DNA from: an uncultured Gammaproteobacteria bacterium
Lineage (GTDB): Bacteria; Patescibacteriota; Patescibacteriia; UBA9934; GWF2-40-263
NCBI GenBank assembly: GCA_964399675.1
Contig: CAYNRK010000003.1
Coordinates: forward strand, 9,033-73,032
Direction of reading: 5' to 3'
Length of the DNA stretch: 64,000 bases
Shown here: piece by piece, positions 1 to 64,000 of the stretch
How positions within the stretch are numbered: position 1 is the first letter of the stretch
Layout: each line of letters opens with the position of its first letter
The notes under the pieces: model-generated
Databases searched by the model: none
What the model saw: only the letters and a program-made list of their open reading frames with translations
What the model was told of the DNA's origin: nothing
Made by a program: the position numbers and the translations under genes

Positions 1-231
1 TCCAAGCGTGTGCCAAAGGAAGTAGAAGGGAAAAAAGGCGCCAAAGACGAGAACATGATGGCTGCAATGAACAAGTCAATGAAATATTTTATGCCCGTAA
101 TCACAGTAGTGATTGGTGCATCTCTGCCTGCAGGGCTTACACTTTACTGGGTAACAGTTAATATTTTTTCTATTATTCAGCAATATCTCGTTTTCAATAA
201 AAAGAAAAAGCAGGAGAAAAAAGCGGAATAA
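1..231 (+). CDS. yidC: membrane protein insertase YidC, C-terminal fragment (gene begins upstream of window)
   Basis: Frame is open from base 1. Conserved YidC C-terminal motif ...LPAGLTLYWVTVNIFSIIQQ... followed by a Lys-rich tail; stop at 231. Confidence 0.7.
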   Translation, partial: SKRVPKEVEGKKGAKDENMMAAMNKSMKYFMPVITVVIGASLPAGLTLYWVTVNIFSIIQQYLVFNKKKKQEKKAE

Positions 232-277
232 CTATCCACAAGTCAACCAACCAATAGGCTGCTAAGATAGCTTCTGT

Positions 278-1213
278 ATGGAAGCTGAGCCAACAAATTT
301 GGAAGAATCAATCATGAAAACCCTTTGTTGGTTTTCTGTTTTTGATTACCCATTAAGTTTGTTTGAGGTTCACAAATGGTTGCTTGAACCAAATCAATCA
401 TATTCTCTTGAAGAGGTTATTGATTCGCTTGAATCAAGTAAGTGGTTGTCTGACAAGATAAAATCAAAGGATGGTTTTTATTCCCTTGCAAGCAAAAACA
501 TTTTTGATTCTGTAAAAAAACGACAGGCTCGATTTATTGATGCTGCGCGTAAGTATAAAAAACTCAAACGAGCTGCTCGTTTTTTTGCTGCGCTCCCTGG
601 GGTTCGGGCAGTGGCTGCTGCGAATACACTTAGTTGGTGGCACACAACCGAATCAAGCGACATTGATCTTTTTGTTGTAACACGTCCAGGCCATATTTGG
701 TCTTCTCGTTTTTATATGGTTTTACCTTTTCTTTTGGTGGGCAAGCGTCCAACTCACGATCATAACAACGAGCACGAGGACATTGATCCATTTTGTTTTA
801 CTTTTTTTTCAACACAAAATGCTTTGCAACTGGAGGAGATTGCCATAAGAGGGAAGGATTATTATTTGGCGTTTTGGACAAAAGCTCTTGTTCCGATTTT
901 TGATAAAGACAATTCTCTTGAAAAGGTTGGCAAAGTTAATTATTGGGCAACTCGTCTTTTGCCGCATGCAAAACAAAGTTGCGTTCATCATTCAATGAAG
1001 AATCACAAACGGTCATATCTACCTTTGCAAACAGGAGTTTTTGAGTCTTTGTTTCGTTTTGTTCAACAAAAAAGGCTTCCCAACCAATTACGCGACTGCG
1101 CAAACACAGATTCAGATGTTATTATTAACGACGATATGCTGAAGTTTCATGATAATGATAGGCGCGAAGAATATAGGGAAGAATATGAAAAAGTATTAGC
1201 AGCACAAATGTGA
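278..1213 (+). CDS. hypothetical protein; possible nucleotidyltransferase-fold motif (..ESSDIDLFVVT..)
   Basis: 311-aa ORF with host-like AT-rich codon usage. The hG..x(n)..SDIDLFVV pattern is reminiscent of Pol-beta-type NTases. No firm family assignment possible by eye. Confidence 0.4.
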   Translation: MEAEPTNLEESIMKTLCWFSVFDYPLSLFEVHKWLLEPNQSYSLEEVIDSLESSKWLSDKIKSKDGFYSLASKNIFDSVKKRQARFIDAARKYKKLKRAARFFAALPGVRAVAAANTLSWWHTTESSDIDLFVVTRPGHIWSSRFYMVLPFLLVGKRPTHDHNNEHEDIDPFCFTFFSTQNALQLEEIAIRGKDYYLAFWTKALVPIFDKDNSLEKVGKVNYWATRLLPHAKQSCVHHSMKNHKRSYLPLQTGVFESLFRFVQQKRLPNQLRDCANTDSDVIINDDMLKFHDNDRREEYREEYEKVLAAQM

Positions 1214-2487
1214 GAGATCGACTGTCAAATTATTTTTTATTTTTGTTTGTATTTCTTTTGCCGTGGCAAACGCGATGGATTTTTTCTGAACTCACAATTA
1301 ACGGGGATGTTACAGAGTATGGAAAGCTGGCTGTTTACGCCACAGAGATCTTGTTGCTTTTTGTAATGTTTTTGCGAGGCAGGCCGCAGATACTTCAAGG
1401 TGCTTACAATCCGGTTCGATATGGATATTTTATTCTTGCTGCAGGATTTTTCTCTGTCTCTTTAGCAGCAGGATTTGGTGTTGGTTTGATTCAGCTGTTG
1501 CACATCATTCTTGCGCTTTCGTTTTTTACAATCTTGTGTGATCAACGCACAAACGTTAAGCAAGTCATTATTGTTTTTTTAATTGGTTTGATTGTGCCGG
1601 TTGTTTTTGGTATTGCACAATTTTTTTCCGGAACAAATCCCGCCAGTTCCTATCTTGGAATGTCTTATCAAAATGCGCAGATTCCAGGTACAGCAGTTAT
1701 TGAAACCGAGGCCGGCAGATCGTTGCGAGCATACGGCAGCTTTTCACATCCAAATATTTTTGGTGGATATTTAATGGTTGGCATTCTTCTTATTGCCTGG
1801 ATTGTAAGATTTCAAACAACGCGCAATGCACATCTTCTTTCTGTTCCACTTATTTTGTTTGCGGTTTCTCTTATCTTTACTTTTTCAAGATCAGCCTGGC
1901 TTGGATTGATTTTATCTTTGCTTGTGCTTAGTGGACTTATGTTATGGCAAAGAAAAGTTCCTCCGCGCAGAGTTTTTCCAATTATGATTTTGGGACTTAT
2001 GAGCGTTCTTGTAACAATTAGTATTTTTAATTCCGAAGTTTATGCGCGGTTCAGGCCAGAGCTGCGCGTTGAAGCAATTTCAATTGAGGAGCGCGCATCT
2101 CAGTACACACACATTGATGACATTATTTTATCCAGACCTGTTTTTGGTGTTGGTCCTGGTGGTTATGTTTTTGCTCTTTCACAGTTAACTCCAAATCAGT
2201 CGGCCTGGTCTTATCAGCCGATTCACAACACATATCTTCTCATTCTTGCCGAGATTGGCGTGCTTGGTTTTTTTGGATTGTTTTGGTTTCTTATGTCCAT
2301 TGATAAAATCAGCAGCTCTGTTTCAAAAACAGCCGGTGGAATGTTTGCTTTTACATTAAGCCTTGCATTGTTTGTTGTTGGACTTTTTGATCATTATTTA
2401 TGGTCATCATGGGCAGGGCTTGCACTTTGCGCCTTATGTTTGGCACTTATTTTACGTTGGTCTTTAACTGAAAAGAAGGGCGAATAA
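1210..2487 (+). CDS. O-antigen ligase family (Wzy_C-like) polytopic membrane protein
   Basis: 425 aa, about 10 predicted TM helices. Characteristic ...FTFSRSAWLGLILSLLVL... motif of O-antigen ligase/Wzy_C proteins. 4-nt overlap with the upstream gene. Confidence 0.6.
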   Translation: MRDRLSNYFLFLFVFLLPWQTRWIFSELTINGDVTEYGKLAVYATEILLLFVMFLRGRPQILQGAYNPVRYGYFILAAGFFSVSLAAGFGVGLIQLLHIILALSFFTILCDQRTNVKQVIIVFLIGLIVPVVFGIAQFFSGTNPASSYLGMSYQNAQIPGTAVIETEAGRSLRAYGSFSHPNIFGGYLMVGILLIAWIVRFQTTRNAHLLSVPLILFAVSLIFTFSRSAWLGLILSLLVLSGLMLWQRKVPPRRVFPIMILGLMSVLVTISIFNSEVYARFRPELRVEAISIEERASQYTHIDDIILSRPVFGVGPGGYVFALSQLTPNQSAWSYQPIHNTYLLILAEIGVLGFFGLFWFLMSIDKISSSVSKTAGGMFAFTLSLALFVVGLFDHYLWSSWAGLALCALCLALILRWSLTEKKGE

Positions 2488-2565
2488 CTGATGTAAAACT
2501 TCCATATGGTAACTTTACATCAATTGTTTGGTTTGATATTTAGTTTGAGTAACTGGGAAATTCGG

Positions 2566-2594
2566 TTGACAAAACCGACTATTTAAGCTATAGT
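2566..2594 (+). promoter_or_regulatory. sigma70-like promoter TTGACA-17nt-TATAGT upstream of the high-GC ORF 2698..3579
   Basis: ttgacaaaaccgactatttaagctatagt is a perfect -35, 17-nt spacer and a near-consensus -10. It lies in AT-rich DNA immediately before the GC-rich island. Confidence 0.5.
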
Positions 2595-2697
2595 TCTCTT
2601 CTGTTCATTGCATAATCTAACTCTGACTTTTGTTGAAGGTGGCCTCACTTCGCTCACTAGGTGAGCTTTGAGGGGCCGCTTTTAACAAAGGCTACTC

Positions 2698-3579
2698 ATG
2701 ACAACCCGAGTTTCTCGGGCCGTGAACGCCGGCGGTTTCAAGGAGGGCTACTCCATTATGGAACGCCTTATCGAGATCAGACATACCGAACTCCACCCAA
2801 CCCTTCGCGCTCTCTCGAGTGCGGGTGTGACCGTCGATGACGCAACTTGGCTCCGTCGGGACGGCAATGCCGCACTGGTCGAAGCCTTCATTCGAAGGAC
2901 ACGCGATCAGTACCCCTTCAAGCAGAGTATCCGAGAACAGCTCGCTGCTCTGCATGAGCAGAACAATGCTGGTAACTGGGGTATCCCAATGGAGACGTTC
3001 TCTTACCTCGTCGCTAGAGCTCCGAAATGGCCCAAGGGTCGCGACGCGTATCGCTCGTTCCGCATCCGCTTTGGCGAGGGGGTCAAAGGTGTGGCCAAGA
3101 CCTTTGAAGCGCACGCTGCAGCCATGAAGCGTGTCTTCGGTAACAGGTTCTGGCGCTGGGATTCTCTTCTGTCCGGCAAGACCCCACACCAACGCAAGGG
3201 TGGCGAGGATGTGGAGCGTTTGCGTTTGCTCAACGGCAACGATACTCATCGTCCTACAGTCCAGTGGGTCATCATTCCGGATCTGTCGGTCCATCGCCAG
3301 CGTGAGGACATCACGTCCGTACGTAACCCTCTGTCCCTGGCGGACGAAGGGCTTGTGCTTGCGTGGCTCAACCCCAAGCGTGCCGAGGCTGTTGACTACG
3401 AGGAGTGGCCGGCCTGGTTCTGTGCTGGTTACGAGCTCAACGTTCCCGAGCACGACGAAGAGCCATGGCAGAGCGTGGTGGTCGTGGGTCGCAGCGGGGG
3501 CGATAGCGAGGCAAGTCTGAGCGCCTACTTGCGCAACGATTCCAACCCGAGCTGCTCGGTGCCTTGTCTCAAGAGGTAG
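2698..3579 (+). CDS. hypothetical protein encoded in a high-GC (~60%) island; probable horizontally acquired gene
   Basis: 293-aa ORF with balanced, protein-like composition. The fully overlapping antisense ORF 2692..3615 is Arg/Leu/Val-rich and typical of GC-rich antisense noise. A structured GC-rich 5' leader hairpin (gctcac-tag-gtgagc) lies at 2655-2669. Confidence 0.5.
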   Translation: MTTRVSRAVNAGGFKEGYSIMERLIEIRHTELHPTLRALSSAGVTVDDATWLRRDGNAALVEAFIRRTRDQYPFKQSIREQLAALHEQNNAGNWGIPMETFSYLVARAPKWPKGRDAYRSFRIRFGEGVKGVAKTFEAHAAAMKRVFGNRFWRWDSLLSGKTPHQRKGGEDVERLRLLNGNDTHRPTVQWVIIPDLSVHRQREDITSVRNPLSLADEGLVLAWLNPKRAEAVDYEEWPAWFCAGYELNVPEHDEEPWQSVVVVGRSGGDSEASLSAYLRNDSNPSCSVPCLKR

Positions 3580-3714
3580 TACCGAACTTGCCGCATCTGA
3601 GATTCGATCCAACAACGGGTCGCTCTCTTGGGTGCGGCTTTTCTATTGTTTTTGAGGCGATTCAAACTCCTTGACAAGAAGGCTTGTTTTAGGCAAGATA
3701 TTGGCGAATTCGAA

Positions 3715-3741
3715 TTAGCACTCTATTAGGGGGTTTGCTAA
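3715..3741 (+). promoter_or_regulatory. CIRCE-like HrcA operator (TTAGCACTC-N9-GTTTGCTAA) upstream of groES; possible -35 TTGACA at 3671-3676
   Basis: Left half-site is perfect TTAGCACTC with a 9-nt spacer; right half matches GAGTGCTAA at 7/9. Canonical position upstream of groESL. Confidence 0.6.
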
Positions 3742-3756
3742 TCATTTATTTTTAAG

Positions 3757-3897
3757 CCTGTGTCATTGCGAGTCCGGCAGAGTCGGGCAAGTCCCTGCAT
3801 CCTGTGTCATTGCGAGGCCTAAAAGGCCGAAGCAATCCTCGTATAACGAAGATTGCCGCGTCGCCCCGTCTGACGGGGCTCCTCGCAATGACACAGG
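3757..3897. repeat. nested palindromic repeat element (family GTCATTGCGAG / CTCGCAATGAC), two tandem 5' arms plus internal hairpins
   Basis: cctgtgtcattgcgag occurs at 3757 and 3801. Its exact reverse complement cctcgcaatgacacagg is at 3881-3897. Internal modules are gaagcaatcctcgtataacgaagattgc and gccccgtctgacggggc. Confidence 0.85.
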
Positions 3898-3930
3898 ACG
3901 CGAGATGCAAAGCAACGACAAAAACAAAAT

Positions 3931-5858
<1,928 letters not shown>

Positions 5859-5864
5859 TAGAAA

Positions 5865-5965
5865 TATATTGAAATAAGTGGAAACTAATTGAAATAAATG
5901 GAAATAGGTTGTATTCAATCTATTTCTATTTTATTTCTGCCTATTTCTACTTATTTCCATTTTTG
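5865..5965 (+). terminator. compound stem-loop / probable groESL terminator
   Basis: Inner hairpin gaaatag-N12-ctatttc is nested within a longer inverted repeat (tgaaataagtggaaa ... tttctacttatttcca), followed by TTTTTG. Confidence 0.45.
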
Positions 5966-5991
5966 TTAGAATGTTTATATAAACAAAAATT

Positions 5992-6312
5992 ATGACTTCA
6001 CAAAAAGCTCCAACAAAAGACGAGAAACTTTTAAGTGCAATTGGATATTTGGGCGTGCTTTGCATTGTGCCACTTATTCTAAAACGCAAAAGTGCATACG
6101 CACAGCATCATGGCAAGCAAGGTCTTGTGATTCTTATCGCATGGCTGATCCTTTGGGTAGGTAACATTATTCCGATTCTTGGCCAAATCGTTTGGGTTCT
6201 CGGATCCTTTGCGCTTCTCATCCTTGTTATTTTGGGCGTGATTAATGCTTTTAATGGCAGGATGTGGAAAATGCCGTATCTAGGATCGTTTGCCAAAAAA
6301 TTCAAGTTTTAA
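5992..6312 (+). CDS. small membrane protein (DUF4870-like; 3 TM)
   Basis: 106 aa. N-terminal ...LSAIGYLGVLCIVPLIL..KSAYAQHHGKQGLVI... resembles the DUF4870 family. Confidence 0.5.
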   Translation: MTSQKAPTKDEKLLSAIGYLGVLCIVPLILKRKSAYAQHHGKQGLVILIAWLILWVGNIIPILGQIVWVLGSFALLILVILGVINAFNGRMWKMPYLGSFAKKFKF

Positions 6313-6319
6313 TACTCTT

Positions 6320-6411
6320 GCGTCATTGCGAGGGAGCGAAGCGACCGAAGCAACCCCCGTGTACGGAGATTGCTTCGTCGGCCCGTCGGACGGACCTCCT
6401 CGCAACGACGC
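6320..6411. repeat. nested palindromic repeat element (same family) in the prfB 5' leader
   Basis: gcgtcattgcgaggg at 6320 and cctcctcgcaacgacgc at 6396-6411 form the inverted ends. Internal module is gaagcaacccccgtgtacggagattgcttc. It ends 10 nt before the prfB ATG. Confidence 0.85.
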
Positions 6412-6421
6412 ATTGAAAGAT

Positions 6422-7553
6422 ATGAAAGAACTTCTTAATCAGATTCAAGGCCTCCGAGCGCGCGCAGAGCGTACTTGGAGGTATCTTTGACCTTGATACA
6501 GTTGAAACAGAAATAAAGGTTTTTGAAAAAGAAATGGAAGCTACTGATTTTTGGAAAGATCAGGAGCATGCAAAACGAATTAGCAAACAAGCTGCAGCGC
6601 TTAGGTCTGAGCTTGATATGTGGAAAACATTTTTAGATGATGTTCGTGATCTTGAAAGTTTCACACGTTTAGCGCACGATCAGGATGATGTAATGCTTGA
6701 AGATGATATAAGAGATCAATTTAAGATTCTTGAGAAAAAGTTTTCACGACTGGAGTTTCAAACTCTTTTTTCCAGTGAATATGACGATAATCCTGCGATT
6801 GTTTCAATTCATGCGGGATCAGGCGGAACAGAGGCGCAGGATTGGACGCAAATACTTCTTCGGATGATCAGTCGATTTTGTGAGTCAAAGGATTGGGATG
6901 TGGTAATTTTGGACGAATCGCGTGCTGAAGATGTTGGTCTTAAAAAAGTTACAATTCGTGTTGAAGGACGGTATGCTTATGGATATTTGAAATCCGAAGC
7001 AGGTGTGCATAGATTGGTGCGAATTTCGCCATTTGATGCAGAGAAAATGCGTCACACAACATTTGCGCTTATGGAAGTGATTCCAGAACTTGAGGAAGTG
7101 GAGCTTGAACTTGATGAAAAAGATTTACGGATTGATACGTTTATGGCAAGTGGTCATGGTGGGCAAAGTGTGAACACAACTTATTCTGCAGTGCGGATTG
7201 TGCACGAGCCAACTAAGACTACGGCGACTTGTCAAAATGAACGGTCTCAACAACAAAACAAGGAAACAGCGCTTAAGGTTTTGAAATCAAAACTGTTTCA
7301 ATTACAAAAAAAAGAACAAGAGGAAGAGAAAAAGAAACTGCGAGGAGATTATGCAGCTGCTGAGTGGGGAAATCAGATTCGTTCGTATGTACTTCATCCA
7401 TACAAAATGGTAAAAGATCATAGGACAAATTATGAAACCCAGGATACAGAGGCAGTGCTTGACGGGGAGCTTGAGCCGTTTATGGAAGCTTATTTAAGAA
7501 CGCAATTAGAAAACTCAGATCGATTTGAAAAAGCTAACAAAGACGACGATTAA
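6422..7553 (+). CDS. prfB: peptide chain release factor 2 with programmed +1 ribosomal frameshift (ORF1 6422..6490 stops at TGA; shift at CTT-TGA-C, continuing at 6489)
   Basis: ORF1 MKELLNQIQGLRARAERTWRYL* ends in AGGAGGTATCTTTGAC, matching the E. coli RF2 frameshift cassette (SD-like + CUU UGA C). The +1 frame continues DLDTVETEIKVF...ASGHGGQSVNTTYSAVRIVHEPT with the GGQ motif. Confidence 0.9.
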
Positions 7554-7554
7554 T

Positions 7555-8484
7555 ATGCCAAAGTACAAAACAGCATTAGTAACAGGAGGGGCGGGATTTA
7601 TTGGATCGCACATTGTTGATGCGTTGATTCGTCGTCGAATCAAGGTTTATGTTGTTGACGATCTTTCAACCGGAAATAAGAGCAACTTAAACCCAAACGC
7701 GCACTTTACAAAGTTGTCGGTTGTAAATCCGCAGTTTGCAAAATATCTCAAACGTCTTAAGCCGGATATTATTTTTCACCTTGCAGCTCAAATTAATTTG
7801 AGAGATTCTCTTATTGATCCACCAACAGACGCGCGAGTGAATATAATGGGCACACTTACGCTTGCACATTTGGCTGGTGAGATTGGTGTGAAAAAGATTG
7901 TTTATTCATCAACGGGTGGGCCAATGTACCCTGAAAGCGCACGTCTTCCTTATTCTGAGAAAACTCCACCACAACCGATTTCTCCATATGGTATTTCAAA
8001 AAGGGCTGGGGAAATGTATTTGCATTATGCTTATCAGGTGCATGGAATTCCTTATGTTGCATTACGATATGCAAACGTTTATGGGCCGCGGCAAAATTCA
8101 AAAGGAGAGGCAGGGGTTGTTGCAATATTTTCAGAAAGCATGCTGAAAGGAAAGCCTGTAACTATTTTTGGAACAGGAAAGCAAACGCGCGATTTTGTTT
8201 TTATTGATGATGTTGTGCGTGCGAATCTTTTTGCAATGAATCGTGCAGTTGTTGGTGAGTTTAATATAAGTACTGGTCGACAAACAGATGTTAATACCAT
8301 TTTGAAAAAAATTAAAAACATTACTGATTACGAATTACCGGAAAGACGAAAGCCAGCAGTTGCCGGTGAAGTAATGCAATCAGCGCTGAGTTATAAAAAG
8401 GCTAAAAAGTTTTTAGGTTGGGAGCCAAAAGTGAAACTAAATGAAGGATTGACGAAAACAGTAAAATGGTTTAAGAATCGTTAA
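7555..8484 (+). CDS. NAD-dependent epimerase/dehydratase (UDP-sugar 4-epimerase family)
   Basis: Rossmann motif TGGAGFIGSHIV; catalytic YxxxK region (SPYGISKRAGE). The ATG at 7555 follows the prfB stop; the longer alternative start at 7525 overlaps prfB. Confidence 0.8.
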   Translation: MPKYKTALVTGGAGFIGSHIVDALIRRRIKVYVVDDLSTGNKSNLNPNAHFTKLSVVNPQFAKYLKRLKPDIIFHLAAQINLRDSLIDPPTDARVNIMGTLTLAHLAGEIGVKKIVYSSTGGPMYPESARLPYSEKTPPQPISPYGISKRAGEMYLHYAYQVHGIPYVALRYANVYGPRQNSKGEAGVVAIFSESMLKGKPVTIFGTGKQTRDFVFIDDVVRANLFAMNRAVVGEFNISTGRQTDVNTILKKIKNITDYELPERRKPAVAGEVMQSALSYKKAKKFLGWEPKVKLNEGLTKTVKWFKNR

Positions 8485-8486
8485 GC

Positions 8487-9095
8487 ATGTCAGTAAAAGA
8501 ATCAGATCTTCAAAAAGCTATTACAACCCTCCAGAACGGAGGTGTTGTTGTTTTTCCAACAGAGACTGCTTATGGATTAGCAGCTGATGCAACAAATAAG
8601 CATGCAGTTAATAAGATTTTTTCAATTAAACAAAGGCAACTTGAAAATAAACTTCCGCTTATTGCTGCAAGTAAACAAATGGTTGAAGAGTTTACAGAGG
8701 TTCCAGATTTGCTTAAAGAGCTTACTGATCAGTTTTGGCCTGGCCCACTTACAATTGCAATTAAGCCAAAACCCGGCATTTTTTCAGAAAACTTTATCAA
8801 TTCCGAAGGGCTGATTGCTATTCGGGTATCATCAAACAAAATCGCTCAAAAATTGTCTGATGGACTAGAAAAGCCTATTATCTCAACTTCTGCCAATATT
8901 TCCGGGCAACCTGCTTGTTACTCTGTTGATTCTGTGAAAGATCAGCTTAGTGCTCAAGCATTACAGCCAGACATGTATTTAGACGAGGGGGTGCTTGAAA
9001 AAAATAAACCTTCAACTATTGTAAAAGAGGAGAATGGAAAAATTGTCGTGGTTCGTCAGGGAGAGTTAGTTGTCCCAAACACATATGTTGCCTAA
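8487..9095 (+). CDS. tsaC: L-threonylcarbamoyladenylate synthase (YrdC/Sua5/TsaC family)
   Basis: 202 aa; YrdC-domain signature ...VVFPTETAYGLAADATN...AV.KIF.IK.R... Confidence 0.75.
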   Translation: MSVKESDLQKAITTLQNGGVVVFPTETAYGLAADATNKHAVNKIFSIKQRQLENKLPLIAASKQMVEEFTEVPDLLKELTDQFWPGPLTIAIKPKPGIFSENFINSEGLIAIRVSSNKIAQKLSDGLEKPIISTSANISGQPACYSVDSVKDQLSAQALQPDMYLDEGVLEKNKPSTIVKEENGKIVVVRQGELVVPNTYVA

Positions 9096-9858
9096 AGCAA
9101 AAAAAGAATTTGGACAGAATTTTTTACAGGACCAGTCTGCAATTCAAAAAGTTATTGATGCTGCAGAGATTCAAAAAGGGGAAACAGTTCTTGAGATTGG
9201 TCCGGGAACAGGGGTGATTACAGAAGCGCTTGTAAAAGCCGGTGCTAAAGTTACAGCTGTTGAAATAGATGAGAAACTAGTTGAATTGTTAAAAGAAAAA
9301 TTCGACAATCAAATCGAATTAATTAATGACGATATACTTGCTACTAACTACTTGCTACCTGCTACTTTTAAATTAGTATCTTCTTTACCCTACAACATCA
9401 CCTCAGACGTTTTAAAAAAATTTCTCACACAAGAACCCAAACCAAGCAAAATAATCTTTGTCCTTCAAAAAGAAGTTGTTGATCGCATTGTTGCCAAACC
9501 TTCGAAAATGAGTTTGCTTTCCGTGATGTGTCAGCTTTATGCCAGGTGTGGAAAAGTGGCGAACATAAAAGCTGGAGCATTTTATCCTGTTCCAAAAGTA
9601 GATTCCGCGATCATTAAACTTGATCCTTGTCCTAAAGAACAATTCAAAGATTATAATCCAGAGCAAGTTATAAAACTTGCAAAAGTTGGATTTTCTTCAA
9701 AACGCAAACAATTAAAGAATAATTTAGCTTCTTTTGTAAATTTAAACGTTGCACAAATTGGGGAAAAGCTTCAAGAAATCGGGTTAGATCCAAGGGTGCG
9801 GGCAGAGAACTTAACAGTGGAAAATTGGGTGCAACTTTCTCAGATTTTTCTGCTATAA
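9070..9858 (+). CDS. rsmA: 16S rRNA (adenine1518/1519-N6)-dimethyltransferase RsmA/KsgA
   Basis: ...FGQNFLQDQ...VLEIGPGTGVITEAL... is the SAM-binding motif typical of KsgA. Confidence 0.85.
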   Translation: MSQTHMLPKAKKEFGQNFLQDQSAIQKVIDAAEIQKGETVLEIGPGTGVITEALVKAGAKVTAVEIDEKLVELLKEKFDNQIELINDDILATNYLLPATFKLVSSLPYNITSDVLKKFLTQEPKPSKIIFVLQKEVVDRIVAKPSKMSLLSVMCQLYARCGKVANIKAGAFYPVPKVDSAIIKLDPCPKEQFKDYNPEQVIKLAKVGFSSKRKQLKNNLASFVNLNVAQIGEKLQEIGLDPRVRAENLTVENWVQLSQIFLL

Positions 9859-9874
9859 TGGGAAGGAAATCATT

Positions 9875-10591
9875 ATGGCCATAAAGAGATTGGGAAATAA
9901 ACCGACTCAGTCTTTGAGTACTGAGCAAAAGATTGCTTTTGCTCTATTGATGTTTCTTGGAATTGGTGGAATTTTATTTGGTTTTCAATCATTTGGTGCA
10001 AATCTGTCCCGTCCTATTCAACTTCAGATCGCTGAGTATTACACAGGCAAGGAGTATTTGAGTACTGATGAGCGTGAGACAAAAGAAAGGGAAGAAGCAA
10101 AAAATAAAGATACAGACAAAGACGGCATTTCAGATTACGACGAGTTATATATTTATAAAACCAGCCCATATCTTACTGACTCAGATTCTGATGGCTTTGA
10201 TGACAAAGCAGAAGTTTTCTCAGGCAATGATCCAAATTGTCCAACAGGTCGTGATTGCGGTCCTGGTGGTCAAGAGGAGGTTGGTAAGAAAGACAATCTT
10301 AAAGGTCTTGTTGAGGGAATAGGTAGTGGAGGAAACAAGATTTTGGAATCAGGACAAATGGAGCTTGAGAATGCACAAGACATTGAGTCTCTTTTTCGTG
10401 ATGCAACCATAGCTGAAATTCGCGAGGCTTTGATGGCAACCGGAATTTCAGAAGAGCAACTTTCAGAAATTGAAGATGATCAATTACAAGAAATGTTTTT
10501 TGGAGCAATTGACGATGCATCAGATGCCGGTGCCTTTGATACTCTTGCAGGAGATGATGTTAATTTACAGGAACTAGGTGCTGGGAACTAG
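9875..10591 (+). CDS. membrane-anchored protein with thrombospondin type-3-like Ca-binding Asp-rich repeats
   Basis: N-terminal TM helix; repeats DTDKDGISDYDE and DSDSDGFDDKAE (DxDxDGxxD); acidic C-terminus. Confidence 0.5.
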   Translation: MAIKRLGNKPTQSLSTEQKIAFALLMFLGIGGILFGFQSFGANLSRPIQLQIAEYYTGKEYLSTDERETKEREEAKNKDTDKDGISDYDELYIYKTSPYLTDSDSDGFDDKAEVFSGNDPNCPTGRDCGPGGQEEVGKKDNLKGLVEGIGSGGNKILESGQMELENAQDIESLFRDATIAEIREALMATGISEEQLSEIEDDQLQEMFFGAIDDASDAGAFDTLAGDDVNLQELGAGN

Positions 10592-10621
10592 GTGCTGGGA
10601 TTGCTTATTCCAGTTCCCAGC
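10572..10621 (+). repeat. tandem 15-nt direct repeat (gggaactaggtgct x2) plus hairpin gctggga-N14-tcccagc; weak terminator candidate
   Basis: Seen directly downstream of ORF 9875..10591. No clear U-tract follows. Confidence 0.35.
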
Positions 10622-10656
10622 TCCCAGGCCCCAGTACCTAGGCCTCAATTAGAATT

Positions 10657-13600
10657 ATGATTCACATAACGTCAAAAGCTAAGCGGCAATTCGCAGCGGC
10701 GTTTTTTGTGTTTGCAATAATTTTTTCATCAGCAATTGGAATTTTTGTTTCTTCAAACGAAGTGTTGGCCGATAGCCCAAACAAGATGGTACGAATTAAT
10801 GCAGCTGGTGCTATGGTTGCATGTCCTAAAGTAGCATCTCCTTCGCCTCCTTTGCCATGTGTTCCAGAATCCGTCTTGCTAACTTCCAAAGAAGCAGATG
10901 AAAACATGATCAAGCCAGCGCAAAGAATGATTATTGCTCAGGCTCTCATGAACCTCACACAATTTGTTCTTAACAGACTTGCTTACGAAGCAGCGGTTAT
11001 TGTTGCAGCTGGTGGAATAGGGCAAGATTCAATGTTCTACGAAAAAAGTCCCACAGAAGCATGGGGTGACTTTGGTCTTGATATTGCAGGAGAAGCAGTG
11101 GGAACTCTTTCGGATACATTAGAGGATACTTTTGGTTTTGGATTAGACTTGTGTAAACCCCCAAACCAACTTTTAAATTTAAATTTGGCCATTGGTTTTA
11201 AGCAGGAATATCAACCAGGTGACATAAAATGTGACATCATGAAGGTTGGACAAAATTGGAAAGAAGCCTTTACAAACACATTTGGTTTTTTGGAAAGTCC
11301 GGCAGCAATTAAGGAAGCAACTCTTACAAAATTTGCACAAAGCCTGCATCCAGGGCGAAACGAACTAAGTGCTTCAGCAGGCTTTGCGTTTAAAATTCAT
11401 GAAAAGGTTGAGGAAGAGAAACAAAGGAATTTTATTGAGCAAGCAAATAAGGATGGATACAAGGATGTAACCGATTTTGTTACTGGCAAAACCGAGACGC
11501 CTGCAGACACAATGCAAAAGCAATACGAAGAGACGCTTGCCGCCACTTCTGGGCACGAGTCAAGAGTTGATGTTAGTGAACTAATGAGTTGGGGAGATAT
11601 TGGTTTTGGTATGGCAGCTGCTGCTGGATCAACGTTTACAAATACTTTGCTCTCTAAGGTTCTTCAAAATGTTTATGATGGTTTGTTTCAAACAGAGCCT
11701 GACGACATTGATCCGTTTAATATAGAAAGTTTGGCAGGCTCAGGTAAAGAATCAGCACAGGACGCTCTTTCTGAACTTCTTGCAATAAACCCAATCAGTG
11801 TTTCAGATTACAATATATTAAATGAATTTAGTGTTTGTGCTGCATCAGGAGGAATAAATAGAGGGCTTAACAGCTGTGTTTTAGATTCAAGGTTTGCAGG
11901 AGCAATTACAAAAGCTCAAACCGGGCAAGCTCTTACTGTACAAGAAGCAATTGATGCAGGAGATCTTCATGGAGATTGGCCACTTATTTCACCAGAGGCT
12001 AAAGCATTAAATCAAGATCCTTTATGTTATAAGGAAGGGTATTGTTATGGAAATTTGGTAAAGCTAAGAAAGGCGCGAATTCTTCCAATTGGTTGGGAGC
12101 TTGCTGCGCAGAAAAACGATAAAGATAACCCAACCAAGCTTCAGGAAATCGTTGACGGTTTCAGTAAATGTAATGACAACGGAGAAATTGATGACACCTC
12201 AGATCATAAGTGGTGTCATTTAATTGATCCAAACTGGGTGATTAAATATCCTGAGACACAGTGTCGCGCTCAGGCAAACGGTGAGATTCGATTAAGTACA
12301 TATGTGCCCGGTCGCACAAGTGTTTGTGTGGATACTCCAAGCTGTATTGGTGAGGACAATGACGGAAAGTGCTCAGATGGGTTTGGTTATTGTGTGAGTG
12401 AGAAAAATGTTTGGCGTTTTCGTGGAAATGATTGTCCGGCGCAATATGCTTCCTGTCTTTCATTTACAAATACAACAACAAGTGCACAAAGTAATTGGCT
12501 TGTCCGTTCAGTGGACTTTAGTGTTTGTGGACAAAGCAATGCAGGGTGTCAATGGTACAGAACAAATAAGTTTCCAAATGATCAGGGAACAGTGGATGAT
12601 CCAACAGATGATGCGTATGAGTGGTTGGCAAAAGGGGAGACTTATTCAACTTTGAATAGAGATGGATTTTTAGATTACACAGTTGGTAATAACCGCGCTG
12701 CTCCAATGGCTTTGGATTATGTCTATGGAGGAGCACAATCTTTTGTTCACTACGCTTATCAAGATCGTCGTTATCTAACACACAGCGCACAGGCGTGCGA
12801 TGCAGAACAGGTTGGCTGTAGTGAATTGTATTCTGCAAAAGATTTGACCTTGAATATTTTACAAAATCCAAGTTTTGAAAAAGATGAGGATAATAATAAT
12901 ATTCCAGACGCCTGGCTACCAAATGATATAGCAAACGGAAATGAACTGTATTCCGGTCCTGAAACAAATCATGGAACAAATAGTTTGTCTTTAGAAGAAA
13001 ATGAAAGGTACATTCAAAGAGTTCCAATTACTGAAAACAATTTTTATACATTAACTTTTGATGCAAAAGCGCAAATAGATGTTCAAACAAATGTAATAGC
13101 AACAGTAACTCTTTTGGATTATCAAGGAGACAAATTAAATCTAGGTGGGCTTGTAATGCTTGGTGATTGCGATCCGGTCAATGATGATGTGGTAATGAGT
13201 AAAGTCATTAAAAATGAATGGACTAAACTAGAATGCACGTTTACAACACCGCCTGGTAGTAAAACAGCTTCTGTCTCTTTGAATAGAAGCGTTTCAAATG
13301 CTGATGTTGTTTATTTTGATACGTTTCAACTTGAGCTTGGAGAAAATTCAACTCCATTTACTATTGGTTATAACACAGAACCAAGCGGTGGCGAGCACAT
13401 AAAGCTTGCGCCCGGTTATCTTGGTTGTGATGGCATTGATGATCCAAAAGAATGTGAGGGTTATGCGCAAATGTGTCGAGCGCAAGATGTTGGATGTAAT
13501 TTATATTCTCCAAAAGACAATGGTCCTAATGTTCCGGCAATTACAACTGATCTTGATGTGTGTCCATCAGAGTGTGTTGGCTATACAACATTTAAACAAG

Positions 13601-16600
13601 AAAAAACAGATTGGGAGAATGAAAAATTCCCTGTGTATTTTATTGCTGATAAATCAACAGCTTGTCAGGAGCAAAATATTGGATGTGATAGTTTTACAAA
13701 CATCAACACAGTTGCAACCGGTGGGGAAGGGGTTGAGGCTTACACATATTTGCGAGCTTGTGTAACAGAGGGAATGACAAGCAATGCAGCAAATAAACAA
13801 GCTGCGGTTTTCTATACATGGGAAGGTTCTGATAAGGCTGGGTTCCAATTGAAGACATGGAATTTGCTTGAGTCAAACTATTTTCCAAATCCAGACACTT
13901 TGACTTTTGAAGAAAGTAATGTTGTTGAGACAAAGCCGTCTCTGGCACCATGTACAAAACCAGACGTTATTAATGAGGATGAAGTTGTGTGTGATGAGGA
14001 TGCAGCACATGTTAACAGCGAGGCAGTGAAGCAGAATTCAGATTGTGATGAACACGCGGACATTTTTACGAACCCAGACTGTCGTGAGTTCTTTGATTCA
14101 CAAGGAAACATTCACTATCGAGAATGGTCTGAGACTGTCACGGTTGATAACAGCTGCGCACCCTATCGAAAGAATGAGGGAGATCTAGCAAGCTGTAATG
14201 CTTCGGGTGGTTTTTGGACCAATCAAGGTTTCTGTAGATACTTTGGTCTTCAAAAAGAATCAAACAGTTGTCCTGTTTCAGAATCCGGTTGTCGAGAATA
14301 TACAGGTGGTGCAAGTCGAAACGCATCCACGATTATTAATGAGACTTTTGAAAATGAAGATTTTGGTCCGTTTGTTGAACTTTTATCAGCCCGAGTAACA
14401 GCAAGTATTAGCAACGAGTCTTTAGCCTATGCAGGTCATTCTGTAAGCGCTATTGCAAATGATGATAATGGTATTGCAACCTGGGATGCATATGTTGGCG
14501 GGGGAAATAAAAATACTCTTTGTACTGATCAACATCAAACTTATGATGCAGATAGAGGAATGTGTATTGCAGAAAATTCAGTTGATGCTGATTTAAAGTG
14601 TGAGGTTGCAGTTGGGAAAAATGGCTGTAGTCCAATTTCAGAATCGCTTGTTTCAGGAAAAACTTTTATTCTTAGGTTTTGGGCAAAAGGAAGCAGCGGG
14701 TTAAAAGTCGGGTTTAAGCATAGTAAAATGGGTCTTCAAGAGTATTCAGATTTAGTGGATACTGCAAATCAAGATGTGGGTCAAAATCAAATGGCCACAT
14801 TGCCACTTACCGGATCCTGGAAACTGTATGAGCTTGGGCCATTTGACAGCTCAAAGTCAGACTTCTTTTCAAATTTAGCAAAGTTGGTAATTTTTAAATC
14901 CGGAGGCGGTGATCGATTCTTTATTGACAACATAGAACTCATTCAGGTCGAAGACAATCTTGCGATTATAAAAGATTCCTGGGTTGTGCCTTCAACTTGC
15001 GATTCAGCACCAAACGGCTTGCCGGATCCACAGTACTATCTTGGTTGTAGAGCTTATAAAGACAAAGATCAAAAAGACGTGAACTTGTATCAGTTCTCAA
15101 GTTTGTGTTCTGAAGAAGTTGTTGGTTGTGAGGCTTTTTATCAAACCCAACAGTCTGCTTCTGCTTACAAACAGGTTTTCAATGCTCGTTGTCAATATGA
15201 TTCTGATAATAACATGAGCACTGATAATGTGAGCTCAAACGCTCAGGCTTGTGCTGTACAAGGTGTGACATATTGCACAATTCCGGCTTTCCAAAGTTTT
15301 TGTCTGTTTGATGCAACTCAAACATTCCCTGAAAAGCTTCCTTCAAGCGGCGATTTTAGAATTGTTTATGGACCTGAAACCACTATTGTAGATGCGGACA
15401 AGCCAGTCTATGCAGTTAATGATGAATCAGCTAGTTGTTCATCTGCTTTTGCAGGATGTCAGGAATTCGGAAAGCCAAAATTCGAACAGGACCTTTCGCA
15501 AGTCACAGAATTTGAGTCTGTGTATTTCATGAATACGCCGACAACTTATGGTGATGACTTGTGTGATGACGCAGCTCTTTTCTGTGAGGAGTATGAGTCA
15601 ACTTCTGAGGGGAATTTCTATTTTAAAGATCCAATAAGTAAGACTTGTGATTATAAAACAAATGTAAATATTCGAAACAAAAATTATTTAGGCTGGTTCC
15701 GTTCTAATTCAGATGAGCCGTGTTACTTCACGGATGATAACGGTAATGACAAATGGGATGATAATGAATCAGCACATATTGTAAGTGGTGAGAACATGGC
15801 CATGTGGTCAAATGGAGATGTGGATAATTATGATGGTTGGGTTGGAGTATGTGAAAATCAGTATGATATGTGTTCAGAGTTTGTTGATGTGGTTGATACC
15901 GGCGGTGGATTAAATCCTAATGGCGCTTCGTATTATTTCTTAGATGATAAGTCTCTTGATGAAAGTCACCTGCCAAGTACACAAAAATGTGATGGAAAAG
16001 CTGGTCAAAAGTTTGGTTGCGGTTTGTTTAACAATAAGACAAATCCAGAGCTTACGTTTAATACAAACGCATCTTATGTTGCATCCACTCATGCCGATGT
16101 GCTTCTTGATAAAGGAGCAAATGAGCTTATTGATCCAATCAATTGCAACATTGAGGATAATGGTAAATTTACGATTTCAGAGGCAAATAAACAAAAGTTG
16201 AATCTTATTTCCACGAACGTTGATTTGTGTACAAGTCGTTGTGAGTATCAAACAGATGAGGAGGACAGCTTAGAGACTTCGCTCACAACATTTCGTGGAA
16301 TAATTTGGGGCACACATTTTTATTATGAGAGGTCTTGTCTTGTAAATGAGGATTGTCCAAAACTTCAATCTGAAAATGGGGAAAATCTTAGTGGTACTTG
16401 TGGTGTTGCGGCAAGTCAATATCGTTCTGTTAATGACGCAAATACTGTTTTGAAAGTGAATCGTGATAGAACATGTGCTTCATGGTTGGAAGGTAGAATG
16501 GGTCGACAAAGTTGGAATACGCGTACAAATAAATGGGAAACAATTTATAGAGAATTGAAATATTGTGTTCCGGGCGTTGGTGAAAGATGCGAGATTGTCA

Positions 16601-19600
16601 GTAGAGATTCAACTATTTTATCTACCCTTGAATATTCAAAACGCGATGTTAACTGGTCTGGTGTTGATTACTCAGGATTTTCAATTCCAAATCAATTACC
16701 AGTTGAGCAATATTCACAAGAGAATTTAAATCCGGACAAATGGTGTAAGAGAGATGATGGTGATATTGAGTTGAATGAAAACGATCAAGTTAAAAGTTGT
16801 GATGATGAGTCAGATTGTAGCAATAATTATGAATGTAAAAAGGCATCAAAGACATTTATACTCGCTTACAACGCAGGTTCATGTGATAGGTCAGAGGTTG
16901 GTCAAGGCGGTGAATGTAAAATAGGGTTCTGTAGCGTTACAAAAGATTCTTGTGCTTTTGATGAAAATTGTGAGGGCAATGCGAATGAATGTGTGATTGG
17001 TTATTGCCAGGCTGTTGGAAATGTAGGATGTCCTGCAGGCGGCTGTGTTTGTGAATCAAATCCAGATTGTAATGGTGTGATGGCCGATGCTAATGGCAAT
17101 GGAATTGTAGATAATGCAGATTTGACAACTCCAATTTGCGATACAGTGCAACAATTGTGTGTTAACGAACTAATGCCAAATGCCAATAGTTGTGATTCAG
17201 GCTTGAACTCAAGTTGTGACAGCCCTGCTATTTGTAATGTAGCCTTTACGACCTCACAGGGTGCTTGCTTTAACGATAAATGTTTAACAGATATTGTGGA
17301 TACTAATGGTAATGGTTTTGCCAACTCACTAAATGTAGAAGTGGCCAACAAACAAAGTTGTCGTGGGTATCCTGAGATTGATTCACCATTTCCATTAAAA
17401 GTAGTGTCAACTTGGAGTGTTCCAACAAGAGCGGAAGTTGTAGATAGAGATGCTGATGTTTCGTATCAGTCAGAAGCAATTCAAAAAGAGTTTGCGCCTC
17501 AGAATGGTGTTGTGGAAGTAAAACCTGGTTCCAAACCTTTTAGCTATATTAATGGCTATGAAGAATCAAAAGTTTGTGAACCAAATAAAACAACCGGAAA
17601 AGTAACTGATGATTGTTTGTGTTCTTACGATAAGGTTGAGTACGGAGATGGTGTTGATTTTCATTATTATGAGATTGGTGCAAGTGCTGATGCTGCACCA
17701 CCACAAATTTGTCTTGGCGGACCTTTTGCTGGAATGAGTTGTACGGGAGATGAGCAGTGCATGGCTGATAATGTTGCAACAAACGGCACATGTGTTTCTT
17801 ACACAAAAGCACAGCAACTATATGGTTGGCCGGGATATTGTATTGAAAAAGACAGCTCGATTTCTTTGTATGCAAGCACTGACCAAACCGATCGTGCGTG
17901 TTTGACCTGGCTGCCGGTTGATCAGTTAAAAGGCGCAACAGATTTGTTTGCTAAGTACACAGGAGCTGGTTTTCCACCAAGTCAAACTTTGTATTGTGCA
18001 GAGGAAACTGTTGCATATGACATTGCAACAACAGATGTTGGATGTGCTGAGATTTTTCCTGGGGTTGGATATTGTGGATGGGATGAAGATGATGGCACGG
18101 ACGCTGAAATGATGGAGGATATTAATGATGATAATCCTCATGATGTCCTTGATTGTCCAAGTGGGTTTTTTGCAATTATGACAATGTGCGATGAGGAATT
18201 GGCTTTAAATGATTGTGAAAATGGTGATAATGATTATCCGTATTTCTGTGTTCCATATCACTCAAGCAAGATTGAAGATGGAAATGAAATTTTGTGCGAA
18301 CCACCAGATGATGCAACACACCACATTGCAGGTGGTTTTGTACAAGATATTTATGTTGTTCATGATGGCCCTTTTAAAACAAAATATAGCTATTATCAAA
18401 ACTGCACAGTAAGAGGGATTTTACATGAGCACATTGGAAATTATCTTGGTGACGGGGCAACTTCACCGGCCAATTATCCAAGCAGTTCGCCTGGAGATTT
18501 GAGGTATGATCTTGATTATAATTATATTCAGTATTCAGCATGCAAATCTTTGGTTGAGGTTGGAAAAGCAGGTTCACTTCCGGATAATGGTGAAATGAAG
18601 GTTTACAATGTGGGTTGGACAAATCGTTTGTGGGAGGAGAGTGAATATAATATAGAACCAGATGGGAATTTAAAGTTCAATTATTCATACTTAACTGATC
18701 CGTCTTTGTTTGGTCAGTCAAAGAGCTTGCAATCGATTTTAAATACAGATGATCCTGTCCCTCCAAGAGCAATAATGTGTAAGAAGGGTAATGAAGAGAA
18801 AGTGCCAGAAAATCAAGAAACAAGCGCTTGCCCTGCTGGTTTTAATGATTTTGAAGGTAACAGAGAAGCCAGGCCTTATTATGAAGTTAAGTTAGCGTCA
18901 TCTGGATTTGAAGCACCTGTAATAGAATATTGTAAAGAAGATGGTTGTGTTTGTGCTGATATTAAAGAATGTAATTGGCAAAATGATCCAGATCCAAATA
19001 ACCCAGGAAGACAAATTCTGTGTGGAATCCATAGGTGTAATGGAGGAATAAACAACGGTAACTTATGCGAAGATGTTAGTGATTGTCCTTCAAATAATGT
19101 TTGTGATGTAAACAACAATCTTCACACAGGCCAAAACTGGGCTTGTGGTTGGCAGATTTGTCACAAAGGGAAATGTCTTAAACCATGTCAGCTTCAAGGC
19201 GATAAGATTTGTATTGGTGGACCAAATGATCAACAAGACTGTGAAAATACTGCTTTTTGTAGACCAAATCAATGCTACAAAGGGGATTGTACTTCCAAAA
19301 TACCTAAGCCAGGAGGTAATCCAATGTCTGAGCTTGAAGAACCTGTAAAAGCAAAAGAGCGTTTGCAACAAATATTTGCGCGTTCGCTTAGTTTGTTTGA
19401 GTTTGATGATGGACGTTCAGCGATTGCTGACGAGGATTCTCATGTTGACGAAAGTAAAGGAGAATTTGAAGAACCGGATGATCTTAGTTCAGGTGAGGAC
19501 TGGCACTGGGATGTTCGAGCCATGGGAGATGAATATGAGGATGGAACGCCATATGGTCCTAAGGTTATGTCAGTTGGAGATTGTTTGAATACGTTATGTG

Positions 19601-20337
19601 AAGAAGGGCCTGAGGGCGAGTTTAATGTAAATGAAAAGAGTAGTGGAACAGTGAGTGGTGTTGACCAGTTAGGTGTTAGTGTGAGTTTCTTTACCAAAGC
19701 CAATCCAAATCAATTACCAATTCGACGTATTGTTGTTGACTGGGGTGCAGATTATAGTCCGATTGACCAATACTGGCCAACAGATAAACAGAGTGGCTCA
19801 ACAGCCCCTGATAACTTCTACAAAAATTACAGAGGAATTGATTCATCAAAACAAACTCCAATATGTAATGATAGTCCAAACAATTTTGGTGAAAGTTATG
19901 AGGCCTGTAATTCCGGTTATATCTCGTTTAAATATGATTACACTTGTACAAGATTTGATGTACAAACCCTGGAAGGTGAAGAAATGAAGCTGTGTAAAAC
20001 AGATGTAAATAATCGCCTTATAAATTCACCATGTACAGGAAATGCACCAGACACAGAGGTTCCTATTGCAGGTGCAGTTGGCGCGTGTGTGTTCCAACCA
20101 CGTGTGCATGTATTGGATAACTGGGGTTGGTGTACTGGGCATTGTGATGCAGGGGATGAAGATTTTGATAATGGTCCAGGGTGTTATTCTGGTAAAGGGC
20201 CTGTTGGTCCTGCGGAAATTAACGAGTGTAATATTGACGAGTGTCCAGGGAACGGTAATGGGTGTCCAGATTTTTTGGGCGGACTTACAAACCCATGGGT
20301 GAACTTTAATGGATATGTGATTGTAAGGCCGGAGTAG
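10657..20337 (+). CDS. giant (3226 aa) cysteine-rich secreted/surface protein with recurring C-x(4-7)-GC-x-x-[FYW] motifs
   Basis: Single uninterrupted ORF of 9.68 kb; N-terminal signal/TM (FAAAFFVFAIIFSSAIGIFVSS). Over 10 copies of motifs such as VGCSELYS, VGCNLYS, IGCDSFT, VGCEAFY, AGCQEFG, AGCQWYR, SGCREYT. Asp/Asn/Gly-rich. No recognisable enzymatic motifs. Confidence 0.8.
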   Translation: MIHITSKAKRQFAAAFFVFAIIFSSAIGIFVSSNEVLADSPNKMVRINAAGAMVACPKVASPSPPLPCVPESVLLTSKEADENMIKPAQRMIIAQALMNLTQFVLNRLAYEAAVIVAAGGIGQDSMFYEKSPTEAWGDFGLDIAGEAVGTLSDTLEDTFGFGLDLCKPPNQLLNLNLAIGFKQEYQPGDIKCDIMKVGQNWKEAFTNTFGFLESPAAIKEATLTKFAQSLHPGRNELSASAGFAFKIHEKVEEEKQRNFIEQANKDGYKDVTDFVTGKTETPADTMQKQYEETLAATSGHESRVDVSELMSWGDIGFGMAAAAGSTFTNTLLSKVLQNVYDGLFQTEPDDIDPFNIESLAGSGKESAQDALSELLAINPISVSDYNILNEFSVCAASGGINRGLNSCVLDSRFAGAITKAQTGQALTVQEAIDAGDLHGDWPLISPEAKALNQDPLCYKEGYCYGNLVKLRKARILPIGWELAAQKNDKDNPTKLQEIVDGFSKCNDNGEIDDTSDHKWCHLIDPNWVIKYPETQCRAQANGEIRLSTYVPGRTSVCVDTPSCIGEDNDGKCSDGFGYCVSEKNVWRFRGNDCPAQYASCLSFTNTTTSAQSNWLVRSVDFSVCGQSNAGCQWYRTNKFPNDQGTVDDPTDDAYEWLAKGETYSTLNRDGFLDYTVGNNRAAPMALDYVYGGAQSFVHYAYQDRRYLTHSAQACDAEQVGCSELYSAKDLTLNILQNPSFEKDEDNNNIPDAWLPNDIANGNELYSGPETNHGTNSLSLEENERYIQRVPITENNFYTLTFDAKAQIDVQTNVIATVTLLDYQGDKLNLGGLVMLGDCDPVNDDVVMSKVIKNEWTKLECTFTTPPGSKTASVSLNRSVSNADVVYFDTFQLELGENSTPFTIGYNTEPSGGEHIKLAPGYLGCDGIDDPKECEGYAQMCRAQDVGCNLYSPKDNGPNVPAITTDLDVCPSECVGYTTFKQEKTDWENEKFPVYFIADKSTACQEQNIGCDSFTNINTVATGGEGVEAYTYLRACVTEGMTSNAANKQAAVFYTWEGSDKAGFQLKTWNLLESNYFPNPDTLTFEESNVVETKPSLAPCTKPDVINEDEVVCDEDAAHVNSEAVKQNSDCDEHADIFTNPDCREFFDSQGNIHYREWSETVTVDNSCAPYRKNEGDLASCNASGGFWTNQGFCRYFGLQKESNSCPVSESGCREYTGGASRNASTIINETFENEDFGPFVELLSARVTASISNESLAYAGHSVSAIANDDNGIATWDAYVGGGNKNTLCTDQHQTYDADRGMCIAENSVDADLKCEVAVGKNGCSPISESLVSGKTFILRFWAKGSSGLKVGFKHSKMGLQEYSDLVDTANQDVGQNQMATLPLTGSWKLYELGPFDSSKSDFFSNLAKLVIFKSGGGDRFFIDNIELIQVEDNLAIIKDSWVVPSTCDSAPNGLPDPQYYLGCRAYKDKDQKDVNLYQFSSLCSEEVVGCEAFYQTQQSASAYKQVFNARCQYDSDNNMSTDNVSSNAQACAVQGVTYCTIPAFQSFCLFDATQTFPEKLPSSGDFRIVYGPETTIVDADKPVYAVNDESASCSSAFAGCQEFGKPKFEQDLSQVTEFESVYFMNTPTTYGDDLCDDAALFCEEYESTSEGNFYFKDPISKTCDYKTNVNIRNKNYLGWFRSNSDEPCYFTDDNGNDKWDDNESAHIVSGENMAMWSNGDVDNYDGWVGVCENQYDMCSEFVDVVDTGGGLNPNGASYYFLDDKSLDESHLPSTQKCDGKAGQKFGCGLFNNKTNPELTFNTNASYVASTHADVLLDKGANELIDPINCNIEDNGKFTISEANKQKLNLISTNVDLCTSRCEYQTDEEDSLETSLTTFRGIIWGTHFYYERSCLVNEDCPKLQSENGENLSGTCGVAASQYRSVNDANTVLKVNRDRTCASWLEGRMGRQSWNTRTNKWETIYRELKYCVPGVGERCEIVSRDSTILSTLEYSKRDVNWSGVDYSGFSIPNQLPVEQYSQENLNPDKWCKRDDGDIELNENDQVKSCDDESDCSNNYECKKASKTFILAYNAGSCDRSEVGQGGECKIGFCSVTKDSCAFDENCEGNANECVIGYCQAVGNVGCPAGGCVCESNPDCNGVMADANGNGIVDNADLTTPICDTVQQLCVNELMPNANSCDSGLNSSCDSPAICNVAFTTSQGACFNDKCLTDIVDTNGNGFANSLNVEVANKQSCRGYPEIDSPFPLKVVSTWSVPTRAEVVDRDADVSYQSEAIQKEFAPQNGVVEVKPGSKPFSYINGYEESKVCEPNKTTGKVTDDCLCSYDKVEYGDGVDFHYYEIGASADAAPPQICLGGPFAGMSCTGDEQCMADNVATNGTCVSYTKAQQLYGWPGYCIEKDSSISLYASTDQTDRACLTWLPVDQLKGATDLFAKYTGAGFPPSQTLYCAEETVAYDIATTDVGCAEIFPGVGYCGWDEDDGTDAEMMEDINDDNPHDVLDCPSGFFAIMTMCDEELALNDCENGDNDYPYFCVPYHSSKIEDGNEILCEPPDDATHHIAGGFVQDIYVVHDGPFKTKYSYYQNCTVRGILHEHIGNYLGDGATSPANYPSSSPGDLRYDLDYNYIQYSACKSLVEVGKAGSLPDNGEMKVYNVGWTNRLWEESEYNIEPDGNLKFNYSYLTDPSLFGQSKSLQSILNTDDPVPPRAIMCKKGNEEKVPENQETSACPAGFNDFEGNREARPYYEVKLASSGFEAPVIEYCKEDGCVCADIKECNWQNDPDPNNPGRQILCGIHRCNGGINNGNLCEDVSDCPSNNVCDVNNNLHTGQNWACGWQICHKGKCLKPCQLQGDKICIGGPNDQQDCENTAFCRPNQCYKGDCTSKIPKPGGNPMSELEEPVKAKERLQQIFARSLSLFEFDDGRSAIADEDSHVDESKGEFEEPDDLSSGEDWHWDVRAMGDEYEDGTPYGPKVMSVGDCLNTLCEEGPEGEFNVNEKSSGTVSGVDQLGVSVSFFTKANPNQLPIRRIVVDWGADYSPIDQYWPTDKQSGSTAPDNFYKNYRGIDSSKQTPICNDSPNNFGESYEACNSGYISFKYDYTCTRFDVQTLEGEEMKLCKTDVNNRLINSPCTGNAPDTEVPIAGAVGACVFQPRVHVLDNWGWCTGHCDAGDEDFDNGPGCYSGKGPVGPAEINECNIDECPGNGNGCPDFLGGLTNPWVNFNGYVIVRPE

Positions 20338-20347
20338 TTTTCTTCTT

Positions 20348-20412
20348 GCGTTATTGCGAAGCAATCTTCATATACGAAGATTGCTTCGGCCTTTCAGGCC
20401 TCGCAATGACGC
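20348..20412. repeat. palindromic repeat element (same family) directly after the giant gene; likely acts as its terminator
   Basis: gcgttattgcgaag ... cctcgcaatgacgc form the ends. Perfect 12-bp internal stem gaagcaatcttc-atatac-gaagattgcttc and hairpin ggcc-tttca-ggcc. Confidence 0.85.
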
Positions 20413-20486
20413 ATGAAGTTTTTTGTTTCAATTAGAAAACCCGGTTGCCGAAGCTACCGGGAGTGAAGAGGTTGCAGCGGCCGAAG

Positions 20487-21131
20487 CTACTGCTTGGTGA
20501 GCGTGCCTTCCGAGACGTTGCCGTTGGAGGCCTCGAGCTTGTAGGTGATCAAGGACAGGTCGTCCGAAATCGTGCCTTCGAGCGTGACCCCCGGCTTCTC
20601 GCCGTAGAACGCGGCGCCGGTCACATGGACCATGACGTTGAGTCCCATGTTCATGAAGACCCTGTCACCGTCGAGACCGGTCTCGACTGCGCGCACGCTG
20701 TCGTTCGAGCTGTCGACGTACGCGCCGTTCGGAGCCAGGCCCCAGGAGCCTTCCTCGGTCCAGTTGAGCTCCACGACTGTTCCGTTGTCGTCGGCGTTGG
20801 GCACGTACTCGCGCGGGGCAAACAGGTGGATCGGGCTCTCGAGCTCGATCTCGACCTGGTCGTCGATCTTGACGACCTTGACCTCGCAGGTGTCGGTTGC
20901 CTCGCAGGCAACGTCTCCCTTGACCAGGAAGTCACCGACGATGCCCGCTGGGGCGTTGGCGTTGAGGGTGACCGTGAAGAGCGGCTCGCCCGTGTCCGGG
21001 TTGATGCCGTCCTGTCGGGCCTGCTCGTCGTGTCGAGCAGCCTCGTCGGCCTCGCTGTTGTCGAGATCCGCACCACACCCCAGAGCCAGGCAAAGGGGCA
21101 GCAGTGCGATGAGAAGAGTTCGCTTGTTCAT
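20487..21131 (-). CDS. lipoprotein (signal peptide + lipobox LALGCG), high-GC island gene
   Basis: MNKRTLLIALLPLCLALGCGADLDNSEADE...; RBS GGAG 7 nt upstream of the ATG at 21131. The three other ORFs overlapping this interval look like GC-rich frame noise. Confidence 0.6.
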   Translation of the reverse strand: MNKRTLLIALLPLCLALGCGADLDNSEADEAARHDEQARQDGINPDTGEPLFTVTLNANAPAGIVGDFLVKGDVACEATDTCEVKVVKIDDQVEIELESPIHLFAPREYVPNADDNGTVVELNWTEEGSWGLAPNGAYVDSSNDSVRAVETGLDGDRVFMNMGLNVMVHVTGAAFYGEKPGVTLEGTISDDLSLITYKLEASNGNVSEGTLTKQ

Positions 21132-21453
21132 CGCTTTACTCCGGTTTCTGCCCCGTTTCCTACTCCAGCCTTGTGCTGAAAGCAGGGCGCGGGTAAACAC
21201 ACTTCTGTATATATTACAAGGGTTTTTTTAAATTTTGTCAAGTCTAAATATGGGATCTTTGCGAATTTTAGGTAAATCGTAAAGAATTTTGTGGATATTC
21301 TCTGGATAAAATTTCAAACAAATTTTTTAAAAACAATCAAGCTTTCATTTAAAATTTTTCTTGGCTCTGATATATTGACATTAGGCGAGAAACGTGATAA
21401 AAAATCGCCTCGTTCCTTTCAACAAACAACCTACAGGAACGGAAGGGAGTAGT

Positions 21454-22398
21454 ATGAAAAACTTGCTGTGCCTCGCGCTTATGGCGCTCGCCCTGATTTG
21501 GGGTAGCACAGCGAGTGCTACCTGCAAGTCATCCACCATCATCGAGGAGCTCGCAGAAGCCGAAAGCAAAGGCGAGACGGCTTTTGCAGACATGGATCTG
21601 GACGGTCTGCGTGCTCAGGCAAAGAAAGCTCGTGAGATCCTCGCGTGTCTTTCCGAGCCGGTCAATTCAAAGCACGCGGCTGCGTTCCATCGTCTGATGG
21701 CACTCGAAGCGTTCACACATCAGAACGACGATCGTGTGATCGCTGAGTTTCACGCAGCTCGTAAGCTCGATCCCGGCTACCAGTTCCCAGAGGATGTGGC
21801 TGGTGAAGACCATCCGGTTCGCGAGCTCTACAAACGAGCCGCAACAGCCGAAGACGGTGAGCTGCAAACGGTCTACCCACCCAAGGGTGGGTACGCAACC
21901 GTTGGTGGTGTGCGTGGTGCTCCGCGTCCGGAAAAGACGCCGGTCATCATCCAGGTCTTTACCAAGCGTGGAAAGATCAAGGGGACGCACTACATCGAGT
22001 CAGGCAAGTCGCTTGGCAAACTCGGTAAGCCTCCGGTCAAGCTTGTGGCCAAGGTCATCCCACCTTTGCCACCGGAAGGCTGGGCAAAGCCGAATCGTTG
22101 GTACTACACTGCAGCAGCTTCGGCTGCTCTGGCTGGAGTTCTCTACGCTGCGGCACTTCAGCAGAAGTCGGAATTCGAAGACACAAGCGGGACTGACACT
22201 GCGTCGTCCGACAAGGACCTTGCAGGCTACAAGTCGCGCGCAAACGGATTGGGCTACGCTTCTGTAGCTCTTGGCAGCTTGGGTGTCATTGCCACTGGCA
22301 TTGGCTTTACCTTGCAGCTCAACTTCAGCGGAGACGAGAAGGCCACAAAGGTCTCGTTCACCCCAAGCATGGGCAGGGGGTTTGCCAATGTTCGATGA
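21454..22398 (+). CDS. secreted protein (signal peptide MKNLLCLALMALALIWGSTASA), high-GC island gene
   Basis: RBS GGGAGT precedes the ATG at 21454. AT-rich promoter-like TTGACA at 21377. C-terminal TM-like segment. The stop overlaps the start of the downstream kinase gene (ATGTTCGATGA). Confidence 0.6.
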   Translation: MKNLLCLALMALALIWGSTASATCKSSTIIEELAEAESKGETAFADMDLDGLRAQAKKAREILACLSEPVNSKHAAAFHRLMALEAFTHQNDDRVIAEFHAARKLDPGYQFPEDVAGEDHPVRELYKRAATAEDGELQTVYPPKGGYATVGGVRGAPRPEKTPVIIQVFTKRGKIKGTHYIESGKSLGKLGKPPVKLVAKVIPPLPPEGWAKPNRWYYTAAASAALAGVLYAAALQQKSEFEDTSGTDTASSDKDLAGYKSRANGLGYASVALGSLGVIATGIGFTLQLNFSGDEKATKVSFTPSMGRGFANVR

Positions 22399-24265
22399 TC
22401 CAGAAGTCCTGATGGGCATGATCCGAGCTCATGGTCGCTTTGAGCCGATCAAGATGGTTGGCGAAGGCGGAATGGGTACCGTGGTCAAGGTTCGCGATCC
22501 TCGCCTGAGGGCAATTCGTGCCATGAAGGTGATCAATCCGGACATGGCTGATCACGATCTGGTCAAGCGTCGGTTTGAGGCTGAGGCAGCCTTGACCGAC
22601 AAGGTGACACATCCCAATATCGTGCGCGTGTACGACATTGGTGAGCTCACACATCCTGACACCGGGATCGAGTTCTTGTACATTGTCATCGAATGGGTCG
22701 ATGGTGGTTCGCTTGCGGATCACATCGAGGCGTTTGGGGCAATGCCGGAACAACAGGCTCTTGCGGTCACGATCGCGATCCTGAATGGGCTCGGGTGTGC
22801 GCACGAAGCCGGTGTTATTCATCGCGACATCAAGCCGGACAACATCCTGCTTACTTCAGGGGAGGTCTCCAAGATCGCGGACTTTGGCATTGCTCAAGGT
22901 CAGGACGCTACTCACAAAACCCGGTCTGGTATCGCACTAGGAACCATTGGGTTCATGCCTCCTGAGCAGATGATCGACGCAGCTTCTGTGGACGCTCGCG
23001 CTGATCTCTACGCCGTAGGGATGACTCTGTGGAACATGCTTAGCGGCAAAAGGCCGCCGAGCGATAATCTGGTCTGGTATCTCAATTTCCTGAGCGAAGC
23101 TTGGGTCATGGAGGGAATCGATCACCAGCTGGTTGCAGTCCTCAAAAGGGCCTGTGCAGAAAAGCCGGCGGGTCGATACCAGAGCTGTGCAGAGCTTGTC
23201 CAGGTTCTCACACAAGCGCTTGGCTCGTTCGGCGCACTCAGTCAAGGCACCCCTCTTCTGGGCAGCATGCCTGAGATGGTGGTCGAGGCAACCGGCCTTG
23301 TTCCAGGTGTGGCCAGGATGGTGGCTGCAATCGATGCGGTTGATGACGACCTGCCGTTTGAGCCACCTGCTGGTTCGGTCAGGCTTCAGCCTTCAGGGGG
23401 ACAGGTCGACGCCACTGTTCGGAATCCTGCCACTGAGATAGCTGGATCCCCACCTCTTCTTGTCAGCAGCACACCTCCACCGAGCGTGAGTTCTCAGCCT
23501 AGTGTGCGCGCAGCAACAGATCCGCACAGGGATCTTGCGTACGCACACACCCACGTGGCTTCAGCAGACAGCGTGCCCAGCACTGGAACGCTTGCAGAAG
23601 CTGCTGGTGAGACCATTCGCAATGGTGACCTCGATGTGCCAGGCTCTGTCACCAAGGGGCGACGTTCAGCCGGAATCCTGGCTGTGGCAGCGCTTGCGCT
23701 GCTTGGTGGCCTGGCTTCGCTCGCGGTCTTCGGTATTCCGCGGCTCACCAGCGAGTCACCTGGACATGCTGCTACTCAGACTGATCCGCAGGTGACTCAG
23801 CCAACCGCGCCGGTTGCTCGTGCAGTCATCACACCACAGCCGGCAACACCTCTCGAAGAGGTGCCAAAGCCTGAGCGTCCATCAGTTGCATCTGGGTACG
23901 GTGCAAAGGTGGCGAGTGGCAAAGCACCAGAGATCAGTGTGGGGCCAAAGGAAGAGGTTCCCAAGCCTGCTTCAAAGGCAAAGAAGAAGGCCAGGAAGAA
24001 GCGCAAGAAGCGCAAAAAGGCCAAGGCAGCTGTTGAGGCAAAGGTCCGTGTTGGACTCAAGCTTCCAGCAAATGACCCGGCCAAGGTCTGGTTGGTTGGC
24101 AAAGCTGGTACGTCCAAGTTGCCGGCCAAGGTGCCTCCTGGCACTTACAAGGTCAAGGCCAAGTTCAAGGATCGGCCACCCAAGGTGGTCATCTCCTCAT
24201 ACACGGTTCAGGCCGGCAGCACGCCGCGCCTGAAGTGCTCATCCTCGTTTGCACGCTGCAAGTGA
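22388..24265 (+). CDS. Hanks-type Ser/Thr protein kinase with Pro-rich linker, single TM helix and Lys-rich C-terminal tail
   Basis: Gly-loop VGEGGMGTVVKV, catalytic HRDIKPDNILL, DFG (KIADFGIAQ). TM segment AGILAVAALALLGGLASLAVFG; KKKARKKRKKRKKAK tail. GC about 60%. Confidence 0.85.
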   Translation: MFDDPEVLMGMIRAHGRFEPIKMVGEGGMGTVVKVRDPRLRAIRAMKVINPDMADHDLVKRRFEAEAALTDKVTHPNIVRVYDIGELTHPDTGIEFLYIVIEWVDGGSLADHIEAFGAMPEQQALAVTIAILNGLGCAHEAGVIHRDIKPDNILLTSGEVSKIADFGIAQGQDATHKTRSGIALGTIGFMPPEQMIDAASVDARADLYAVGMTLWNMLSGKRPPSDNLVWYLNFLSEAWVMEGIDHQLVAVLKRACAEKPAGRYQSCAELVQVLTQALGSFGALSQGTPLLGSMPEMVVEATGLVPGVARMVAAIDAVDDDLPFEPPAGSVRLQPSGGQVDATVRNPATEIAGSPPLLVSSTPPPSVSSQPSVRAATDPHRDLAYAHTHVASADSVPSTGTLAEAAGETIRNGDLDVPGSVTKGRRSAGILAVAALALLGGLASLAVFGIPRLTSESPGHAATQTDPQVTQPTAPVARAVITPQPATPLEEVPKPERPSVASGYGAKVASGKAPEISVGPKEEVPKPASKAKKKARKKRKKRKKAKAAVEAKVRVGLKLPANDPAKVWLVGKAGTSKLPAKVPPGTYKVKAKFKDRPPKVVISSYTVQAGSTPRLKCSSSFARCK

Positions 24266-24285
24266 GAGATCGGGCACAACTCTCA

Positions 24286-24308
24286 GCGAGACTTCGGTCT
24301 CGCTTTTC
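24286..24308 (+). terminator. rho-independent terminator (agcgagac-ttcg-gtctcgct-TTTT)
   Basis: Perfect 8-bp stem with UUCG loop and U-tract, 20 nt after the kinase stop. Confidence 0.7.
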
Positions 24309-24385
24309 AATTACCCTCCGTCGCCCTTTGGGCTTTGATGGGCAAGCTTCACTTTTTTTGAGAAATCGGGCAATATAGGGGGCGT

Positions 24386-25645
24386 ATGATTGATTTAAAA
24401 CTTATTCTTGAGCAACCAGAAATGGTTGAAACTAATAACAAAAATAGAGGTATTGAGCTTGATGTTCAATCTGCTGTTAAGCTTGCAAAAAAACGATCTG
24501 TGCAAATGGAAGAGGTTCAGGTGCTTCGAACTCAAGCTAATGAGATTGCAGGACAAACTTCCAAAGCAAGCGATTCAGATCGCCCAGAACTTGTTAAAAA
24601 AGGAAAAGCGCTCAAGGCAGAGATTAAAATCGCTGAGACAGCACTTTCCAAAGTTGAAGAGGCTTTGAACAACGAACTTCTAAAATACCCAAACGTTTTG
24701 CGTGAGGATGTGCCAATTGGTAGGGATGAGTCAGTTAATGAGGTTATTGAAACTGTTGGCAAACCAACAGAACTTTCTTTTGAACCAAAAGATCATTTGG
24801 AACTTGGCGAGGCATTGGGAATTATTGATATGGAGCGTGCAGCAAAAGTTTCTGGAGCTCGGTTTGTGTATCTTAAAGGCGACGCTGTGCTGTTAGAGTT
24901 TGCGCTTGTTAATCTTGCGCTTGAAATTGCTACAAAGCATGGTTTTGTTCCTGTTATTCCTCCGCATCTTATTTCAACAAAAGCAATGGGTGCTATGGGA
25001 TATTTGGCACATGGTGGGGAAGAGGAGATCTATCATTTGAAAAACGATGACGCAGTGCTTATTGGAACGTCCGAGCAGGTGATTGGTCCAATGCATATGG
25101 ATGAAATTCTTGATGAAAAAAAGTTACCGCTTCGTTATGTTGGTTTTTCACCGTGTTATCGTCGTGAAGCTGGAAGTTATGGAAAAGATACGCGCGGTAT
25201 TTTGCGCATGCACCAATTTGATAAAGTGGAAATGTTTAGTTTTACTTCACCTGAAAAATCTGATGAAGAGCATGAGCTAATATTGTCTGTTCAAAAAGAA
25301 CTTATGGATGAACTAAAGCTTCCATATCAAGTTGTAAGACTAAGTTCTGGTGATACCGGTGCTCCGTCGGCTCGAACATATGATATTGAAACCTGGATTC
25401 CATCTCAAAAAACTTATCGAGAAACTCATTCAACTTCTAATACAACAGATTTTCAAACACGACGTCTTGGTACACGTATTAAGAAAAAAGGAAAAAACGA
25501 ATTTGCACATGCGCTTAATGGAACAGCTTTTGCAATTGGCAGAACATTGATTGCAATTCTTGAAAACAATCAACAAGAAGATGGTTCGGTTTTAGTGCCA
25601 GAGGTTTTGCAAAAGTGGATAGGAAAAGACAAGTTAGTTTCATGA
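24386..25645 (+). CDS. serS: seryl-tRNA synthetase
   Basis: N-terminal coiled-coil arm; class II motifs ...FSPCYRREAGSYGKDTRGILRMHQFDKVEMF...GRTLIAILENNQ. AT-rich, host-like codon usage. Confidence 0.93.
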   Translation: MIDLKLILEQPEMVETNNKNRGIELDVQSAVKLAKKRSVQMEEVQVLRTQANEIAGQTSKASDSDRPELVKKGKALKAEIKIAETALSKVEEALNNELLKYPNVLREDVPIGRDESVNEVIETVGKPTELSFEPKDHLELGEALGIIDMERAAKVSGARFVYLKGDAVLLEFALVNLALEIATKHGFVPVIPPHLISTKAMGAMGYLAHGGEEEIYHLKNDDAVLIGTSEQVIGPMHMDEILDEKKLPLRYVGFSPCYRREAGSYGKDTRGILRMHQFDKVEMFSFTSPEKSDEEHELILSVQKELMDELKLPYQVVRLSSGDTGAPSARTYDIETWIPSQKTYRETHSTSNTTDFQTRRLGTRIKKKGKNEFAHALNGTAFAIGRTLIAILENNQQEDGSVLVPEVLQKWIGKDKLVS

Positions 25646-25714
25646 TGTTATACACACAATTATTTCCGGATTTTGGCGGACAAAAAAACAAACTAAGTTC
25701 AGCTAAAAAAAGGT

Positions 25715-25743
25715 ATGACAAAACTTGTCATGTCGAAATGACA
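25715..25743. promoter_or_regulatory. operator-like alternating inverted repeats ATGACA-N5-TGTCAT-N6-ATGACA
   Basis: atgacaaaacttgtcatgtcgaaatgaca, seen directly in the intergenic region upstream of the M23/T4SS-like gene block. Confidence 0.4.
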
Positions 25744-25772
25744 TAAACAAAAAAATCGCTAAAATTAGCCAA

Positions 25773-25801
25773 AAATCACTTGACTTTCAAGTGATTTTTT
25801 G
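25773..25801 (+). terminator. rho-independent terminator (aatcacttg-actt-tcaagtgatt-TTTTT)
   Basis: 9-10 bp stem followed by a U-tract, downstream of serS. Confidence 0.6.
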
Positions 25802-26001
25802 ATGTCCTGAAATTAGACAGGAGGAAAAAAGCTTGTCGCCGGCCAAAAACACCTGTCATGTGCGAGGGGAAATCGCATGGCAAATAAGAACGATTTTTCT
25901 TCGGCATCGTGGATGTTTGGCTGATAAGGACTATGTCCTAAGTGGGACTCACTTGGAAGGGAGCAACCTGTGAGTCAATCCCGCATTTTTTACGAAGGTG
26001 C

Positions 26002-26041
26002 GGGGTCAACCACGTCGCTCGCGAGCGACGTGGTCAACCCC
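26002..26041. promoter_or_regulatory. 40-bp near-perfect palindrome (ggggtcaacc-cacgtcgctcgcgagcgacgtg-gtcaacccc) with a third GTCAACC copy inverted at 26082-26088
   Basis: The 22-bp core cacgtcgctcgcgagcgacgtg is exactly self-complementary. It lies in the GC-rich leader about 95 bp upstream of the M23 peptidase start. Confidence 0.5.
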
Positions 26042-26136
26042 ACTCGGATCGGTGCGCACAGGCCTAGTGCACCGTCCGAGGTGGTTGACCAAAAAGGTCA
26101 GTCTGGCTCGATTGTACCTTACAACAGGAGAGAGGC

Positions 26137-28125
26137 ATGAACACGCTCAGAATTCGGTTTTTCTTTTACTTCCTCTGTGCTCAGGCCTTCTTGGCGTTTG
26201 TGATGATCATGATGGCCTGCACAGAGTCGGTGGATGTCTCCTCAAGAGAGCATTCATTCGAAGGTGGTGGTGTCTACAGGACAACGATCCATCTTCCCGG
26301 TTCGCCAGCAGTGGAGCTTCAGTGCGTGCAAGGTGTTGGCGGTTCCTACTCGCACACTTCTCGATCGACCTACTACGATATCGATCTTGACACCTCGAAC
26401 ATCCGTGATGAGAGCGTGTACGCGCCGGCTGATGGGATCGCTTTCGTTCATATGCACAACTCGCATATGAACTTTGGAAAGCATGTGAACATTGACCTGG
26501 GCGATGGCACGTACGTGGTGATTGCGCACATGTCAAAGATCGTGGTCTCTGACAACGCTGAAGTGGCAACCGGACAGCTACTAGGGCTTGAAGGATGCAC
26601 TGGATCCTGCACAGGCGATCACATTCATGTCGGTCTTCACAGAGGGAATGCGGCTCAACCTGCGCAGTATGGTGAGTCTGTTCCTGTTCGATACCATGTA
26701 GCGGATAACACAGAGCCGCGCGGACACAAGCCGCTTGATGTTGAAGAGACGGTCTGTGGTCTCCGAGCATTCGGAGACAACCAAAACGGGCAGTTCTATA
26801 CCTCTGCACTTGACGTAACGCTTTTCCATCCAAACGGCACGCTTGTGAAGACGTCAAACAACGCACGTGTGTATCTCATTGACAACGGTCAATTGCGACA
26901 CATTGCAAACGAACGAACGTTTCACTCATACGGCTACAGTTTCATGGACGTTGCCATCATTTCAGATGAAGAACGCTCATGTTACCCCGAGGGTCCCGTG
27001 CTTGACCTTGTGGGTATGGTGGATGCTGTTACGGATGACAACGATCAGATTTGGCTACTGGTTGGTCCAAGGCAAAGGAGCGACCGGTATCGTATCCGCG
27101 TCAGAAACGAAGCGTTTGAGCAGGTGCTTGAGTCCTGGGGAGTCAACGTTGGTCTTCAAGGACCTCGACAGGTTCGCTCAAATGCACGCGAGCTTGCTCA
27201 GTGGCCTGTGAGATCCGGAACAGCTCGATTCCGAGATGGAAGTCTTGTCAGAGAGCAAGATCGTTCGGATGTCTATCTGATCTCAGACTCTGTTGCGCTT
27301 CCGATTGCGAACTGGCAGACGTATCTGCGTCTTGGGTTTTACGATCGACAAGTGCTCATGGTTGGAAACGGTGAGCTAGCACAGGTTCAGCGAGCAGCTG
27401 GCAATTGCCTGGTGGGCAGCAACTGCTTGGACGGATACAACATCAGTGTGTGCGGAAACGACTTGAGGCTGGATCTCAGGCATGAGTCAGACACCAGCGG
27501 CGATCTACAAGTTGCTGGATTTCGTGAAAACGAAAACGAGGAACACAATGGCGAAAAAGAAGAGCAAGAAGGTGATGGGGAGAGTGAGGAGGAGGTGGTT
27601 GCAGGTACCACTCTGGACGAAAGCGAGGATGAAGAACGTGAGATTGAAGCAGGTGTAACTCCTCTTTGCAACGGCCAGGACGCATGCCTACACGACAACG
27701 ACGGTGATGACAAGGCCGAGTTCCTTCTGATGCGAAATCATCAGTGGTTGAATCCGGACTTGCACGATGAGTTCGCGGTTGTTTACGGCAACGGAGGTTG
27801 CTTTAACAATCGTTTCGAGCCAGGTGACGTTTTCTATCCAAGAGACGGTTACTACTGGATCGATTTCACTGTCTTTGACAGACCGTGCAGCAGTGAGCTC
27901 ACACTCATCTCTGTGGTCGGCACTGACGGCGAAGATCCACGTCCTTCAATGGACAACTGGTACTGGTGGCAGAATGCACCGTTCTGTTCGCAAGGCTCCA
28001 TGCTTTGCAATCTCATGAACAACGGTGTGCCATGGGAAGAGTGGTTGGTTTCGGTTGCCTGGCATCCGGATCAAGGCCTCTTGCCAAACGGCAACGGCTT
28101 CACACGAAATACTCAGCTTCACTGA
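26137..28125 (+). CDS. secreted M23-family (LytM-like) peptidoglycan metalloendopeptidase, high-GC gene with acidic E/D-rich region
   Basis: Signal peptide. HxxxD (SHTSRSTYYDIDLD) and HxH (GDHIHVGLH) zinc-site motifs typical of M23. RBS AGGAGAGAGG. GC about 55%, against about 38% in flanking genes. Confidence 0.7.
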   Translation: MNTLRIRFFFYFLCAQAFLAFVMIMMACTESVDVSSREHSFEGGGVYRTTIHLPGSPAVELQCVQGVGGSYSHTSRSTYYDIDLDTSNIRDESVYAPADGIAFVHMHNSHMNFGKHVNIDLGDGTYVVIAHMSKIVVSDNAEVATGQLLGLEGCTGSCTGDHIHVGLHRGNAAQPAQYGESVPVRYHVADNTEPRGHKPLDVEETVCGLRAFGDNQNGQFYTSALDVTLFHPNGTLVKTSNNARVYLIDNGQLRHIANERTFHSYGYSFMDVAIISDEERSCYPEGPVLDLVGMVDAVTDDNDQIWLLVGPRQRSDRYRIRVRNEAFEQVLESWGVNVGLQGPRQVRSNARELAQWPVRSGTARFRDGSLVREQDRSDVYLISDSVALPIANWQTYLRLGFYDRQVLMVGNGELAQVQRAAGNCLVGSNCLDGYNISVCGNDLRLDLRHESDTSGDLQVAGFRENENEEHNGEKEEQEGDGESEEEVVAGTTLDESEDEEREIEAGVTPLCNGQDACLHDNDGDDKAEFLLMRNHQWLNPDLHDEFAVVYGNGGCFNNRFEPGDVFYPRDGYYWIDFTVFDRPCSSELTLISVVGTDGEDPRPSMDNWYWWQNAPFCSQGSMLCNLMNNGVPWEEWLVSVAWHPDQGLLPNGNGFTRNTQLH

Positions 28126-28229
28126 GTTTCGTCTCGCTGGACTCGGTAACTTGTCCAGCTTTTCTATTTAAAAAACATCCCCAATTTTTCTGCATATCCG
28201 AAAGGATTTATGATATAATTTCAACGGTT

Positions 28230-31163
28230 ATGCAAAACCTTTTTTTCCGTTTGATTGAAACGCTTTTGTTGTTATCTAAGCGTTTGAAATCGTTTACAAA
28301 CCGCAAGAGGAAACAAGCGGGAATTTTTGGTTTAATTACCTTTGTCGGTGTGTTTGTTGCAGCAAGGCCGGTGTTTGCTCAAACATCTGAGCCAGGTGTA
28401 TTGGCTTGGTTTTTTGAATTAATTGGAAATCTAGCCATTGCAATTGCAGGATTCCTTTCTCAAATGGTTGTCGCAATTATAAACGCGATCATACCGGTCA
28501 TGCTTTACAATGATTTCTCAAACAACCCAATTGTAAGTGCTGGTTGGGCAATTATGAGAGACACTGTGAACATGTTCTTTGTTATCATTCTTATCATTGT
28601 TGCTTTTGGAACTATTTTTGGACACTCTCGTTTTCAGTGGCAGCAGCAGATTCCAAAGCTCATGATCTTTGCGATTGTTATCAATTTTTCAAAAACACTT
28701 TGTGGACTCATGATTGATTTTGGACAGATCATCATGCTTACGTTTGCAAATGCACTTCAGGAAATTGCTGCCGGTAACTTTATACAACTTCTCGGACTAG
28801 GTGATATTTATTCAGTTAGTACTGCAACAGACAAAATGCAGAACCAAGGTGGTACAAGTGCATTTGACTGGATGGCAGCAGGCCTTGGTGCTGCATTTAT
28901 TATGTTGATAGTTTTTGTAACCATGGTGCTTTTGCTTGTGATTTTGTTGTATCGCATTGTGATGCTTTGGATTATGATCGTGCTTGCACCTCTTGCCTGG
29001 TTTGTTGGTGGGGCTGGTGGGGCAAATGGGATTGTGCGGTCCAATGCATATGCACAATGGTGGGAACGATTTAAGTGCTTGGTTGCAATTGGTCCTGTTC
29101 TTACGTTTTTTTTATGGCTAACTCTTGCTGTTGCCGGTGCCGGTAATGTTGCGCGCTCGACCGGTTTTAATGTTGGGTCTCCAACAGGGATTAAAAATCC
29201 ATCCGCCATTCTCTCTACAATTTTTGAGCTTGACAGATTTATTAGTTTTATAATTGGAATTGCCATGATCTACGCAGGTTTTGAAGCAGCTCAGCAGTTG
29301 TGTTCTTCAATGTCCGGATCGTTTTTGGGTAAGCAGCTTTCAGGCAAGTCACCGTTTAAAGCACCTGTTGTTAGGGGTGCTGCTGGAGCTGGTGCAAAAG
29401 TTGGTGCATGGGGTGCAAGACAGGCGTATAGACCAATTGGCGCTGCTGGCCGCGGTGTTCGACGTTCATTAGGTGCTGCTCTTGATCAAAAACAAAGCAC
29501 AGGGGGTCGTTGGAAATATACAAAACCATTTACAAGAAAAGGACGTGCTGATATTGCAAGAGCAGCAGTTGGTAAAGCACCAAAACCACTTCAGAAATTA
29601 ATTGCACCTGTTGTGCAAGGATATGCAACTGGTCAAGAACAAAAAACACGCGATGATGTTGCAAAAGCCGCAGAAAAATACAAAGACAGAGACAAATCAG
29701 TTAAGGTTGATCAATTGGAACGATTTGCTGAAGGTGGTGCCAGTACACTTACAGGCGGAAAGAATGAAGCAATGGGTCTTATGATGGAGGCTATGGGTGA
29801 TAAGGAAATGATGAAGCAGCTTAGGGCTTCGGGCGCTGGTGAAAAACTTTGGGAAGAAAACGGAGAGGATCTTAAGCGTGTATATGCCAGCGATTCAGCG
29901 TCAATGGATAAGATTGAAAAGTTTGAAAAAGAAAATGCTGATATAACCGGAGCAACTCATCTTATTAATGACGAACAAGATGTTCGCGATCTTTCAGATC
30001 AGGCTGTGGCAGATGGTGATGTAAGAGCAGCTATGAGAAGTAAGCAGATGAGGTATAAGGGTCAAGTGATGAATATGGAAGATGCTGCAGAGCAAGGTGC
30101 TTTCGGTGCTCGCAAACAAGCGATTGTACAAGAAGCAATGGCTGGTGGTAGTGGTAAAGGAGCTTTGTATGATCGCATGAGCAACAGAGAATTATCAAGA
30201 GTATCAACAGAGGCCCTTCTTTCAAGTGCTTCAGTTGCGACTCTTGCACGTGCGATGAAAGTAGCTACCCAACAAGGCAATGCCGGTCGTGCAGATGCGC
30301 TAAGCGCCGGTATTGCATCGGGTTCTACAGGCGCAGATTCAAATATGCAAATGGCAGACGGAAGAGATGCATTAGAGAGTGCTCAGTGGTCGTTCGAAGA
30401 TGTTCTTGCTGATGAAAGTGTTCCAGATACAGATCGAGCAAGAGTAGAGGACGTAGCCGGTCGTAATGCCGAACGATTGGAGGCTGCACAACAGACAAGT
30501 GCACCAATACTTGGCGAACATCCTGATCAATATGCTGATTCTGTTGTTTTGGCAGAAGAGGAAAGAACAACGCAATTGGTGGGTTATGATGCAATTCAGC
30601 CAATGAGCGCAGCTGCAATCGGGCAGAAATATGTTAAACGAGCCGGATTTGCTGATCAAAGTCAAGAAGAGGTTGGAAGAGCATTGCATGCGGCAGGAAA
30701 CACTGCAGATGCTGTTGATCAAGAAGCAGAAGGACAAAAGAAAGAGATTGCAGAAGCATCACCTGATATGAATCCTATTCTAACTGAATTTCAAAGATTA
30801 ACTGAGGAAATTGGAGGTCTTAGAGAATCGATCGAGACGCAGGTAGAGTCAGAGATGGCGCCAGAGACACAACAACTGGATGCGATTCAAAACCAACTTG
30901 CTTCTAGTGCTTTGGAGGGAGACCAAAGAGAAAAATATAAGATACAAGCCAAGGAAATAGCCAAGGCAATTAATCAGCGACGCTCTGAAGTTACTGATGG
31001 GACACAAATTATGAATTTAATGCGTCAGAAAGCTGCTTTGCAGATTCCTCCTGAACACAAAGATCTTACAGCCAGGATTGTGAAAACAAGTCAGGATAGG
31101 AGGGTTGCCCAAGCTACTGGTGCTGCACTTGAAGATGTTGGAAGAAAAAAGCGTGAAACATGA
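28230..31163 (+). CDS. VirB6/TrbL-like polytopic membrane protein with long hydrophilic C-terminal extension (T4SS-like component)
   Basis: Start at the ATG at 28230, preceded by TATAAT at 28214. The longer ORF-track start at 27966 runs back into the 3' end of the GC-rich M23 gene. At least 6 TM helices (..IVLAPLAWFVGGAGG..), then about 550 aa of charged coiled-coil-like sequence. Confidence 0.5.
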   Translation: MQNLFFRLIETLLLLSKRLKSFTNRKRKQAGIFGLITFVGVFVAARPVFAQTSEPGVLAWFFELIGNLAIAIAGFLSQMVVAIINAIIPVMLYNDFSNNPIVSAGWAIMRDTVNMFFVIILIIVAFGTIFGHSRFQWQQQIPKLMIFAIVINFSKTLCGLMIDFGQIIMLTFANALQEIAAGNFIQLLGLGDIYSVSTATDKMQNQGGTSAFDWMAAGLGAAFIMLIVFVTMVLLLVILLYRIVMLWIMIVLAPLAWFVGGAGGANGIVRSNAYAQWWERFKCLVAIGPVLTFFLWLTLAVAGAGNVARSTGFNVGSPTGIKNPSAILSTIFELDRFISFIIGIAMIYAGFEAAQQLCSSMSGSFLGKQLSGKSPFKAPVVRGAAGAGAKVGAWGARQAYRPIGAAGRGVRRSLGAALDQKQSTGGRWKYTKPFTRKGRADIARAAVGKAPKPLQKLIAPVVQGYATGQEQKTRDDVAKAAEKYKDRDKSVKVDQLERFAEGGASTLTGGKNEAMGLMMEAMGDKEMMKQLRASGAGEKLWEENGEDLKRVYASDSASMDKIEKFEKENADITGATHLINDEQDVRDLSDQAVADGDVRAAMRSKQMRYKGQVMNMEDAAEQGAFGARKQAIVQEAMAGGSGKGALYDRMSNRELSRVSTEALLSSASVATLARAMKVATQQGNAGRADALSAGIASGSTGADSNMQMADGRDALESAQWSFEDVLADESVPDTDRARVEDVAGRNAERLEAAQQTSAPILGEHPDQYADSVVLAEEERTTQLVGYDAIQPMSAAAIGQKYVKRAGFADQSQEEVGRALHAAGNTADAVDQEAEGQKKEIAEASPDMNPILTEFQRLTEEIGGLRESIETQVESEMAPETQQLDAIQNQLASSALEGDQREKYKIQAKEIAKAINQRRSEVTDGTQIMNLMRQKAALQIPPEHKDLTARIVKTSQDRRVAQATGAALEDVGRKKRET

Positions 31164-31196
31164 TTGAAAGAAAGTTATGCAACTTAAAAAATCAAC

Positions 31197-32834
31197 ATGA
31201 CTGACACTTCGTCACAACAGACCCAACAAGTTAGCGAGGAGGTTCGTGAGTATTTGTGGTCTGATGAAGTGTATAAAAGATATGCAGAGACTGCTTTGAA
31301 TCATGGGTTAACAAATGGTTTGCGTGGTGTTGGGTCTATTATGTTGCAGCTTGTTGAAGGAAAGTTGCAAATAAATGATTTGCCTGGAAAGTTGGTTGAG
31401 GTTTTAAAGGTTGATGCAGAAGCTGCAAAGCGAATAAGTCTTGAGCTTGCGCAAACAGTTCTCGTTCAAATCGCTGATAGCATTTCAGGGCTTGATGAAG
31501 TTGTTTTGGTCTGGGGGGGAGAATTGCCAGAGACTAAAGAAAAGCCGGAAAAATTTGTAGATAATTATTTGAAAGGTTTAATTGGTCTTTCAGATAAACA
31601 CATGCATGATCGGTTTGCGTCGTTTTTGGTGAAGCTTATTCGCAAGGAGCGCTCACATGATGAAACAGTCCAGATGATGATGCGGCCAATTAAAGTTGCG
31701 GGATTGGGCCTTGGACAAGTTGAGGCGGAAAAGTTGTTGGATCAGTTTGGGGAGAAAGTTAAGGGGGTTGAGTTTGAGGGGGAAGAGGTCCGAGAGGTAA
31801 AAGAGGTCCGAGAGGGAGAAGATGTTTTGACAGAGCCTGTTGTTGAGGCGTTTGGTGTAGAAGATGCGCGGGAAATTGAGGAAATAAAAAAGTCAGGACC
31901 GGATCTTTCACCTCCAGATAATTTTGAATCAGTGGAAGAAGTTGTTGATACTATCTGTGATCATGAAGTTTTTGATCTTTCAGATAATGTATTAAATAGT
32001 CGGTGTAAAAAAATTATTGATTCCAGAGTACGAGGAGTTAGAGATGCATTTGAAACAAGGAAAAAGTTAGAGCGGCCTACTGATAAAGGCGGGCTTGGGC
32101 TTTCCGGGAGAAAATTAGCAGATATGATGGAGTTTTTAGAAAAGAGTTTGCAAGTGTATCAGAAGAGTCATACAAAACATGTTGAAACAAAGAGAGCTGA
32201 GCATGGTGCAACTCAACAAGAACAAAAACAGCAAAAAGAACAACTCAAGAAAAAAGAAGAGCAAGTTTTGTCAAAGCGATATGCGTCCTTAACCGGCAAG
32301 GCTCCGACAGAGTCAGTAAAGCCGGCAGCCCCACCTCTTGGACGAGCAAGTGTTTCAGTTTCAGCTCAACAACAAATTAATCAGCAAGAAGAAAAAATCA
32401 ACACACAGCGAGTTAGGGGTGCGATTGAAAGTGCAAAAGCTAAGCAGCCTGCAAAGCCTCAGCCAAAAAAGGTTAAGCCAAACATGTCTGATGTTAAATT
32501 TGAGCGAAGGCTTTCAAGTCCCATTGATGAACTTCGTACCATGGATCTAAAAGATTTTAGACGTTTAGCTTCAGATGCTGCGCAAGCAGCTACAAAGATT
32601 AAGGACAAAGTACGTTTAATGGAAGATCAGGGTTATGAAAAAAAGATTGAAGCAATCAAAGCTTGGCGTGAGTCACCTGTGAATCAATTATATGTTAAGT
32701 ATTCGCGTGAGGCACTTCTTAATGGCAAAGCACTTGCAGATGTTTTAAAAAGCCATCAAGACGTTGGCAAGGACGCACTTACTGACAAAGAACTTAAAGC
32801 AATAATGAAGATTAATACGGACTTGCGTTTCTAG
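31197..32834 (+). CDS. hypothetical hydrophilic K/E-rich protein in the T4SS-like locus
   Basis: 545-aa ORF with no TM segments and a coiled-coil-like middle. Tightly packed between the VirB6-like and VirB3-like genes. Confidence 0.5.
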   Translation: MTDTSSQQTQQVSEEVREYLWSDEVYKRYAETALNHGLTNGLRGVGSIMLQLVEGKLQINDLPGKLVEVLKVDAEAAKRISLELAQTVLVQIADSISGLDEVVLVWGGELPETKEKPEKFVDNYLKGLIGLSDKHMHDRFASFLVKLIRKERSHDETVQMMMRPIKVAGLGLGQVEAEKLLDQFGEKVKGVEFEGEEVREVKEVREGEDVLTEPVVEAFGVEDAREIEEIKKSGPDLSPPDNFESVEEVVDTICDHEVFDLSDNVLNSRCKKIIDSRVRGVRDAFETRKKLERPTDKGGLGLSGRKLADMMEFLEKSLQVYQKSHTKHVETKRAEHGATQQEQKQQKEQLKKKEEQVLSKRYASLTGKAPTESVKPAAPPLGRASVSVSAQQQINQQEEKINTQRVRGAIESAKAKQPAKPQPKKVKPNMSDVKFERRLSSPIDELRTMDLKDFRRLASDAAQAATKIKDKVRLMEDQGYEKKIEAIKAWRESPVNQLYVKYSREALLNGKALADVLKSHQDVGKDALTDKELKAIMKINTDLRF

Positions 32835-32838
32835 ATGT

Positions 32839-33273
32839 ATGCCAGAGCAGTTCACAATCCCACAATTTATTGAGTCAGAAGATAAAATTTTTGGGCCTGT
32901 AACAGCCAGGCAATTTATTATTGTCATGGTTGTTGGGCTTGTAGAGTTTATTTTGTTTAAGGCGATTTCTTTTGTCATATTCTTACTGATAGGTATTCCG
33001 TTTTTTGCTCTTGGAATGATTTTCGCATTTGCCAAAGTCAATGGTCAGCCTTTTCACTACTTTATGTTAAACTTAATTCAGACATTTAAAAAACCATCAC
33101 TGCGAGTTTGGGATAAGACCCTGACGGATTCTGAAATTAAATTTATTATAAAAAAGGTTGAGGAGATTCCACCTGAAGCGCCAAAACGAAAAACAAGATT
33201 AGGTAAATCAAGACTTCAAGAACTTACCCTTGTTGTGAATACAGGCGGTGTATATAAACCAGACGAGAACTAG
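32839..33273 (+). CDS. small two-TM membrane protein (VirB3/PrgI-like) immediately preceding VirB4
   Basis: 144 aa with a hydrophobic hairpin (FIIVMVVGLVEFILF / FVIFLLIGIPFFALGMIFAF). Positioned as in Gram-positive-type T4SS operons. Confidence 0.4.
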   Translation: MPEQFTIPQFIESEDKIFGPVTARQFIIVMVVGLVEFILFKAISFVIFLLIGIPFFALGMIFAFAKVNGQPFHYFMLNLIQTFKKPSLRVWDKTLTDSEIKFIIKKVEEIPPEAPKRKTRLGKSRLQELTLVVNTGGVYKPDEN

Positions 33274-33274
33274 T

Positions 33275-33955
33275 ATGCAATCCAAAAAACTTGCAAAACC
33301 AAAACCAGGACCATCAACGCAGCGCTTTCTTGACATTGCTGAGATTCGAGACGACTTGGTTGTACTAAAAGACGGAACAGTTCGCGGTTTGCTTTTGGTT
33401 TCCAGTATTAACTTCGCACTCAAGTCTGTTGATGAACAAGAGGCAGTTATTCAGGCTTACATGATGTTTCTTAATGGTCTGGAATATCCGATTCAGATTG
33501 TGATTCAATCGCGTCGCATGAACATTGATCCATATATGCAACGGCTTGCAGAACAGCAACGGGCAACTGGGAATGATTTACTTCGTGCGCAAATTTCAGA
33601 TTACAGAAATTTTGTTCAGGAACTTGTTGAACTTGGACAGATAATGCAAAAGCGATTTTATATGGTTGTGCCTTATGATCCTGTTTCTGACAAGAAAAAG
33701 AATTTCTGGACGAGATTTTCCTCGGTTCTTTCACCAGCAGCTTCTTCAAAACTAAACAAAAAACAATTTGAAGAGCGGGCTGAACAACTGTCTCGTCGAA
33801 TTAATGTTGTTATTGGTCAACTCAATGGCATGGGGCTTGCGTCTGTTCGTATGGACACGCAAAGTCTTATTGAGCTTTATTATAATGCTTATAATCCAGA
33901 TCTTTTTGAAAGTGAGAAGCTGGCAGATCTGTCACAAATTCGTCACGAAGAATAA
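33275..33955 (+). CDS. VirB4/TrbE-family N-terminal domain, separated from the ATPase part by a single in-frame TAA
   Basis: ...DIAEIRDDLVVLKDGTVRGLLLVSSINFALKSVDEQEAVIQAYMMFLNGLEYPIQIVIQSRRMNI... matches the CagE/TrbE/VirB4 N-terminal pattern. It is in the same reading frame as 33959..36043. Confidence 0.55.
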   Translation: MQSKKLAKPKPGPSTQRFLDIAEIRDDLVVLKDGTVRGLLLVSSINFALKSVDEQEAVIQAYMMFLNGLEYPIQIVIQSRRMNIDPYMQRLAEQQRATGNDLLRAQISDYRNFVQELVELGQIMQKRFYMVVPYDPVSDKKKNFWTRFSSVLSPAASSKLNKKQFEERAEQLSRRINVVIGQLNGMGLASVRMDTQSLIELYYNAYNPDLFESEKLADLSQIRHEE

Positions 33956-33958
33956 TCT

Positions 33959-36043
33959 ATGCCACTTGATATAGGACAAGTAAAAAAAGCCATGCCAGCA
34001 CCGGCTCCAAAGAAACCAGTTAAATTAAAGCCGGAAGAGGTAAAGGTTAAGCAAGAAAAGCTCGTTTTAGAAGAGGAGCGAATTTATCGTCGGGGTGTTG
34101 TAACTGTTAAAGATGTTATTGCTCCTGCGGCATTTCAAGTCAATCCAAGGCACCTTTTACTTTCAGGTGTTTATGTGCAAACGCTTTTCATTATTACTTA
34201 CCCGCGTCACATTGGTATTGGTTGGGCAACGCCGCTTATTAATTTGAATAAAACTTTTGATGTTGCAATGTTTTTTTATCCACTCAAAGCAAACATTGTA
34301 CTCAAACAGCTTCAGAAAAAAGTTGGTGTGTTTGAGGCAAAGGTTCTGGGTGATGCTGAAAAAGGTGCGCCGCGTGATCCAATTGCTGAGACTGCATTAC
34401 GTGACATTGAGGCGCTTCGCGATGCACTTACGCAAGGGATTGAACATTTTTTCCAATTTGCTTTTTACATTACAATTTACGCAAAGAGTCAGGACGAACT
34501 TGATAAATATGCACAAGAAGTTGAAGCGCTGTTTGGGAGCAAGTTGATTTATACAAAGACTGGTTTTTATCAAACCGAACAAGGATTTAATTCCACAATC
34601 CCGCTTGGTAATGATGAGATCATGATTACCTATAACATGAACACATCGCCAATAGCAGCATCCTTCCCGTTTGTGAGTTCTGATGTTTCTTCTGATGATG
34701 GAATTTTGTATGGGATTAATAGACACAACAACTCGCTTATCTTGTTTGATCGGTTTAGTTTGCAAAACGCTAACTCGGTTGTGTTTGCTACTTCTGGTGC
34801 TGGAAAGTCCTATGCTATTAAACTTGAGATTTTGCGAAGCTTGATGATGGGAACAGATGTGATTGTGATTGATCCTGAAATGGAATATAAAGATTTGTCT
34901 GACGCAACCGGAGGAACATATATTAATGTGTCACTTGCTTCGGATGCAAAAGTTAATCCGTTTGATTTGCCGCGCGCGGTTGGAGAGGGTACAAAAGTTG
35001 AAGATATAATTAGAAGCGCTGTTATTACTCTTAAGGGTCTTTTGCGTATTATGATCGGAAAGCCGCAAGGGGCTTCCGGCACTCTTGGTTTCACACCAGA
35101 GGAAGATTCCATGCTTGACCAAGCGCTTATTGAGACATTTGCGAAAAAAGACATCACACCTGATATTACGGATTTATCCAATGTAGAAGCTCCGATTTTT
35201 TCTGATTTTCAAGATGTGCTTGAAGGTATGGAAGGGGCTGATGATTTAGTAGCACGGTTGCGCAAATATACTGAAGGTACATTTTCCGGACTTCTTAATT
35301 CTCCAACAACTGTTGAGATGGATAATCAGCTTGTAGTCTTTTCTGTGCGAGATTTAGAAGATGAGCTTAGGCCTGTTGGAATTTATTCCATTGTTAATTA
35401 TATTTGGAATGTTGTGCGTTCTGTGCGAAAGAAGCGAATCATGGTTATTGATGAGGCTTGGTGGCTGATGCAACAGGAAGATTCTGCTAAGTTTATTTTT
35501 GCACTTGTAAAGCGTTGTAGAAAATACTTCATGGGAGTCACAACAATCACGCAAGATGTTAATGACTTTTTGCGCTCGCCTTATGGTCAGGCGATTGTAA
35601 CAAACTCCTCGCTCCAAATTTTGCTTAAGCAATCTACGTCCGCGATTGATCTCGTTCAAAAGACGTTTAATTTAACGGATGGAGAAAAGTATTTACTTTT
35701 GGAATCAGGTATTGGAGAAGGAATTTTCTTTGCCGGACAAAAGCACGCGGCAATTAAAATTATTGCTTCTTATACTGAAGATCAAATTGTTACAACAAAT
35801 CCGGCACAGCTTTTGGAGATTGAAGAGGCAAAGAAAGAGTTTGAGGCGCAGCTTGAAGAGAAGGGTGGAGGAGAGGTAGCCCCAGGCTTTAGCCTGGGCG
35901 AAGATGTCGAAGGGGAGGAAAAGATTACAGTTAATGAAGCTCAAAAAGAAGCGCAAGCACAAGACGCTGCTTCAGCACTTTTGTCACAAGAAGATGCCGG
36001 CAAAGCCGAAGCAGATAAAATTCGCGATTCACTTACCATATGA
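33959..36043 (+). CDS. VirB4/TraC-like conjugative-transfer ATPase, C-terminal ATPase portion
   Basis: Walker A VFATSGAGKSYAIK; Walker B RIMVIDEAWWLM (DEAW); 694 aa. Together with the preceding ORF, about 930 aa. Confidence 0.75.
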   Translation: MPLDIGQVKKAMPAPAPKKPVKLKPEEVKVKQEKLVLEEERIYRRGVVTVKDVIAPAAFQVNPRHLLLSGVYVQTLFIITYPRHIGIGWATPLINLNKTFDVAMFFYPLKANIVLKQLQKKVGVFEAKVLGDAEKGAPRDPIAETALRDIEALRDALTQGIEHFFQFAFYITIYAKSQDELDKYAQEVEALFGSKLIYTKTGFYQTEQGFNSTIPLGNDEIMITYNMNTSPIAASFPFVSSDVSSDDGILYGINRHNNSLILFDRFSLQNANSVVFATSGAGKSYAIKLEILRSLMMGTDVIVIDPEMEYKDLSDATGGTYINVSLASDAKVNPFDLPRAVGEGTKVEDIIRSAVITLKGLLRIMIGKPQGASGTLGFTPEEDSMLDQALIETFAKKDITPDITDLSNVEAPIFSDFQDVLEGMEGADDLVARLRKYTEGTFSGLLNSPTTVEMDNQLVVFSVRDLEDELRPVGIYSIVNYIWNVVRSVRKKRIMVIDEAWWLMQQEDSAKFIFALVKRCRKYFMGVTTITQDVNDFLRSPYGQAIVTNSSLQILLKQSTSAIDLVQKTFNLTDGEKYLLLESGIGEGIFFAGQKHAAIKIIASYTEDQIVTTNPAQLLEIEEAKKEFEAQLEEKGGGEVAPGFSLGEDVEGEEKITVNEAQKEAQAQDAASALLSQEDAGKAEADKIRDSLTI

Positions 36044-36633
36044 TTACACCTGAAAAACGACGAACTATTATAGTATTGATCATTGTTTTGCTCTTTTTAA
36101 TTTTCTTTTTTACTGGTTTTTTTCTTTTAACAAGATCAACAGACTCTCCTGCGTCGTTGCGAGGAGCCGAAGGCGACGAAGCAATCTCCGTAACTGAAGA
36201 ACAAATGCTTGAATCAGAAAAAAATAATCAAGAGACCCGATTAGAGCAAGAACAAGCAGAACGCAATGAAACAAGTAATGTTACTTCACTATCCAAAACT
36301 TTTGTTGAGCGTTATGGAAGTTATTCAACAGAAGCGAATTTCCAAAATCTTAGAGATGTTTTACCACTCATGACTTCTTCGTTTGCTGCAAGAACCGAGC
36401 AATTTATTTCAACTGCTAAAACACCTTCTGAATATTATGGAGTGAGCACTGATGTGATTACAGTTAATGTTGAGGTGATGGAAGAGGATGAATCCGCCAT
36501 AGTTCTTATAACAACACAAAGAGAAGAGGCAAAAGGATTGCCCGGTAATGTATCAATAAAATATCAGGATGTTCGTGTGGAATATTTATTTGAATCTGGT
36601 TCATGGAAAGTCAACTCAGCCGATTGGTTGTAG
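36040..36633 (+). CDS. bitopic membrane protein (N-terminal TM + ~150-aa external domain); possible VirB8-like component
   Basis: TM segment IIVLIIVLLFLIFFFTGFFLL followed by a soluble domain. 4-nt overlap with the VirB4 stop. Confidence 0.4.
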   Translation: MITPEKRRTIIVLIIVLLFLIFFFTGFFLLTRSTDSPASLRGAEGDEAISVTEEQMLESEKNNQETRLEQEQAERNETSNVTSLSKTFVERYGSYSTEANFQNLRDVLPLMTSSFAARTEQFISTAKTPSEYYGVSTDVITVNVEVMEEDESAIVLITTQREEAKGLPGNVSIKYQDVRVEYLFESGSWKVNSADWL

Positions 36634-37292
36634 AAAGCGTTTTCCCGCGTTTTTGCGTTGGGTGCCGGAGGGAAGGGTCGCTGTGGTGTGAGATTTGCGA
36701 TGAACTTCAGGTTCAATTTTTTTTATCTCCATCATGTCCGTTTTGTTCACGCAAAGGTTCTAATAGAACTTGTCAGGATTGTAAGTCCTACACATATCTC
36801 GATGGACTAACAGCAATGGGGCCGTACGCGAATACAAAAATTAAAGAAGCAATTAAATTGTGGAAGTATTATCAGGACAGATTTATTGAACCAATAATTT
36901 TTAAGTGGCTGCAACAGGAGCTGTCAAGAATGAATCTTCCAATCATGCCGTTTTATGCAACGCACGTTCCACTGCATTTTAAAAAAGAACGAGAGCGTGG
37001 CTTTGATCAGGCAAGGTGTGTTGCTGAGTGGACTGAAAAGCTGTTTGGGATTTTTGTTGAAGATTTGCTTGTAAGGCAGGTTCGTACAGTCTCACAAGCC
37101 AGACAGGAAACAAGAAAGATAGGGGAGTTGGATCACATTTTTGAAATCCATCCGGATGTAGTTGAGGTTCCAGAAAATATCTTGTTATGTGATGATGTGT
37201 TTACATCCGGTGCTACAATGGACGCAGCTGCCAGGCGTCTCAAGGAGTCTGGGGCTAAAATGGTTTGGGGGTTTGTGGTTGCAAGGAAATAA
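36603..37292 (+). CDS. comFC: competence protein ComFC (zinc-finger + phosphoribosyltransferase domain)
   Basis: N-terminal Cys clusters (CVGCRREGSLWCEICDELQ...CPFCSRKGSNRTCQDCKSY). PRTase motif LLCDDVFTSGATMDAA. Confidence 0.75.
   Translation: MESQLSRLVVESVFPRFCVGCRREGSLWCEICDELQVQFFLSPSCPFCSRKGSNRTCQDCKSYTYLDGLTAMGPYANTKIKEAIKLWKYYQDRFIEPIIFKWLQQELSRMNLPIMPFYATHVPLHFKKERERGFDQARCVAEWTEKLFGIFVEDLLVRQVRTVSQARQETRKIGELDHIFEIHPDVVEVPENILLCDDVFTSGATMDAAARRLKESGAKMVWGFVVARK
37263..37286 (+). repeat. left copy of a 25-bp direct repeat (gtttgggggtttgtggttgcaagg), forming the 3' end of comFC
   Basis: About 21/24 nt identical to 38163..38187. Encodes VWGFVVARK*. Confidence 0.7.
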
Positions 37293-37314
37293 GTTTAATT
37301 CTCCAAAAATAACT

Positions 37315-38154
37315 ATGTCTAAAAAAGGCAACTCAATTATACTTTTTCATGAAAAACAAGTTCGTCGTTATTGGGATGAGGAAGATGAACTTTGGTATTT
37401 TTCGATTGTGGATGTTCTTGAAGTTTTAACAGGAAATACAAGACCGAGAAAATATTGGAATGATTTAAAAAAGAAGCTGTTGCTTGAGGGCAGTCAGTTG
37501 TCCGAAAAAATCGGACAACTGAAAATGCAGTCATCTGATGGAAAATTTTATAAAACTGATGTTTTGGATACGGAAAATTTATTGAGACTTATTCAATCGG
37601 TGCCGTCTCCAAAAGCAGAGCCATTGAAACTTTGGCTTGCCCAAGTTGGTTACGAGCGAATTGAAGAAACCGAAGATCCTGAACTTGCTTTTGACCGAGC
37701 AATGCAAACCTATTTGCAAAAAGGCTATTCCAAAGACTGGATAAATCAAAGACTTAAAACAATCGAAGTTCGCAAAGAACTCACAGATGAGTGGAAAGAA
37801 CGAGGAGTTAAAGAAGGTTTAGAATTTGCTATTTTGACGGATGAAATTACCAAAGCTTGGTCTGGAAAGTCTGTAAAACAGTACAAAAAGTTTAAAGATC
37901 TTAAAAAGCAAAACTTGAGAGACAACATGACCAATCTTGAACTTATTTTGAACATGCTTGCCGAAGCGACAACGACCGAAATTTCAAAAGAAAAAGAGCC
38001 AAAGACTTTATTGGAAAGCAAGGGAATTGCAAGAGAGGGAGGAGAGACAGCAGGAAAAGCAAGAAAAGATATTGAAAAGAAAATAGGGAAAAATGTTATT
38101 TCTTCCAAAAGCGTAAAAGAGTTAAAAAATTCAAAACAAGATCTACTTCAGTAA
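37315..38154 (+). CDS. Bro-N domain protein (phage antirepressor / DinD-like)
   Basis: N-terminal ...ILFHEKQVRRYWDEEDELWYFSIVDVLEVLTG... matches the Bro-N pattern. The ATG at 37315 follows the comFC stop. Confidence 0.6.
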   Translation: MSKKGNSIILFHEKQVRRYWDEEDELWYFSIVDVLEVLTGNTRPRKYWNDLKKKLLLEGSQLSEKIGQLKMQSSDGKFYKTDVLDTENLLRLIQSVPSPKAEPLKLWLAQVGYERIEETEDPELAFDRAMQTYLQKGYSKDWINQRLKTIEVRKELTDEWKERGVKEGLEFAILTDEITKAWSGKSVKQYKKFKDLKKQNLRDNMTNLELILNMLAEATTTEISKEKEPKTLLESKGIAREGGETAGKARKDIEKKIGKNVISSKSVKELKNSKQDLLQ

Positions 38155-38162
38155 TTTTAGAA

Positions 38163-38187
38163 GTTTGGGGATTTGCAGTTGCAAAGG
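38163..38187 (+). repeat. right copy of the 25-bp direct repeat (gtttggggatttgcagttgcaaagg)
   Basis: Duplicates the 3' end of comFC just after the Bro-N gene; would encode VWGFAVAKGS*. Confidence 0.7.
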
Positions 38188-38234
38188 GTTCGTGATTCAG
38201 TTATTGTAATTTTATTAAGAGATTTTAATCACTT

Positions 38235-39155
38235 TTGATTCATAGTATTTATTTTCATATGCCTGAACCACGATCAATGTTACCTGCAATCGAACCAGAG
38301 CCACGATCGCAAACAGACCTGGAAATAGGGCGAGATTTAGCTTCTTATAAACTTCTTTTTCAAGAAGCAGGGTTAGATCCCGATACTATTGATACTCGGC
38401 TGTTGGAACGCTTTGCATTACTTGATGAGAAAACCCCGGTTCTTGATGATGAGCGTTTGATGATGCAATACGCAGATAAGGTTTTTGATTATTGCGACAG
38501 AGTTGACTCAGAAAATGCTATGGATGTGTATGGTCGTCGTGTTGTTAGGCTTGGAACCCTGCTTGCAGATATTGGAAAAACAGGGCCATTAGATGCAACA
38601 CCGGAACAGCAAACGCTTGTTACTGAAATGTATGCTATTGATGAACCGTTTGACGGAAATAAATCAGTTACAGAATATTTAGAAACTTTTTTTCCTAATG
38701 AATATCAAGCAAGGATGGAAACATTTAAAACCCTTAAACTAGATCCAGACATGACCATGCGCGATTTTTGGAACATGCATGCTAAATGGAGTTTTGATCT
38801 TGTTTCAATGGGTAAGGCGCCTGATGAGATTGCTTATACAGCAGCAATTCATCATTTGCTTGAAGGGGTTGATCCGGTTGGTATCGATAAAAATGGAGAA
38901 TTTATTGGTTTACAAAAACCACGGCCGATTGATCAAAGAGAAATTTTTGTGATCTTGCTTGATAAGTATGATGCACGCAGACGCAGAGGTGGGGTTGATC
39001 ACGCAACCGCAATCGCGTATCTATATGATCGTGTGACAAATAACAATGTACTCGACAGTCTTCCTCAGCGAGTACGAGCACAGTTTATGAGTTGTATCGA
39101 CGATCTGGCTGAAGCACTTAAGTCAACAGAAGGGCAAGTTGAAGTGCCTCAATAA
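38235..39155 (+). CDS. hypothetical protein
   Basis: 306-aa ORF with host-like composition; no recognisable motif. Confidence 0.45.
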   Translation: MIHSIYFHMPEPRSMLPAIEPEPRSQTDLEIGRDLASYKLLFQEAGLDPDTIDTRLLERFALLDEKTPVLDDERLMMQYADKVFDYCDRVDSENAMDVYGRRVVRLGTLLADIGKTGPLDATPEQQTLVTEMYAIDEPFDGNKSVTEYLETFFPNEYQARMETFKTLKLDPDMTMRDFWNMHAKWSFDLVSMGKAPDEIAYTAAIHHLLEGVDPVGIDKNGEFIGLQKPRPIDQREIFVILLDKYDARRRRGGVDHATAIAYLYDRVTNNNVLDSLPQRVRAQFMSCIDDLAEALKSTEGQVEVPQ

Positions 39156-39164
39156 ATCATAAAA

Positions 39165-39195
39165 ACACCAGACTAATAAGTCTGGTGTTTTTATG
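39165..39195 (+). terminator. rho-independent terminator (caccagac-taataa-gtctggtg-TTTTTAT)
   Basis: Perfect 8-bp stem plus a U-tract, 10 nt after the stop. Confidence 0.75.
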
Positions 39196-39258
39196 GCGGA
39201 GGGGGGCAAGGAAAGGGTCTTGATTTTTTAATCAATCCAGAGTATTCTATCCGCACCT

Positions 39259-39352
39259 GGAGAGGTACCCAAGCGGCTCAAGGGGACGGTTTGCTAAACC
39301 GTTAGATCGGATTATATCCGGTGCGAGGGTTCGAATCCCTCCCTCTCCGCCA
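39259..39352 (+). tRNA. tRNA-Ser (anticodon GCU), long variable arm, encoded CCA
   Basis: Acceptor ggagagg/cctctcc; anticodon stem-loop acggt-ttGCTaa-accgt; T-arm gttcgaatc; CCA end. Confidence 0.85.
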
Positions 39353-39450
39353 CCCTACGCTTCAACAGTATTATTTATTGTTGAAGCGTAGGGTGTCACC
39401 CGAAGCCTTGGCGAAGGGTGGCCTGAGTGCAGACTAAGTGTTGAAGCTTC
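39353..39450. other. two long hairpins (ccctacgcttcaac-N-gttgaagcgtaggg; cacccgaagc...gcttcgggtg) between tRNA-Ser and the GIY-YIG gene
   Basis: Inverted repeats of 14 and 10 bp read directly. The first abuts the tRNA 3' end. Confidence 0.5.
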
Positions 39451-39459
39451 GGGTGGCCT

Positions 39460-39711
39460 TTGGCCATTAAGTATATGTATTACGTATATCTTCTACGACT
39501 TGCAGATGGTAGTTATTACACAGGAAGCACTCCGGATCTCAAAAAACGTCTAGTAGAGCACGATGGTGGGAAAGCAATATCGACTTCGAATTTGAGGCCG
39601 ATAAAGCTCGTCTGGTATTGTGCGTTTCCAACCCGGATTCAGGCTAGAAGATTTGAGTCGTATCTTAAGACTGGATCTGGGCAGGCGTTTCGAAACAAAA
39701 GAATAGTTTAA
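39460..39711 (+). CDS. GIY-YIG nuclease superfamily small protein (UPF0213/YhbQ-like)
   Basis: YVYLLRLADGSYYTGSTPDLKKRLVEH is a textbook GIY-x10-YTG...R..EH motif. 83 aa. Confidence 0.75.
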   Translation: MAIKYMYYVYLLRLADGSYYTGSTPDLKKRLVEHDGGKAISTSNLRPIKLVWYCAFPTRIQARRFESYLKTGSGQAFRNKRIV

Positions 39712-39714
39712 TAC

Positions 39715-39803
39715 GGAGAGGTGGCCGAGTGGTCGATGGCGCTGGTCTTGAAAACCAGTAGGGTTAATAGCTCTCGTGGGTTCGAATCCCACCCTCTCCG
39801 CCA
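39715..39803 (+). tRNA. tRNA-Ser (anticodon UGA), long variable arm, encoded CCA
   Basis: Same acceptor stem ggagagg; anticodon stem-loop ctggt-ctTGAaa-accag; T-loop ttcgaatc; CCA. Confidence 0.85.
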
Positions 39804-39816
39804 GTATGAAAAATAA

Positions 39817-39840
39817 AAGAAACCTCTGGGTTTCTTTTTG
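39817..39840 (+). terminator. rho-independent terminator (agaaacc-tctg-ggtttct-TTTTG)
   Basis: Stem-loop plus U-tract directly after tRNA-Ser(UGA). Confidence 0.6.
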
Positions 39841-39853
39841 AATTACTCTTGTT

Positions 39854-40378
39854 TTGATGATAAACTATGTGCGTATGCCTGAGAATCCACAAAAGCAAAA
39901 GATTGATATTGGTGCGCCGCTTCTTGCATGGGAAGTGGACGAATATCCAAAATATATTAGGTCTAGATCGTGGTACATTATCATGGTAGTTTTTGGTGCT
40001 GCGCTTATTATCTATTCAATTGCTACTGCTAATTTTTTGTTTGCGATTATTGTGCTCATGACAGGGGTTATCATGCTTCTTTCAACGTTTAAAAATCCAG
40101 GTCGGGTTAGTATTCTTATTACAACAACAGGTCTTGTTGTAAGTGATATGTATTATGATTTTGAGGCGATTTCGGATTTTTCAATTGTTTACGAACCACC
40201 AGAGATAAAGAATCTTTACTTTGATTTTGTTTCGCCATGGCAACCAATTTTATCTATTCCGCTTGAAGAAATGAACCCAAATGATGTGCGCGAGTATTTA
40301 CTTCCGTTTTGTGCTGAAAACTTGGAGCGCACAGAAGAGGAGTTGACAGACATGGTTCGCAGGTTGTATAAGTTGTAA
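39854..40378 (+). CDS. hypothetical membrane protein (two TM helices)
   Basis: 174-aa ORF with hydrophobic segments WYIIMVVFGAALIIYSIATANFLFAIIVLMTGVIMLL. Confidence 0.5.
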   Translation: MMINYVRMPENPQKQKIDIGAPLLAWEVDEYPKYIRSRSWYIIMVVFGAALIIYSIATANFLFAIIVLMTGVIMLLSTFKNPGRVSILITTTGLVVSDMYYDFEAISDFSIVYEPPEIKNLYFDFVSPWQPILSIPLEEMNPNDVREYLLPFCAENLERTEEELTDMVRRLYKL

Positions 40379-40384
40379 ACCTAG

Positions 40385-40461
40385 GCGCCCGTAGCTCAGC
40401 TGGATAGAGCATCGGCTTGCGGAGCCGGAGGTCGTAGGTTCGAATCCTGCCGGGCGCACCA
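40385..40461 (+). tRNA. tRNA-Arg (anticodon read as GCG; G37), encoded CCA
   Basis: gcgcccgtagctcagctggatagagc-a-tcggc-ttGCGga-gccgg-aggtc-gtaggttcgaatcctgc-cgggcgc-acca. Closely resembles the E. coli tRNA-Arg backbone. Confidence 0.8.
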
Positions 40462-40475
40462 GTTTATTGTGTAAA

Positions 40476-40504
40476 TTTACCGAAGCTTAGCTTCGGTATT
40501 TTGT
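40476..40504 (+). terminator. rho-independent terminator (taccgaagc-ttag-cttcggta-TTTTG)
   Basis: Perfect 8-bp stem plus a U-tract after tRNA-Arg. Confidence 0.7.
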
Positions 40505-40523
40505 TATGTTATGATGCTGACAT

Positions 40524-42527
40524 ATGGGGCTTCATTTGAATTCATCAGTTGCTGAACTTCCGGGAATTGGCGGAAAGGCAGAAAAAGACCTTAAGAATCT
40601 CGGGATTATTAGTATTAGAGATCTTTTGTGGTATGTGCCATTTCGATACGATGATTACTCTTTAAGCAAACCTATTAATGAATTGAGAAGCGGGGATCAG
40701 GTTACGCTGACCGGAGAAGTAACTTCCATTCATAGTCGACTAGCAAAAAACAAGAAAGTAACAATTACAGAAGCTGAATTTGAAACTGGTGAGGGATCAA
40801 TTAAAGTTATTTGGTTTAATCAACCTTATTTGGAAAAGCAGTTGAAACCAGGTCGTAGAATTTCATTGGCCGGGCGTATTGATCATAGATTTGGTATGTC
40901 ACTTATGAATCCTATTTATGAACCAGAAGGTAAACAAATTCATACCGGACGGATCGTTCCGGTTTATGGTTTGTCCGGGTCGCTTACAATGCGACGTTTG
41001 AGAGCTGCCATACACACCGCACTTAACGCAACTGATGAGATGGACGATTGGATTCCAAAAGATATTCTTGATAAGGAATCGTTTCCAGTTTTGTCAGATG
41101 CTATTGCAAACGTTCACTTTCCAGAAAGCCAAGAGGTTCTAAATCGATCAATTGAGCGCATAAAGTTTGGTGAGCTTTTTTTGCATCAACTCATGTTTGC
41201 AGAAATTAGAGAGGATAGAAAAAAACGTTCAACTCATTCGATTGCCACTGATGAATCTTACTTGAAACAATTTGTTGCTCAACTGCCGTTTGAGTTAACA
41301 AAAGCTCAGCGTGTTTCTGCTTGGGAGATTGTTCAGGATATTTCTTCTGTGATTCCGATGAACCGTTTGTTGGAAGGAGATGTTGGATCTGGAAAAACTG
41401 TTGTCGCAGCTATTGCAGCAGCACAGGTTTTAAAACACGGTCACTCAGTTGCGTATTTAGCCCCAACAGAAATATTAGCTGAGCAACAATACGAAGTTTT
41501 ATCTGACACATTAAAAGATTTTTCCGTTGGTCTTCGGACTCGAACACAAAAGGAAGATGTTAAAGGCTCGTCTGTATGCATTGTTGGAACACACGCGCTT
41601 TTGCAAGAGGGGATTAAGATTCCAAATCTAGCTTTGGTCATTGTTGATGAACAGCACAGGTTTGGAGTGAAGCAGCGGCACGCTCTTCTTGAAAGAGATC
41701 CCGCCCCCCATCTTCTTTCAATGACCGCAACGCCAATTCCGAGATCATTGGCGCTTTCACTTTATGGAGATCTTGATCTTTCAATTTTAAACGAACTTCC
41801 AAAAGGCAGAAAACCTGTTGCAACAGCAATTGTAGAAAAGTCTCACCAACCAGGAATGTGGTCCCACATAAAATCACAAATAAGTTACGGCCGTCAGTTA
41901 TTTGTGATTTGTCCTCTTATTGATCCTTCAGATAAACTTGGTTCGAAATCAGTAACTGATGCAGAAAAAGAGCTAAAAAGCGGATCTTTAAAAGAGTTTT
42001 CAATTGAAGTTTTACATGGCAAACTTAAAACAGAAGAAAAGCAGGAGAGGATGAAAAGTTTTCAAAAAGGAAAGACTGATGTGTTGATTTCAACAACAGT
42101 GGTTGAGGTTGGGGTTGATATTCCAAATGCTTCCACAATGGTCATTCTTGGCGCAGAACGATTTGGACTTGCCCAACTACATCAATTAAGAGGACGTGTT
42201 GGTCGGTCAGATGTTCAATCTTATTGTTATCTTTTACCTGACACATTATCTTCAATTTCAGAAAAACGTTTGAAAGCAATGGTTGAAACAACAGACGGAT
42301 TTAAACTTGCAGAAGTTGATTTGGAACTTCGTGGACCTGGGAATATTTTTGGAAATTCACAATCAGGTTTTCCGGATTTTCGTTTAGCTACAGTTGCAGA
42401 TGTGGAACTTATGAAAAAAGCGCATGATTGGTCTGATCTAATACTCAAAGATGATCCTGAACTTGAAAACAATCCTTTGCTTAGACAAAAAGTAAAAACA
42501 GACTTTGCGTCTGTTCACTTGGAATAA
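40524..42527 (+). CDS. recG: ATP-dependent DNA helicase RecG
   Basis: Wedge/OB N-terminus. Helicase motifs DVGSGKTVVAAIA, VIVDEQHRFGV, HQLRGRVGRSD. 667 aa. Confidence 0.92.
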   Translation: MGLHLNSSVAELPGIGGKAEKDLKNLGIISIRDLLWYVPFRYDDYSLSKPINELRSGDQVTLTGEVTSIHSRLAKNKKVTITEAEFETGEGSIKVIWFNQPYLEKQLKPGRRISLAGRIDHRFGMSLMNPIYEPEGKQIHTGRIVPVYGLSGSLTMRRLRAAIHTALNATDEMDDWIPKDILDKESFPVLSDAIANVHFPESQEVLNRSIERIKFGELFLHQLMFAEIREDRKKRSTHSIATDESYLKQFVAQLPFELTKAQRVSAWEIVQDISSVIPMNRLLEGDVGSGKTVVAAIAAAQVLKHGHSVAYLAPTEILAEQQYEVLSDTLKDFSVGLRTRTQKEDVKGSSVCIVGTHALLQEGIKIPNLALVIVDEQHRFGVKQRHALLERDPAPHLLSMTATPIPRSLALSLYGDLDLSILNELPKGRKPVATAIVEKSHQPGMWSHIKSQISYGRQLFVICPLIDPSDKLGSKSVTDAEKELKSGSLKEFSIEVLHGKLKTEEKQERMKSFQKGKTDVLISTTVVEVGVDIPNASTMVILGAERFGLAQLHQLRGRVGRSDVQSYCYLLPDTLSSISEKRLKAMVETTDGFKLAEVDLELRGPGNIFGNSQSGFPDFRLATVADVELMKKAHDWSDLILKDDPELENNPLLRQKVKTDFASVHLE

Positions 42528-42528
42528 T

Positions 42529-43815
42529 TTATTTTAAGTCTTTTACGTGTTTGATTTCTTTTGGGCCATGGATTGAGTTGATGCCAAGCCGTTCGGCTTC
42601 TTTTTTTCGCTTGTCCAAAAATGGAACTGGACGAACTTCACCGCCTAAACCAACTTCGCCAAGAAACATTGTTGCTTGATCAAAAGATGTGTTCAAGAGT
42701 GCACTGGTGATTGCCGCACAGACAGCAAGGTCTGCAGCAGGTTCCTTGAGCCGCATGCCACCTATCACATTGATATATACATCCTGATCAGAGAGTTTAA
42801 GACCAGCACGTTTTGAAAGAATTGCAATCATCATTTGTAATCGATTGTGATCAAAGCCCGAAGCCTTTCTCACAGGTGTTCCATATGCGGATTTATCAAC
42901 CAGTGCCTGCACTTCAACCAGAAAGACACGAGAACCTTCAACAGTTGCGGTGACAACAGATCCTGGAACCTCAACTCTGTCTTTTAAAAATTGTGCAGAA
43001 GGATTCTCAACTGGCAGAAGTCCTGTTGAAGCCATTTCAAAAACTCCAATTTCATCTGTTGGGCCAAAACGATTTTTTGTTGAAACTAGAAAACGATAAC
43101 TGTGGGTTGCGTCTCCATCCAAAGAAAGCACAACATCAACCAAATGCTCAAGAGTTTTTGGGCCTGCAACAGAACCATCTTTTGTTACTTGACCAACAAG
43201 CAGAATCGTAATGCCTGAACGTTTACAGAATTCTAGTAATAGAGAAGTTGCGTAGCGCACAAGAGCTGGTGTTCCAGGGGCGCTATCCATTGAAAGGGAA
43301 GTCAAAGTCTGAACAGAATCAATTACAACAAAATCGGGTTTTTCTTTTTCCATTGTTGCAACAAGTATTTCAACCGGTTTTACTTCAAGGTAAAGAATTT
43401 TTTCATTTACTCCACCCAAACGTTCAAATCTGGATCTGAGCTGAGATCCGGATTCTTCACCAGATACATAAAGCGACTCTTTGCCTTGTTTTCCCAGGTC
43501 TCTAACAATTCCTGCTACAAGAGTTGATTTTCCAATACCAGGCTCACCAGAGAGCAATACAAGCGATCCTGGTACAAGTCCACCTCCAATAACCCTGTCA
43601 ATTTCTTGAACACCAACTGTAAATCGATTATTGGATTGATTAGAAATTTGTTTTTGAAGTTCGACCACTTCAGCTGCTGGAGTTTTTTGAATCACAGAAG
43701 AAGACGACCCTTTAATGGTCGCCTCCTCCTTTTTTAAAGTTCCCCAGCTGTCACATTCCAGACATTTGCCAGACCACTTGATTGATTGTGCATCACAAGT
43801 ACCGCAGATATACAT
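42529..43815 (-). CDS. radA: DNA repair protein RadA/Sms
   Basis: N-terminal Zn-finger CGTCDAQSIKWSGKCLEC; Walker A LLSGEPGIGKSTL; KNRFGPTDEIGVFEM motif; Lon-like C-terminal domain. Confidence 0.93.
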   Translation of the reverse strand: MYICGTCDAQSIKWSGKCLECDSWGTLKKEEATIKGSSSSVIQKTPAAEVVELQKQISNQSNNRFTVGVQEIDRVIGGGLVPGSLVLLSGEPGIGKSTLVAGIVRDLGKQGKESLYVSGEESGSQLRSRFERLGGVNEKILYLEVKPVEILVATMEKEKPDFVVIDSVQTLTSLSMDSAPGTPALVRYATSLLLEFCKRSGITILLVGQVTKDGSVAGPKTLEHLVDVVLSLDGDATHSYRFLVSTKNRFGPTDEIGVFEMASTGLLPVENPSAQFLKDRVEVPGSVVTATVEGSRVFLVEVQALVDKSAYGTPVRKASGFDHNRLQMMIAILSKRAGLKLSDQDVYINVIGGMRLKEPAADLAVCAAITSALLNTSFDQATMFLGEVGLGGEVRPVPFLDKRKKEAERLGINSIHGPKEIKHVKDLK

Positions 43816-43818
43816 AGT

Positions 43819-44991
43819 TTAACCGGTAGGTTTTTTTAGCTCAGCTTTCATTTTATCCCAATCAAACTTAACACATGGACCAGTAACAATATCTTTTCTG
43901 TGTTTTTCTTGAGTGAGTCCAATTCGATTCCAATCCAAGTTTCTTGGATCAGCATGTCCAATTGCACAATGTCCAATTATATGATCATCATCAAAAGGTA
44001 CGTTTGTGAAAGATGTTAAGGTTCGTAGGAGTATGTTAAGAGATTTATATTGCTCATCTGTCCAAGTGCATTTTGAACTCTTCTCTCTGCTCTTTACAAT
44101 TTCATAAGACGCACCACAGCTGTTTGCAAGATCAATTCCAATGGAATATGAATTGATGCCTGCAGCGTGATATGCTGTTTTTTCGATTCCCATTGTTTGA
44201 ATAACTTCACCATCTCTTCCAATAACATAATGAGTTGAAAGACCCCTCTTTTTTAGGACTGCAATTGTTTGTTTGGCTGTACGAGCACCCTCATGAAGCA
44301 CAATATATTTTACTTTTTTAAAATCTCTATTACAGCCATAGTTGTCTAATTCAGTATTGAAAGTGCCCCCAGTAATTGAAGTCGCATCTACAGAAGGTTG
44401 TTTCCCCCGACACGGTTGTCCTTTTGGATATTTTTTTGGTGGAGGTGGAGCAGGCCATGGAGGAGGCATGTCATGGACATGAATTTGATCAACAACCAAA
44501 GCATCAAAGAAAATAAGTTCTGGGTTAACAACATAAAGAATTGTGTAAACACTAAAAAGAAGAACAACTCCAGTTACTGCATCTTTGATTCGTTTTTTTG
44601 CTTTGCCAGTGTCTGTGCCACCTGAGGCCAGTACGTATTGCAATCCACCTATCATTATCATGACAATTGCGATGACCACTGAAATACCAATCAGATATCG
44701 ATATGCAGCAGTAACATAATCACCTATAAAGGAAACAACAATTTTGTCATCTTTTAAAAGAACATTTGAAAATTTTAGTCCTGGAATGTCAACATTTAAA
44801 TCCGGTGTTATGAAATCAACCACTTCAGTATCCGTTGATGCGCTTGCAGAAACAGAGGTGCTAACTGCCGGAGATGCTGCTGGATCAGGGTCAACCGCTG
44901 AAACTGACAAAGGCAAAATCATGATGATTAACATCACAATTGCCAGTGAATTTTTTTTATCAAGTTTTAACATTTTGGTGGGAATGGACAC
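43819..44991 (-). CDS. membrane-anchored N-acetylmuramoyl-L-alanine amidase (Amidase_2/PGRP domain) with N-terminal two-TM pilin-like module
   Basis: C-terminal ...KYIVLHEGART...HYVIGRDGEVIQ...AYHAAGINSYSIGIDL... The N-terminal ~120 aa are paralogous to the adjacent gene (..YRYLIGISVVIAIVMIMIGGLQYVLASGGTDTGKAKKRIKDAVTGVVLL..). Confidence 0.65.
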   Translation of the reverse strand: MSIPTKMLKLDKKNSLAIVMLIIMILPLSVSAVDPDPAASPAVSTSVSASASTDTEVVDFITPDLNVDIPGLKFSNVLLKDDKIVVSFIGDYVTAAYRYLIGISVVIAIVMIMIGGLQYVLASGGTDTGKAKKRIKDAVTGVVLLFSVYTILYVVNPELIFFDALVVDQIHVHDMPPPWPAPPPPKKYPKGQPCRGKQPSVDATSITGGTFNTELDNYGCNRDFKKVKYIVLHEGARTAKQTIAVLKKRGLSTHYVIGRDGEVIQTMGIEKTAYHAAGINSYSIGIDLANSCGASYEIVKSREKSSKCTWTDEQYKSLNILLRTLTSFTNVPFDDDHIIGHCAIGHADPRNLDWNRIGLTQEKHRKDIVTGPCVKFDWDKMKAELKKPTG

Positions 44992-46124
44992 GATGCCCCT
45001 TTACATCGACAAGAAGTTCCGCCTTTTCCTTTAAGTTCAAAGTGCCAGAGTTCTTTTGAATATCTTACAAAACCAGCCTCAGCCATGATTTCGGCTAAAA
45101 GTTTTCCTGGATCTTCAAATTCTGAATTGTTCTGCACTCTTTTGGATGTTGGTGTGATTTTTTTTGCACCATCTGCAAGGTAAAGATCTATTGCAATACC
45201 ACTTCCATGATTTGATCCGCCTGGATAAGCAACAAGACTTCCGATTTCTTTTATTGCTTTTTCTCGTTTTACTGGATCTTCAATTTTGTATCTATTACAC
45301 ACCATTTTTATTTGTGTTTTAAGCGGCCTAAAACCACTGTAAGCTACAAGAAGATACTCTGTATCATAAAAAAAACCTTCACCTTTCTTTTTTGCAATCT
45401 CTCCGGCACGAGCCAATGCCGTTATCAATTCTTCTGTTCCTCTTGTGCCTGAACTATTTTTTAAACCAGTTGAGTTTGGGATTCTACGAGTTAGTTTTGG
45501 GTCAATTGTTTTTTCAGTACTTGTGGGCCAGGAGCTTGGATCTGGATGGTCATTACACCATTTTAAACATTCTGCTTTGGATTTACATACTGCTGATTTA
45601 TAAAGTTCGCTTCCTTTTTCTGCAACATCACCTGGCTCTTCAAAAACTTCAATAGGTATTCTCTCGATACGTTCAAGTCTAAGCGGACCAAACAAAACAA
45701 GGGATGGATTAACTGTATACAAGATCAAATAAACACTTAAGAGAAGTACAACACCGGTTGCGGCGTCTTTAATTCTTTTTTTAGCTTTACCCGTGTCTGT
45801 GCCACCTGAGGCAAGAACATACTGCAGACCACCAATCATGAGCATTACAATGGCAATGATGGATGAGATGCCGATCAGATAACGGTACATTGCAGAGACA
45901 TAGTCTCCTAGAAAATTAACTTCGAACTCACCACCTCTTGTAATAACGTCTGTAAATTTGAGTCCTGGAATATCAACATTCAGTGTCGGTGAAACAAAGG
46001 TTGGTGCAGCTTCTGCTGTTGTGCCCGGTTTTGCGGCTATGGTTACTGAAGCAAACGAAAAGAAAATGATCAGAGCGATCATTATTCCTAAATTTATACG
46101 AATAAGTAGTTTAACTAATGTCAT
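44967..46124 (-). CDS. membrane-anchored M15-family (VanY-like) D,D-/L,D-peptidase with the same N-terminal two-TM pilin-like module
   Basis: C-terminal SNHGSGIAIDL and ELWHFE motifs (Zn-binding H/D/H of M15). N-terminal module ..YRYLIGISSIIAIVMLMIGGLQYVLASGGTDTGKAKKRIKDAATGVVLL.. is paralogous to 43819..44991. Confidence 0.65.
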   Translation of the reverse strand: MTLVKLLIRINLGIMIALIIFFSFASVTIAAKPGTTAEAAPTFVSPTLNVDIPGLKFTDVITRGGEFEVNFLGDYVSAMYRYLIGISSIIAIVMLMIGGLQYVLASGGTDTGKAKKRIKDAATGVVLLLSVYLILYTVNPSLVLFGPLRLERIERIPIEVFEEPGDVAEKGSELYKSAVCKSKAECLKWCNDHPDPSSWPTSTEKTIDPKLTRRIPNSTGLKNSSGTRGTEELITALARAGEIAKKKGEGFFYDTEYLLVAYSGFRPLKTQIKMVCNRYKIEDPVKREKAIKEIGSLVAYPGGSNHGSGIAIDLYLADGAKKITPTSKRVQNNSEFEDPGKLLAEIMAEAGFVRYSKELWHFELKGKGGTSCRCKGASCPFPPKC

Positions 46125-46780
46125 TTAATAACAGCTAATTGAGTTTGGACAACTTCTAAGAGACGTTCCAAAGTAACAGCTCCCACCAGGATTTCATCTC
46201 CAATGTACAATATTGGAGATGCTGCAATGCCCAAAGCGATTCCTTCTTCAAAATCTTTTCTTATAATCGGAAGAGTTTCACTGCTTGCATAGCAAGATTG
46301 GAACTTGTCCATATTTAACTCAAGGTCTGTTGCGATTTCTGTGTATTGGAGATCAGAAAGAAAAGTTTGTCTTTTAAACAGCATGTCATGATAATCCCAG
46401 AACCTTCCTTGTTCCTGGGCACAGTGAGCTGCAATGGCGGCTGGTGTGGCTTGCTTATGCACGGAATCATTTGGGAGATTCTTCCATACTAGTCTTAAGT
46501 CATCGGGGTAAGTGTTTAACACGATTTCAAGAGGGGTTTGAATATCACCACAGGCAATACATTCAAAATCGCTAAACTCAACAATTGTCAGTTTTGCGTT
46601 AGGTGATCCTTTTGATGGATTGATAAATGTTACAATCGGTGCATCCAACTTTTCTTCCGAAGCTTCTTGTCTTATTGCCTCAAAGTCAATTTCAATAGGC
46701 TGAATACGAATATAAAAAAGAATTAGGACAAAGACGGCCACGCCAGAGAAGATAAGGTAGGCAAGTGTTTTATGATTCAT
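46121..46780 (-). CDS. thioredoxin-fold DsbA-like thiol:disulfide oxidoreductase, membrane-anchored
   Basis: N-terminal TM segment; CxxC active site (FSDFECIACGD); DsbA-like length. Confidence 0.6.
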   Translation of the reverse strand: MNHKTLAYLIFSGVAVFVLILFYIRIQPIEIDFEAIRQEASEEKLDAPIVTFINPSKGSPNAKLTIVEFSDFECIACGDIQTPLEIVLNTYPDDLRLVWKNLPNDSVHKQATPAAIAAHCAQEQGRFWDYHDMLFKRQTFLSDLQYTEIATDLELNMDKFQSCYASSETLPIIRKDFEEGIALGIAASPILYIGDEILVGAVTLERLLEVVQTQLAVIK

Positions 46781-46782
46781 AG

Positions 46783-48006
46783 TTATTTGAGTCTAATGTA
46801 CTCAAGTTGTCCGGTTGCAAGACTTGTGAAGTAAAGAGTTGATTCGTCTTTGCTTACGGAAAGATTTTTCATGGAAGTATCATTTTCTGGAACAGCAATA
46901 GCAACTGAACGGCCTGTTGTTAAATTAATTTTGTAGACTGTGTCAGGGAGATCTTCATAAAGAGATCGTTGCAGTCCGGCATTGTTTGGAAGTCCGCGGG
47001 GGATTGCACAATAGATTGTTGTTGATGATCCCCAGGTACATTTGTCAATCCATGTGTTTAGGCCAAGGCTTCGTCTGTTTTCACCCATGCTTGAGGATGA
47101 AGCATTAACAATCCAAAGAAGTGGCTTGTATTGACTATAATTTCCGGAAACTGAATACAAAAGCTGTTTGCCGTTTGATGACCATTTTGATTCAAAGCCT
47201 AAACCTTCCACAATAAGACCTTTGAAGTTTTCACCTTTTTTTCCAACCGGGATAATCATTTTTCGATCAAGGTCTGCTGAGATTGTTCCGGCAGTATCAG
47301 CAAAGGCAACAACCTGATCGTTTGGCGACCAATTTACTTGTACCTTGTCAGCATTTGTTCCGAGCGCTTGCAGATTTTTTACATTTGATCCATTGGCACT
47401 GGTGCTTATGAGATATCGATTATTTGGATCAAGAGCAATGCTTTTTGCTGCGATTTCATCTTTGACCGGCGAGAAGTCAAATTCCTCCCAGTGGCTTGGT
47501 AAAGTTACCTGTGTTTCATTTTCAAAATCGTAAACAATATTTGAACCATCTGGAAATTCCATTACTGCCTTGTCAGCATCTTTGTTCCAATCGAGTGACT
47601 CCACTTCAGGAAATTGTTTATCAGAGAGTGCAATAACATTACCGTCTTTATCTATGGTGTAGAATCGACCATCGTTAGGGTCATAATAATTCACGTTCTG
47701 TCCATCGCTTGCGATTGTTGTGTTAAAAACTTCCGCTGTTGTTAAAACAGTTGTTTGCGTAAGACCTCCTTGTGCCACTTCATCTGCTTCAACAAGCCCA
47801 GCTTCTTCTTCGTCAATGTCTTCTAGTTCAAACTCTGGAGAGCCTTCAAGCGCGCCTGGTAATTCTCCGGCCATACCTTCTTCTTCGGTTATGACTTCAG
47901 GTTGTTGTTCTGGGGCAAAGAACATGTAATAAAGCGCTCCGCCAATAATTATGACAGAGATAATAAAACCAACAACGATGAGGATTTTTTTGAGATTAAA
48001 ATTCAT
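46783..48006 (-). CDS. secreted/anchored protein with PD40/TolB-like beta-propeller repeats
   Basis: N-terminal TM after MNFNLKKILIVVGFIISVIIIGG, so the start is placed at 48006. The longer ORF-track start at 48093 would overlap the upstream gene. Repeats of the SPNDQVVAF / SSNGKQLLY type. Confidence 0.45.
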   Translation of the reverse strand: MNFNLKKILIVVGFIISVIIIGGALYYMFFAPEQQPEVITEEEGMAGELPGALEGSPEFELEDIDEEEAGLVEADEVAQGGLTQTTVLTTAEVFNTTIASDGQNVNYYDPNDGRFYTIDKDGNVIALSDKQFPEVESLDWNKDADKAVMEFPDGSNIVYDFENETQVTLPSHWEEFDFSPVKDEIAAKSIALDPNNRYLISTSANGSNVKNLQALGTNADKVQVNWSPNDQVVAFADTAGTISADLDRKMIIPVGKKGENFKGLIVEGLGFESKWSSNGKQLLYSVSGNYSQYKPLLWIVNASSSSMGENRRSLGLNTWIDKCTWGSSTTIYCAIPRGLPNNAGLQRSLYEDLPDTVYKINLTTGRSVAIAVPENDTSMKNLSVSKDESTLYFTSLATGQLEYIRLK

Positions 48007-48821
48007 AGAATGCCAATATAATTTAAAATACCAGCCCCAAGAGCAACAGGTACCCAGATGGGGAAGGTGACTGCCAACATTGCAATAATGCACAATAAGA
48101 GAAGAGCCAGGTCTGCTGCTATTACAATGCTGGTAATAATCATTTTTGATTTATCCAGTTTATCCATAAGAGGTATTGGCTGCCATTCAATGGGATCAAT
48201 AACAATACTTTTGCCTTTTGTATACCACCATCCATACCATGTCTCAACGTTTAGATATCCTAAAGAGAGAACTTGAATAACAAAAGTGACAATAATGCCT
48301 ACGCCTGCGGTACCAATATCCAAGACAGCACAGATTGCATTTACGATAAAATTTGCCCCGCGTATAATTAGTTTTTTCACCTGCTTTTTCACCTGTTTTC
48401 TAACTTCACTTTTTACAGCGTCTTTGGCAGTGCCTTTTACATCTTTGGCAAGATTTACACCTTGTCGGGCAGCTTTTAGTTGTCCAAGTTTACTTCCTTT
48501 ATCTCTGGCTGTTTCAAATTGTTTTTTAATTTCTTCAGCTTGTTTTTTCAAGACCTCCATTCCTGTTGGTTGCCGGCTCTGTGTTTTTGGAAGTTGGGGT
48601 AAAGTTGTGTTGATGGCGTTAGGCGCTTTGGCTTGCTGAGCTTTTCTCTGAGCTTGTTGTCGGCCTTGCATGAGTTGGCTCCGCCATGTTGGTGTTTGTA
48701 CGTCTACTTTATTGGGCTGTGAAATTGTTTCTGTTTTTGGTTTTGTTTGAGTATTCAAAGCAGCAGCCCGACTTGCACCAGGATTTTGTGGGGCAGTTGC
48801 AGCTGCAGCTTGAATAGCCAT
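48003..48821 (-). CDS. hypothetical membrane protein (Q/K-rich N-terminal half, 3 C-terminal TM helices)
   Basis: 272-aa ORF translationally coupled (ATGA) with the downstream gene. Confidence 0.45.
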   Translation of the reverse strand: MAIQAAAATAPQNPGASRAAALNTQTKPKTETISQPNKVDVQTPTWRSQLMQGRQQAQRKAQQAKAPNAINTTLPQLPKTQSRQPTGMEVLKKQAEEIKKQFETARDKGSKLGQLKAARQGVNLAKDVKGTAKDAVKSEVRKQVKKQVKKLIIRGANFIVNAICAVLDIGTAGVGIIVTFVIQVLSLGYLNVETWYGWWYTKGKSIVIDPIEWQPIPLMDKLDKSKMIITSIVIAADLALLLLCIIAMLAVTFPIWVPVALGAGILNYIGIL

Positions 48822-48822
48822 A

Positions 48823-51321
48823 CTATTTAGTTCGGGTTTGTGGTTTTGTGACCACTACTTTACCCCCTTTAAGAGTTACAGAAAGTTTATCAGGATTATC
48901 TTTTTTAGTTAGACGTTCAGCAATTTTTGTTTCAACATGCGACTGGATGTGTTGGCGAATGTTGCGCGCTCCATAACGAGTGTCAGCAAGCTTTGCAATA
49001 AACGGCATAATCTGTTTTTGTACGGCCAGGTTTATGCCTTTGAATTGCATTCGATTGACAAGTTCTTTCATTTGCTTGTTACAGATTTGTTCAAGAGTTT
49101 TTTGAGAAAGTGGTTGAAACACGCAAACGTGATCAATTCGATTGAGCATTTCAGGACGGAAGCGTTCCTCCAGTTCTTTGCGCAAATCTTGATTCAACTC
49201 AATTGTTTTAGCACTTTCACCTTCAATAAATCCCATTGACCCTCGTTCAAATCGTTCAAGCCCAACATTAGATGTCATTACAATAATTGTGTTTTTAAAA
49301 TTAACTTTGCGTCCGGTTGCGTCTGTTAAATCTCCTTCTTCTAAAATTTGTAAAAGTAAATTTTGAACGTCTGTATGTGCTTTTTCAATCTCATCAAACA
49401 AAATTACAGAATATGGACGCTGTTTAATCCTGTCAGTTAAATTCGCTTGTTCTTTATAACCAACATATCCGGCTGGAGCACCAATGAGTTTTGACATTGT
49501 AAAACCTTCGGAGTATTCAGACATGTCAAGACGAATCAAATTCTTTTTTCCGTGAAAAATAGTTTCAGCAACAGCTTTTGCAAGTTCGGTTTTTCCAACA
49601 CCAGAAGGCCCCAAAAACATAAATGAAGCAAGAGGCCTGGCTTGATGTGCAATGCCTGTTTTGGCTCGACGTAAAGCACCGCCAACATCACCCAACACTT
49701 CATCTTGTCCAATAACATGTTGTCTTAGTTGATTTTCAATACCTCTTAAACGCTCTTTGTCTTCTTCTAAAATATCAGTCAGTGGAATGCCTGTTGCTTT
49801 TGAAATCACTTCTGAAATTTCTTTTCCAGTGATTTTTGGTACAGGCAAATTTGAATCAAGCCGATTAATAAGCAATGATGCTGACATTTCTTCTTCCTCT
49901 TCTTTTAATTTGATTGCATCTAAAAATCGTTCTTCAACAACAGCTTGTCGTTTTGTGTCTCGTACGTTTTCAAGTTTGTTTTCAAGCAATTTTCGTTTTT
50001 CAATAGGTCCTGGTTCTGCTGCGTGAACTCGTGTTGCTGCAGAGGCTTCGTCTAAAAGATCAATTGCTTTGTCTGGCAAATGTTTGTCTTGGATATATCT
50101 AACTGAAAGTTTTACAGCTTGATCAATGGCATGAGGGGTGATGTGAACGCCGTGGAATTTTTCATAATACGGAGCAATGCCTTGAAGAATTTCAATGGTT
50201 TTTTCTTCTGAAGGTTCTTCAACATGCACAGACTGAAATCGGCGTTCAAGCGCACTGTCTGATTCAATGTGTTTTTTATATTCAGCAGTTGTGGTCGCTC
50301 CAATACATCGAATGTCTCCGCGAGACAAAGCTGGTTTAAGCATGTTTGCTGCATCCATTGAACCAGACGCAGCACCAGCTCCAACAATTGTGTGAAGTTC
50401 ATCTATGAAAAGGAGGATGTCTGGATTTGCAGTCACCTCATCTATTATTTGACGCAAGCGCCCTTCAAACTCACCTCGATACATTGTGCCGGCAATTACA
50501 AGCGCCATGTCAATGGCAAATATACGTTTGTTTTGAAGAGCTGGTGGAATTTGACCATGTAAGATTTTTTTTGCAAGACCTTCTACAATAGCTGTTTTTC
50601 CAACCCCTGGCTCACCGAGCAAAAGGGGATTGTTTTTTGTTCGACGGCACAGAACCTGCATAAGCCGTTCGATTTCCAACTCTCGTCCAATAACTGGGTC
50701 AATTTTTTTCTGGATTTCTTTTGAGGTAAGTTCTCTGCCAAAAAATTCAAGAGCCGCCACTTTATTTTCCGGACCTTCATTGGCAACGGTTGCTGCTTGT
50801 TCTTTTGGTTGATTTAGCAGACTACTTTCCTGGTTTATATTGCTTGCAAGATCTGGAAATTTAGAAGTACTTTTTAAAACAATTGATAATTGTTGGCGAA
50901 TTTCTTTTTGATCAACATTGCGCTTGTTAAGAAAGGTTTCAATAATTGGATTTTTAATTTGTACAATACCGGAGAGCAAGTGCTCGGTTCCAACATATTT
51001 GTGTCCATAAATATTGGCACTCAGTACGGCCTTTTCAACAATACGTTTTGCATCATCTGACAAATGAAGCGTGAGATTGTCAGAGACATTAACTCCCGGA
51101 GTTACGGTTTGAACCGCTCCAATAAGTTTGCGCAAATCAACTGATTTGAGTCCAACTTTTTTAAGAATTTCTGCACCAATGCAACCGCGCTGTGTTCCAA
51201 GAGCCCACAAAAGATGCTCGGGTTGAATGGTTTGTTGGTTTGTTTCAACAACAAAACACAGTGCTCTGGTAAGAACGTTTTTAAGGTGGGAGCTGAATTT
51301 TTCAACAATGTCTTGAGGCAT
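48823..51321 (-). CDS. clpC: Clp/Hsp100 AAA+ chaperone, ClpC-like (two AAA modules, Clp_N repeats, short UVR-like middle domain)
   Basis: Clp_N repeats (..EHLLWALG..); Walker [19 protein letters not shown] and [18 protein letters not shown]; [11 protein letters not shown] sensor motif. Short linker rather than a long ClpB M-domain. Confidence 0.85.
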
Positions 51322-51340
51322 ACGTCATTGCTCTTCCTTT

Positions 51341-51519
51341 GTGTCTCGCACACTGCGTCGTTGCGAGCCCCCTTTCGTGAAAAGGGGCGAAGCAATCTCC
51401 GTATAGAATTATGGGGGACAGTCACGTTGTATATAATTTCGGCAGTACTCACTTTGTTCCGTGCTGGCGAAATTATATACAACGTACCTGTTGTGGAGAT
51501 CCTGATGGTTCGTCGGAGG
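51341..51519. repeat. composite palindromic repeat cluster in the clpC upstream/5' leader region (modules A-H-G-B-M3)
   Basis: gtgtctcgcacactgcgtcgttgcgagc + cccctttcgtgaaaagggg + cgaagcaatctccgtatagaatt + 22-bp inverted repeat acgttgtatataatttcggcag...ctggcgaaattatatacaacgt + gttgtggagatcctg + ggttcgtcggagg. Confidence 0.85.
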
Positions 51520-51529
51520 ATTAATGGTG

Positions 51530-52414
51530 TTAGATCATTTGTTTTAGCTTTGAAATTCTATCTGTAATCGGCGGATGTGTACTAAAGATTCGTTCGAATT
51601 TTTTCTTGGTTACATGTGGATCAAACGGATTGGCAAGAAACATGTGTGCTGTTGCATGGTTTGCTTTTCGAAGCGGTCGGTCGTGTTTTGCGATTTTTTC
51701 AAGAGCTGAGGCAAGGCCTTCCGGATAGCGAGTTAGAAGTGCAGCGGATGCGTCTGCCAAGTATTCGCGTGAACGTGAGACAGCGAGTTTAATAAGTTCA
51801 GCAAACAAAGGGGATAAGACGGCAAGTACCAGACCTATTAACACGAGGACTCCAGCGGATTTTGAATCACTGTCTCGTCTTCCAAAAAGCATTGATCGCA
51901 TCATCCAATCTGAGAGAAGAAGAATCACTCCAACCAGTACAACCACAATGGTCATTACGCGAATATCATAGTTTTTAATATGCGAGAGTTCATGGGCAAG
52001 TACGCCCTCAAGTTCCTGTTTGCTCATTATTTTGGCAAGTCCTGTTGTTACAGCAATAGAAGCGTGTTCAGGATCACGACCTGTTGCAAATGCATTTGGA
52101 GATGGGTCGTTTATTACATACACTTTTGGCATTGCAAGCCCGGCTGTAATAGACAGATTTTCAACAAGCCGATAAAGCTCTGGTGCGTCTTTTTTTTGAA
52201 TTTGTTTTGCCCCAGCGCTTATGAGCGCAACCTTGTCACCTTTGAAGTATCCGGTAAGTGTCATAATGACTGAGATGATCACTGCAAGTATGATTCCAAT
52301 ACTTGGATCGCCCATGTATTCACCAAATGCCCAGCCAAGCAGTACGATAACCACAGTGAAGAGAAACATCAGAATCCACGTCTTTCGTTTGTTTGCCTCA
52401 ATCTGTTCGTACAT
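51530..52414 (-). CDS. htpX: zinc metalloprotease HtpX (M48)
   Basis: HExxH (AHELSHIKNYD), four TM segments, conserved C-terminal glutamate region; 294 aa. Confidence 0.88.
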   Translation of the reverse strand: MYEQIEANKRKTWILMFLFTVVIVLLGWAFGEYMGDPSIGIILAVIISVIMTLTGYFKGDKVALISAGAKQIQKKDAPELYRLVENLSITAGLAMPKVYVINDPSPNAFATGRDPEHASIAVTTGLAKIMSKQELEGVLAHELSHIKNYDIRVMTIVVVLVGVILLLSDWMMRSMLFGRRDSDSKSAGVLVLIGLVLAVLSPLFAELIKLAVSRSREYLADASAALLTRYPEGLASALEKIAKHDRPLRKANHATAHMFLANPFDPHVTKKKFERIFSTHPPITDRISKLKQMI

Positions 52415-52418
52415 GCAA

Positions 52419-52970
52419 TTAGAACTTCACTTCAGGTTTTTCTAACTCAACATCAGGTGCATCAAAGAAATCTTTTTTCTTAAAACCAAACAGTCCAGCA
52501 ATTGTGTTAGCTGGAAAGACCTGAATCTTTGTAATGAATGTCTGAACGTTTGAGTTGTAAAAACGTCTGGACGCTTGGATTTTATCTTCCGCATCTGTGA
52601 GTTCATGTTGTAGGTGGAGAAAATTTTCCGAAGCTTGTAGTTGCGGGTAATTTTCAGAAACAGCAAAAAGTGATTTTAAAGTTTCAGAAAGCATGTTTTC
52701 TTTTTCAGCATGGTCTTTCATTGATTTGGCTTGCATTGCTTCTGTACGAGCTTGTGTTACTTTTGTAAAAACAGAATCTTCATGCTTTGCATAGCCTTTA
52801 ACAGTACTGACAATATTTGGAATCAAGTCATAACGACGTTTGAGCTGAACTTCAATATCTGACCAAGCTTCATCCACACGATTACGCGCACGAATGAGCG
52901 AGTTGTATGTTAGAATGATCCAAAACGCAACCAGGATCAGAATTATCACGATAACCCAAATAAATTCCAT
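52419..52970 (-). CDS. lemA: LemA family protein
   Basis: N-terminal TM plus ..LTYNSLIRARNRVDEAWSDIEVQLKRRYDLIPN.. (LemA signature). Confidence 0.8.
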   Translation of the reverse strand: MEFIWVIVIILILVAFWIILTYNSLIRARNRVDEAWSDIEVQLKRRYDLIPNIVSTVKGYAKHEDSVFTKVTQARTEAMQAKSMKDHAEKENMLSETLKSLFAVSENYPQLQASENFLHLQHELTDAEDKIQASRRFYNSNVQTFITKIQVFPANTIAGLFGFKKKDFFDAPDVELEKPEVKF

Positions 52971-53043
52971 AATTTTAATTCAAAAAATTAAGGTTTCTTA
53001 ATCAAATAATACGAGGTTTTTATCCTAAAGTCAAAGAAAAATT

Positions 53044-54414
53044 ATGAATGTTCCAAAGCATATTTTCAAGAAATACGATATTCGCGGGCTTATTGATGAA
53101 GAGGTTACTCCAGAGCTTGCTGAATCAATAGGAAAGGCGTTTGGAACTTTTTTAAAAAATGAAAATCAAGGCAAAACACTGACAGTTGCTGTTGGCAGAG
53201 ATATGCGCGACAGCTCACCTGGTTTTCAAGATAATGTAATGACAGGGTTAACTTCTGTTGGCGTAAATATTAAAGACGTCGGACTTGTTTCAACCCCGGC
53301 TTTTTATTTTTCTATCGGGCATCTTGGGGTTGATGGGGGAATGATGGTTTCAGCTTCTCATAATCCGGCAAAGTATAATGGTTTTAAACTTGCGCGCGAG
53401 AAAGCTGTTCCTGTAAGTGGTGATACAGGTATTTTAGACATAAGGGATTTAGTAATTGAAAACACATTTGAAAATGCAAAAGTGTCGGGCCAAATAGAAG
53501 TTGTTAATGGAATGCCTGAGCTTGCTACAAAAGCTGAGTTTGAACATGCCGGCTCGCCAACTATTTCAGGTTTAAAAATTGTTGCTGATACAGCAAACGG
53601 AATGGGTGCTCAGTATTTAGATGAACTTTTCAAACTTATCGATTGTAAAGTTACTAAAATGTATTGGAGTTTTGACGGTTCGTTTCCAAACCATGAGGCT
53701 GATCCGTTTAAGCCAGAGAATACTGAAGCAATCAGGGCAAAGGTTAAAGAGCTTGGAGCCGATGTTGGGATAACAACCGACGGCGATGGTGACAGGTTGT
53801 TTTTTATTGATAACACCGGAGAGGTTGTTGACCCAGCGATTCTGCGCGGTCTTCTTTCGCAGATTGTTCTTCGTTCAAATCCGGGAGCAACGATTTGTTA
53901 TGATATCCGTCCTGGAAAAATAACAAAGGACATGATTGAAGAGTCAGGAGGCAAACCTTCGATTACAAGGGTTGGGCATTCTCTTATTAAAGAACAGATG
54001 ATGAAAGAAGGCGCTGTGTTTGGCGGCGAATCTTCCGGTCACTTCTTTTATAAGTTTAATACAGGTGTTTATGAGGGGCCTGTGACTGTTGTGGCTCAGC
54101 TGTTAAACGAGATGATTCAGCAGAAAAAAACACTATCAGAAATTGTAAAGCCACTGAATCGATATTTTCATTCAGGTGAAATTAATTTTATTGTGGATGA
54201 TAAGGATGCTACGATTGCAAAAATTAAAGCAGTTTTTTCTGATGGAGAACTCAGCGAACTGGACGGAATTTCAATTGCTTATGACGATTTTTGGCTTAAT
54301 GTTCGTCCTTCTAATACAGAGCCAAAATTACGAATGAATCTTGAGGCTGTTGATGAGAAGACAATGCAAGAGCGTCGCGATCAGATTATTGAATTGATTC
54401 AAGGAAACAAGTAA
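53044..54414 (+). CDS. alpha-D-phosphohexomutase (phosphomannomutase/phosphoglucomutase family)
   Basis: Active-site MMVSASHNPAKYNGFKL; metal-binding TDGDGDR; 456 aa. Confidence 0.85.
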   Translation: MNVPKHIFKKYDIRGLIDEEVTPELAESIGKAFGTFLKNENQGKTLTVAVGRDMRDSSPGFQDNVMTGLTSVGVNIKDVGLVSTPAFYFSIGHLGVDGGMMVSASHNPAKYNGFKLAREKAVPVSGDTGILDIRDLVIENTFENAKVSGQIEVVNGMPELATKAEFEHAGSPTISGLKIVADTANGMGAQYLDELFKLIDCKVTKMYWSFDGSFPNHEADPFKPENTEAIRAKVKELGADVGITTDGDGDRLFFIDNTGEVVDPAILRGLLSQIVLRSNPGATICYDIRPGKITKDMIEESGGKPSITRVGHSLIKEQMMKEGAVFGGESSGHFFYKFNTGVYEGPVTVVAQLLNEMIQQKKTLSEIVKPLNRYFHSGEINFIVDDKDATIAKIKAVFSDGELSELDGISIAYDDFWLNVRPSNTEPKLRMNLEAVDEKTMQERRDQIIELIQGNK

Positions 54415-54418
54415 GCTG

Positions 54419-55621
54419 GTGTATATGTCTATTGATACTGACCCAAAGAAAATTGAAGAATTATTAACGCGGGGGGTGGAGAATGTTTACCCGTCGAGGA
54501 AGTTTTTGGAAGATGCGTTAAAGAGTGGCAAACAGCTATCACTTTATGTTGGCATTGATCCAACCGGAGCTGATCTTCACATTGGTCACAGTATTTTTCT
54601 TAAAAAGATGAAACAGTTTCAAGATTTGGGTCACAAGATTATTATGTTGATTGGAGACTTTACTGGAATGATTGGGGATCCAACGGATAAGTCGGCGACC
54701 CGTGTGCGATTGACTCGCGAGCAGGTTCTTGAGAATTCAAAGACTTACAAAAAACAAGCAAGTAAAATTATTGATTTTAAGGGAAAAAATGCAGCGGAGA
54801 TTAAACATAACAGTGAGTGGTTATCGAAGTTGACATTGGCAGAGCTTATTGATATTGGGTCGCATTTTACGATTCAACAGATGCTTGCCCGCGACATGTT
54901 CCGTCGAAGACTCAAAGAAGATAAGGAAATAGGATGGCATGAATTCGTCTATCCAATCATGCAAGGTTACGATTGCGTTGCAATGGATGTTGATGGCGAG
55001 CTTGGTGGGAATGATCAGATGTTTAACATGCTTGCCGGTCGGACGCTTATGAAAGCAATTAAGAATAAGGAAAAGTTTGTGCTCACAACAAAGTTGCTTA
55101 TTGATCCAACTGGAAAGAAAATGGGTAAGTCAGAAGGGAACATGATTCGGTTGAATGATTCAGCTGACGAGATGTTTGGAAAAGTAATGAGCTGGCCGGA
55201 TGAGTTGATTCTTAGTGGGTTTGAACTTGTAACAGATGTTGCAATGGATGAAATTAAATCAATTGAAAAAGAAATGAAAAAAGGTGCGAACCCGCGGGAC
55301 ATAAAGGCACGACTTGCCAGGGAAGTGGTTACGGGATTTTATAATGAAAAAGATGCGCAAGCAGCTTCTGATCGGTTTGATCAACAATTTAAAGAAGGAG
55401 ATAAGCCAGAGGAGATTCCAGAATTCAAAATTAAAAAAGACATGACAATTATTGATGTACTTGTGGGGTCAGGGCTTGCCAAATCAAAGTCAGAAGCAAG
55501 AAGACTTATTGATGGAAAAGGAGTGAAAGTAGACGATAAGGTTGTTGAAGATTATGAACACAAAGTTGATTCAAATCAGGTTGTTCAAAAAGGAAAGAGG
55601 CATTTTATTAAATTGATTTAA
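54419..55621 (+). CDS. tyrS: tyrosyl-tRNA synthetase (with C-terminal S4 domain)
   Basis: HIGH motif (DLHIGHSIF), KMSKS (KMGKSEGN); 400 aa. The ATG at 54425 is the likely start (ORF track begins at the GTG at 54419). Confidence 0.92.
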   Translation: MYMSIDTDPKKIEELLTRGVENVYPSRKFLEDALKSGKQLSLYVGIDPTGADLHIGHSIFLKKMKQFQDLGHKIIMLIGDFTGMIGDPTDKSATRVRLTREQVLENSKTYKKQASKIIDFKGKNAAEIKHNSEWLSKLTLAELIDIGSHFTIQQMLARDMFRRRLKEDKEIGWHEFVYPIMQGYDCVAMDVDGELGGNDQMFNMLAGRTLMKAIKNKEKFVLTTKLLIDPTGKKMGKSEGNMIRLNDSADEMFGKVMSWPDELILSGFELVTDVAMDEIKSIEKEMKKGANPRDIKARLAREVVTGFYNEKDAQAASDRFDQQFKEGDKPEEIPEFKIKKDMTIIDVLVGSGLAKSKSEARRLIDGKGVKVDDKVVEDYEHKVDSNQVVQKGKRHFIKLI

Positions 55622-55623
55622 TA

Positions 55624-55687
55624 CTAACAATTCGCCACTAAGTGGCGAATTGTTAGTGGAAAACGCGTCACAGAGCGCGTTTTTTTG
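55624..55687 (+). terminator. tandem rho-independent terminators after tyrS
   Basis: ctaacaattcgccact-aagt-ggcgaattgttag, then aacgcg-tcacagag-cgcgtTTTTTTG. Confidence 0.7.
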
Positions 55688-55734
55688 TTTATCAAAATTG
55701 GTACAAAAACAAATTCAATCTGTGTGAATGAGGG

Positions 55735-55763
55735 TTGACAAAATCGTTGTTTTGTGGTAGTAT
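55735..55763 (+). promoter_or_regulatory. strong sigma70-like promoter TTGACA-17nt-TAGTAT driving the candidate sRNA
   Basis: ttgacaaaatcgttgttttgtggtagtat, read directly. Confidence 0.6.
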
Positions 55764-55769
55764 TTCACC

Positions 55770-56003
55770 GTTGGCTTCGGCTGACCCTTGTTGTTGGATG
55801 GCCCCAGGTTTACCCAAAACCTGGCGCATTGCGGGCAACCGTGATCCACAACTTGGTTTTTCCTATACTACCTACTTGTCCGTGCAACTTCCTGGCTCCT
55901 TGCCGCAAGCGTTCCGTGCTCTACCCACGAGCCGCAACGCAACTAAAAAGCGGCCCTACTACTCCCCCATTGACTAGTAAAGTTGATGGGGGCACTTTTT
56001 TTA
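55770..56003 (+). ncRNA. candidate structured small RNA (~230 nt) bounded by promoter and terminator; identity unknown
   Basis: GC-enriched (~50%) relative to the surroundings. Internal hairpins (ccaggttt-accc-aaacctgg etc.). Ends with cccccattgac-tagtaa-agttgatggggg + TTTTTTT. No convincing ORF; the ORF-track 55754..56323 reading frame is low complexity. Confidence 0.45.
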
Positions 56004-56020
56004 AATTTCTAGAACTAAAC

Positions 56021-57604
56021 TTAACTAAACAACCAGTTTTCATCATGCAATCCAACTGCTTTGAACTGGTCAGTCATTTTTTTCTTGTCATCATCACCCT
56101 GCATGAAATCCAAATAGCATTCCTTAAACGCTCTTTGCATCACTGTCTTTGGATCAGATTGGGCTGTTGTTTGTTTCTTGGTTTTTGCATTTCTAAGTCG
56201 CTTTGCATCAAGGAAATCCATAAGAGCCAACAAGTTGTCTCTTGTAAACACATAAGGTTCTGGCCTTCCTTTTCCAATGGTTTTGTCGTGAGCCATTTTT
56301 TCTATTTGTGCATGGAATTTTGAAAGGGCAATAATCATTTCTTTAAATCTTGGAATGCGTTTAAGAAGTTTATATGTTGGGTCTGCATCATCTCCTTGAT
56401 ATTCTTGTCCGTCAATATTAACTTTTGGTTGAGTTCCAAAAGCAGCAAAGTTCATCATTGCCTCATAACTTTTTTCATCCGGTCTTTCCACAAAAAGATA
56501 ACCAGTCCAACGGCGTTTTTCAGCAGGAGTAAGAGGTTCGCGGCCAGCATATGATGATGGGTTTGATGCTCCAAAGACGCGGAAATCTGGATGCATTTCA
56601 TGATCAGCCCCTTCACCAACAGACTCTCCTTTATTTTCTGAAAGAACAAGCCATGGTTTTCGTTCAAGCGCAGAGTTCATTCGCTCACGAACAGAAGCTT
56701 CACTAAGCATGAGCTCGTCACAAAGAAGCCATGCACCTGTTTTCATTGCTCTTGGTAACATCCCATCTTGCCATCGCCACTCAGGAACCTGGATTCCTTC
56801 TTCTGAAGCAACCATTTGGGATTCTGTAAGAGACAGTTCACGTTGTTCACCTGCTGCAGTATTAATAATAGCTTGTGATTTTGCTGACAAGTTTTCAACG
56901 TGCATTAAAAGTTTTTCAAATTCTAATTGAACTTGCCCATCGTTTGGTACAAATTTTCCAATAAGCTCGGATGTATCTGTTTGTCCTGAAAAATTTAAGC
57001 GCAATAGTTCATGATTTGTGATTGCTGCTAAATATTCAATTGGGCTTGTTTTTGCAACTCCGGTTTCTCCTTCCAACAACAGAGGCTTTTTCAGATCAAC
57101 AGCTGTTGCGATTTTGTGAAGAGTTTTCAGTGTGTGTTCGTCCAAAGTAAAGTGTTCAAACTTTTTCATTGATGGAACCATTGGTCCGCCATCTGGGTTG
57201 TATGGAATTTCAGTGTCAAGAACATAAACAACACCTTCGGCTTTATTAATTTCAATTGGAAGTGGAGTTTCTCGTTTTTTTTCAACTGCCATTGGAACAC
57301 CTTCTTCTTTTAGTGGTTTGACAAATAATTTTCCTTTGCGTTCACCCGGTTTGGTATCAATGGTTACTTGTACATCATAAGGAACACCAGGGGTTGGTTC
57401 AAAATTATAATCTGGATCTGGGAGTAAAATTTTGTGCTCAGGAGTACCTGAAACAAAAAATTCAGTAGTTGCTTTTCCTCTGCGTCTTGACCTTCTTTCC
57501 CTACTTTCAAAAACAACACCTGTAAGCACATTTCCAACAGTTGCTTCTCTGCGTTCTGTGGATCCTGTGCCAGGCTCTCGGTCTGGTCTTTCTGGGTCAA
57601 CCAT
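56021..57604 (-). CDS. MoxR/AAA_5-family AAA+ ATPase with ~170-aa N-terminal extension
   Basis: Walker A LLLEGETGVAKTS; Walker B LLCDELMLSEA (DE-I/L-N-x-A type); 527 aa. Last gene of a three-gene minus-strand operon. Confidence 0.7.
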   Translation of the reverse strand: MVDPERPDREPGTGSTERREATVGNVLTGVVFESRERRSRRRGKATTEFFVSGTPEHKILLPDPDYNFEPTPGVPYDVQVTIDTKPGERKGKLFVKPLKEEGVPMAVEKKRETPLPIEINKAEGVVYVLDTEIPYNPDGGPMVPSMKKFEHFTLDEHTLKTLHKIATAVDLKKPLLLEGETGVAKTSPIEYLAAITNHELLRLNFSGQTDTSELIGKFVPNDGQVQLEFEKLLMHVENLSAKSQAIINTAAGEQRELSLTESQMVASEEGIQVPEWRWQDGMLPRAMKTGAWLLCDELMLSEASVRERMNSALERKPWLVLSENKGESVGEGADHEMHPDFRVFGASNPSSYAGREPLTPAEKRRWTGYLFVERPDEKSYEAMMNFAAFGTQPKVNIDGQEYQGDDADPTYKLLKRIPRFKEMIIALSKFHAQIEKMAHDKTIGKGRPEPYVFTRDNLLALMDFLDAKRLRNAKTKKQTTAQSDPKTVMQRAFKECYLDFMQGDDDKKKMTDQFKAVGLHDENWLFS

Positions 57605-57607
57605 ATA

Positions 57608-58051
57608 TTATTCAAGTCTTAAAATTGATGAAATAAGGGGTTGTAGCTGAATATCAGTTGGTTCAACATTAACAAGTAAAATAAGAAGCAGCGCTCCTTT
57701 TGGAAGAGGGTTTATTATAGTTGGCTCTTCATGTCCTGCAAGATGTACGTTCAAATGTCCTTCTTTAATGTTATGTAATTGACTGAGAATTTTTCCAGGC
57801 AATTGGCTTGTGATTACAAGTGCAGTAGCTTGGGCTTTCTCAAGCCTGCGAGCAAGAACTTCAAGCAGTTCATCAGGATGTTGGTCATCTTTGATTTCAA
57901 GCAAACTTGCACCAGTAGTAATTAGCAAGGCTTTTACAGCTTCTTTGTGTTCGTTTGGTGTGATAATTGTTCCAAACGCAAATCCTTCACCACGTTTCAT
58001 GGTAAGGCCATCTAAATAGTCTTTTAGATATTCTTTTTGTTCTTCATTCAT
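57608..58051 (-). CDS. hypothetical 147-aa protein between the VWA and AAA+ genes
   Basis: ORF tightly spaced: 6 nt to the upstream gene, 3 nt to the downstream gene. Confidence 0.45.
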   Translation of the reverse strand: MNEEQKEYLKDYLDGLTMKRGEGFAFGTIITPNEHKEAVKALLITTGASLLEIKDDQHPDELLEVLARRLEKAQATALVITSQLPGKILSQLHNIKEGHLNVHLAGHEEPTIINPLPKGALLLILLVNVEPTDIQLQPLISSILRLE

Positions 58052-58057
58052 AGTTTT

Positions 58058-60340
58058 TTACCAATCGCTTTCATCATACCATGGGTCATCATCTTCGTCT
58101 CTTTCCTTTCTTTCGCTTCTTTTTCTTTCGAGTTCTGGTTTATTGGCTTCAAGCATAGCTTGAAATGATTCTGGTGAGATGATCATGCCTTGCACAATTT
58201 TACCCAATTGTTCTGCCAGGTCTTTTACTGAAAGGTTTGGAAATGCAACAGGATAATAATCTTCTACATGCTCTGTTCCTGAGCCAAGTCCAAGTCCGGC
58301 GAGTTTCTGATTGGTTTCAGTAGTTATGGTTTCAACTGCATCATCTAAATCTTCTGCTGTACTATGTCTTCCCGCAGGTTGTCCGTCTGAAAGAACTGTA
58401 AGGAATTTATGCTTTGCAACTTGTTTTTTCAAACGCTTTGACGCTTCAAGAAGACAAGGGCCATCATCATTATATCCTGATTGATTGTGCCCACCAGGAT
58501 TTTCACTATTGACTTCTTTTAACATTCCTGCCATTCTGTTTCTTATTTCATCTGTTAGTTCTTCATCAAAATTTTTAAAAGGTATGATTTCATCTTGGAA
58601 ACCAAGGATTTCACATTTGATACCAAGTCGACTTAATACTTCTGCAAGTATAATTACCCCCTTGAATGTTTCTCCAATTGTTCCTGGGTCATCATCATAA
58701 CCGGCCATTGACCCAGACAGATCAACTAAAATTGTAAAGGCAAAATCATTAACTTTTGGGATGTCTTTTGATTCCCAAAATTTTGCCGGCAAATCTTTGG
58801 CCCCGGCTGCTCTTGCTGCAATAAAATTGAAAAGCGCGCGAATGTTTGGTTTTGTACCAGAGCTTTTAAGTGTTGTCTTTTTCTTACGCTGCGGGTAAAA
58901 AACTTGATATAGTTCGCGGTGTAGTTGATCTTCAAATTCTCTGACTTGCTCGTAATTCTCATCGTAAACGCTTTTTTGATCAAGAGCCGCTTGTTCTTCT
59001 TCAATCAGTTCGCGCAATGCTTCTGCGTCTGCTTCATCTTGTGCGCGCTGTTTTGCCTCTGCTTTTGCGCTTGCTTGTTTGGCATCCTTGTCTGCAACTG
59101 CAGCATGAGTTGGAAGAGGACTATCTTCCATTGCTCCTTCAAACAATTTTGTAATAATGTCTTCAATTTTTTCAAGCGCCTTTTTAATAAGTTTTTCAAT
59201 CTTTTCTCTTTGTTCTTTTTCCAGCTCATCAAATATTTCTAATAGCTTTTCTTCAAGCTCTTCTGAAAAAGTATCAGCAGGTACAGGAAGTTTGTTGTAG
59301 CCACCAACAATATCTGCAAAAGTATCAATTTGATCAAGCATTACACTTGAGGTATTTGGTTTGTCATCTATAAGACTAAGTTCTTCGTTGGTTTTTTGTG
59401 CATGGCCTTCTGCCTTTTTTCGAATAACAGGATACAGTTTGTGCAAAAGTTCATAGAAAAGTTCCAGTGGCAACTCAGTAAGCCGATCTCTTTCCTCTCC
59501 TGTACGATCTTCAACAGGTGTTCTATCAATTGTTCTGGATTGTTCAATAAGAAAAAGACTTACTTGTCTGAGTCTTTCGGTTTTCATGTCTTGTTCTGCA
59601 AGTTCTTTAACATGCGGAAAAATTTCTTTGTAAGTAGCTTTGTAACGTTCTTTTGCCAGCGCGATCTTTTTTTCATCATCGTCCTTTGTGTTTGGAATCT
59701 CACGTTCTATTCTTTCAACAGTAGTTCGAATTGCTTCATAATGTTCAAGTGCAATAGAACTTTTTGCATTCCGTTGTTCTTCAATGTAATGCGGATCATG
59801 AACAATTATTCCGTCTAATTGAGCAAAGTGCGGCACATAACCAAGAAGATCTAGCGCGCTTCCTTCTAGTTCGCCTTCTCTTGCAAGCGTTCGTCGCATT
59901 TGATCAACCCAAAGCCCTGCTCCAGCAAACCTATCTCTTACAACCTGATCTGTTGGACGTTCTTCAACAGCTCGTAAAAGAGAAACTAATCCAAGTTCTT
60001 TGGCTGCTTCTTCAGGGAAAAAAGAAAAGTCTGTAATAAGAGCATGACCGGCTTCGTGTGCAATGCTTCCCAAAAGCACTCCTTCTTCTTCGGTTCCAGC
60101 ACGTTCCAGAACCTCTTCTGGGTCAAAGAAAATTTCACGTGTTGAAGTATCGATGTACCATAATTTATCTCCGCCCTTTCCTTGTTTAACAACAACACCT
60201 TTTTCACCGGAAATAGTTTGCGCAAGTGCCTGGAGCCGACCTTGCCAACTTCGAAGAGTTGCTTTTTCTTCATCAGTAAATACACGCGGCTCAGAAGCCT
60301 CGCCAATTCTGTCTCTTGTTTCAGTGCTTGTTGGTGTCAT
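58058..60340 (-). CDS. VWA-domain protein with N-terminal HExxH (zincin-like, DUF2201_N-type) region and long coiled-coil linker
   Basis: N-terminal SIAHEAGHALI (HExxH). C-terminal VWA/MIDAS motif ILVDLSGSM...(DxSxS)...SDGQP. 760 aa; E/K-rich middle. Confidence 0.7.
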   Translation of the reverse strand: MTPTSTETRDRIGEASEPRVFTDEEKATLRSWQGRLQALAQTISGEKGVVVKQGKGGDKLWYIDTSTREIFFDPEEVLERAGTEEEGVLLGSIAHEAGHALITDFSFFPEEAAKELGLVSLLRAVEERPTDQVVRDRFAGAGLWVDQMRRTLAREGELEGSALDLLGYVPHFAQLDGIIVHDPHYIEEQRNAKSSIALEHYEAIRTTVERIEREIPNTKDDDEKKIALAKERYKATYKEIFPHVKELAEQDMKTERLRQVSLFLIEQSRTIDRTPVEDRTGEERDRLTELPLELFYELLHKLYPVIRKKAEGHAQKTNEELSLIDDKPNTSSVMLDQIDTFADIVGGYNKLPVPADTFSEELEEKLLEIFDELEKEQREKIEKLIKKALEKIEDIITKLFEGAMEDSPLPTHAAVADKDAKQASAKAEAKQRAQDEADAEALRELIEEEQAALDQKSVYDENYEQVREFEDQLHRELYQVFYPQRKKKTTLKSSGTKPNIRALFNFIAARAAGAKDLPAKFWESKDIPKVNDFAFTILVDLSGSMAGYDDDPGTIGETFKGVIILAEVLSRLGIKCEILGFQDEIIPFKNFDEELTDEIRNRMAGMLKEVNSENPGGHNQSGYNDDGPCLLEASKRLKKQVAKHKFLTVLSDGQPAGRHSTAEDLDDAVETITTETNQKLAGLGLGSGTEHVEDYYPVAFPNLSVKDLAEQLGKIVQGMIISPESFQAMLEANKPELERKRSERKERDEDDDPWYDESDW

Positions 60341-60416
60341 AAGTCAACTTCCATTTTACTTGTAAAAGACCTTCGAGTAAATTTCTTGCCCAAAAGAGAG
60401 AAAACCGTTATCATTT

Positions 60417-61502
60417 ATGCTGATTATGGGGACCATTCTTTTATTTATTATTGTTTTGTCTCTGCTTGTATTTGTCCATGAATTGGGCCATTTTTTAATT
60501 GCAAAAAAAATGAAAATGCGTGTAGAGGAGTTTGGATTTGGGTTTCCACCTCGATTGTTTGGGATAAAAAAAGGCCAGACAACCTATTCAATCAACTGGA
60601 TTCCGCTTGGTGGGTTTGTGCGAATCAAAGGTGAGTCCGGGGATCATAAAGACCATGAGGATAGTTTTGCGTCAAAAACCGTGTGGCAGCGATTTATTGT
60701 GCTTGTTGCAGGGGTTGTAATGAATTTGTTTTTGGCCGGGGTGTTGTTGTCGATTGGGTTCATGATTGGCTTGCCAAGTATTATTAATGAGCATTTGCCA
60801 GCAAGTGCGCGTATTACAGATCAACAGATAGGTGTGATGACGGTTTGGCAAAATTCACCGGCTGAAAAAGCCGGGATTGAAATTGGAGAGACCATTGTGT
60901 CAATTAATGAAAAGACTTTTGTTTCATCAGATGATGCTCGTGAATTTATTAAGCTAAAAGGGGAAGAGGAGATTAGCTTGCTTGTAAAAGACAGCAATGA
61001 GAAAGCAAGAATTGTTTTACTTAATTCTGAATCACTTGAGAACACGGAAATTTCAGGGGTTGGTTTAGGTCTTGCTACAGTTGGAAGAGTTTCATTTTCA
61101 CCTGGCAGAGCTGTGTTGCAAGGGTTTGAAGCAACAGCACAATATACTGTTCAAATTGTTTTGGCATTTTATGATTTGATTAAAGGGTTGATTCTTGGTC
61201 AGGGTACAACCATTGATCTTTCGGGTCCGGTTGGCATTGCTGTTTTAACAGGAGAGGTTGCTGCGCTTGGATTTGTTTATCTTTTGCAATTTACCGCGCT
61301 GTTGTCCATTAACTTGGCAATCATTAATATTTTCCCATTTCCTGCGCTTGATGGCGGTCGTTTGTTGTTTTTGGCAATTGAAAAATTGCGCGGAAAGGCA
61401 GTTGATGAGAAACTAGAAGCAGTGGTGCATAACCTTGGATTCGCGTTTTTGATGATTTTGGTGATTCTTGTAACATATCGGGACATTATCAATTTTTTCT
61501 AA
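60417..61502 (+). CDS. rseP: RseP-type site-2 protease (M50) with PDZ domain
   Basis: HExxH in TM1 (VFVHELGHFLIAKK); PDZ-like middle; C-terminal LDGG motif (NIFPFPALDGGRLLF). Confidence 0.88.
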   Translation: MLIMGTILLFIIVLSLLVFVHELGHFLIAKKMKMRVEEFGFGFPPRLFGIKKGQTTYSINWIPLGGFVRIKGESGDHKDHEDSFASKTVWQRFIVLVAGVVMNLFLAGVLLSIGFMIGLPSIINEHLPASARITDQQIGVMTVWQNSPAEKAGIEIGETIVSINEKTFVSSDDAREFIKLKGEEEISLLVKDSNEKARIVLLNSESLENTEISGVGLGLATVGRVSFSPGRAVLQGFEATAQYTVQIVLAFYDLIKGLILGQGTTIDLSGPVGIAVLTGEVAALGFVYLLQFTALLSINLAIINIFPFPALDGGRLLFLAIEKLRGKAVDEKLEAVVHNLGFAFLMILVILVTYRDIINFF

Positions 61503-61508
61503 CCACAA

Positions 61509-61537
61509 GTCTGCCCGCACCTGAGCTGCGGGCAGAC
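61509..61537 (+). terminator. hairpin gtctgcccgca-cctgagc-tgcgggcagac immediately after rseP (terminator candidate; no U-tract)
   Basis: Perfect 11-bp stem, read directly. Confidence 0.45.
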
Positions 61538-61539
61538 CA

Positions 61540-61978
61540 CACCCTGCGTCGTTGCGAGGCCTGTTAGACGGGTCGAAGCAATTTCCGTGTCTCGCACACT
61601 GCGTCGTTGCGAGCCCCCTTTCGTGAAACGGGGCGAAGCCCGTCCGAACGGCCGCAAGGCCGGGCGGGCAATCTCCGTAAAGAATTCCCTCGTGTCCTGC
61701 ACCTTGTGTCATTGCGAGCGAAGCGAAGCAATCTTCGTAAAGAATTATGGGGGACAGTCACGTTGTATATAATTTCGGCAGTACTCACTATCGTTCCGTG
61801 CTGGCGAAATTATATACAACGTACCTGTTGTGGAGATGCTGGGGGTTCGTCGGAGAATTGCGTAGGACAGTCACGTTTTGTCATCTCGACCGAGGCGCTA
61901 GCCGAGCGGAGAGATCCCGAATATCAGAGATCCCTCGGCTTCGGCCCGTCGGACGGGCCTTCGCTCGAGATGACACAA
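61540..61978. repeat. large composite palindromic repeat cluster (~440 bp; at least 3 tandem A-type units + B unit + C-type unit) filling the rseP-pheS intergenic region
   Basis: ctgcgtcgttgcgaggc..., gtgtctcgcacactgcgtcgttgcgagccccctttcgtgaaacgggg..., tgtcattgcgagcgaagcgaagcaatcttcgtaaagaatt, B-unit 22-bp inverted repeat, ggttcgtcggaga, then the C-type unit tgtcatctcgaccgagg...cgctcgagatgaca. Confidence 0.9.
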
Positions 61979-62000
61979 TAATACGGAGGATTATGTATAT

Positions 62001-63056
62001 ATGAAAAAGGATTTAGAACAACTTAAAAAAGATTTTGAAAAGTTGGTTGATAAAGCAACTGACAGAGATTCTTTGGAGGAATTGAAGAATCAGTTTTTGG
62101 GTCGTAAAGGAAAGTTTAAAAAACTCATGAAAGAAGTTGCGTCTTTGGCCAATGATGAGCGAAAAGTAGTTGGGAAGATTGGGAATGAAATTAAAGAATC
62201 TATTGAGAGTGCGTATGGAGACAAGGAAAAGCAGATAAAAAGTCAGGAGGCTGTGTTGCGCGAACAGGATGAACAGATTGATATTACAGAGCCAGGACGT
62301 TTTAATGAGGAAGGGCATTTGCATCCTGTGAGTAAGGCCATTGAAGAGATCGAGGATATATTTGCTCGAATTGGATTTACTGCTGTGCGAGCACCTGAAA
62401 TTGATTGGGATTATTATGCGTTTGAATCTCTGAACATGCCAAAAGATCATCCAGCGCGCGATGATTGGGAAACGTTTTTTATTGATGCACCAGAAGGGAA
62501 AAAGAAAAAACAGGGCAAGCTTGTGCTTACACCACATACATCAAACTCACAGGTGCGCACAATGGAAACTCAAGAACCACCGATTCGCATGATAAATATT
62601 GGTCGTTGTTACAGACGTCAGATCGACATTAGTCACACACCAATGTTTCATCAGTTTGAAGGTATGATGATTGATAAAGGGGTAAGTGTTGCGCATTTAA
62701 AAGGTATTCTGGATTATTTTGCTAAAACTTACTTTGGTCCGGATCGTCGTACGCGTTTGCGTCCGCATCACTTCCGTTTTACTGAACCAAGTTTTGAAGT
62801 TGATATTAGTTGTGATGCTTGTGGTGGAGATGAAAAGGGCAATTGTCGGCTTTGTAAAGCAGGTTGGCTTGAACTTGGTGGTGCTGGCATGACACACCCA
62901 AATGTAATTAAAGCTGGTGGTTTGGATCCTGAAGTTTATACAGGGTTTGCATTTGGTTGGGGAATTGAAAGGACTTTAATGATGAGGGCTGGTATCAAGA
63001 TTCATGATATAAGAATTTTATATAAAAACGATTTGCGATTCGTGAGGCAGTTTTAA
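62001..63056 (+). CDS. pheS: phenylalanyl-tRNA synthetase alpha subunit
   Basis: Class II motifs ..FRFTEPSFEVD.., GWLELGGAGM, FGWGIERTLM; RBS GGAGGA at 61985. Confidence 0.93.
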   Translation: MKKDLEQLKKDFEKLVDKATDRDSLEELKNQFLGRKGKFKKLMKEVASLANDERKVVGKIGNEIKESIESAYGDKEKQIKSQEAVLREQDEQIDITEPGRFNEEGHLHPVSKAIEEIEDIFARIGFTAVRAPEIDWDYYAFESLNMPKDHPARDDWETFFIDAPEGKKKKQGKLVLTPHTSNSQVRTMETQEPPIRMINIGRCYRRQIDISHTPMFHQFEGMMIDKGVSVAHLKGILDYFAKTYFGPDRRTRLRPHHFRFTEPSFEVDISCDACGGDEKGNCRLCKAGWLELGGAGMTHPNVIKAGGLDPEVYTGFAFGWGIERTLMMRAGIKIHDIRILYKNDLRFVRQF

Positions 63057-63057
63057 C

Positions 63058-63368
63058 ATTGTCATCTCGACCGAGGTTCCTGCCGAGCGGAGAGATCTCG
63101 AAGATTGCTTCGTAGAGGATTTTGGGTGACAGTCACGTTGTATATAATTTCGGCAGTACTCGCGTGGCTCCGTGCTGGCGAAATTATATACAACGTACCT
63201 GTTGTGGAGATCCTGAATGTTCGTTGGAGGATTGTGAAAGGCTTTTGGGATCATGCCATTTCCCCGCGTCGTTGCGAGCCCCCTACGTGAAAAGGGGCGA
63301 AGCAATCTCCGTAGAGAATTATATACAACGTACCTGTTGTGGAGATGCTGGGGGTTCGTCGGAGGTTT
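63058..63368. repeat. composite palindromic repeat cluster (C-unit, B-unit, A/H-unit, partial B/M3) between pheS and pheT
   Basis: attgtcatctcgaccgagg...gagatctcgaagattgcttcgta; gacagtcacgttgtatataatttcggcag...ctggcgaaattatatacaacgt; gcgtcgttgcgagccccctacgtgaaaagggg; ...ggttcgtcggagg. Confidence 0.9.
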
Positions 63369-63386
63369 AAAAAAAGTAAAAGCGAT

Positions 63387-64000
63387 ATGAACATACTTAC
63401 TTCCTACAATTGGTTAAAAGAGTATTTGGACACTGATTTGTCTCCAGGAGAATTTGCTGCAGCTACAACCAATGCTGGAAATTCTGTTGAAAGGACAAAA
63501 AATATTGGAGAGGGGTTGGAGGGGGTTGTGGTTGGGGAAATTAAAAGTATTGATAAACATCCAGATGCTAATAAGTTGAGTGTTGCTAAAGTTGATGTTG
63601 GAAAAAAAGACAACCTGCAGATTATTTTTGGGCAAATGGTTGAGATGGAAGTTGGATTTAAAATTCCTGTTGCGGTTGCTCCAATGACAATGCCTAATGG
63701 AAATGAAATAAAGAAAACAAAGTTGCGTGGGGAAGTTTCAGAGGGGATGCTTTGTCTTGATCAGGAATTAGGTTTTTCCGACAAAGGAGTTAGTATTAGA
63801 TTTTTTGATGAGTCTGTTAAAAACGGAACTTCAATAGTTGATGCGCTTGAACTTGATGATGTGATTTTTGATATTGAGGTGACTTCAAACAGGCCTGACT
63901 GTAGAAGTATTATTGGTCAAGCTCGTGAGGGTGGGGCAGCAATTGGAGGTGGATTTAAAATGCCACAAGTTTCTATTCCAAAAGCAAAAGAAACTCCTTC
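63387..64000 (+). CDS. pheT: phenylalanyl-tRNA synthetase beta subunit, N-terminal part (continues beyond window)
   Basis: MNILTSYNWLKEYLDTDLSPGEFAAATTNAGNSVE... is the PheT N-terminus, followed by a tRNA-binding OB domain (VVVGEIKSIDKHPDANKLSVAKVDVG). The frame is open to the window end. Absent from the ORF track because no stop lies within the window. Confidence 0.85.
   Translation, partial: MNILTSYNWLKEYLDTDLSPGEFAAATTNAGNSVERTKNIGEGLEGVVVGEIKSIDKHPDANKLSVAKVDVGKKDNLQIIFGQMVEMEVGFKIPVAVAPMTMPNGNEIKKTKLRGEVSEGMLCLDQELGFSDKGVSIRFFDESVKNGTSIVDALELDDVIFDIEVTSNRPDCRSIIGQAREGGAAIGGGFKMPQVSIPKAKETP

Follow-up and report, generated by a model that had tools for sequence, protein, structure and literature searches.

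A Bro-N gene between two copies of a comF 3′ end in a Patescibacteria genome best fits the pattern of insertion with long target duplication

Defence genes are much more mobile between genomes than most genes are, and for many of them no vehicle is known. For one class of insertion, insertion with long target duplication (ILTD), the mechanism has to our knowledge never been demonstrated by experiment. The pattern is known for restriction-modification genes (Nobusato et al. 2000; Furuta, Abe & Kobayashi 2010, PMC2853133), which are flanked by long duplications of variable length, 46 to ~420 bp, and are accompanied by no other mobile element (PMC2853133). The hosts are mostly naturally competent and the repeats overlap gene 3′ ends; a repeat of >30 bp served as the operational threshold, and the authors' idea was that double-strand cleavage by the cargo drives the insertion (PMC2853133). 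C-terminal displacement in Rhs, CDI and T6SS effector loci has been explained by homology-facilitated illegitimate recombination (Jackson 2009; Kirchberger 2017, PMC5361080).

The locus described here lies in a 64-kb stretch of DNA (the window) and its features are collected in Table 1. The probable event is a recombinase-independent, illegitimate insertion of an 876-bp, one-gene segment of foreign DNA into the final codons of comF, in the course of which ~25 bp of the target were duplicated. Among described systems, the locus best fits ILTD, a pattern already named in the literature (PMC2853133). As in ILTD, the cargo is small and of defence type, and comes without integrase, transposase or terminal repeats. 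The direct repeats are local and variable in length, 17-190 bp in the Bro-N family against the range given above; in ILTD they are often imperfect, often lie over a host gene 3′ end and are unique in the genome, and the repeat studied here is unique in the 64 kb of the window. ILTD hosts are mostly competent; here the gene that was hit serves competence itself, and the genome carries a competence/T4SS-like cluster. However, the cargo is a single gene for a Bro-N/DinD-like DNA-binding protein and not a restriction-modification system, the host is a Patescibacteria (CPR) genome, and the repeat of 24-25 bp is shorter than the 30-bp cut-off, although repeat lengths do vary across the family. The cleavage-by-cargo idea has no counterpart at this locus since no nuclease domain was found.

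The displacements seen in Rhs, CDI and T6SS loci share another trait with this locus: the body of the gene persists, cargo comes after a new 3′ end, and the former 3′ end is left as an orphan downstream. There, however, what is gained is a functional alternative domain accompanied by its immunity gene, and a long conserved core is shared, whereas here only about 8 codons are repeated, the junction tail is 2 codons long and the cargo has nothing to do with the function of comF. DNA transposons, MITEs and integron cassettes also provide small inserts with a flanking direct duplication, but neither terminal inverted repeats, a fixed duplication length, an attC-like end nor shared termini are present here.

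Table 1. Features of the comF/Bro-N locus. Positions are those of the window.
Feature	Position	Strand	Description
comF, ComF/ComFC-family phosphoribosyltransferase-like competence gene	36603..37292	+	TIGR00201 match, homologs, synteny
comF 3′-end repeat, proximal copy	37263-37286	+	GTTTGGGGGTTTGTGGTTGCAAGG, 24 nt; encodes VWGFVVAR of the live ComF tail
Inserted segment, 876 nt	37287..38162	+	AAATAA, 22-nt leader, Bro-N ORF, TTTTAGAA; bounded by the duplication ends
A-rich leader, 22 nt	37293..37314	+	GTTTAATTCTCCAAAAATAACT; without Shine-Dalgarno sequence
Bro-N + DinD-like protein, 279 aa (840 nt)	37315-38154	+	PF02498; PDC-S13 profile; fold search
Hairpin, perfect 12-bp stem, 5-nt A loop	37494-37522	+	TCAGTTGTCCGA-AAAAA-TCGGACAACTGA; inside the Bro-N ORF
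Orphaned original comF 3′ end	38160..38195	+	contains the distal copy 38163-38187
comF 3′-end repeat, distal copy	38163-38187	+	GTTTGGGGATTTGCAGTTGCAAAGG; in frame EVWGFAVAKGS*
Downstream neighbour, 298 aa from called ATG	38259..39155	+	no family match; outside the insert

The sequence-only reading had placed the repeat correctly and had given its identity as 21/24; the measured value is 19/22 without gaps, or 22/25 with one one-base gap. The longest identical core shared by the copies is at most 8 nt. The counter-case raised at the time, that the 25-mer is a general gene-end motif, does not hold: with up to 3 mismatches allowed, the 22-mer occurs at these two sites only in the 64-kb window, and no match is expected in 100 shuffles. 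A position-specific score matrix was built from the C-termini of 116 ComF homologs. With this matrix the distal tail EVWGFAVAKG (38160) scored 32.6 bits and the live tail 24.0 bits; the third-ranked match in the six frames of the window reached 9.8 bits, and the best match in 20 shuffled windows 14.9 bits. The distal copy is a true ComF C-terminus that has been orphaned. Five independent assemblies (ENA, JGI, Logan) agree on every base of both copies, and an assembly artefact is therefore excluded. No obvious decay is seen in the distal remnant, which for an old insertion would be slightly surprising.

The C-terminal consensus of ComF runs to A[KR]G, followed by 0-6 residues and the stop, and the distal copy fits it better than the live tail does. 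The live tail instead ends in ARK*, an ending seen in 0/119 ComF homologs; the 90% cluster of ComF holds ARK* tails only. The final codon AAA and the stop TAA (37290-37292) belong to the inserted DNA. Because ARK* is absent from the 119 homologs, and because its last codon and stop adjoin a leader common to two other Bro-N loci (L017 and L064), this tail looks like a junction product and not a natural allele.

The gene interrupted near its end is the last of a conserved PrgI-TraC-VirB4-p197-comF cluster. The TIGR00201 ComF model matched its residues 45-228 over model positions 1-190/190 with 67 bits, below the curated cut-off of 233, and PF18912 and PF00156 gave weak matches, both just under their thresholds. 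We found 196 ComF homologs, some of which are called ComF family protein by NCBI and JGI; the nearest among 5.8 billion proteins is 56% identical. Metagenome DNA was scanned for the junction of an empty site and, separately, for the remnant with its flank; neither pattern was matched, and as the occupied allele was missing too, that collection does not contain this organism and the result carries no weight for or against an empty site. In the relatives L086-L088, whose comF is 53-55% identical, a single ComF tail is present and comF is not followed by a Bro-N gene. The order PrgI-TraC-VirB4-p19x-comF...tRNA-Ser-tRNA-Ser-p174-tRNA-Arg-recG is kept in relatives, and the downstream neighbour fills the single-gene slot between comF and tRNA-Ser(gct). 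It starts 63 nt beyond the orphaned comF end, in the same spacing class as the 58 nt that separate comF from the next gene in L088.

Between the two copies, the Bro-N gene has the 840 nt first assigned to it but does not sit there exactly, as had been claimed: 28 nt (AAATAA and the 22-nt leader) separate it from the proximal copy and 8 nt (TTTTAGAA) from the distal one. The absence of an integrase or transposase from the duplicated interval was rightly noted. The insert carries one ORF, with Bro-N as its single domain match and without a recombinase domain; no integrase, transposase or other mobility gene is present in the insert, and no integrase was found in or adjoining the interval. No terminal inverted repeats join the insert ends and no conserved cassette ends were found across Bro-N loci; transposon, MITE and att models were rejected on these grounds. 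DNA homology to other Bro-N loci stops at the ORF ends, except in a Peribacteria copy (L017) and in another Patescibacteria genome (L064), where it extends into the leader with the common motif TTTAATTCT..CAAAAA. Retroposition of an mRNA, considered since homology is limited to the ORF, is unsupported, with no reverse transcriptase nearby and no A-tail. A search for promoter or terminator consensus between comF and the Bro-N ORF gave nothing above shuffle expectation. [quoted passage not shown]

The N-terminal part of the encoded protein (residues 15-110) matches PF02498 (Bro-N) with 37.7 bits, against a gathering threshold of 25.6. The DinD model NF008573 gave a weak match of 28.5 bits (curated cut-off 242) that covers residues 123-255 only. 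The protein has the same domain order as Escherichia coli DinD, Bro-N and then a helical C-terminal domain; judged from these matches, it is related to DinD in architecture but is not an ortholog. Its full length is matched by the PADLOC profile of PDC-S13 (PDLC04920, E 1.1e-129, residues 5-276 on profile positions 4-275/286), and phrog_15286 matches it with E 2e-114. The profile match makes it a member of PDC-S13, a candidate anti-phage family, and its defence function is putative. The papers searched contain no mention of PDC-S13 and nothing relevant on Bro-N with DinD, and we know of no defence phenotype for PDC-S13. In Foldseek, the best matches of the AlphaFold model (mean pLDDT 79) were the DdrC entries 8u0g, 7qvb and 7udi (E 4e-5, probability 1.0), with modest TM-scores of 0.39/0.49. 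The C-terminal domain is helical and DinD-like, and the protein is predicted to have a DdrC-like fold. DdrC of Deinococcus radiodurans, a damage-induced protein, is the best structural match, but no sequence similarity between the two proteins was detected. Searches of Pfam, NCBIfam, PDB sequences and folds returned no nuclease, ligase or recombinase domain in the Bro-N protein.

This protein has more than 8000 homologs, the best of them 73-87% identical. Genome copies at 65-79% identity occur in Saccharibacteria, Peribacteria, Marinimicrobia, Cloacimonadota, Gammaproteobacteria, Bacteroidota, Planctomycetota and others, and a scan of one genome per species confirmed at least 559 copies. The gene has spread horizontally and promiscuously across phyla. 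It is found in 4/50,697 phage records, 24/72,556 plasmids and 14 IMG/VR loci, all at ≤67% identity, and a phage or plasmid as usual carrier was rejected on account of this rarity. The earlier description of the gene as phage antirepressor-like survives as a label of its Bro-N domain. Its nature is another: a chromosomal gene, rare in phages and plasmids, and a DinD/DdrC-like candidate for defence.

Flanking repeats were surveyed at Bro-N loci from 80 other genomes, with neighbouring genes of the same loci, taken from crude ORF calls, as controls. Direct repeats flank 15/68 Bro-N genes, compared with 15/194 of their neighbours (p = 0.003); restricted to E < 1e-5, the figures are 11/68 and 6/194 (p = 0.0006). 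In about a dozen loci, tandem paralogs and REP-like repeats being left out of the count, the repeats are 17-190 bp of local host sequence and the insert ends are unrelated. Repeats of variable length derived from the host are therefore recurrent in this family. At L054, the duplicated sequence is 87 nt from the 3′ end of comM/YifB. L096 provides the corresponding empty site, and its post-stop flank matches the flank of the L054 remnant. Polarisable substitutions at L054 fall in the distal copy in 6/6 cases (4 non-synonymous, 2 synonymous). The empty site and the polarised substitutions establish L054 as a true target duplication followed by decay.

The Bro-N ORF also contains a hairpin, spanning codons 60-70 (amino acids QLSEKIGQL and one flanking base per side). 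In its stem 10/12 pairs covary, with 163 double-change cells versus 46.5 in shuffles, and a further test gave z = -5. The structure is kept across the Bro-N family by compensatory changes, some of the swaps being purely synonymous. This covariation indicates that the hairpin is selected at the nucleic-acid level, taking precedence over the choice of codons and even over the amino acids encoded. G.T pairs are not in excess over A.C pairs, and the selected form may be RNA or DNA, on either strand. As a possible marker of recombination between lineages, the three classes of stem were compared with the protein backbone, which they follow only in part, the nearest neighbour sharing the class in 59/81 cases versus 33% by chance. 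A covariance model of the hairpin matched Bro-N genes and their fragments only; a dispersed repeat was rejected on this basis. No Rfam family matches it, and a conserved DNA/RNA hairpin within a Bro-N gene seems not to have been described before. Short Bro-N fragments adjoin full copies in L014, L016 and L097, and are centred on the hairpin or end just past it.

These data suggest the following course of events for an insertion with long target duplication. A foreign one-gene segment would have entered by DNA uptake or transformation. The allele before insertion would have had a single 25-mer, with comF...GTTGCAAAGGGTTCGTGA joined straight to the flank at 38196. The ~25-bp duplication may have arisen through repair of a staggered break with fill-in, or through template switching. 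The proximal copy would then complete the live comF, whose reading frame continues for two codons in the inserted DNA and closes at the TAA there (...VWGFVVARK*), while the distal copy would be the original end (...VWGFAVAKGS*), stranded before the original intergenic spacer and the next gene. A later one-base deletion may have shortened the live tail. Transcription of the Bro-N gene probably comes from read-through of the comF operon, because no promoter or terminator of its own was detected. The footprint of an insertion with target duplication, as proposed in the sequence-only reading, gains support from the orphaned ComF C-terminus, the syntenic relatives lacking Bro-N, the mobility of the gene and the repeats found at unrelated sites. 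Several points count against this explanation: no exact empty site for this genome turned up in the data searched, the copies differ at 3/22 aligned bases and by one indel, with changes that are unpolarised, the repeat falls short of the 30 bp used by Furuta et al., and in ~80% of Bro-N loci a flanking repeat is undetected within 500 nt.

Several other explanations were weighed against it. Chance resemblance, with the distal 25-mer an unrelated intergenic sequence and Bro-N an ordinary resident gene, could draw on the shortness of the repeat, which by itself gives a blastn E of 0.006 between flanks of 500 x 500 nt. With no match expected in the whole window, a distal translation scoring far above the shuffled windows and no Bro-N gene in syntenic relatives, this explanation has next to no probability and is refuted at the level of the repeat, tail-matrix and synteny tests. 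Site-specific integration would make the 25-mers the attL and attR cores of a small integrative element whose integrase is elsewhere or lost. Direct repeats over a gene 3′ end are typical of integrase insertion, the element restoring the gene end, and the sequence 1-1.5 kb downstream holds tRNA genes and a GIY-YIG nuclease gene. However, no integrase lies in or beside the interval, and the repeats are imperfect, with the short identical core given above. The att-like repeat that had been offered as an alternative also finds no support across the family, where repeats differ at every locus and insert ends are not shared. Lacking a common att-like sequence among loci, site-specific integration is largely refuted, and we regard it as very unlikely.

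C-terminal displacement by homology-facilitated illegitimate recombination would make the copies donor and recipient comF alleles and not an in situ duplication. The 3′ part of comF from another Patescibacteria strain, followed by Bro-N, would have entered with its left end homologous inside comF and its right end illegitimate upstream of the recipient tail. The succession of gene body, new tail, cargo and orphaned old tail is the architecture of Rhs/T6SS effector arrays (PMC5361080). Where the copies differ, the changes are synonymous or conservative, and either copy reads as an acceptable ComF tail; moreover, the repeats in L023 enclose 340 nt from the tail of the topA-like ORF upstream. Against this stand the ARK* ending, which looks like a junction product and takes its last codon and stop from the insert, and the need for a donor with Bro-N already behind comF. 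In L054, the sole polarisable locus, it is the live copy that is native and the distal copy that decays. Displacement is unlikely. It is also doubtful, and rather more so, that the gene promotes its own insertion as a recombinase-free selfish cassette, the DdrC-like protein, which may bridge nicks and DNA ends, and/or the hairpin acting in cis or in trans to favour or regulate its integration at staggered breaks. DdrC is able to bridge a pair of nicks or of double-strand ends and to circularise linear DNA (PMC11347143), and its entries are the best structural matches of the model. The crossing of phyla as a bare ORF, the enrichment of flanking duplications, the selection on the hairpin as nucleic acid and the hairpin-centred or hairpin-ending fragments beside full copies all point the same way. 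Nevertheless, the protein has no nuclease or ligase domain, its TM-scores to DdrC are modest, and it would be required before its own gene was integrated. Nothing direct ties the hairpin to the junctions, and defence genes generally show such mobility without encoding it.

Read as an insertion with long target duplication, this locus and its dozen or so sister loci would extend the pattern from restriction-modification systems to a single-gene, non-nuclease defence candidate. They would also extend it to the candidate phyla radiation, and to an insertion in the last codons of a competence gene that does not destroy the gene. The Bro-N family is abundant and holds insertions of many ages, which makes it well suited, as a natural data set, to work on the mechanism. 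This hairpin with its covarying stem may explain the regulation or the movement of a promoterless gene in hosts of a dozen phyla. Self-promoted insertion, if this doubtful reading were true, would offer a first way into the mechanism of insertion with long target duplication; at minimum, the hairpin would be a new class of portable cis-element lying within the coding sequence of a promiscuously transferred defence gene.

The 3′ end of comF is duplicated on the far side of the Bro-N gene, as the sequence-only reading had claimed. A repeat finder paired positions 37263-37284 with 38163-38184 (22 nt, 86% identity); when one gap is allowed the repeat lengthens to GCAA(A)GG, giving copies of 24 and 25 nt. 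With up to three mismatches, the 22-mer matches just these two sites in the 64-kb window, where none is expected, and the idea that the 25-mer is a motif common to many gene ends was not borne out. The C-terminal ends of 116 ComF homologs were used to derive a score matrix, which was scanned in six frames. The distal copy (EVWGFAVAKG, 38160) scored 32.6 bits, compared to 24.0 bits for the live tail (MVWGFVVARK), at most 9.8 bits for all other sites and at most 14.9 bits in 20 shuffled windows. This translation is the strongest evidence, since it is independent of the nucleotide match. The consensus ComF ending is ...VWGF[VA][IVL]A[KR]G plus 0-6 further residues, and the distal AKGS* conforms; the live ending ARK* was found in none of 119 ComF homologs. 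Each of the two copies is unchanged across five assemblies, independently built from different samples.

Coordinates and features of the comF/Bro-N region in the window and of other Bro-N loci (L numbers).
Locus	Feature	Position	Strand	Description
Window	PrgI to comF	32839-37292		PrgI, TraC-like, VirB4/TraG-like ATPase, small membrane protein, comF
Window	comF	36603-37292	+	end reads ...AAA ATG GTT TGG GGG TTT GTG GTT GCA AGG AAA TAA
Window	Inserted segment	37287-38162	+	876 nt; provides last codon and stop codon of live comF
Window	A-rich leader		+	22 nt, between comF and Bro-N ORF
Window	Bro-N ORF	37315-38154	+	279 codons
Window	Hairpin	37494-37522		perfect 12-bp stem, AAAAA loop, within Bro-N ORF
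Window	Sequence after Bro-N ORF		+	TTTTAGAA, then GTT TGG GGA TTT GCA GTT GCA AAG GGT TCG TGA
Window	Palindrome before tRNA-Ser(gct)	39158-39195		17-bp-stem terminator-like hairpin after 298-aa gene
Window	Palindrome after tRNA-Ser(gct)	39351-39395		45 nt; spurious microRNA matches, both strands
Window	GIY-YIG nuclease gene	39460-39711		stand-alone, 83 aa, between tRNA-Ser(gct) and tRNA-Ser(tga)
L054	Flanking repeat			87 nt of comM/YifB gene: 3′ end of upstream gene, stop included
L023	Flanking repeat			internal piece of upstream ORF
L077	Flanking repeat			5′ end of divergent gene, 22 nt, perfect
L030, L058, L050, L003	Flanking repeats			intergenic DNA with terminator
L007	Tandem Bro-N paralogs	3998-6118		183 nt before first copy recur (98% identical) before second
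L064	Tandem Bro-N paralogs	2760-4590		37-nt piece of downstream gene's 5′ region fused to first paralog's end
L014	Bro-N fragment	4877-4908		hairpin with few flanking codons
L097	Bro-N fragment	5513-5544		hairpin with few flanking codons
L016	N-terminal Bro-N piece	4838-4999		ends shortly after hairpin
L097	N-terminal Bro-N piece	5065-5328		ends shortly after hairpin
L097	Interruption of decayed Bro-N	5330-5500		broken up by short palindromes CAAGTGTCCACACTTG, AAGCGTCCACGCTT, AAGCGTGAACGCTT, CAAGTGCAGACACTTG
L032	Partial Bro-N copy	4989-5531		

The ComF homologs place the host group in the Patescibacteria (Uhrbacteria-like). The nearest relatives in the protein collection searched, L086/L087 and L088 (VirB4 74-76%, ComF 53-55% identical), keep the order PrgI, TraC-like, VirB4, p19x, comF, one gene, tRNA-Ser(gct), tRNA-Ser(tga), p174, tRNA-Arg(gcg), recG, and have no Bro-N gene at this synteny. 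These relatives show the synteny and the absence of Bro-N, and a single-copy 25-mer in the ancestral comF is what we infer. Two scans of metagenome DNA matched neither an empty site nor even the occupied allele, and so carry no weight either way. Between the orphaned tail and the next gene (38259) lie 63 nt, and between the L088 comF stop and the gene that follows it 58 nt; therefore the distal copy marks the original comF end. With a ComF tail in the distal copy, relatives without Bro-N and recurrence in the family, the locus is very probably an insertion footprint, as first read. Compared to L088, the window has two additional small genes, Bro-N and the GIY-YIG gene. The latter appears to be another small insertion into this variable stretch; about 200 nt without a gene separate the two tRNA-Ser genes in L088. 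Strong palindromes lie on both sides of tRNA-Ser(gct). The gene order from PrgI to comF, conserved with L086-L088, suggests that comF closes a DNA-uptake operon resembling type IV secretion.

If the 25-mer target read as in the distal copy, a fresh junction would have read ...AKEISLILQK*, and the subsequent loss of one A would have given the present ...ARK*. No consensus promoter or terminator was found between comF and the Bro-N ORF, and the two are co-oriented. Therefore read-through from the PrgI-TraC-VirB4-p197-comF cluster would be the simplest model for Bro-N expression.

Flanking repeats recur in the family. In 80 loci, the upstream and downstream 500-nt flanks of the ORF were compared with each other, with 194 neighbouring ORFs as controls. 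Direct repeats flank 15 of the 68 testable Bro-N genes, compared to 15/194 neighbours (Fisher p = 0.003), and restriction to E < 1e-5 gives 11/68 and 6/194 (p = 0.0006). Among the 15 positives, L007 and L064 are tandem Bro-N paralogs and L052 lies among REP-like repeats; the others show repeats of local host sequence that span 17-190 nt at 80-100% identity. No end sequence is common to the inserts, which carry between 0 and 404 nt of non-coding DNA.

The comM/YifB site of L054 bears on how such repeats may arise. The closest YifB proteins (96% identical) end exactly in its live tail, and L096 is its empty site, where the sequence after the stop runs on into the flank of the L054 remnant. With L096 and L097 as outgroups, and counting by hand from the printed sequences, all six polarisable differences (four non-synonymous, two synonymous) map to the distal copy, with none assigned to the live copy; the polarity of three synonymous sites is ambiguous. 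This is the pattern expected of an 87-nt target duplication with an orphan copy that then decays. At this site L097, a Mucilaginibacter relative (82% DNA identity), retains a degraded piece of Bro-N, so the insertion there is old. Both Bro-N fragments of L097 terminate in TTACTCCCGC, and a small repeat element inserted within its Bro-N is suggested. At the window comF, where changes between the copies are unpolarised, we lean towards duplication in situ. The main rival is that the incoming DNA carried a donor's comF end, the two copies being two alleles, and the window architecture does resemble the C-terminal displacement of Rhs and T6SS loci (PMC5361080). However, the ARK* live tail appears to be a junction product and not a natural ComF tail, which argues against an allele.

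Insertion with long target duplication (ILTD) was originally described for restriction-modification genes of H. pylori and has since turned up in many bacteria, most of them naturally competent, and its authors proposed double-strand breakage by the cargo (PMC2853133). The likeness extends to imperfect, variable-length direct repeats of target DNA that overlap gene 3′ ends, to defence-type cargo, and to the lack of a mobility gene and of defined ends. Integrase-mediated insertion fails its defining tests, and the earlier suggestion of an att-like repeat is not supported; transposon-type insertion likewise fails its own. The window event is best filed as an additional ILTD case, novel in cargo type and in host.

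Residues 15-110 of the cargo score above threshold as a Bro-N domain (PF02498), and its C-terminal part weakly matches the DinD model. The cargo matches PADLOC PDC-S13, a candidate single-gene defence family, over its full length (E 1e-129), and also phrog_15286. No nuclease, ligase or recombinase domain was found in the protein, and no PDB chain matched it by sequence. A PDB fold search with its AlphaFold model (mean pLDDT 79) returned DdrC of Deinococcus radiodurans alone (8u0g, 7qvb, 7udi; E 4e-5 to 5e-3, probability 1.0, TM 0.39/0.49). DdrC is a damage-induced protein that binds to nicks and to double-strand ends; it can bridge a pair of these and turns linear DNA into circles (PMC11347143). 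We read the Bro-N protein as a DNA-lesion- or DNA-end-binding member of a candidate defence family, its defence role being putative.

ComF homologs do not exceed 56% identity; the Bro-N protein has more than 8000 matches, the best 120 at 73-87% identity. In a one-genome-per-species scan, 559 of the first 600 pattern matches proved to be relatives (at least 559 in all). The best 80 loci among the matches listed (65-79% identical) span CPR groups, Marinimicrobia, Cloacimonadota, Gammaproteobacteria, Nitrospirae, Ignavibacteria, Bacteroidota, Planctomycetota, Omnitrophota, Desulfobacterota, Acidobacteriota, Spirochaetota and others. Few copies occur in phages (4/50,697 records), plasmids (24/72,556) and IMG/VR (14 loci, at most 60% identical). 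Copies are 72-85% identical in nucleotides, the homology ending at most a few bases away from the start and stop codons, except for a leader motif, TTTAATTCT..CAAAAA, which the window copy shares with L017 and L064. In 64 of 74 loci the gene lies a short way downstream of a co-oriented gene (median gap 93 nt). Neighbours are often of toxin-antitoxin or defence type (Fic, SocA/Panacea, RhuM); the closest relatives adjoin RhuM-family, Fic, SocA/Panacea and HTH/RadC-fragment genes (after Bro-N in L091-L094, before it in L089/L090; also L095). Twelve Bacteroidota copies (L026, L032, L034, L036, L037, L042, L044, L050, L059, L060, L069, L072) have a conserved non-coding motif, ACAACGAAATGCCAACAA(TGTATATAA), in the 20-30 nt that directly follow the Bro-N stop; in L069 the 123-nt flanking repeat begins with it, and another copy lies behind the upstream unrelated gene. 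In some CPR and Planctomycetota loci (L018, L031, L038, also L001, L002, L016) a conserved ORF (MSIQILSNLNYPIGNIINQ...) begins 2-4 nt after the stop, suggesting a two-gene variant of the system.

The Bro-N ORF contains a conserved hairpin; the 81 nt around it fold as RNA at -28.3 kcal/mol (z = -5). The hairpin encodes QLSEKIGQL, the most variable part of a protein otherwise 65-87% identical, and its arms are still complementary. It occupies the same position in L001-L080, L089-L095, L099, L100, L102 and L108-L112, there with an A-rich loop of 3-5 nt. Covariation was counted on 65 distinct sequences. Ten of the 12 stem pairs change on both sides, and double-change cells number 163, compared to 46.5 ± 5.8 in shuffles. 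Pairing holds in 89% of cells, versus 22-39% with the partner slid by one to three columns, and the innermost seven pairs are Watson-Crick in 440/455 cells. The covarying changes include purely synonymous swaps (CAG TTG...CAA CTG versus CAA CTG...CAG TTG, both QL...QL). Stem codons are frozen (Ser TCC 29/30, Ile ATC 31/31, Gly GGA 29/29); Gly residues just outside the stem use all four codons. Paired stem residues match reverse-complement codons (S-G, Y-V, A-S, V-N, T-S, V-H, S-R), a pairing that is senseless as a protein constraint. Selection thus acts on the nucleic acid. Template switching, which can maintain a quasi-palindrome, could explain the joint change of both arms, but not the persistence of the structure over so much divergence.

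Searching with a covariance model recovers the hairpin from all Bro-N copies, also from loci outside model building, and from plasmid and viral-contig homologs as distant as about 51-60% identity, but not at 40-50% identity. Beyond Bro-N copies it matches just Bro-N fragments, some reduced to little more than the hairpin or ending shortly after it, a hint that breakpoints may concentrate at the hairpin. Partial copies adjoin full copies or mark former insertion sites (L014, L016, L097, L032). No Rfam family matches the hairpin. G.T pairs are no commoner in the stem than A.C pairs, so the element may act as RNA, as single-stranded DNA or as a cruciform. Candidate purposes are portable autoregulation, in which the Bro-N protein would bind the hairpin of its own gene, regulation of translation or of mRNA stability, and a cis role in recombination. 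The window locus alone would be of moderate interest; this is raised by the recurrence of such insertions across the family and by a covarying hairpin within coding sequence.

What the first reader, a model, noticed from the sequence alone, without database searches (positions are those of the whole stretch)
43819..46124. Tandem paralogous peptidoglycan hydrolases sharing an N-terminal two-TM, pilin/VirB2-like module
Both proteins begin with signal/TM followed by a conserved ~120-aa module (..NVDIPGLKF...GDYV.A.YRYLIGIS..IAIVM.MIGGLQYVLASGGTDTGKAKKRIKDA.TGVVLL.SVY.ILY.VNP..). This is two hydrophobic helices joined by a short basic loop. The C-termini then diverge into an Amidase_2/PGRP amidase and an M15 VanY-like peptidase. 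Fusing a membrane hairpin reminiscent of conjugative pilin (VirB2/TrbC) topology to two different wall-cutting enzymes suggests a targeted lytic device, for instance for local remodelling at a secretion or pilus site or for attacking a host cell wall. A DsbA-like gene follows.
Basis: partly seen in the sequence, partly recalled or inferred. Interest (0 to 1): 0.6.

Follow-up and report, generated by a model that had tools for sequence, protein, structure and literature searches.

The report
Pilin-anchored cell-wall hydrolase gene pair
Two neighbouring genes of an uncultured ultra-small (Patescibacteria) bacterium each fuse a conjugative-pilin-type membrane hairpin to a different cell-wall-cutting enzyme, and relatives keep the hairpin but swap the enzyme, which suggests their type IV secretion apparatus carries exchangeable wall-cutting tools.

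Summary
Genes A (43819-44991, minus strand) and B (44967-46124, minus strand) share a ~115-aa module (64% identity over 129 aa, E 4e-52). The C-termini are unrelated: Amidase_2 in A, a VanY/M15 zinc peptidase in B. A DsbA gene abuts B.

- **Module identity.** It scores above Pfam's cut-off for T4SS_pilin (PF18895), the VirB2-like pilin family of Patescibacteria. It is not a generic anchor: 16,582 cluster representatives match it. Between genomes it is as conserved as ClpB, RadA and RecG.
- **Domain swapping.** Of the 150 best matches, 141 carry a C-terminal domain of 100 aa or more: VanY/M15, C39-like, NlpC/P60, M23, M15_4, Amidase_2, SLT, 3D or unknown.
- **Conserved slot.** In about a dozen related genomes the same slot (DsbA-[1-3 fusions]-RadA) holds different enzyme combinations. 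A T4SS cluster (VirB6-like, PrgI, VirB4) lies 5-8 kb away.
- **Catalytic residues.** The zinc ligands are intact in both enzymes, but two non-ligand positions in A differ from AmpD.

Best reading: extracytoplasmic wall hydrolases tethered and targeted by a pilin hairpin, working with the T4SS or pilus. Whether they cut the cell's own wall or the host's is unresolved. I found no paper describing this fusion. I rate it a new variant of a known kind.

The parts
44967..46124 (-). Gene B, 385 aa: signal peptide, pilin-type hairpin module, linker, VanY/M15 zinc peptidase
   Evidence: ORF. Pfam T4SS_pilin 30.2 bits, VanY 38.2, Peptidase_M15 30.1. AF2 model mean pLDDT 86.6. The same gene call appears in public assemblies.
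45666..46010 (-). Module of B (aa 39-153): PxLNVDIPGxxF motif, small beta-hairpin (aa 61-69), helix 71-104, loop GGTDTG, helix 111-138 beginning KAKKRIK
   Evidence: The profile of the two modules finds 16,582 cluster representatives.
44970..45608 (-). C-terminal domain of B (aa 173-385): M15/LAS-type zinc peptidase with R266, Q271, H306-x6-D313 and E358-x-W-H361. All 8 Cys of the protein lie here.
   Evidence: These residues are invariant in a 31-sequence alignment. Foldseek's top PDB hit is VanX 1r44 at E 2.9e-7, followed by the L-Ala-D-Glu endopeptidase ChiX.
43819..44991 (-). Gene A, 390 aa from GTG (384 aa from the ATG at 44973): signal peptide, pilin-type hairpin module, Pro-rich linker, Amidase_2
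   Evidence: ORF. Pfam T4SS_pilin 33.3 bits, Amidase_2 69.3 bits. It is identical to P0001 and to public gene calls.
44482..44826 (-). Module of A (aa 56-170)
   Evidence: DNA is 72% identical to B's module, dN/dS 0.14.
43942..44319 (-). Amidase_2 (MurNAc-L-Ala amidase) domain of A (aa 225-350). Zn ligands H233, H341 and D348 are present. The AmpD Glu116 position is Asp287 and the AmpD Lys162 position is His.
   Evidence: Pfam, AmpD/AmpDh2 alignments and invariant columns. The AF2 model of A was too poor to use (pLDDT 53.8).
46121..46780 (-). Membrane-anchored DsbA-like thiol-disulfide oxidoreductase (CxxC at aa 74-77), overlapping B's start by 4 nt
   Evidence: Pfam Thioredoxin_4 73.7 bits, DSBA 45.7 bits; anchor and CxxC. 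A DsbA gene lies immediately upstream of the fusion gene(s) in the window and 15 distinct related loci.
46783..48093 (-). Membrane-anchored beta-propeller protein (probable true start near 48006), a conserved partner upstream of DsbA
   Evidence: Only weak PD40/WD40-type Pfam hits. Orthologues at 50-61% identity occupy the same position in relatives. A beta-propeller gene also sits next to a distant 4-hairpin-SLT fusion.
48003..48821 (-). Lys-rich membrane protein of unknown function, between ClpB and the propeller gene
   Evidence: No family hit. A homologue is detectable in only three relatives, L005, L008 and L010.
26137..36043 (+). Type IV secretion gene cluster: M23 peptidase (26137-28125), TrbL/VirB6-like (27966-31163), unknown (31197-32834), PrgI/VirB3-like (32839-33273), TrsD-like or VirB4-N-terminal-like (33248-33955), VirB4 ATPase (33959-36043)
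   Evidence: Pfam and NCBIfam. The same cluster lies at the same relative position in L009 and L011, and immediately upstream of a pilin fusion gene in L015.

Best explanation
A and B are secreted, membrane-tethered peptidoglycan hydrolases whose tether is a VirB2-type pilin hairpin (Pfam T4SS_pilin).

Proposed sequence of events:
1. A Sec signal peptide puts the N-terminus outside the cell.
2. Helix 1 crosses inwards, the basic loop (KAKKRIK) stays on the cytoplasmic face, and helix 2 crosses back out.
3. A flexible or Pro-rich linker of about 35-50 residues therefore presents the catalytic domain on the outer face of the membrane.
4. The adjacent membrane-anchored DsbA forms the domain's disulfides; all 6 and 8 cysteines lie in this part.
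5. The amidase removes stem peptides from MurNAc, and the M15 enzyme cuts within or at the end of the stem peptide.

The hairpin is conserved like a real pilin, and the organism's T4SS genes lie nearby. I therefore infer that it acts as a targeting and assembly module, placing exchangeable wall-cutting domains at the T4SS or pilus site. There they would open peptidoglycan locally, a VirB1-like job.

Status of each step:
- Shown: the architecture, family membership, intact metal-binding and catalytic motifs, the DsbA linkage, and domain swapping on a conserved module in a conserved chromosomal slot.
- Inferred: the topology, enzymatic activity, coupling to the T4SS, and which wall (the cell's own or the host's) is cut.
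For: - **Family membership.** The module passes the Pfam T4SS_pilin cut-off in both proteins.
- **Fold.** AF2 gives a confident helix-loop-helix with the basic loop, and hydrophobic segments and charges fit an N-out/C-out topology.
- **Family size.** A profile of the module finds 16,582 cluster representatives. Of the best 150, 141 carry tails of 100 aa or more.
- **Wall-enzyme tails.** Wall-cutting classes among those tails: VanY/M15 30, C39_2/C70-like 22, NlpC/P60 (C40) 22, M23 19, M15_4 12, Amidase_2 3, plus SLT and 3D.
- **Slot contents.** The syntenic slot DsbA-[fusions]-RadA holds M23; M23+C39; VanY; C39+VanY+amidase; M23+VanY; M23+P60; or VanY+M15_4 in different relatives.
- **Module conservation.** It is 47-58% identical between these genomes, the same range as ClpB, RadA and RecG (48-67%) and above DsbA (38-51%). 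dN/dS between the two window copies is 0.14.
- **Clustering.** Modules group by genome, not by catalytic class, so the tails were exchanged on a retained module.
- **T4SS proximity.** The T4SS cluster lies 8 kb away in the window, at the same relative position in L009 and L011, and directly upstream of a fusion gene in L015.
- **Model organism.** In Southlakia epibionticum, separate VirB2-like pilins and wall hydrolases (including a DD-peptidase fold) sit in one T4SS cluster and are essential (PMC10633639 supplements; PMC12102498). Here the two functions are fused.
- **Catalytic residues.** They are intact in B (R266, H306, D313, E358, H361), and B's fold matches VanX. The Zn ligands are intact in A.
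Against: - The genes lie outside the T4SS cluster, in an operon-like run with housekeeping and stress genes (LemA, HtpX-like M48, ClpB, RadA) on the opposite strand.
- The T4SS cluster already has its own M23 hydrolase.
- Direct similarity to canonical VirB2/TrbC is not significant.
- Fold search matches the hairpin only to generic helical hairpins.
- A 25-kDa domain on every subunit is hard to reconcile with a homopolymeric pilus.
- Proteins with 2-4 tandem hairpins look more like membrane anchors than polymerising subunits.
- In A, two non-ligand catalytic positions differ from AmpD (Glu to Asp, Lys to His), so activity is unproven.
- No expression or localisation data exist.
Confidence: 0.5

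Rival explanations
1. Housekeeping autolysins. The pilin hairpin has been co-opted purely as a membrane anchor, and the enzymes serve the cell's own wall growth, turnover or daughter-cell separation, with no functional link to the T4SS.
For: - The genes sit in a conserved run of housekeeping and stress genes: LemA, M48, ClpB, a propeller protein and DsbA upstream, RadA downstream.
- Every relative examined has at least one copy in this slot.
- No immunity-like gene is adjacent; the genes overlap or are 3 nt apart.
- Tandem multi-hairpin versions look like anchors.
- The T4SS cluster has its own M23 hydrolase.
Against: - Housekeeping enzymes are normally orthologous between relatives. Here the catalytic domain in one syntenic slot is replaced by non-homologous classes, and copy number varies from 1 to 3.
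- The anchor is conserved at pilin-specific positions (PxLxVxIPG, GG-Q-Y, K-x-R, NP) as strongly as ClpB and RadA. Simple anchoring does not require that.
- In L015 the fusion gene directly follows the VirB4 cluster.
Confidence: 0.25
2. Offensive 'lytic pilus'. The fusion proteins are incorporated, as minor or tip-proximal subunits, into the VirB2-type pilus. The C-terminal enzymes are displayed on the pilus surface and digest the wall of the host or prey bacterium at the contact site. The enzyme repertoire is swapped to match host wall chemistry.
For: - Cassette-like exchange of lytic domains on a constant module resembles the pattern of phage lysins and polymorphic effectors (general knowledge).
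- No standalone pilin is detectable in the window or in the related loci, so the fusions are the only VirB2-like proteins near these T4SS clusters.
- The Patescibacteria T4SS and its pilins are essential for epibiotic growth in the one genetic model (PMC10633639; PMC12857230).
- In solved conjugative pili both pilin termini face outwards. This is from my own knowledge of the F-pilus structures and was not tested here.
Against: - No immunity genes are present.
- Steric load would be high if many subunits carried a 25-kDa domain.
- No pilus has been seen for this lineage.
- The link to the pilus is by homology only, and direct similarity to canonical VirB2 is insignificant.
- Standalone pilins may exist elsewhere in the genome; only 64 kb of a 264-kb contig was visible.
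Confidence: 0.2
3. Generic signal-anchor, or a prophage-derived membrane-tethered (SAR-type) endolysin pair. On this reading the shared N-terminus has no significance beyond these two genes.
For: Amidase_2, M15, M23, NlpC/P60 and SLT are also typical phage lysin domains (general knowledge). A BRO-N domain gene lies 6 kb away.
Against: - The module matches a curated Pfam family and 16,582 cluster representatives.
- The context is chromosomal and syntenic across about a dozen genomes, with no phage genes adjacent.
- A pattern scan of IMG/VR found no relatives.
Confidence: 0.03

Closest known systems
VirB2-like pilins of Patescibacteria (Pfam T4SS_pilin, PF18895), e.g. the essential pilin array SEML1_0014-0019 of Southlakia epibionticum
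   Same: Signal peptide, then two hydrophobic helices with a short basic loop and an NP motif after helix 2. Pfam score is above threshold. Both occur in tandem arrays (PMC12102498) and in the same phylum. Standalone pilins with the same extended module exist, e.g. P0152 at 141 aa.
   Different: The described pilins are small standalone proteins, and that paper reports a pilin gene near virB4 in 1,135 of 1,948 assemblies. Here each hairpin carries a ~220-aa wall hydrolase, the genes lie 8 kb from virB4 beside DsbA, and paralogues are 64-72% identical, against a reported mean of 25% and maximum of 54% in arrays.
T4SS-associated peptidoglycan hydrolases (VirB1; PrgK, TraG of pIP501, CwlT in monoderm systems; SEML1_0006/0007 in Southlakia)
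   Same: Extracytoplasmic, often membrane-anchored, multi-class wall hydrolases (SLT, CHAP/NlpC-P60, LytM/M23, DD-peptidase fold) that serve a T4SS (PMC12102498).
   Different: The known examples, as I recall them, are anchored by an ordinary TM segment or lipid and are encoded inside the T4SS operon. Here the anchor is itself the pilin fold, and the genes sit in a separate, conserved DsbA-linked slot.
AmpD/AmpDh-type Amidase_2 enzymes and VanX/VanY/ChiX M15 (LAS) zinc peptidases
   Same: Catalytic domains are homologous. For A: AmpD 1j3g at E 5e-7 and AmpDh2. For B: VanX 1r44 by fold at E 2.9e-7, then ChiX. Metal ligands are conserved.
   Different: Similarity is low (B is 23% identical to VanX over the Foldseek alignment), so substrate bond specificity cannot be assigned. 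The domains are Cys-rich and extracytoplasmic and are fused to a pilin hairpin. In A, positions Glu116 and Lys162 of AmpD are Asp and His.
Polymorphic toxins and phage lysins (a constant delivery module with exchangeable lytic domains)
   Same: A constant N-terminal module carries non-homologous C-terminal lytic domains, exchanged between close loci.
   Different: There is no adjacent immunity gene, no phage or toxin-system context, and no relatives in viral contigs.

Membership tests
Pfam T4SS_pilin (PF18895; VirB2-like pilins of Patescibacteria) | Score at or above the curated gathering threshold (26.6 bits) | tested here: met
   A scores 33.3 bits (aa 99-155) and B 30.2 bits (aa 82-137). 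The same holds for nearly all relatives tested.
Pfam T4SS_pilin (PF18895; VirB2-like pilins of Patescibacteria) | Cleavable signal peptide followed by two hydrophobic helices joined by a short positively charged loop | tested here: met
   AF2 model of B: helices 71-104 and 111-138, loop GGTDTG followed by KAKKRIK. Signal-peptide cleavage itself is inferred, not tested.
Pfam T4SS_pilin (PF18895; VirB2-like pilins of Patescibacteria) | Small standalone protein (about 100-180 aa) | tested here: not met
   A is 390 aa and B 385 aa, each with a ~220-aa enzymatic C-terminus. They are therefore pilin-domain fusion proteins, not pilins in the ordinary sense.
Pfam T4SS_pilin (PF18895; VirB2-like pilins of Patescibacteria) | Encoded next to virB4 or other T4SS genes | tested here: inconclusive
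   VirB4 ends at 36043 and gene A begins at 43819, on the opposite strand, with RecG, RadA and three tRNA genes between them. The same spacing is seen in L009 and L011, and direct adjacency in L015.
Pfam T4SS_pilin (PF18895; VirB2-like pilins of Patescibacteria) | Polymerises into an extracellular pilus | not testable with these tools
   Needs microscopy or biochemistry. No multimer modelling was available.
Canonical VirB2/TrbC pilins (PF04956) | Detectable sequence or profile similarity to bona fide VirB2/TrbC | tested here: not met
   There is no PF04956 hit at E<=1 for A or B. hhalign of the 35-module profile against A. tumefaciens VirB2 (sequence checked against annotated virB2) gives probability 0.2%. 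Only indirect links exist: a related fusion in L014 hits PF04956 at E 0.0057, and P0159 and Southlakia pilins hit both families.
Amidase_2 (PF01510; zinc MurNAc-L-alanine amidases of AmpD/T7 lysozyme/PGRP type) | Family score above threshold and three zinc ligands (His, His, Asp/Cys) | tested here: met
   69.3 bits against a cut-off of 26. H233, H341 and D348 are invariant in the alignment with relatives and align with the AmpD ligands.
Amidase_2 (PF01510; zinc MurNAc-L-alanine amidases of AmpD/T7 lysozyme/PGRP type) | Catalytic acid/base and lysine as in AmpD (Glu116, Lys162) | tested here: inconclusive
   The SIGIE motif reads SIGID (Asp287), and the Lys position before DP is His, in all three pilin-fused amidases (P0001/A, P0012, P0045) and in the frameshifted L008 amidase ORF. 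The residue numbering of AmpD is from my own knowledge. Activity is untested.
M15 / LAS zinc peptidases (VanY PF02557, VanX PF01427) | Family score above threshold plus the Arg, H-x6-D and E-x-x-H motifs | tested here: met
   VanY 38.2 bits (cut-off 25) and Peptidase_M15 30.1 bits (cut-off 27). R266, H306, D313, E358 and H361 are invariant in 31 sequences.
M15 / LAS zinc peptidases (VanY PF02557, VanX PF01427) | LAS fold | tested here: met
   AF2 gives pLDDT mostly >90 for aa 173-385. The Foldseek top hit is VanX 1r44 at E 2.9e-7, followed by ChiX 5opz.
VirB1-type T4SS wall hydrolases (functional class) | Peptidoglycan hydrolase encoded within, and required for, a T4SS | tested here: inconclusive
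   Hydrolase domains are present. The genes are near but not within the cluster in the window, and within or adjacent to it in L015. The requirement for T4SS function cannot be tested here.
Polymorphic toxin/effector-immunity pairs | Cognate immunity gene immediately adjacent | tested here: not met
   DsbA, B, A and RadA overlap or are separated by 3 nt or less, and no small ORF lies between them. The same tight packing is seen in relatives.

The most novel reading that the evidence does not exclude
In this Patescibacteria lineage, the T4SS may use pilin-hydrolase fusions as structural subunits. That would give a pilus, or pilus base, decorated with exchangeable wall-cutting enzymes that breaches the host bacterium's peptidoglycan at the contact site. 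The DsbA-[fusion]n slot would then act as a cassette that tracks host wall chemistry. If so, the unexplained essentiality of the T4SS and its pilins in epibiotic Patescibacteria would be explained as a wall-breaching, feeding or attachment device.
Probability: 0.2. Interest if true: 0.85.

Novelty: new variant of a known kind. Interest (0 to 1): 0.6.

Why it matters
Patescibacteria make up a large share of bacterial diversity. In the one genetically tractable species, the T4SS and its VirB2-like pilins are essential for growth on a host, yet what the machine does is unknown (PMC10633639; PMC12857230).

A very large family in which the pilin hairpin is covalently fused to exchangeable peptidoglycan hydrolases acts as a 'Rosetta-stone' link between pilin and wall cutting. 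It yields concrete, testable predictions:
- enzyme activity on host versus self peptidoglycan;
- localisation at the contact site;
- correlation of catalytic class with host wall type.

It also shows that public annotation names these proteins only by their enzyme domain and misses the pilin part.

Tried and rejected
1. Word-indexed homologue searches with the module, a 35-module profile and A's amidase tail returned almost nothing (0, 11 and 2 hits). The exhaustive HMM search was needed instead.
2. hhalign of the module profile against A. tumefaciens VirB2 was not significant, so membership in canonical VirB2/TrbC is not claimed.
3. Fold search matched the hairpin only to generic helical hairpins such as ATP synthase subunit c and HtrII. 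That is uninformative for a two-helix unit.
4. The AF2 model of A from a 5-sequence alignment was poor (pLDDT 53.8) and was not used for fold search.
6. The Pfam scan of all 150 relatives at once exceeded the size limit. It was replaced by clustering the tails and scanning representatives.
7. Recent gene conversion between the two modules was rejected: DNA is 72% identical and dS is ~1.8.
8. Phage origin was rejected: there are no relatives in IMG/VR by pattern scan and the context is chromosomal and syntenic.
9. An effector-immunity reading was rejected for lack of any adjacent small gene.
10. Literature searches found pilins and T4SS hydrolases discussed separately, but no description of the fusion.
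Full report
**1. The observation**

Two co-directional, slightly overlapping ORFs lie on the minus strand.
- Gene B is 44967-46124 (385 aa).
- Gene A is 43819-44991 (390 aa from GTG; 384 aa from the ATG at 44973, which is the public gene call).

BLASTP of one against the other gives a single significant segment: 82/129 identities (64%), E 4e-52. It covers the region after the signal peptide, and nothing downstream is similar.
- A has Amidase_2 at 69.3 bits.
- B has VanY at 38.2 bits and Peptidase_M15 at 30.1 bits.
- The gene just upstream, 46121-46780, is a DsbA/Thioredoxin_4 protein with a membrane anchor and CxxC.

No third copy of the module is detectable in any frame of the window. The two module DNAs are 72% identical, with dS ~1.8 and dN/dS 0.14. 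They are therefore old paralogues under purifying selection, not a recent duplication or conversion tract.

**2. What the shared module is**

Both modules score above the curated threshold of Pfam T4SS_pilin, PF18895 (33.3 and 30.2 bits against 26.6). They also give weak hits to NCBIfam's Mycoplasma-ICE 'pilin-like conjugal transfer protein'.

PF18895 is the family used in the literature for the VirB2-like pilins of Patescibacteria (PMC12102498). In Southlakia epibionticum these pilins are essential and lie in the T4SS cluster (PMC10633639).

An AlphaFold2 model of B (31-sequence alignment, mean pLDDT 86.6) has these elements:
- a signal helix (aa 2-21);
- a small beta-hairpin (aa 61-69);
- helix 71-104, loop GGTDTG, then helix 111-138 beginning KAKKRIK;
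- a low-confidence linker;
- a confident C-terminal domain (aa 173-385).

Hydropathy and charge distribution fit an N-out/loop-in/C-out topology. The enzyme domains would then be extracytoplasmic. This is an inference from the positive-inside rule.

Direct similarity to canonical VirB2/TrbC is not demonstrable. There is no PF04956 hit at E<=1. hhalign against A. tumefaciens VirB2 gives probability 0.2%; my recalled sequence matched annotated virB2 at 99%. Foldseek matches the hairpin only to generic hairpins. The link to VirB2 is therefore at the level of PF18895 membership plus bridging sequences that hit both families.

**3. The module is not a generic anchor**

A profile of the two modules, searched exhaustively against 1.84 billion cluster representatives, found 16,582 matches at E<=1e-3 and 3,583 at E<=1e-10. 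In the 150 best:
- 145 have one module and 5 have two to four in tandem.
- 141 have a C-terminal tail of 100 aa or more.
- Most have a Cys-rich head of about 100 aa that A and B lack.

Nearly invariant positions include P-x-L-x-[VI]-x-I-P-G-x-x-F before helix 1, GG-x-Q-Y in helix 1, K-x-R in the loop and N-P after helix 2. Short standalone pilins share them (P0152, P0154-P0156).

Between related genomes the module is 47-58% identical. ClpB, RadA and RecG are 48-67% identical and DsbA 38-51%.

**4. Domain swapping**

Clustering the tails and scanning representatives in Pfam (plus source names) gave these classes:

| Tail class | Count among 150 |
|---|---|
| VanY/M15 | 30 |
| Peptidase_C39_2/C70-like | 22 |
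| NlpC/P60 ('C40 family peptidase') | 22 |
| M23 | 19 |
| M15_4 | 12 |
| Amidase_2 | 3 |
| Group with SLT-like motifs but no Pfam hit | 13 |

Smaller groups carry SLT, 3D, weak glucosaminidase hits or no hit at all.

The GTDB scan and contig look-ups show a conserved neighbourhood in genomes labelled Patescibacteria or Candidatus Uhrbacteria. The order is LemA, M48 peptidase, ClpB, a membrane protein, a beta-propeller protein, DsbA, then one to three pilin-hydrolase genes, then RadA, converging on RecG.

The slot holds different combinations in different relatives:

| Locus | Enzymes in the slot |
|---|---|
| Window | VanY + Amidase_2 |
| L004 | M23 |
| L005 | M23 + C39 |
| L007 | VanY |
| L008 | C39 + VanY + an apparently frameshifted amidase |
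| L009 | M23 + VanY |
| L010 | M23 + P60 |
| L011 | VanY + M15_4 |
| L017 | C39 |
| L019 | P60 |

Modules cluster by genome rather than by enzyme class. Within-genome identities are 72% in the window, 74% in L009, 84% in L011 and 62% in L010. Positional orthologues in L006 and L008 are 69-70% identical yet carry different tails. The tails have therefore been exchanged on a retained module.

DsbA lies immediately upstream of the fusion gene(s) in the window and in 15 distinct related loci. It is absent there in three others (L015, L016, L021). All cysteines of A (6) and B (8) lie in the C-terminal parts.

**5. Catalytic competence**

In B, the residues R266, Q271, H306-x6-D313 and E358-x-W-H361 are invariant across 31 homologues. 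The fold matches VanX at E 2.9e-7 and the L-Ala-D-Glu endopeptidase ChiX. The exact bond cleaved cannot be assigned.

In A, the zinc ligands H233, H341 and D348 are invariant and align with those of AmpD. The AmpD Glu116 and Lys162 positions are Asp and His in the pilin-fused subgroup, so activity is likely but unproven. The model of A was too poor to use.

**6. Link to the T4SS**

The window carries a monoderm-type T4SS cluster on the plus strand at 26137-36043. Its genes are an M23 peptidase, a TrbL/VirB6-like protein, an unknown, a PrgI/VirB3-like protein, a TrsD-like protein and VirB4.

The cluster ends 8 kb from gene A. The same arrangement recurs in L009 and L011. In the more distant L015 a pilin fusion gene directly follows the VirB4 cluster. 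No standalone pilin is detectable in the window or in the fetched loci, but only part of each genome was visible.

In Southlakia, wall hydrolases and the pilin array are separate, essential genes of one T4SS cluster. The hydrolases are lysozyme-like and Cys-protease domains in SEML1_0006 and a DD-peptidase fold in SEML1_0007. The fusion seen here argues, Rosetta-stone fashion, that pilin and wall hydrolysis act together.

**7. Mechanism and rivals**

- **Best reading (about 0.5).** These are extracytoplasmic hydrolases tethered and targeted by a pilin hairpin and folded with help from DsbA. They open peptidoglycan where the T4SS or pilus operates.
- **Housekeeping autolysins with a co-opted anchor (about 0.25).** The housekeeping neighbourhood and the absence of immunity genes favour this. 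Non-orthologous replacement of the enzyme in one slot, and pilin-grade conservation of the hairpin, disfavour it.
- **Pilus-displayed enzymes attacking the host wall (about 0.2).** This is the most novel reading that the evidence does not exclude.
- **Generic anchor or phage lysin.** Effectively excluded.

**8. Novelty**

VirB2-like pilins in Patescibacteria, pilin arrays and T4SS-linked hydrolases are all published. I found no paper in the searchable library that describes pilin-hydrolase fusions or the DsbA-linked swap slot. Public records name these proteins by the enzyme domain or as hypothetical, although precomputed Pfam annotations already show both domains.

I rate it a new variant of a known kind, with interest 0.6.

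Noticed in passing
window 20001-24000, 26001-28000 and 2001-4000: These stretches have 0.50-0.58 GC in a ~0.40 GC genome, with many overlapping ORFs on both strands. They include a Ser/Thr protein kinase (22271-24265) and the M23 peptidase that heads the T4SS cluster (26137-28125). They may be horizontally acquired islands or assembly mosaics.
   Followed up: no
window 10657-20337 (+): A giant 3,226-aa ORF whose only family hit is a weak carbohydrate-binding CBM_4_9 match. It may be a large surface protein.
   Followed up: no
window 33248-33955 and 33959-36043 (+): The VirB4 ATPase is preceded by a separate 235-aa ORF that matches the N-terminal part of VirB4-family and TrsD/TraD models. Orthologues of both ORFs lie next to each other in L009 and L015.
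   Followed up: partly
window 46783-48821 (-); L016:3368-4495: A membrane-anchored beta-propeller protein is conserved immediately upstream of DsbA and the pilin fusions in all close relatives; a Lys-rich membrane protein ahead of it has a detectable homologue in only three (L005, L008, L010). A beta-propeller gene also lies next to a distant 4-hairpin-SLT fusion. Their function is unknown, but they may belong to the same system.
   Followed up: partly
P0007, P0024, P0114, P0128, P0137 (relatives): Some relatives carry two to four pilin hairpins in tandem in one polypeptide. In P0007, four hairpins are followed by an SLT lytic transglycosylase.
   Followed up: partly
L008:12393-13968: The third fusion gene of this relative appears split. 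A module ORF ends 18 aa after the hairpin, and an amidase ORF continues in another frame. This may be a frameshift, a pseudogene or a sequencing error.
   Followed up: no
L006, L007, L008, L013, L015 (records CAYHDY01, CAZPPQ01, CAYHWG01, CAZDOL01): MAGs titled 'uncultured Gammaproteobacteria' carry the same Patescibacteria-type synteny, with proteins 50-67% identical to the window's. Their taxonomic labels look wrong.
   Followed up: no
window 56021-60340 (-): A MoxR-like AAA ATPase (56021-57604), a small ORF and a 760-aa protein with a VWA-like (CobT_C) match lie in a row.
   Followed up: no
window 37162-38154 (+): A BRO-N domain protein, a domain common in phages and viruses, lies between the ComF-like gene and the tRNA genes, just downstream of the T4SS cluster.
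   Followed up: no
alignments A2 and A4 (relatives): Most relatives carry a Cys-rich head of about 100 aa (C-x-C ... C ... C pattern) between the signal peptide and the module. A and B lack it.
   Followed up: no

Follow-up and report, generated by a model that had tools for sequence, protein, structure and literature searches.

Organization of the locus

The 64,000-nt stretch of DNA analysed here (the window) carries a predicted RNA gene on its plus strand at 55735-56003, within a gap of 399 nt between tyrS, which ends at 55621, and the gene of an AAA_5 ATPase on the minus strand, which ends at 56021; both neighbours lie where an earlier note on this DNA had placed them. The promoter (55735-55763) proposed in that note is present, and consists of a -35 element TTGACA (55735-55740), a 17-nt spacer and a -10 element TAGTAT (55758-55763), matching the consensus at 10 of 12 positions; the spacer ends in TGG, and the TG at 55755-55756 makes this an extended -10 promoter of the sigma-70 type. 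A perfect TTGACA followed by TAnnnT at a spacing of 16-18 nt is found at just two sites on both strands of the window, of which the site at 55735-55763 alone has the TG extension; it is the best promoter in the 64 kb. The predicted transcript of ~230 nt (55770-56003) would start about 7 nt past the -10 element and have its 3' end in the U-tract of an intrinsic terminator (55964-56002), in which a 12-bp stem with a 5-nt loop (55964-55992; six of the 12 pairs are G-C) precedes seven T residues (55996-56002), in agreement with the terminal hairpin and U7 described previously. The GC content is 0.475-0.54 across 55700-55999 compared with 0.335-0.42 (~39%) in the flanks, and the predicted transcript itself is C-rich (53% GC; G 0.22, C 0.31), which bears out the enrichment claimed for it. 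One detail of the surroundings requires correction: tyrS had been credited with two terminators, but a U-tract is present only at 55658-55685, and the element at 55626-55654 is a perfect stem without one.

With its own promoter, its own intrinsic terminator and no coding frame, the locus has the general make-up of an sRNA gene. We judge 55735-56003 to be, very probably, a genuine non-coding RNA gene, and its signals predict that the RNA is most likely transcribed constitutively, strongly and independently.

Predicted structure and relation to known RNA families

Folding of the plus strand yields a minimum free energy (MFE) of -78.1 kcal/mol (z = -3.1; none of 200 shuffles folds equally well), or z = -1.9 without the terminator (8 of 200 shuffles), compared with z = -0.4 for the opposite strand, i.e. 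the folding signal is strand-specific. The MFE structure opens with a 5'-terminal hairpin (55770-55785), legible in the sequence itself, in which GUUGGC and GCUGAC enclose a C(UUCG)G tetraloop. A three-way junction (55790-55852), closed by a helix of 55790-55797 with 55846-55852 in both the centroid and the MFE structures, encloses motif hairpin 1 (55804-55824; ccagguu-UACCCAA-aaccugg, in the MFE structure) and a GNRA hairpin (55829-55844) with the loop G(GCAA)C, GCAA being at 55835-55838. It is followed by a pyrimidine-rich linker, UUGGUUUUUCCUAUACUACCUACUUGUCCGUGCAACUUCCUGGCUCCUU (55853-55901), which is unpaired in the centroid and partly paired in the MFE structures, and by a 3' domain (55902-55954; MFE and centroid) of nested GCCGC/GCGGC and GCGUU/AACGC helices around motif hairpin 2 (55918-55932; gcuc-UACCCAC-gagc, in the MFE structure). 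All of these elements are on the plus strand, and the UUCG and GNRA tetraloops occur on the promoter strand only. 

At the gathering thresholds of Rfam 15, the matches in the window are three tRNAs only, and at E <= 10 there is no plus-strand match inside 55770-56003, with 6S, SRP, tmRNA, RNase P, Y RNA/YrlA, riboswitches and known sRNAs among the families covered. The earlier note had not matched the stretch by eye to elements of tmRNA, RNase P, SRP or 6S RNA, and for these families the scan is negative even at E = 10 or below. The corresponding units of relatives, described below, likewise have no Rfam match at E <= 0.1-0.5 in eight related loci.

The adjacent VWA-p147-AAA_5 operon

The operon convergent with the RNA gene encodes three proteins on the minus strand. 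The 760-aa VWA protein (58058-60340) has a conserved HExxH motif (AHEAGH) in its N-terminal region, an acidic and coiled middle part and a C-terminal vWA domain with a MIDAS; CobT_C/VWA is the only domain recognised in it, and its vWA domain is closest to those of CobT and NorD and to the midasin MIDAS. The second gene encodes p147 (57608-58051), a conserved protein of 145-147 aa that belongs to no known family and is always encoded between the VWA and AAA_5 genes; its single-sequence model (pLDDT 55 only) is too poor for use. The third protein, the MoxR-type ATPase of 527 aa (56021-57604; Pfam AAA_5), has in its AlphaFold model (pLDDT 89.6) an all-beta N-terminal domain (approximately residues 26-134) followed by the AAA+ module, and a fold search places NorQ and CbbQ best, followed by the AAA modules of dynein and Rea1. 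PADLOC matches the operon to no defence system. A phage origin was considered and rejected, relatives of the AAA_5 protein in viral contigs numbering zero. Two hairpins that resemble the motif hairpins lie antisense to the VWA gene, at 58194 and 59292; they have neither promoter nor terminator and are probably due to chance.

Conservation of the RNA and analogous units in other lineages

TyrS has its nearest named relatives, at ~70% identity, in Candidatus Uhrbacteria (Patescibacteria). Across six contigs that come from different samples of the species, the RNA region does not vary at all (100% identity), which leaves no covariation within the species to analyse. By overall sequence the window RNA is an orphan, because nhmmer and sensitive blastn searches of 80 GTDB species loci centred on tyrS return nothing similar to it. 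Local alignment of the syntenic gaps matches the promoter alone, and Smith-Waterman comparison with all seven other units of the Uhrbacteria clade gives z-scores of at most 1.8. An alignment by eye of the 3' module with the units of two relatives (L007 and L088) had no statistical support and was abandoned.

Position and gene anatomy are shared where the overall sequence is not. The comparison covers 80 loci from metagenomes that encode relatives of the AAA_5 protein, and these fall into two groups, the first of which shares 39% identity or more and has its genes arranged as VWA-p147-AAA_5. Wherever the operon is found at the tyrS junction (5 of 5 genomes), one to three non-coding units, each with a promoter and a terminator, occupy the gap; the tyrS-AAA_5 units of L007, L087, L088 and L089 have the same orientation as the window RNA, and each runs from a promoter of the TTGACA/extended -10 type to an intrinsic terminator. 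Among relatives that have no operon at this place, tyrS is followed directly by the M50 protease-pheS-pheT genes (after a gap of 43 nt in L092) or by other genes. The tyrS-M50 junction of L089 contains an IS-like remnant.

Away from tyrS, similar units accompany the operon in other positions: between the p147 and AAA_5 genes on the opposite strand, up to three in tandem (L094, L095, L097, L098 and L100); downstream of AAA_5 and convergent with it, as a 100-nt RNA (L104); or downstream and co-directional, as two units (L107). The promoter type of the window RNA also heads units in nine of these loci (L007, L088, L087, L100, L097, L104, L095, L094 and L098). Units that carry the loop motif described below are present in 11 of 13 distinct group-1 systems (identical contigs counted once), in three arrangements and often in tandem; the exceptions are L089, whose units do not have the motif, and L103, which is uncertain. 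The more distant AAA_5 systems (38% identity or less; AAA_5 followed by VWA) have no units and no motif. The window RNA has the position typical of the first group, as a promoter-to-terminator unit that immediately flanks a VWA-p147-AAA_5 operon.

A conserved loop on covarying stems

The hairpins of these units differ in their stems and keep a loop of 7-8 nt. Units of the Uhrbacteria clade have the loop UACCCAN, and those of most lineages have UAGCCAN; at the seventh position all catalogued instances have U, C or A, and each RNA has one to six copies of the motif. UAGCCA occurs 20 times in the 3795 nt of the non-Uhrbacteria units (0.87 expected; p = 1e-20), and UACCCA occurs 10 times in the 3172 nt of the Uhrbacteria-clade units (0.56 expected; p = 5e-10) and not once on their opposite strand. 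Each variant excludes the other, and the opposite strand is nearly devoid of both. The exact 7-nt loop TAGCCAT caps 10 hairpins in the AAA_5 loci (519 kb) and none in the control tyrS loci (677 kb). A short element, GGUACCCAYUCC, is common to units of L007 and L088 and to the three units of L087. An exact match of GGTACCCATTCC at 22469-22480 of the window was dismissed as a coincidence; it is part of the coding sequence of a Ser/Thr kinase and specifies the residues GMGT.

In 16 canonical instances of the hairpin, all six stem pairs have changed on both sides, with a covariation score of 0.624 compared with 0.16 for shuffles (0 of 500 reach 0.624) and at most 0.114 for slid partner columns, a comparison to be read with the provision that the instances were picked partly for forming stems and that the motif was defined post hoc from the data. 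Covariation in relatives, which the earlier note had suggested as a check, is found in the hairpin stems of analogous units; the window RNA as a whole can be aligned with none of these units. A covariance model of the 16 canonical UAGCCAU hairpins (R1) scores its members at 19.5-28.6 bits and the best sequence in 677 kb of control DNA at 18.3 bits; it has no match in the units of the Uhrbacteria clade, the window RNA included. A second model (R2), built from the canonical and the Uhrbacteria-clade instances with the window sequence excluded, finds motif hairpin 1 with 12.8 bits (E = 0.0032 in the 399-nt gap; E = 0.51 and rank 2 across the window) and motif hairpin 2 with 7.2 bits (E = 0.1 over the same gap); both matches are on the plus strand. 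A set of 20,000 dinucleotide-shuffled versions of the window RNA includes not one with two such hairpins, and the rest of the window (127 kb, counting both strands) has only one. The hexamer UACCCA, which was defined from the relatives alone, occurs twice in the 234 nt of the window RNA, where the control frequency predicts ~0.04 occurrences.

The window RNA is likely to be a member of the Uhrbacteria-clade subgroup. The link from the UACCCAN subgroup to the canonical UAGCCAU group is indirect; equating the two is a step that seems reasonable although unproven, and we take it because they have the operon context in common and because nearly identical forms exist on both sides (GGC-UACCCAU-GCC in L087 and GGC-UAGCCAU-GCC in L094, L097, L098, L100 and L107). 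On this evidence, the window RNA probably belongs to the operon-associated RNA class.

Proposed function

The observed gene anatomy, non-coding nature, operon association and conserved loop with its covarying stems can be combined with a proposal for what the RNA does. A loop that is kept while its stems covary, its copy number varies and the remainder of the RNA diverges rapidly is characteristic of a recognition site for a protein or for another RNA. We propose as most likely that the UA(G/C)CCAN loops would be bound by part of the protein module encoded alongside, with p147, the beta-rich N-terminal domain of the ATPase and the N-terminal part of the VWA protein as candidates, and that the RNA would serve as scaffold, substrate or regulator of an ATP-driven remodelling machine. 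Because no RNA-binding domain is recognised in the three operon proteins by Pfam, NCBIfam and PDB profiles, or by the fold search with the ATPase, contact between RNA and protein is something that we infer, and we hold only tentatively that the RNA acts by binding proteins of the MoxR/VWA module. A bolder version, possible but in our view doubtful, would make the RNA an integral subunit or dedicated substrate of an unrecognised ribonucleoprotein (RNP) machine, in which the NorQ/CbbQ-like MoxR ATPase, the CobT/midasin-like MIDAS/HExxH protein and p147 would bind the loops and, driven by ATP, remodel the RNA or make use of it, and in which tandem, rapidly diverging RNA paralogues might supply specificity.

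Taken as a whole, the proposal that the locus encodes a real, independent sRNA of ~230 nt, that this RNA represents an undescribed class linked to VWA-p147-AAA_5 operons mainly in Patescibacteria, and that its loops would be recognition sites for the module has, in our estimation, about an even chance of being correct. The description of the locus as a stand-alone unit in the earlier note holds for the transcription unit, with its own promoter and terminator, but probably not for function, in which the RNA appears to go with the AAA_5/VWA operon.

Alternative explanations

Two alternatives would deny that the locus is an RNA gene. The unit could encode a small protein, either in a 59-aa frame that starts with ATG (55800-55977) or in an 80-aa frame that starts with TTG at 55735, and an open frame does cover most of the unit, with its stop in the terminator loop; but at 53% GC such open frames are expected by chance, no ribosome-binding motif is present, and the GC contents of the three codon positions (0.58/0.53/0.56) have no periodicity. 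Codon scores of the six frames range from -0.25 to +0.09, like those of off-frame sequence, whereas real genes score 0.33 ± 0.15, and the candidate coding frame, at -0.11, lies inside the off-frame distribution. Searches with the 80-aa frame retrieve no homologue, either from 5.8 billion clustered proteins or, by HMMER, from 1.84 billion representative proteins, and gene callers place no gene in the tyrS-AAA_5 gap of any of the six independent contigs. The earlier opinion that the stretch has no credible ORF is upheld by these protein searches, codon statistics and gene calls, and a conserved small coding frame, which the earlier note had named as a finding that would speak against its reading, was sought in the two protein collections and by codon statistics and was not found; a small-protein gene is extremely improbable. 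Alternatively, the locus might be non-functional GC-rich DNA, foreign or decayed, that is bracketed by promoter-like and terminator-like sequences by accident. Other GC-rich and probably acquired genes do occur in the window (2692-3615, 20445-24265 and 26137-28125; GC 0.52-0.63), and the overall sequence is not conserved outside the species, but an accident would have had to produce the best promoter in 64 kb together with a perfect terminator, to confine the UUCG and GNRA tetraloops and the folding signal to the promoter strand, and to generate the two motif hairpins that 20,000 shuffles did not; no protein remnant was detected in either protein collection. We consider this explanation very unlikely.

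Two further alternatives accept the RNA and dispute its connection with the operon proteins. It is rather unlikely that the RNA acts in trans, as an orphan confined to its lineage, by pairing with distant mRNAs (for example through the 50-nt pyrimidine-rich linker) and that its operon neighbourhood is incidental to a variable hot spot at tyrS. The anatomy is typical of sRNAs (a stable hairpin at the 5' end, a C/U-rich stretch that is left unpaired, and an intrinsic terminator), the overall sequence is species-specific, and the tyrS-M50 junction varies among relatives, as the remnant in L089 illustrates; however, similar units follow the operon through unrelated contexts in three arrangements and have the loop motif in common. 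Nor do potential targets within the window favour pairing, whether of the anti-Shine-Dalgarno kind or with mRNAs in general, given that Shine-Dalgarno motifs are rare in this genome (any one motif precedes at most 5 of 43 genes) and that the predicted duplexes with 43 start regions reach -44.4 kcal/mol compared with -42.5 ± 3.9 kcal/mol after shuffling. The remaining alternative is an effect in cis by convergent transcription, in which transcription from the strong RNA promoter would enter the AAA_5 operon from its 3' end and cause interference or antisense processing of the mRNA. Only 18 nt separate the end of the RNA terminator from the stop codon of AAA_5 and, because the hairpin has no U-run on the minus strand, read-through from the operon across the RNA gene is plausible; but the convergence is not conserved, units being upstream of and divergent from AAA_5 in five lineages and co-directional in one, and a cis effect gives no account of why a loop is conserved on stems that covary. 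Complements of the loop are not enriched in the operon mRNAs either: the operon coding sequences of 13 systems (57 kb in all) contain 15 loop-complement hexamers where 17.5 are expected. A related idea, that the loops are antisense to start codons, was discarded when none of the operon genes proved to begin with the complement. We regard a cis effect as quite unlikely.

Significance and comparison with known systems

MoxR-VWA pairs (NorQ/NorD, CbbQ/CbbO, CobS/CobT and RavA/ViaA) are widespread ATP-driven remodelling systems; to our knowledge, few of the clients have been identified, and the systems are viewed as protein-only machines. An RNA family that travels with one MoxR-VWA subfamily would supply a testable client or cofactor. 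Its short conserved loop and covarying stems, and the compact RNAs of L104 and L107 with their two hairpins, are well suited to direct binding work. The small genomes of the Candidate Phyla Radiation have little room for non-functional DNA, and the class, if real, would be among the first operon-linked non-coding RNA classes described for that radiation; the RNP-machine version, if true, would provide a bacterial, RNA-containing counterpart of the MoxR-VWA chaperone systems. If the association with the operon is incidental, the locus is an ordinary orphan sRNA candidate in an uncultivated bacterium.

Among known RNAs, the 6S, SRP, tmRNA and RNase P RNAs resemble the window RNA in being GC-rich, structured and independently transcribed in an AT-rich genome. 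Unlike the window RNA, these housekeeping RNAs are conserved in sequence across relatives, and the closing 5'/3' helix and central bubble of 6S RNA have no equivalent here. CsrB and RsmZ, sRNAs that titrate a protein, are similar in having many hairpins in varying copy number, with variable stems and one short loop sequence, as well as their own promoter and terminator; but the loop here is UA(G/C)CCAN rather than GGA, no CsrA-type partner was identified, and the RNA gene, instead of being part of a global regulon, is in tight linkage with a single operon.

Y RNAs bind the vWA-containing protein Ro60, alongside which they are encoded, and the binding between RNA and module that we favour here would parallel that of Y RNA and Ro60. 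As with YrlA beside rsr, a structured non-coding RNA gene adjoins the gene of a vWA/MIDAS protein, and a rapidly evolving RNA keeps a short element for protein recognition, a putative one here, and may have tandem paralogues. The systems differ in that the VWA protein has no TROVE domain by Pfam and PDB profiles and the RNA matches neither Y_RNA nor YrlA of Rfam; in that the MoxR AAA+/CobT-like pair and the HExxH region are missing from Ro60 systems; and in that binding is, in the present case, presumed.

The neighbouring proteins are structurally of the same type as NorQ/NorD, CbbQ/CbbO, CobS/CobT and midasin (Rea1), of which midasin remodels an RNP, the pre-60S particle. The operon adds p147 and the HExxH region to the composition of the bacterial pairs NorQ/NorD, CbbQ/CbbO and CobS/CobT. 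We know of no dedicated RNA gene for any of these bacterial pairs, and a search of open-access papers found none that links an RNA or RNA motif to MoxR/VWA or CobS/CobT systems. As an sRNA gene with its own promoter and terminator, the locus is of a known kind, and its operon-linked loop motif lies outside all Rfam families.

The motif hairpins and their loops

Besides the two motif hairpins of the candidate sRNA (55770-56003, + strand), a relaxed definition that accepts UA(G/C)CCA-containing loops of 6-13 nt retrieves only two others on the + strand of the 64-kb window, both antisense to the VWA gene: one at 59292-59310 with the loop UAGCCAC, and one at 58194-58211 with the loop UUUACCCA. Of these two, only the hairpin at 59292 qualifies under the strict 7-nt loop definition; neither has a promoter or terminator nearby, and both are probably chance occurrences. 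The seventh base of the loop is U, C or A throughout the catalogued instances, and complements of the loop end with these bases would read AUG, GUG and UUG, respectively; no start-codon target was found when the starts of the operon genes were checked for the complement.

RNA units at the tyrS junction of relatives

Comparison of the non-coding promoter-to-terminator units by the operon in two close relatives, L007 (4548-4800) and L088 (3981-3790, minus strand), indicates that the ends of tyrS and the promoters are almost identical and the 3' parts of the RNA units are conserved, whereas their 5' halves have diverged strongly and contain tiny Cys-rich frames, such as MACVCCCTI downstream of GGAGG. 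In L089, another relative with the operon at this junction, an ORF-poor stretch of ~650 nt (about 6480-7130) separates tyrS from the RNA units. A translation of this stretch contains 17 stop codons; visual inspection suggests a degenerate transposase gene lying in antisense, and such a remnant would be consistent with an insertion hot spot at the tyrS junction.

Operon proteins and gene starts

The N-terminal third of the CobT-like VWA protein (58058-60340, minus strand) contains an HExxH motif (consensus AHEAGH) that is conserved in six orthologues, suggesting from sequence a zincin-like metallopeptidase domain unrecognised by Pfam. The N-terminal region of the AAA_5 ATPase is highly variable from system to system, since in several lineages (L097, 3821-7336; L100, 3941-8002; L098, about 2745-5692) the protein either reaches a far greater length (1171-1353 aa) or has ~35-residue repeats arrayed at its N terminus (L098 and L096). 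Several operon genes, in L097, L100, L107 and L089, have a TATAAT box just ~7-12 nt 5' of the ATG, and inspection of these starts found no Shine-Dalgarno motif before them; this arrangement suggests that the mRNAs may be leaderless or near-leaderless.

Repeats and GC-rich genes in the window

A repeat family is dispersed in the window (51322-51529, 61503-62000 and 63057-63386), its copies sharing a nearly identical core of ~130 nt that includes a long inverted repeat, GTTGTATATAATTTCG...CGAAATTATATACAAC. These repeats occupy the M48|ClpB, M50|pheS and pheS|pheT intergenic gaps, which are missing or just 0-3 nt long in L092, a relative without the operon at the tyrS junction; the family resembles a MITE-like insertion. 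Intergenic regions (3760-3900 and 6320-6412 in the window) also hold recurrent palindromic elements that are rich in GC and have the form GTCATTGCGAG...CGAAGCAATC...CTCGCAATGAC; they occur at 61.6 kb and 63.3 kb as well, inside the dispersed repeats, and L097 and L098 have elements of the same type (at about 2610-2680 and about 2560-2630, respectively). Separately, the genes at 2692-3615, 20445-24265 and 26137-28125, among them a Hanks-type Ser/Thr kinase-like ORF (22271-24265), have a GC content of 0.52-0.63, compared with ~0.39 for the genome, and were probably acquired horizontally.
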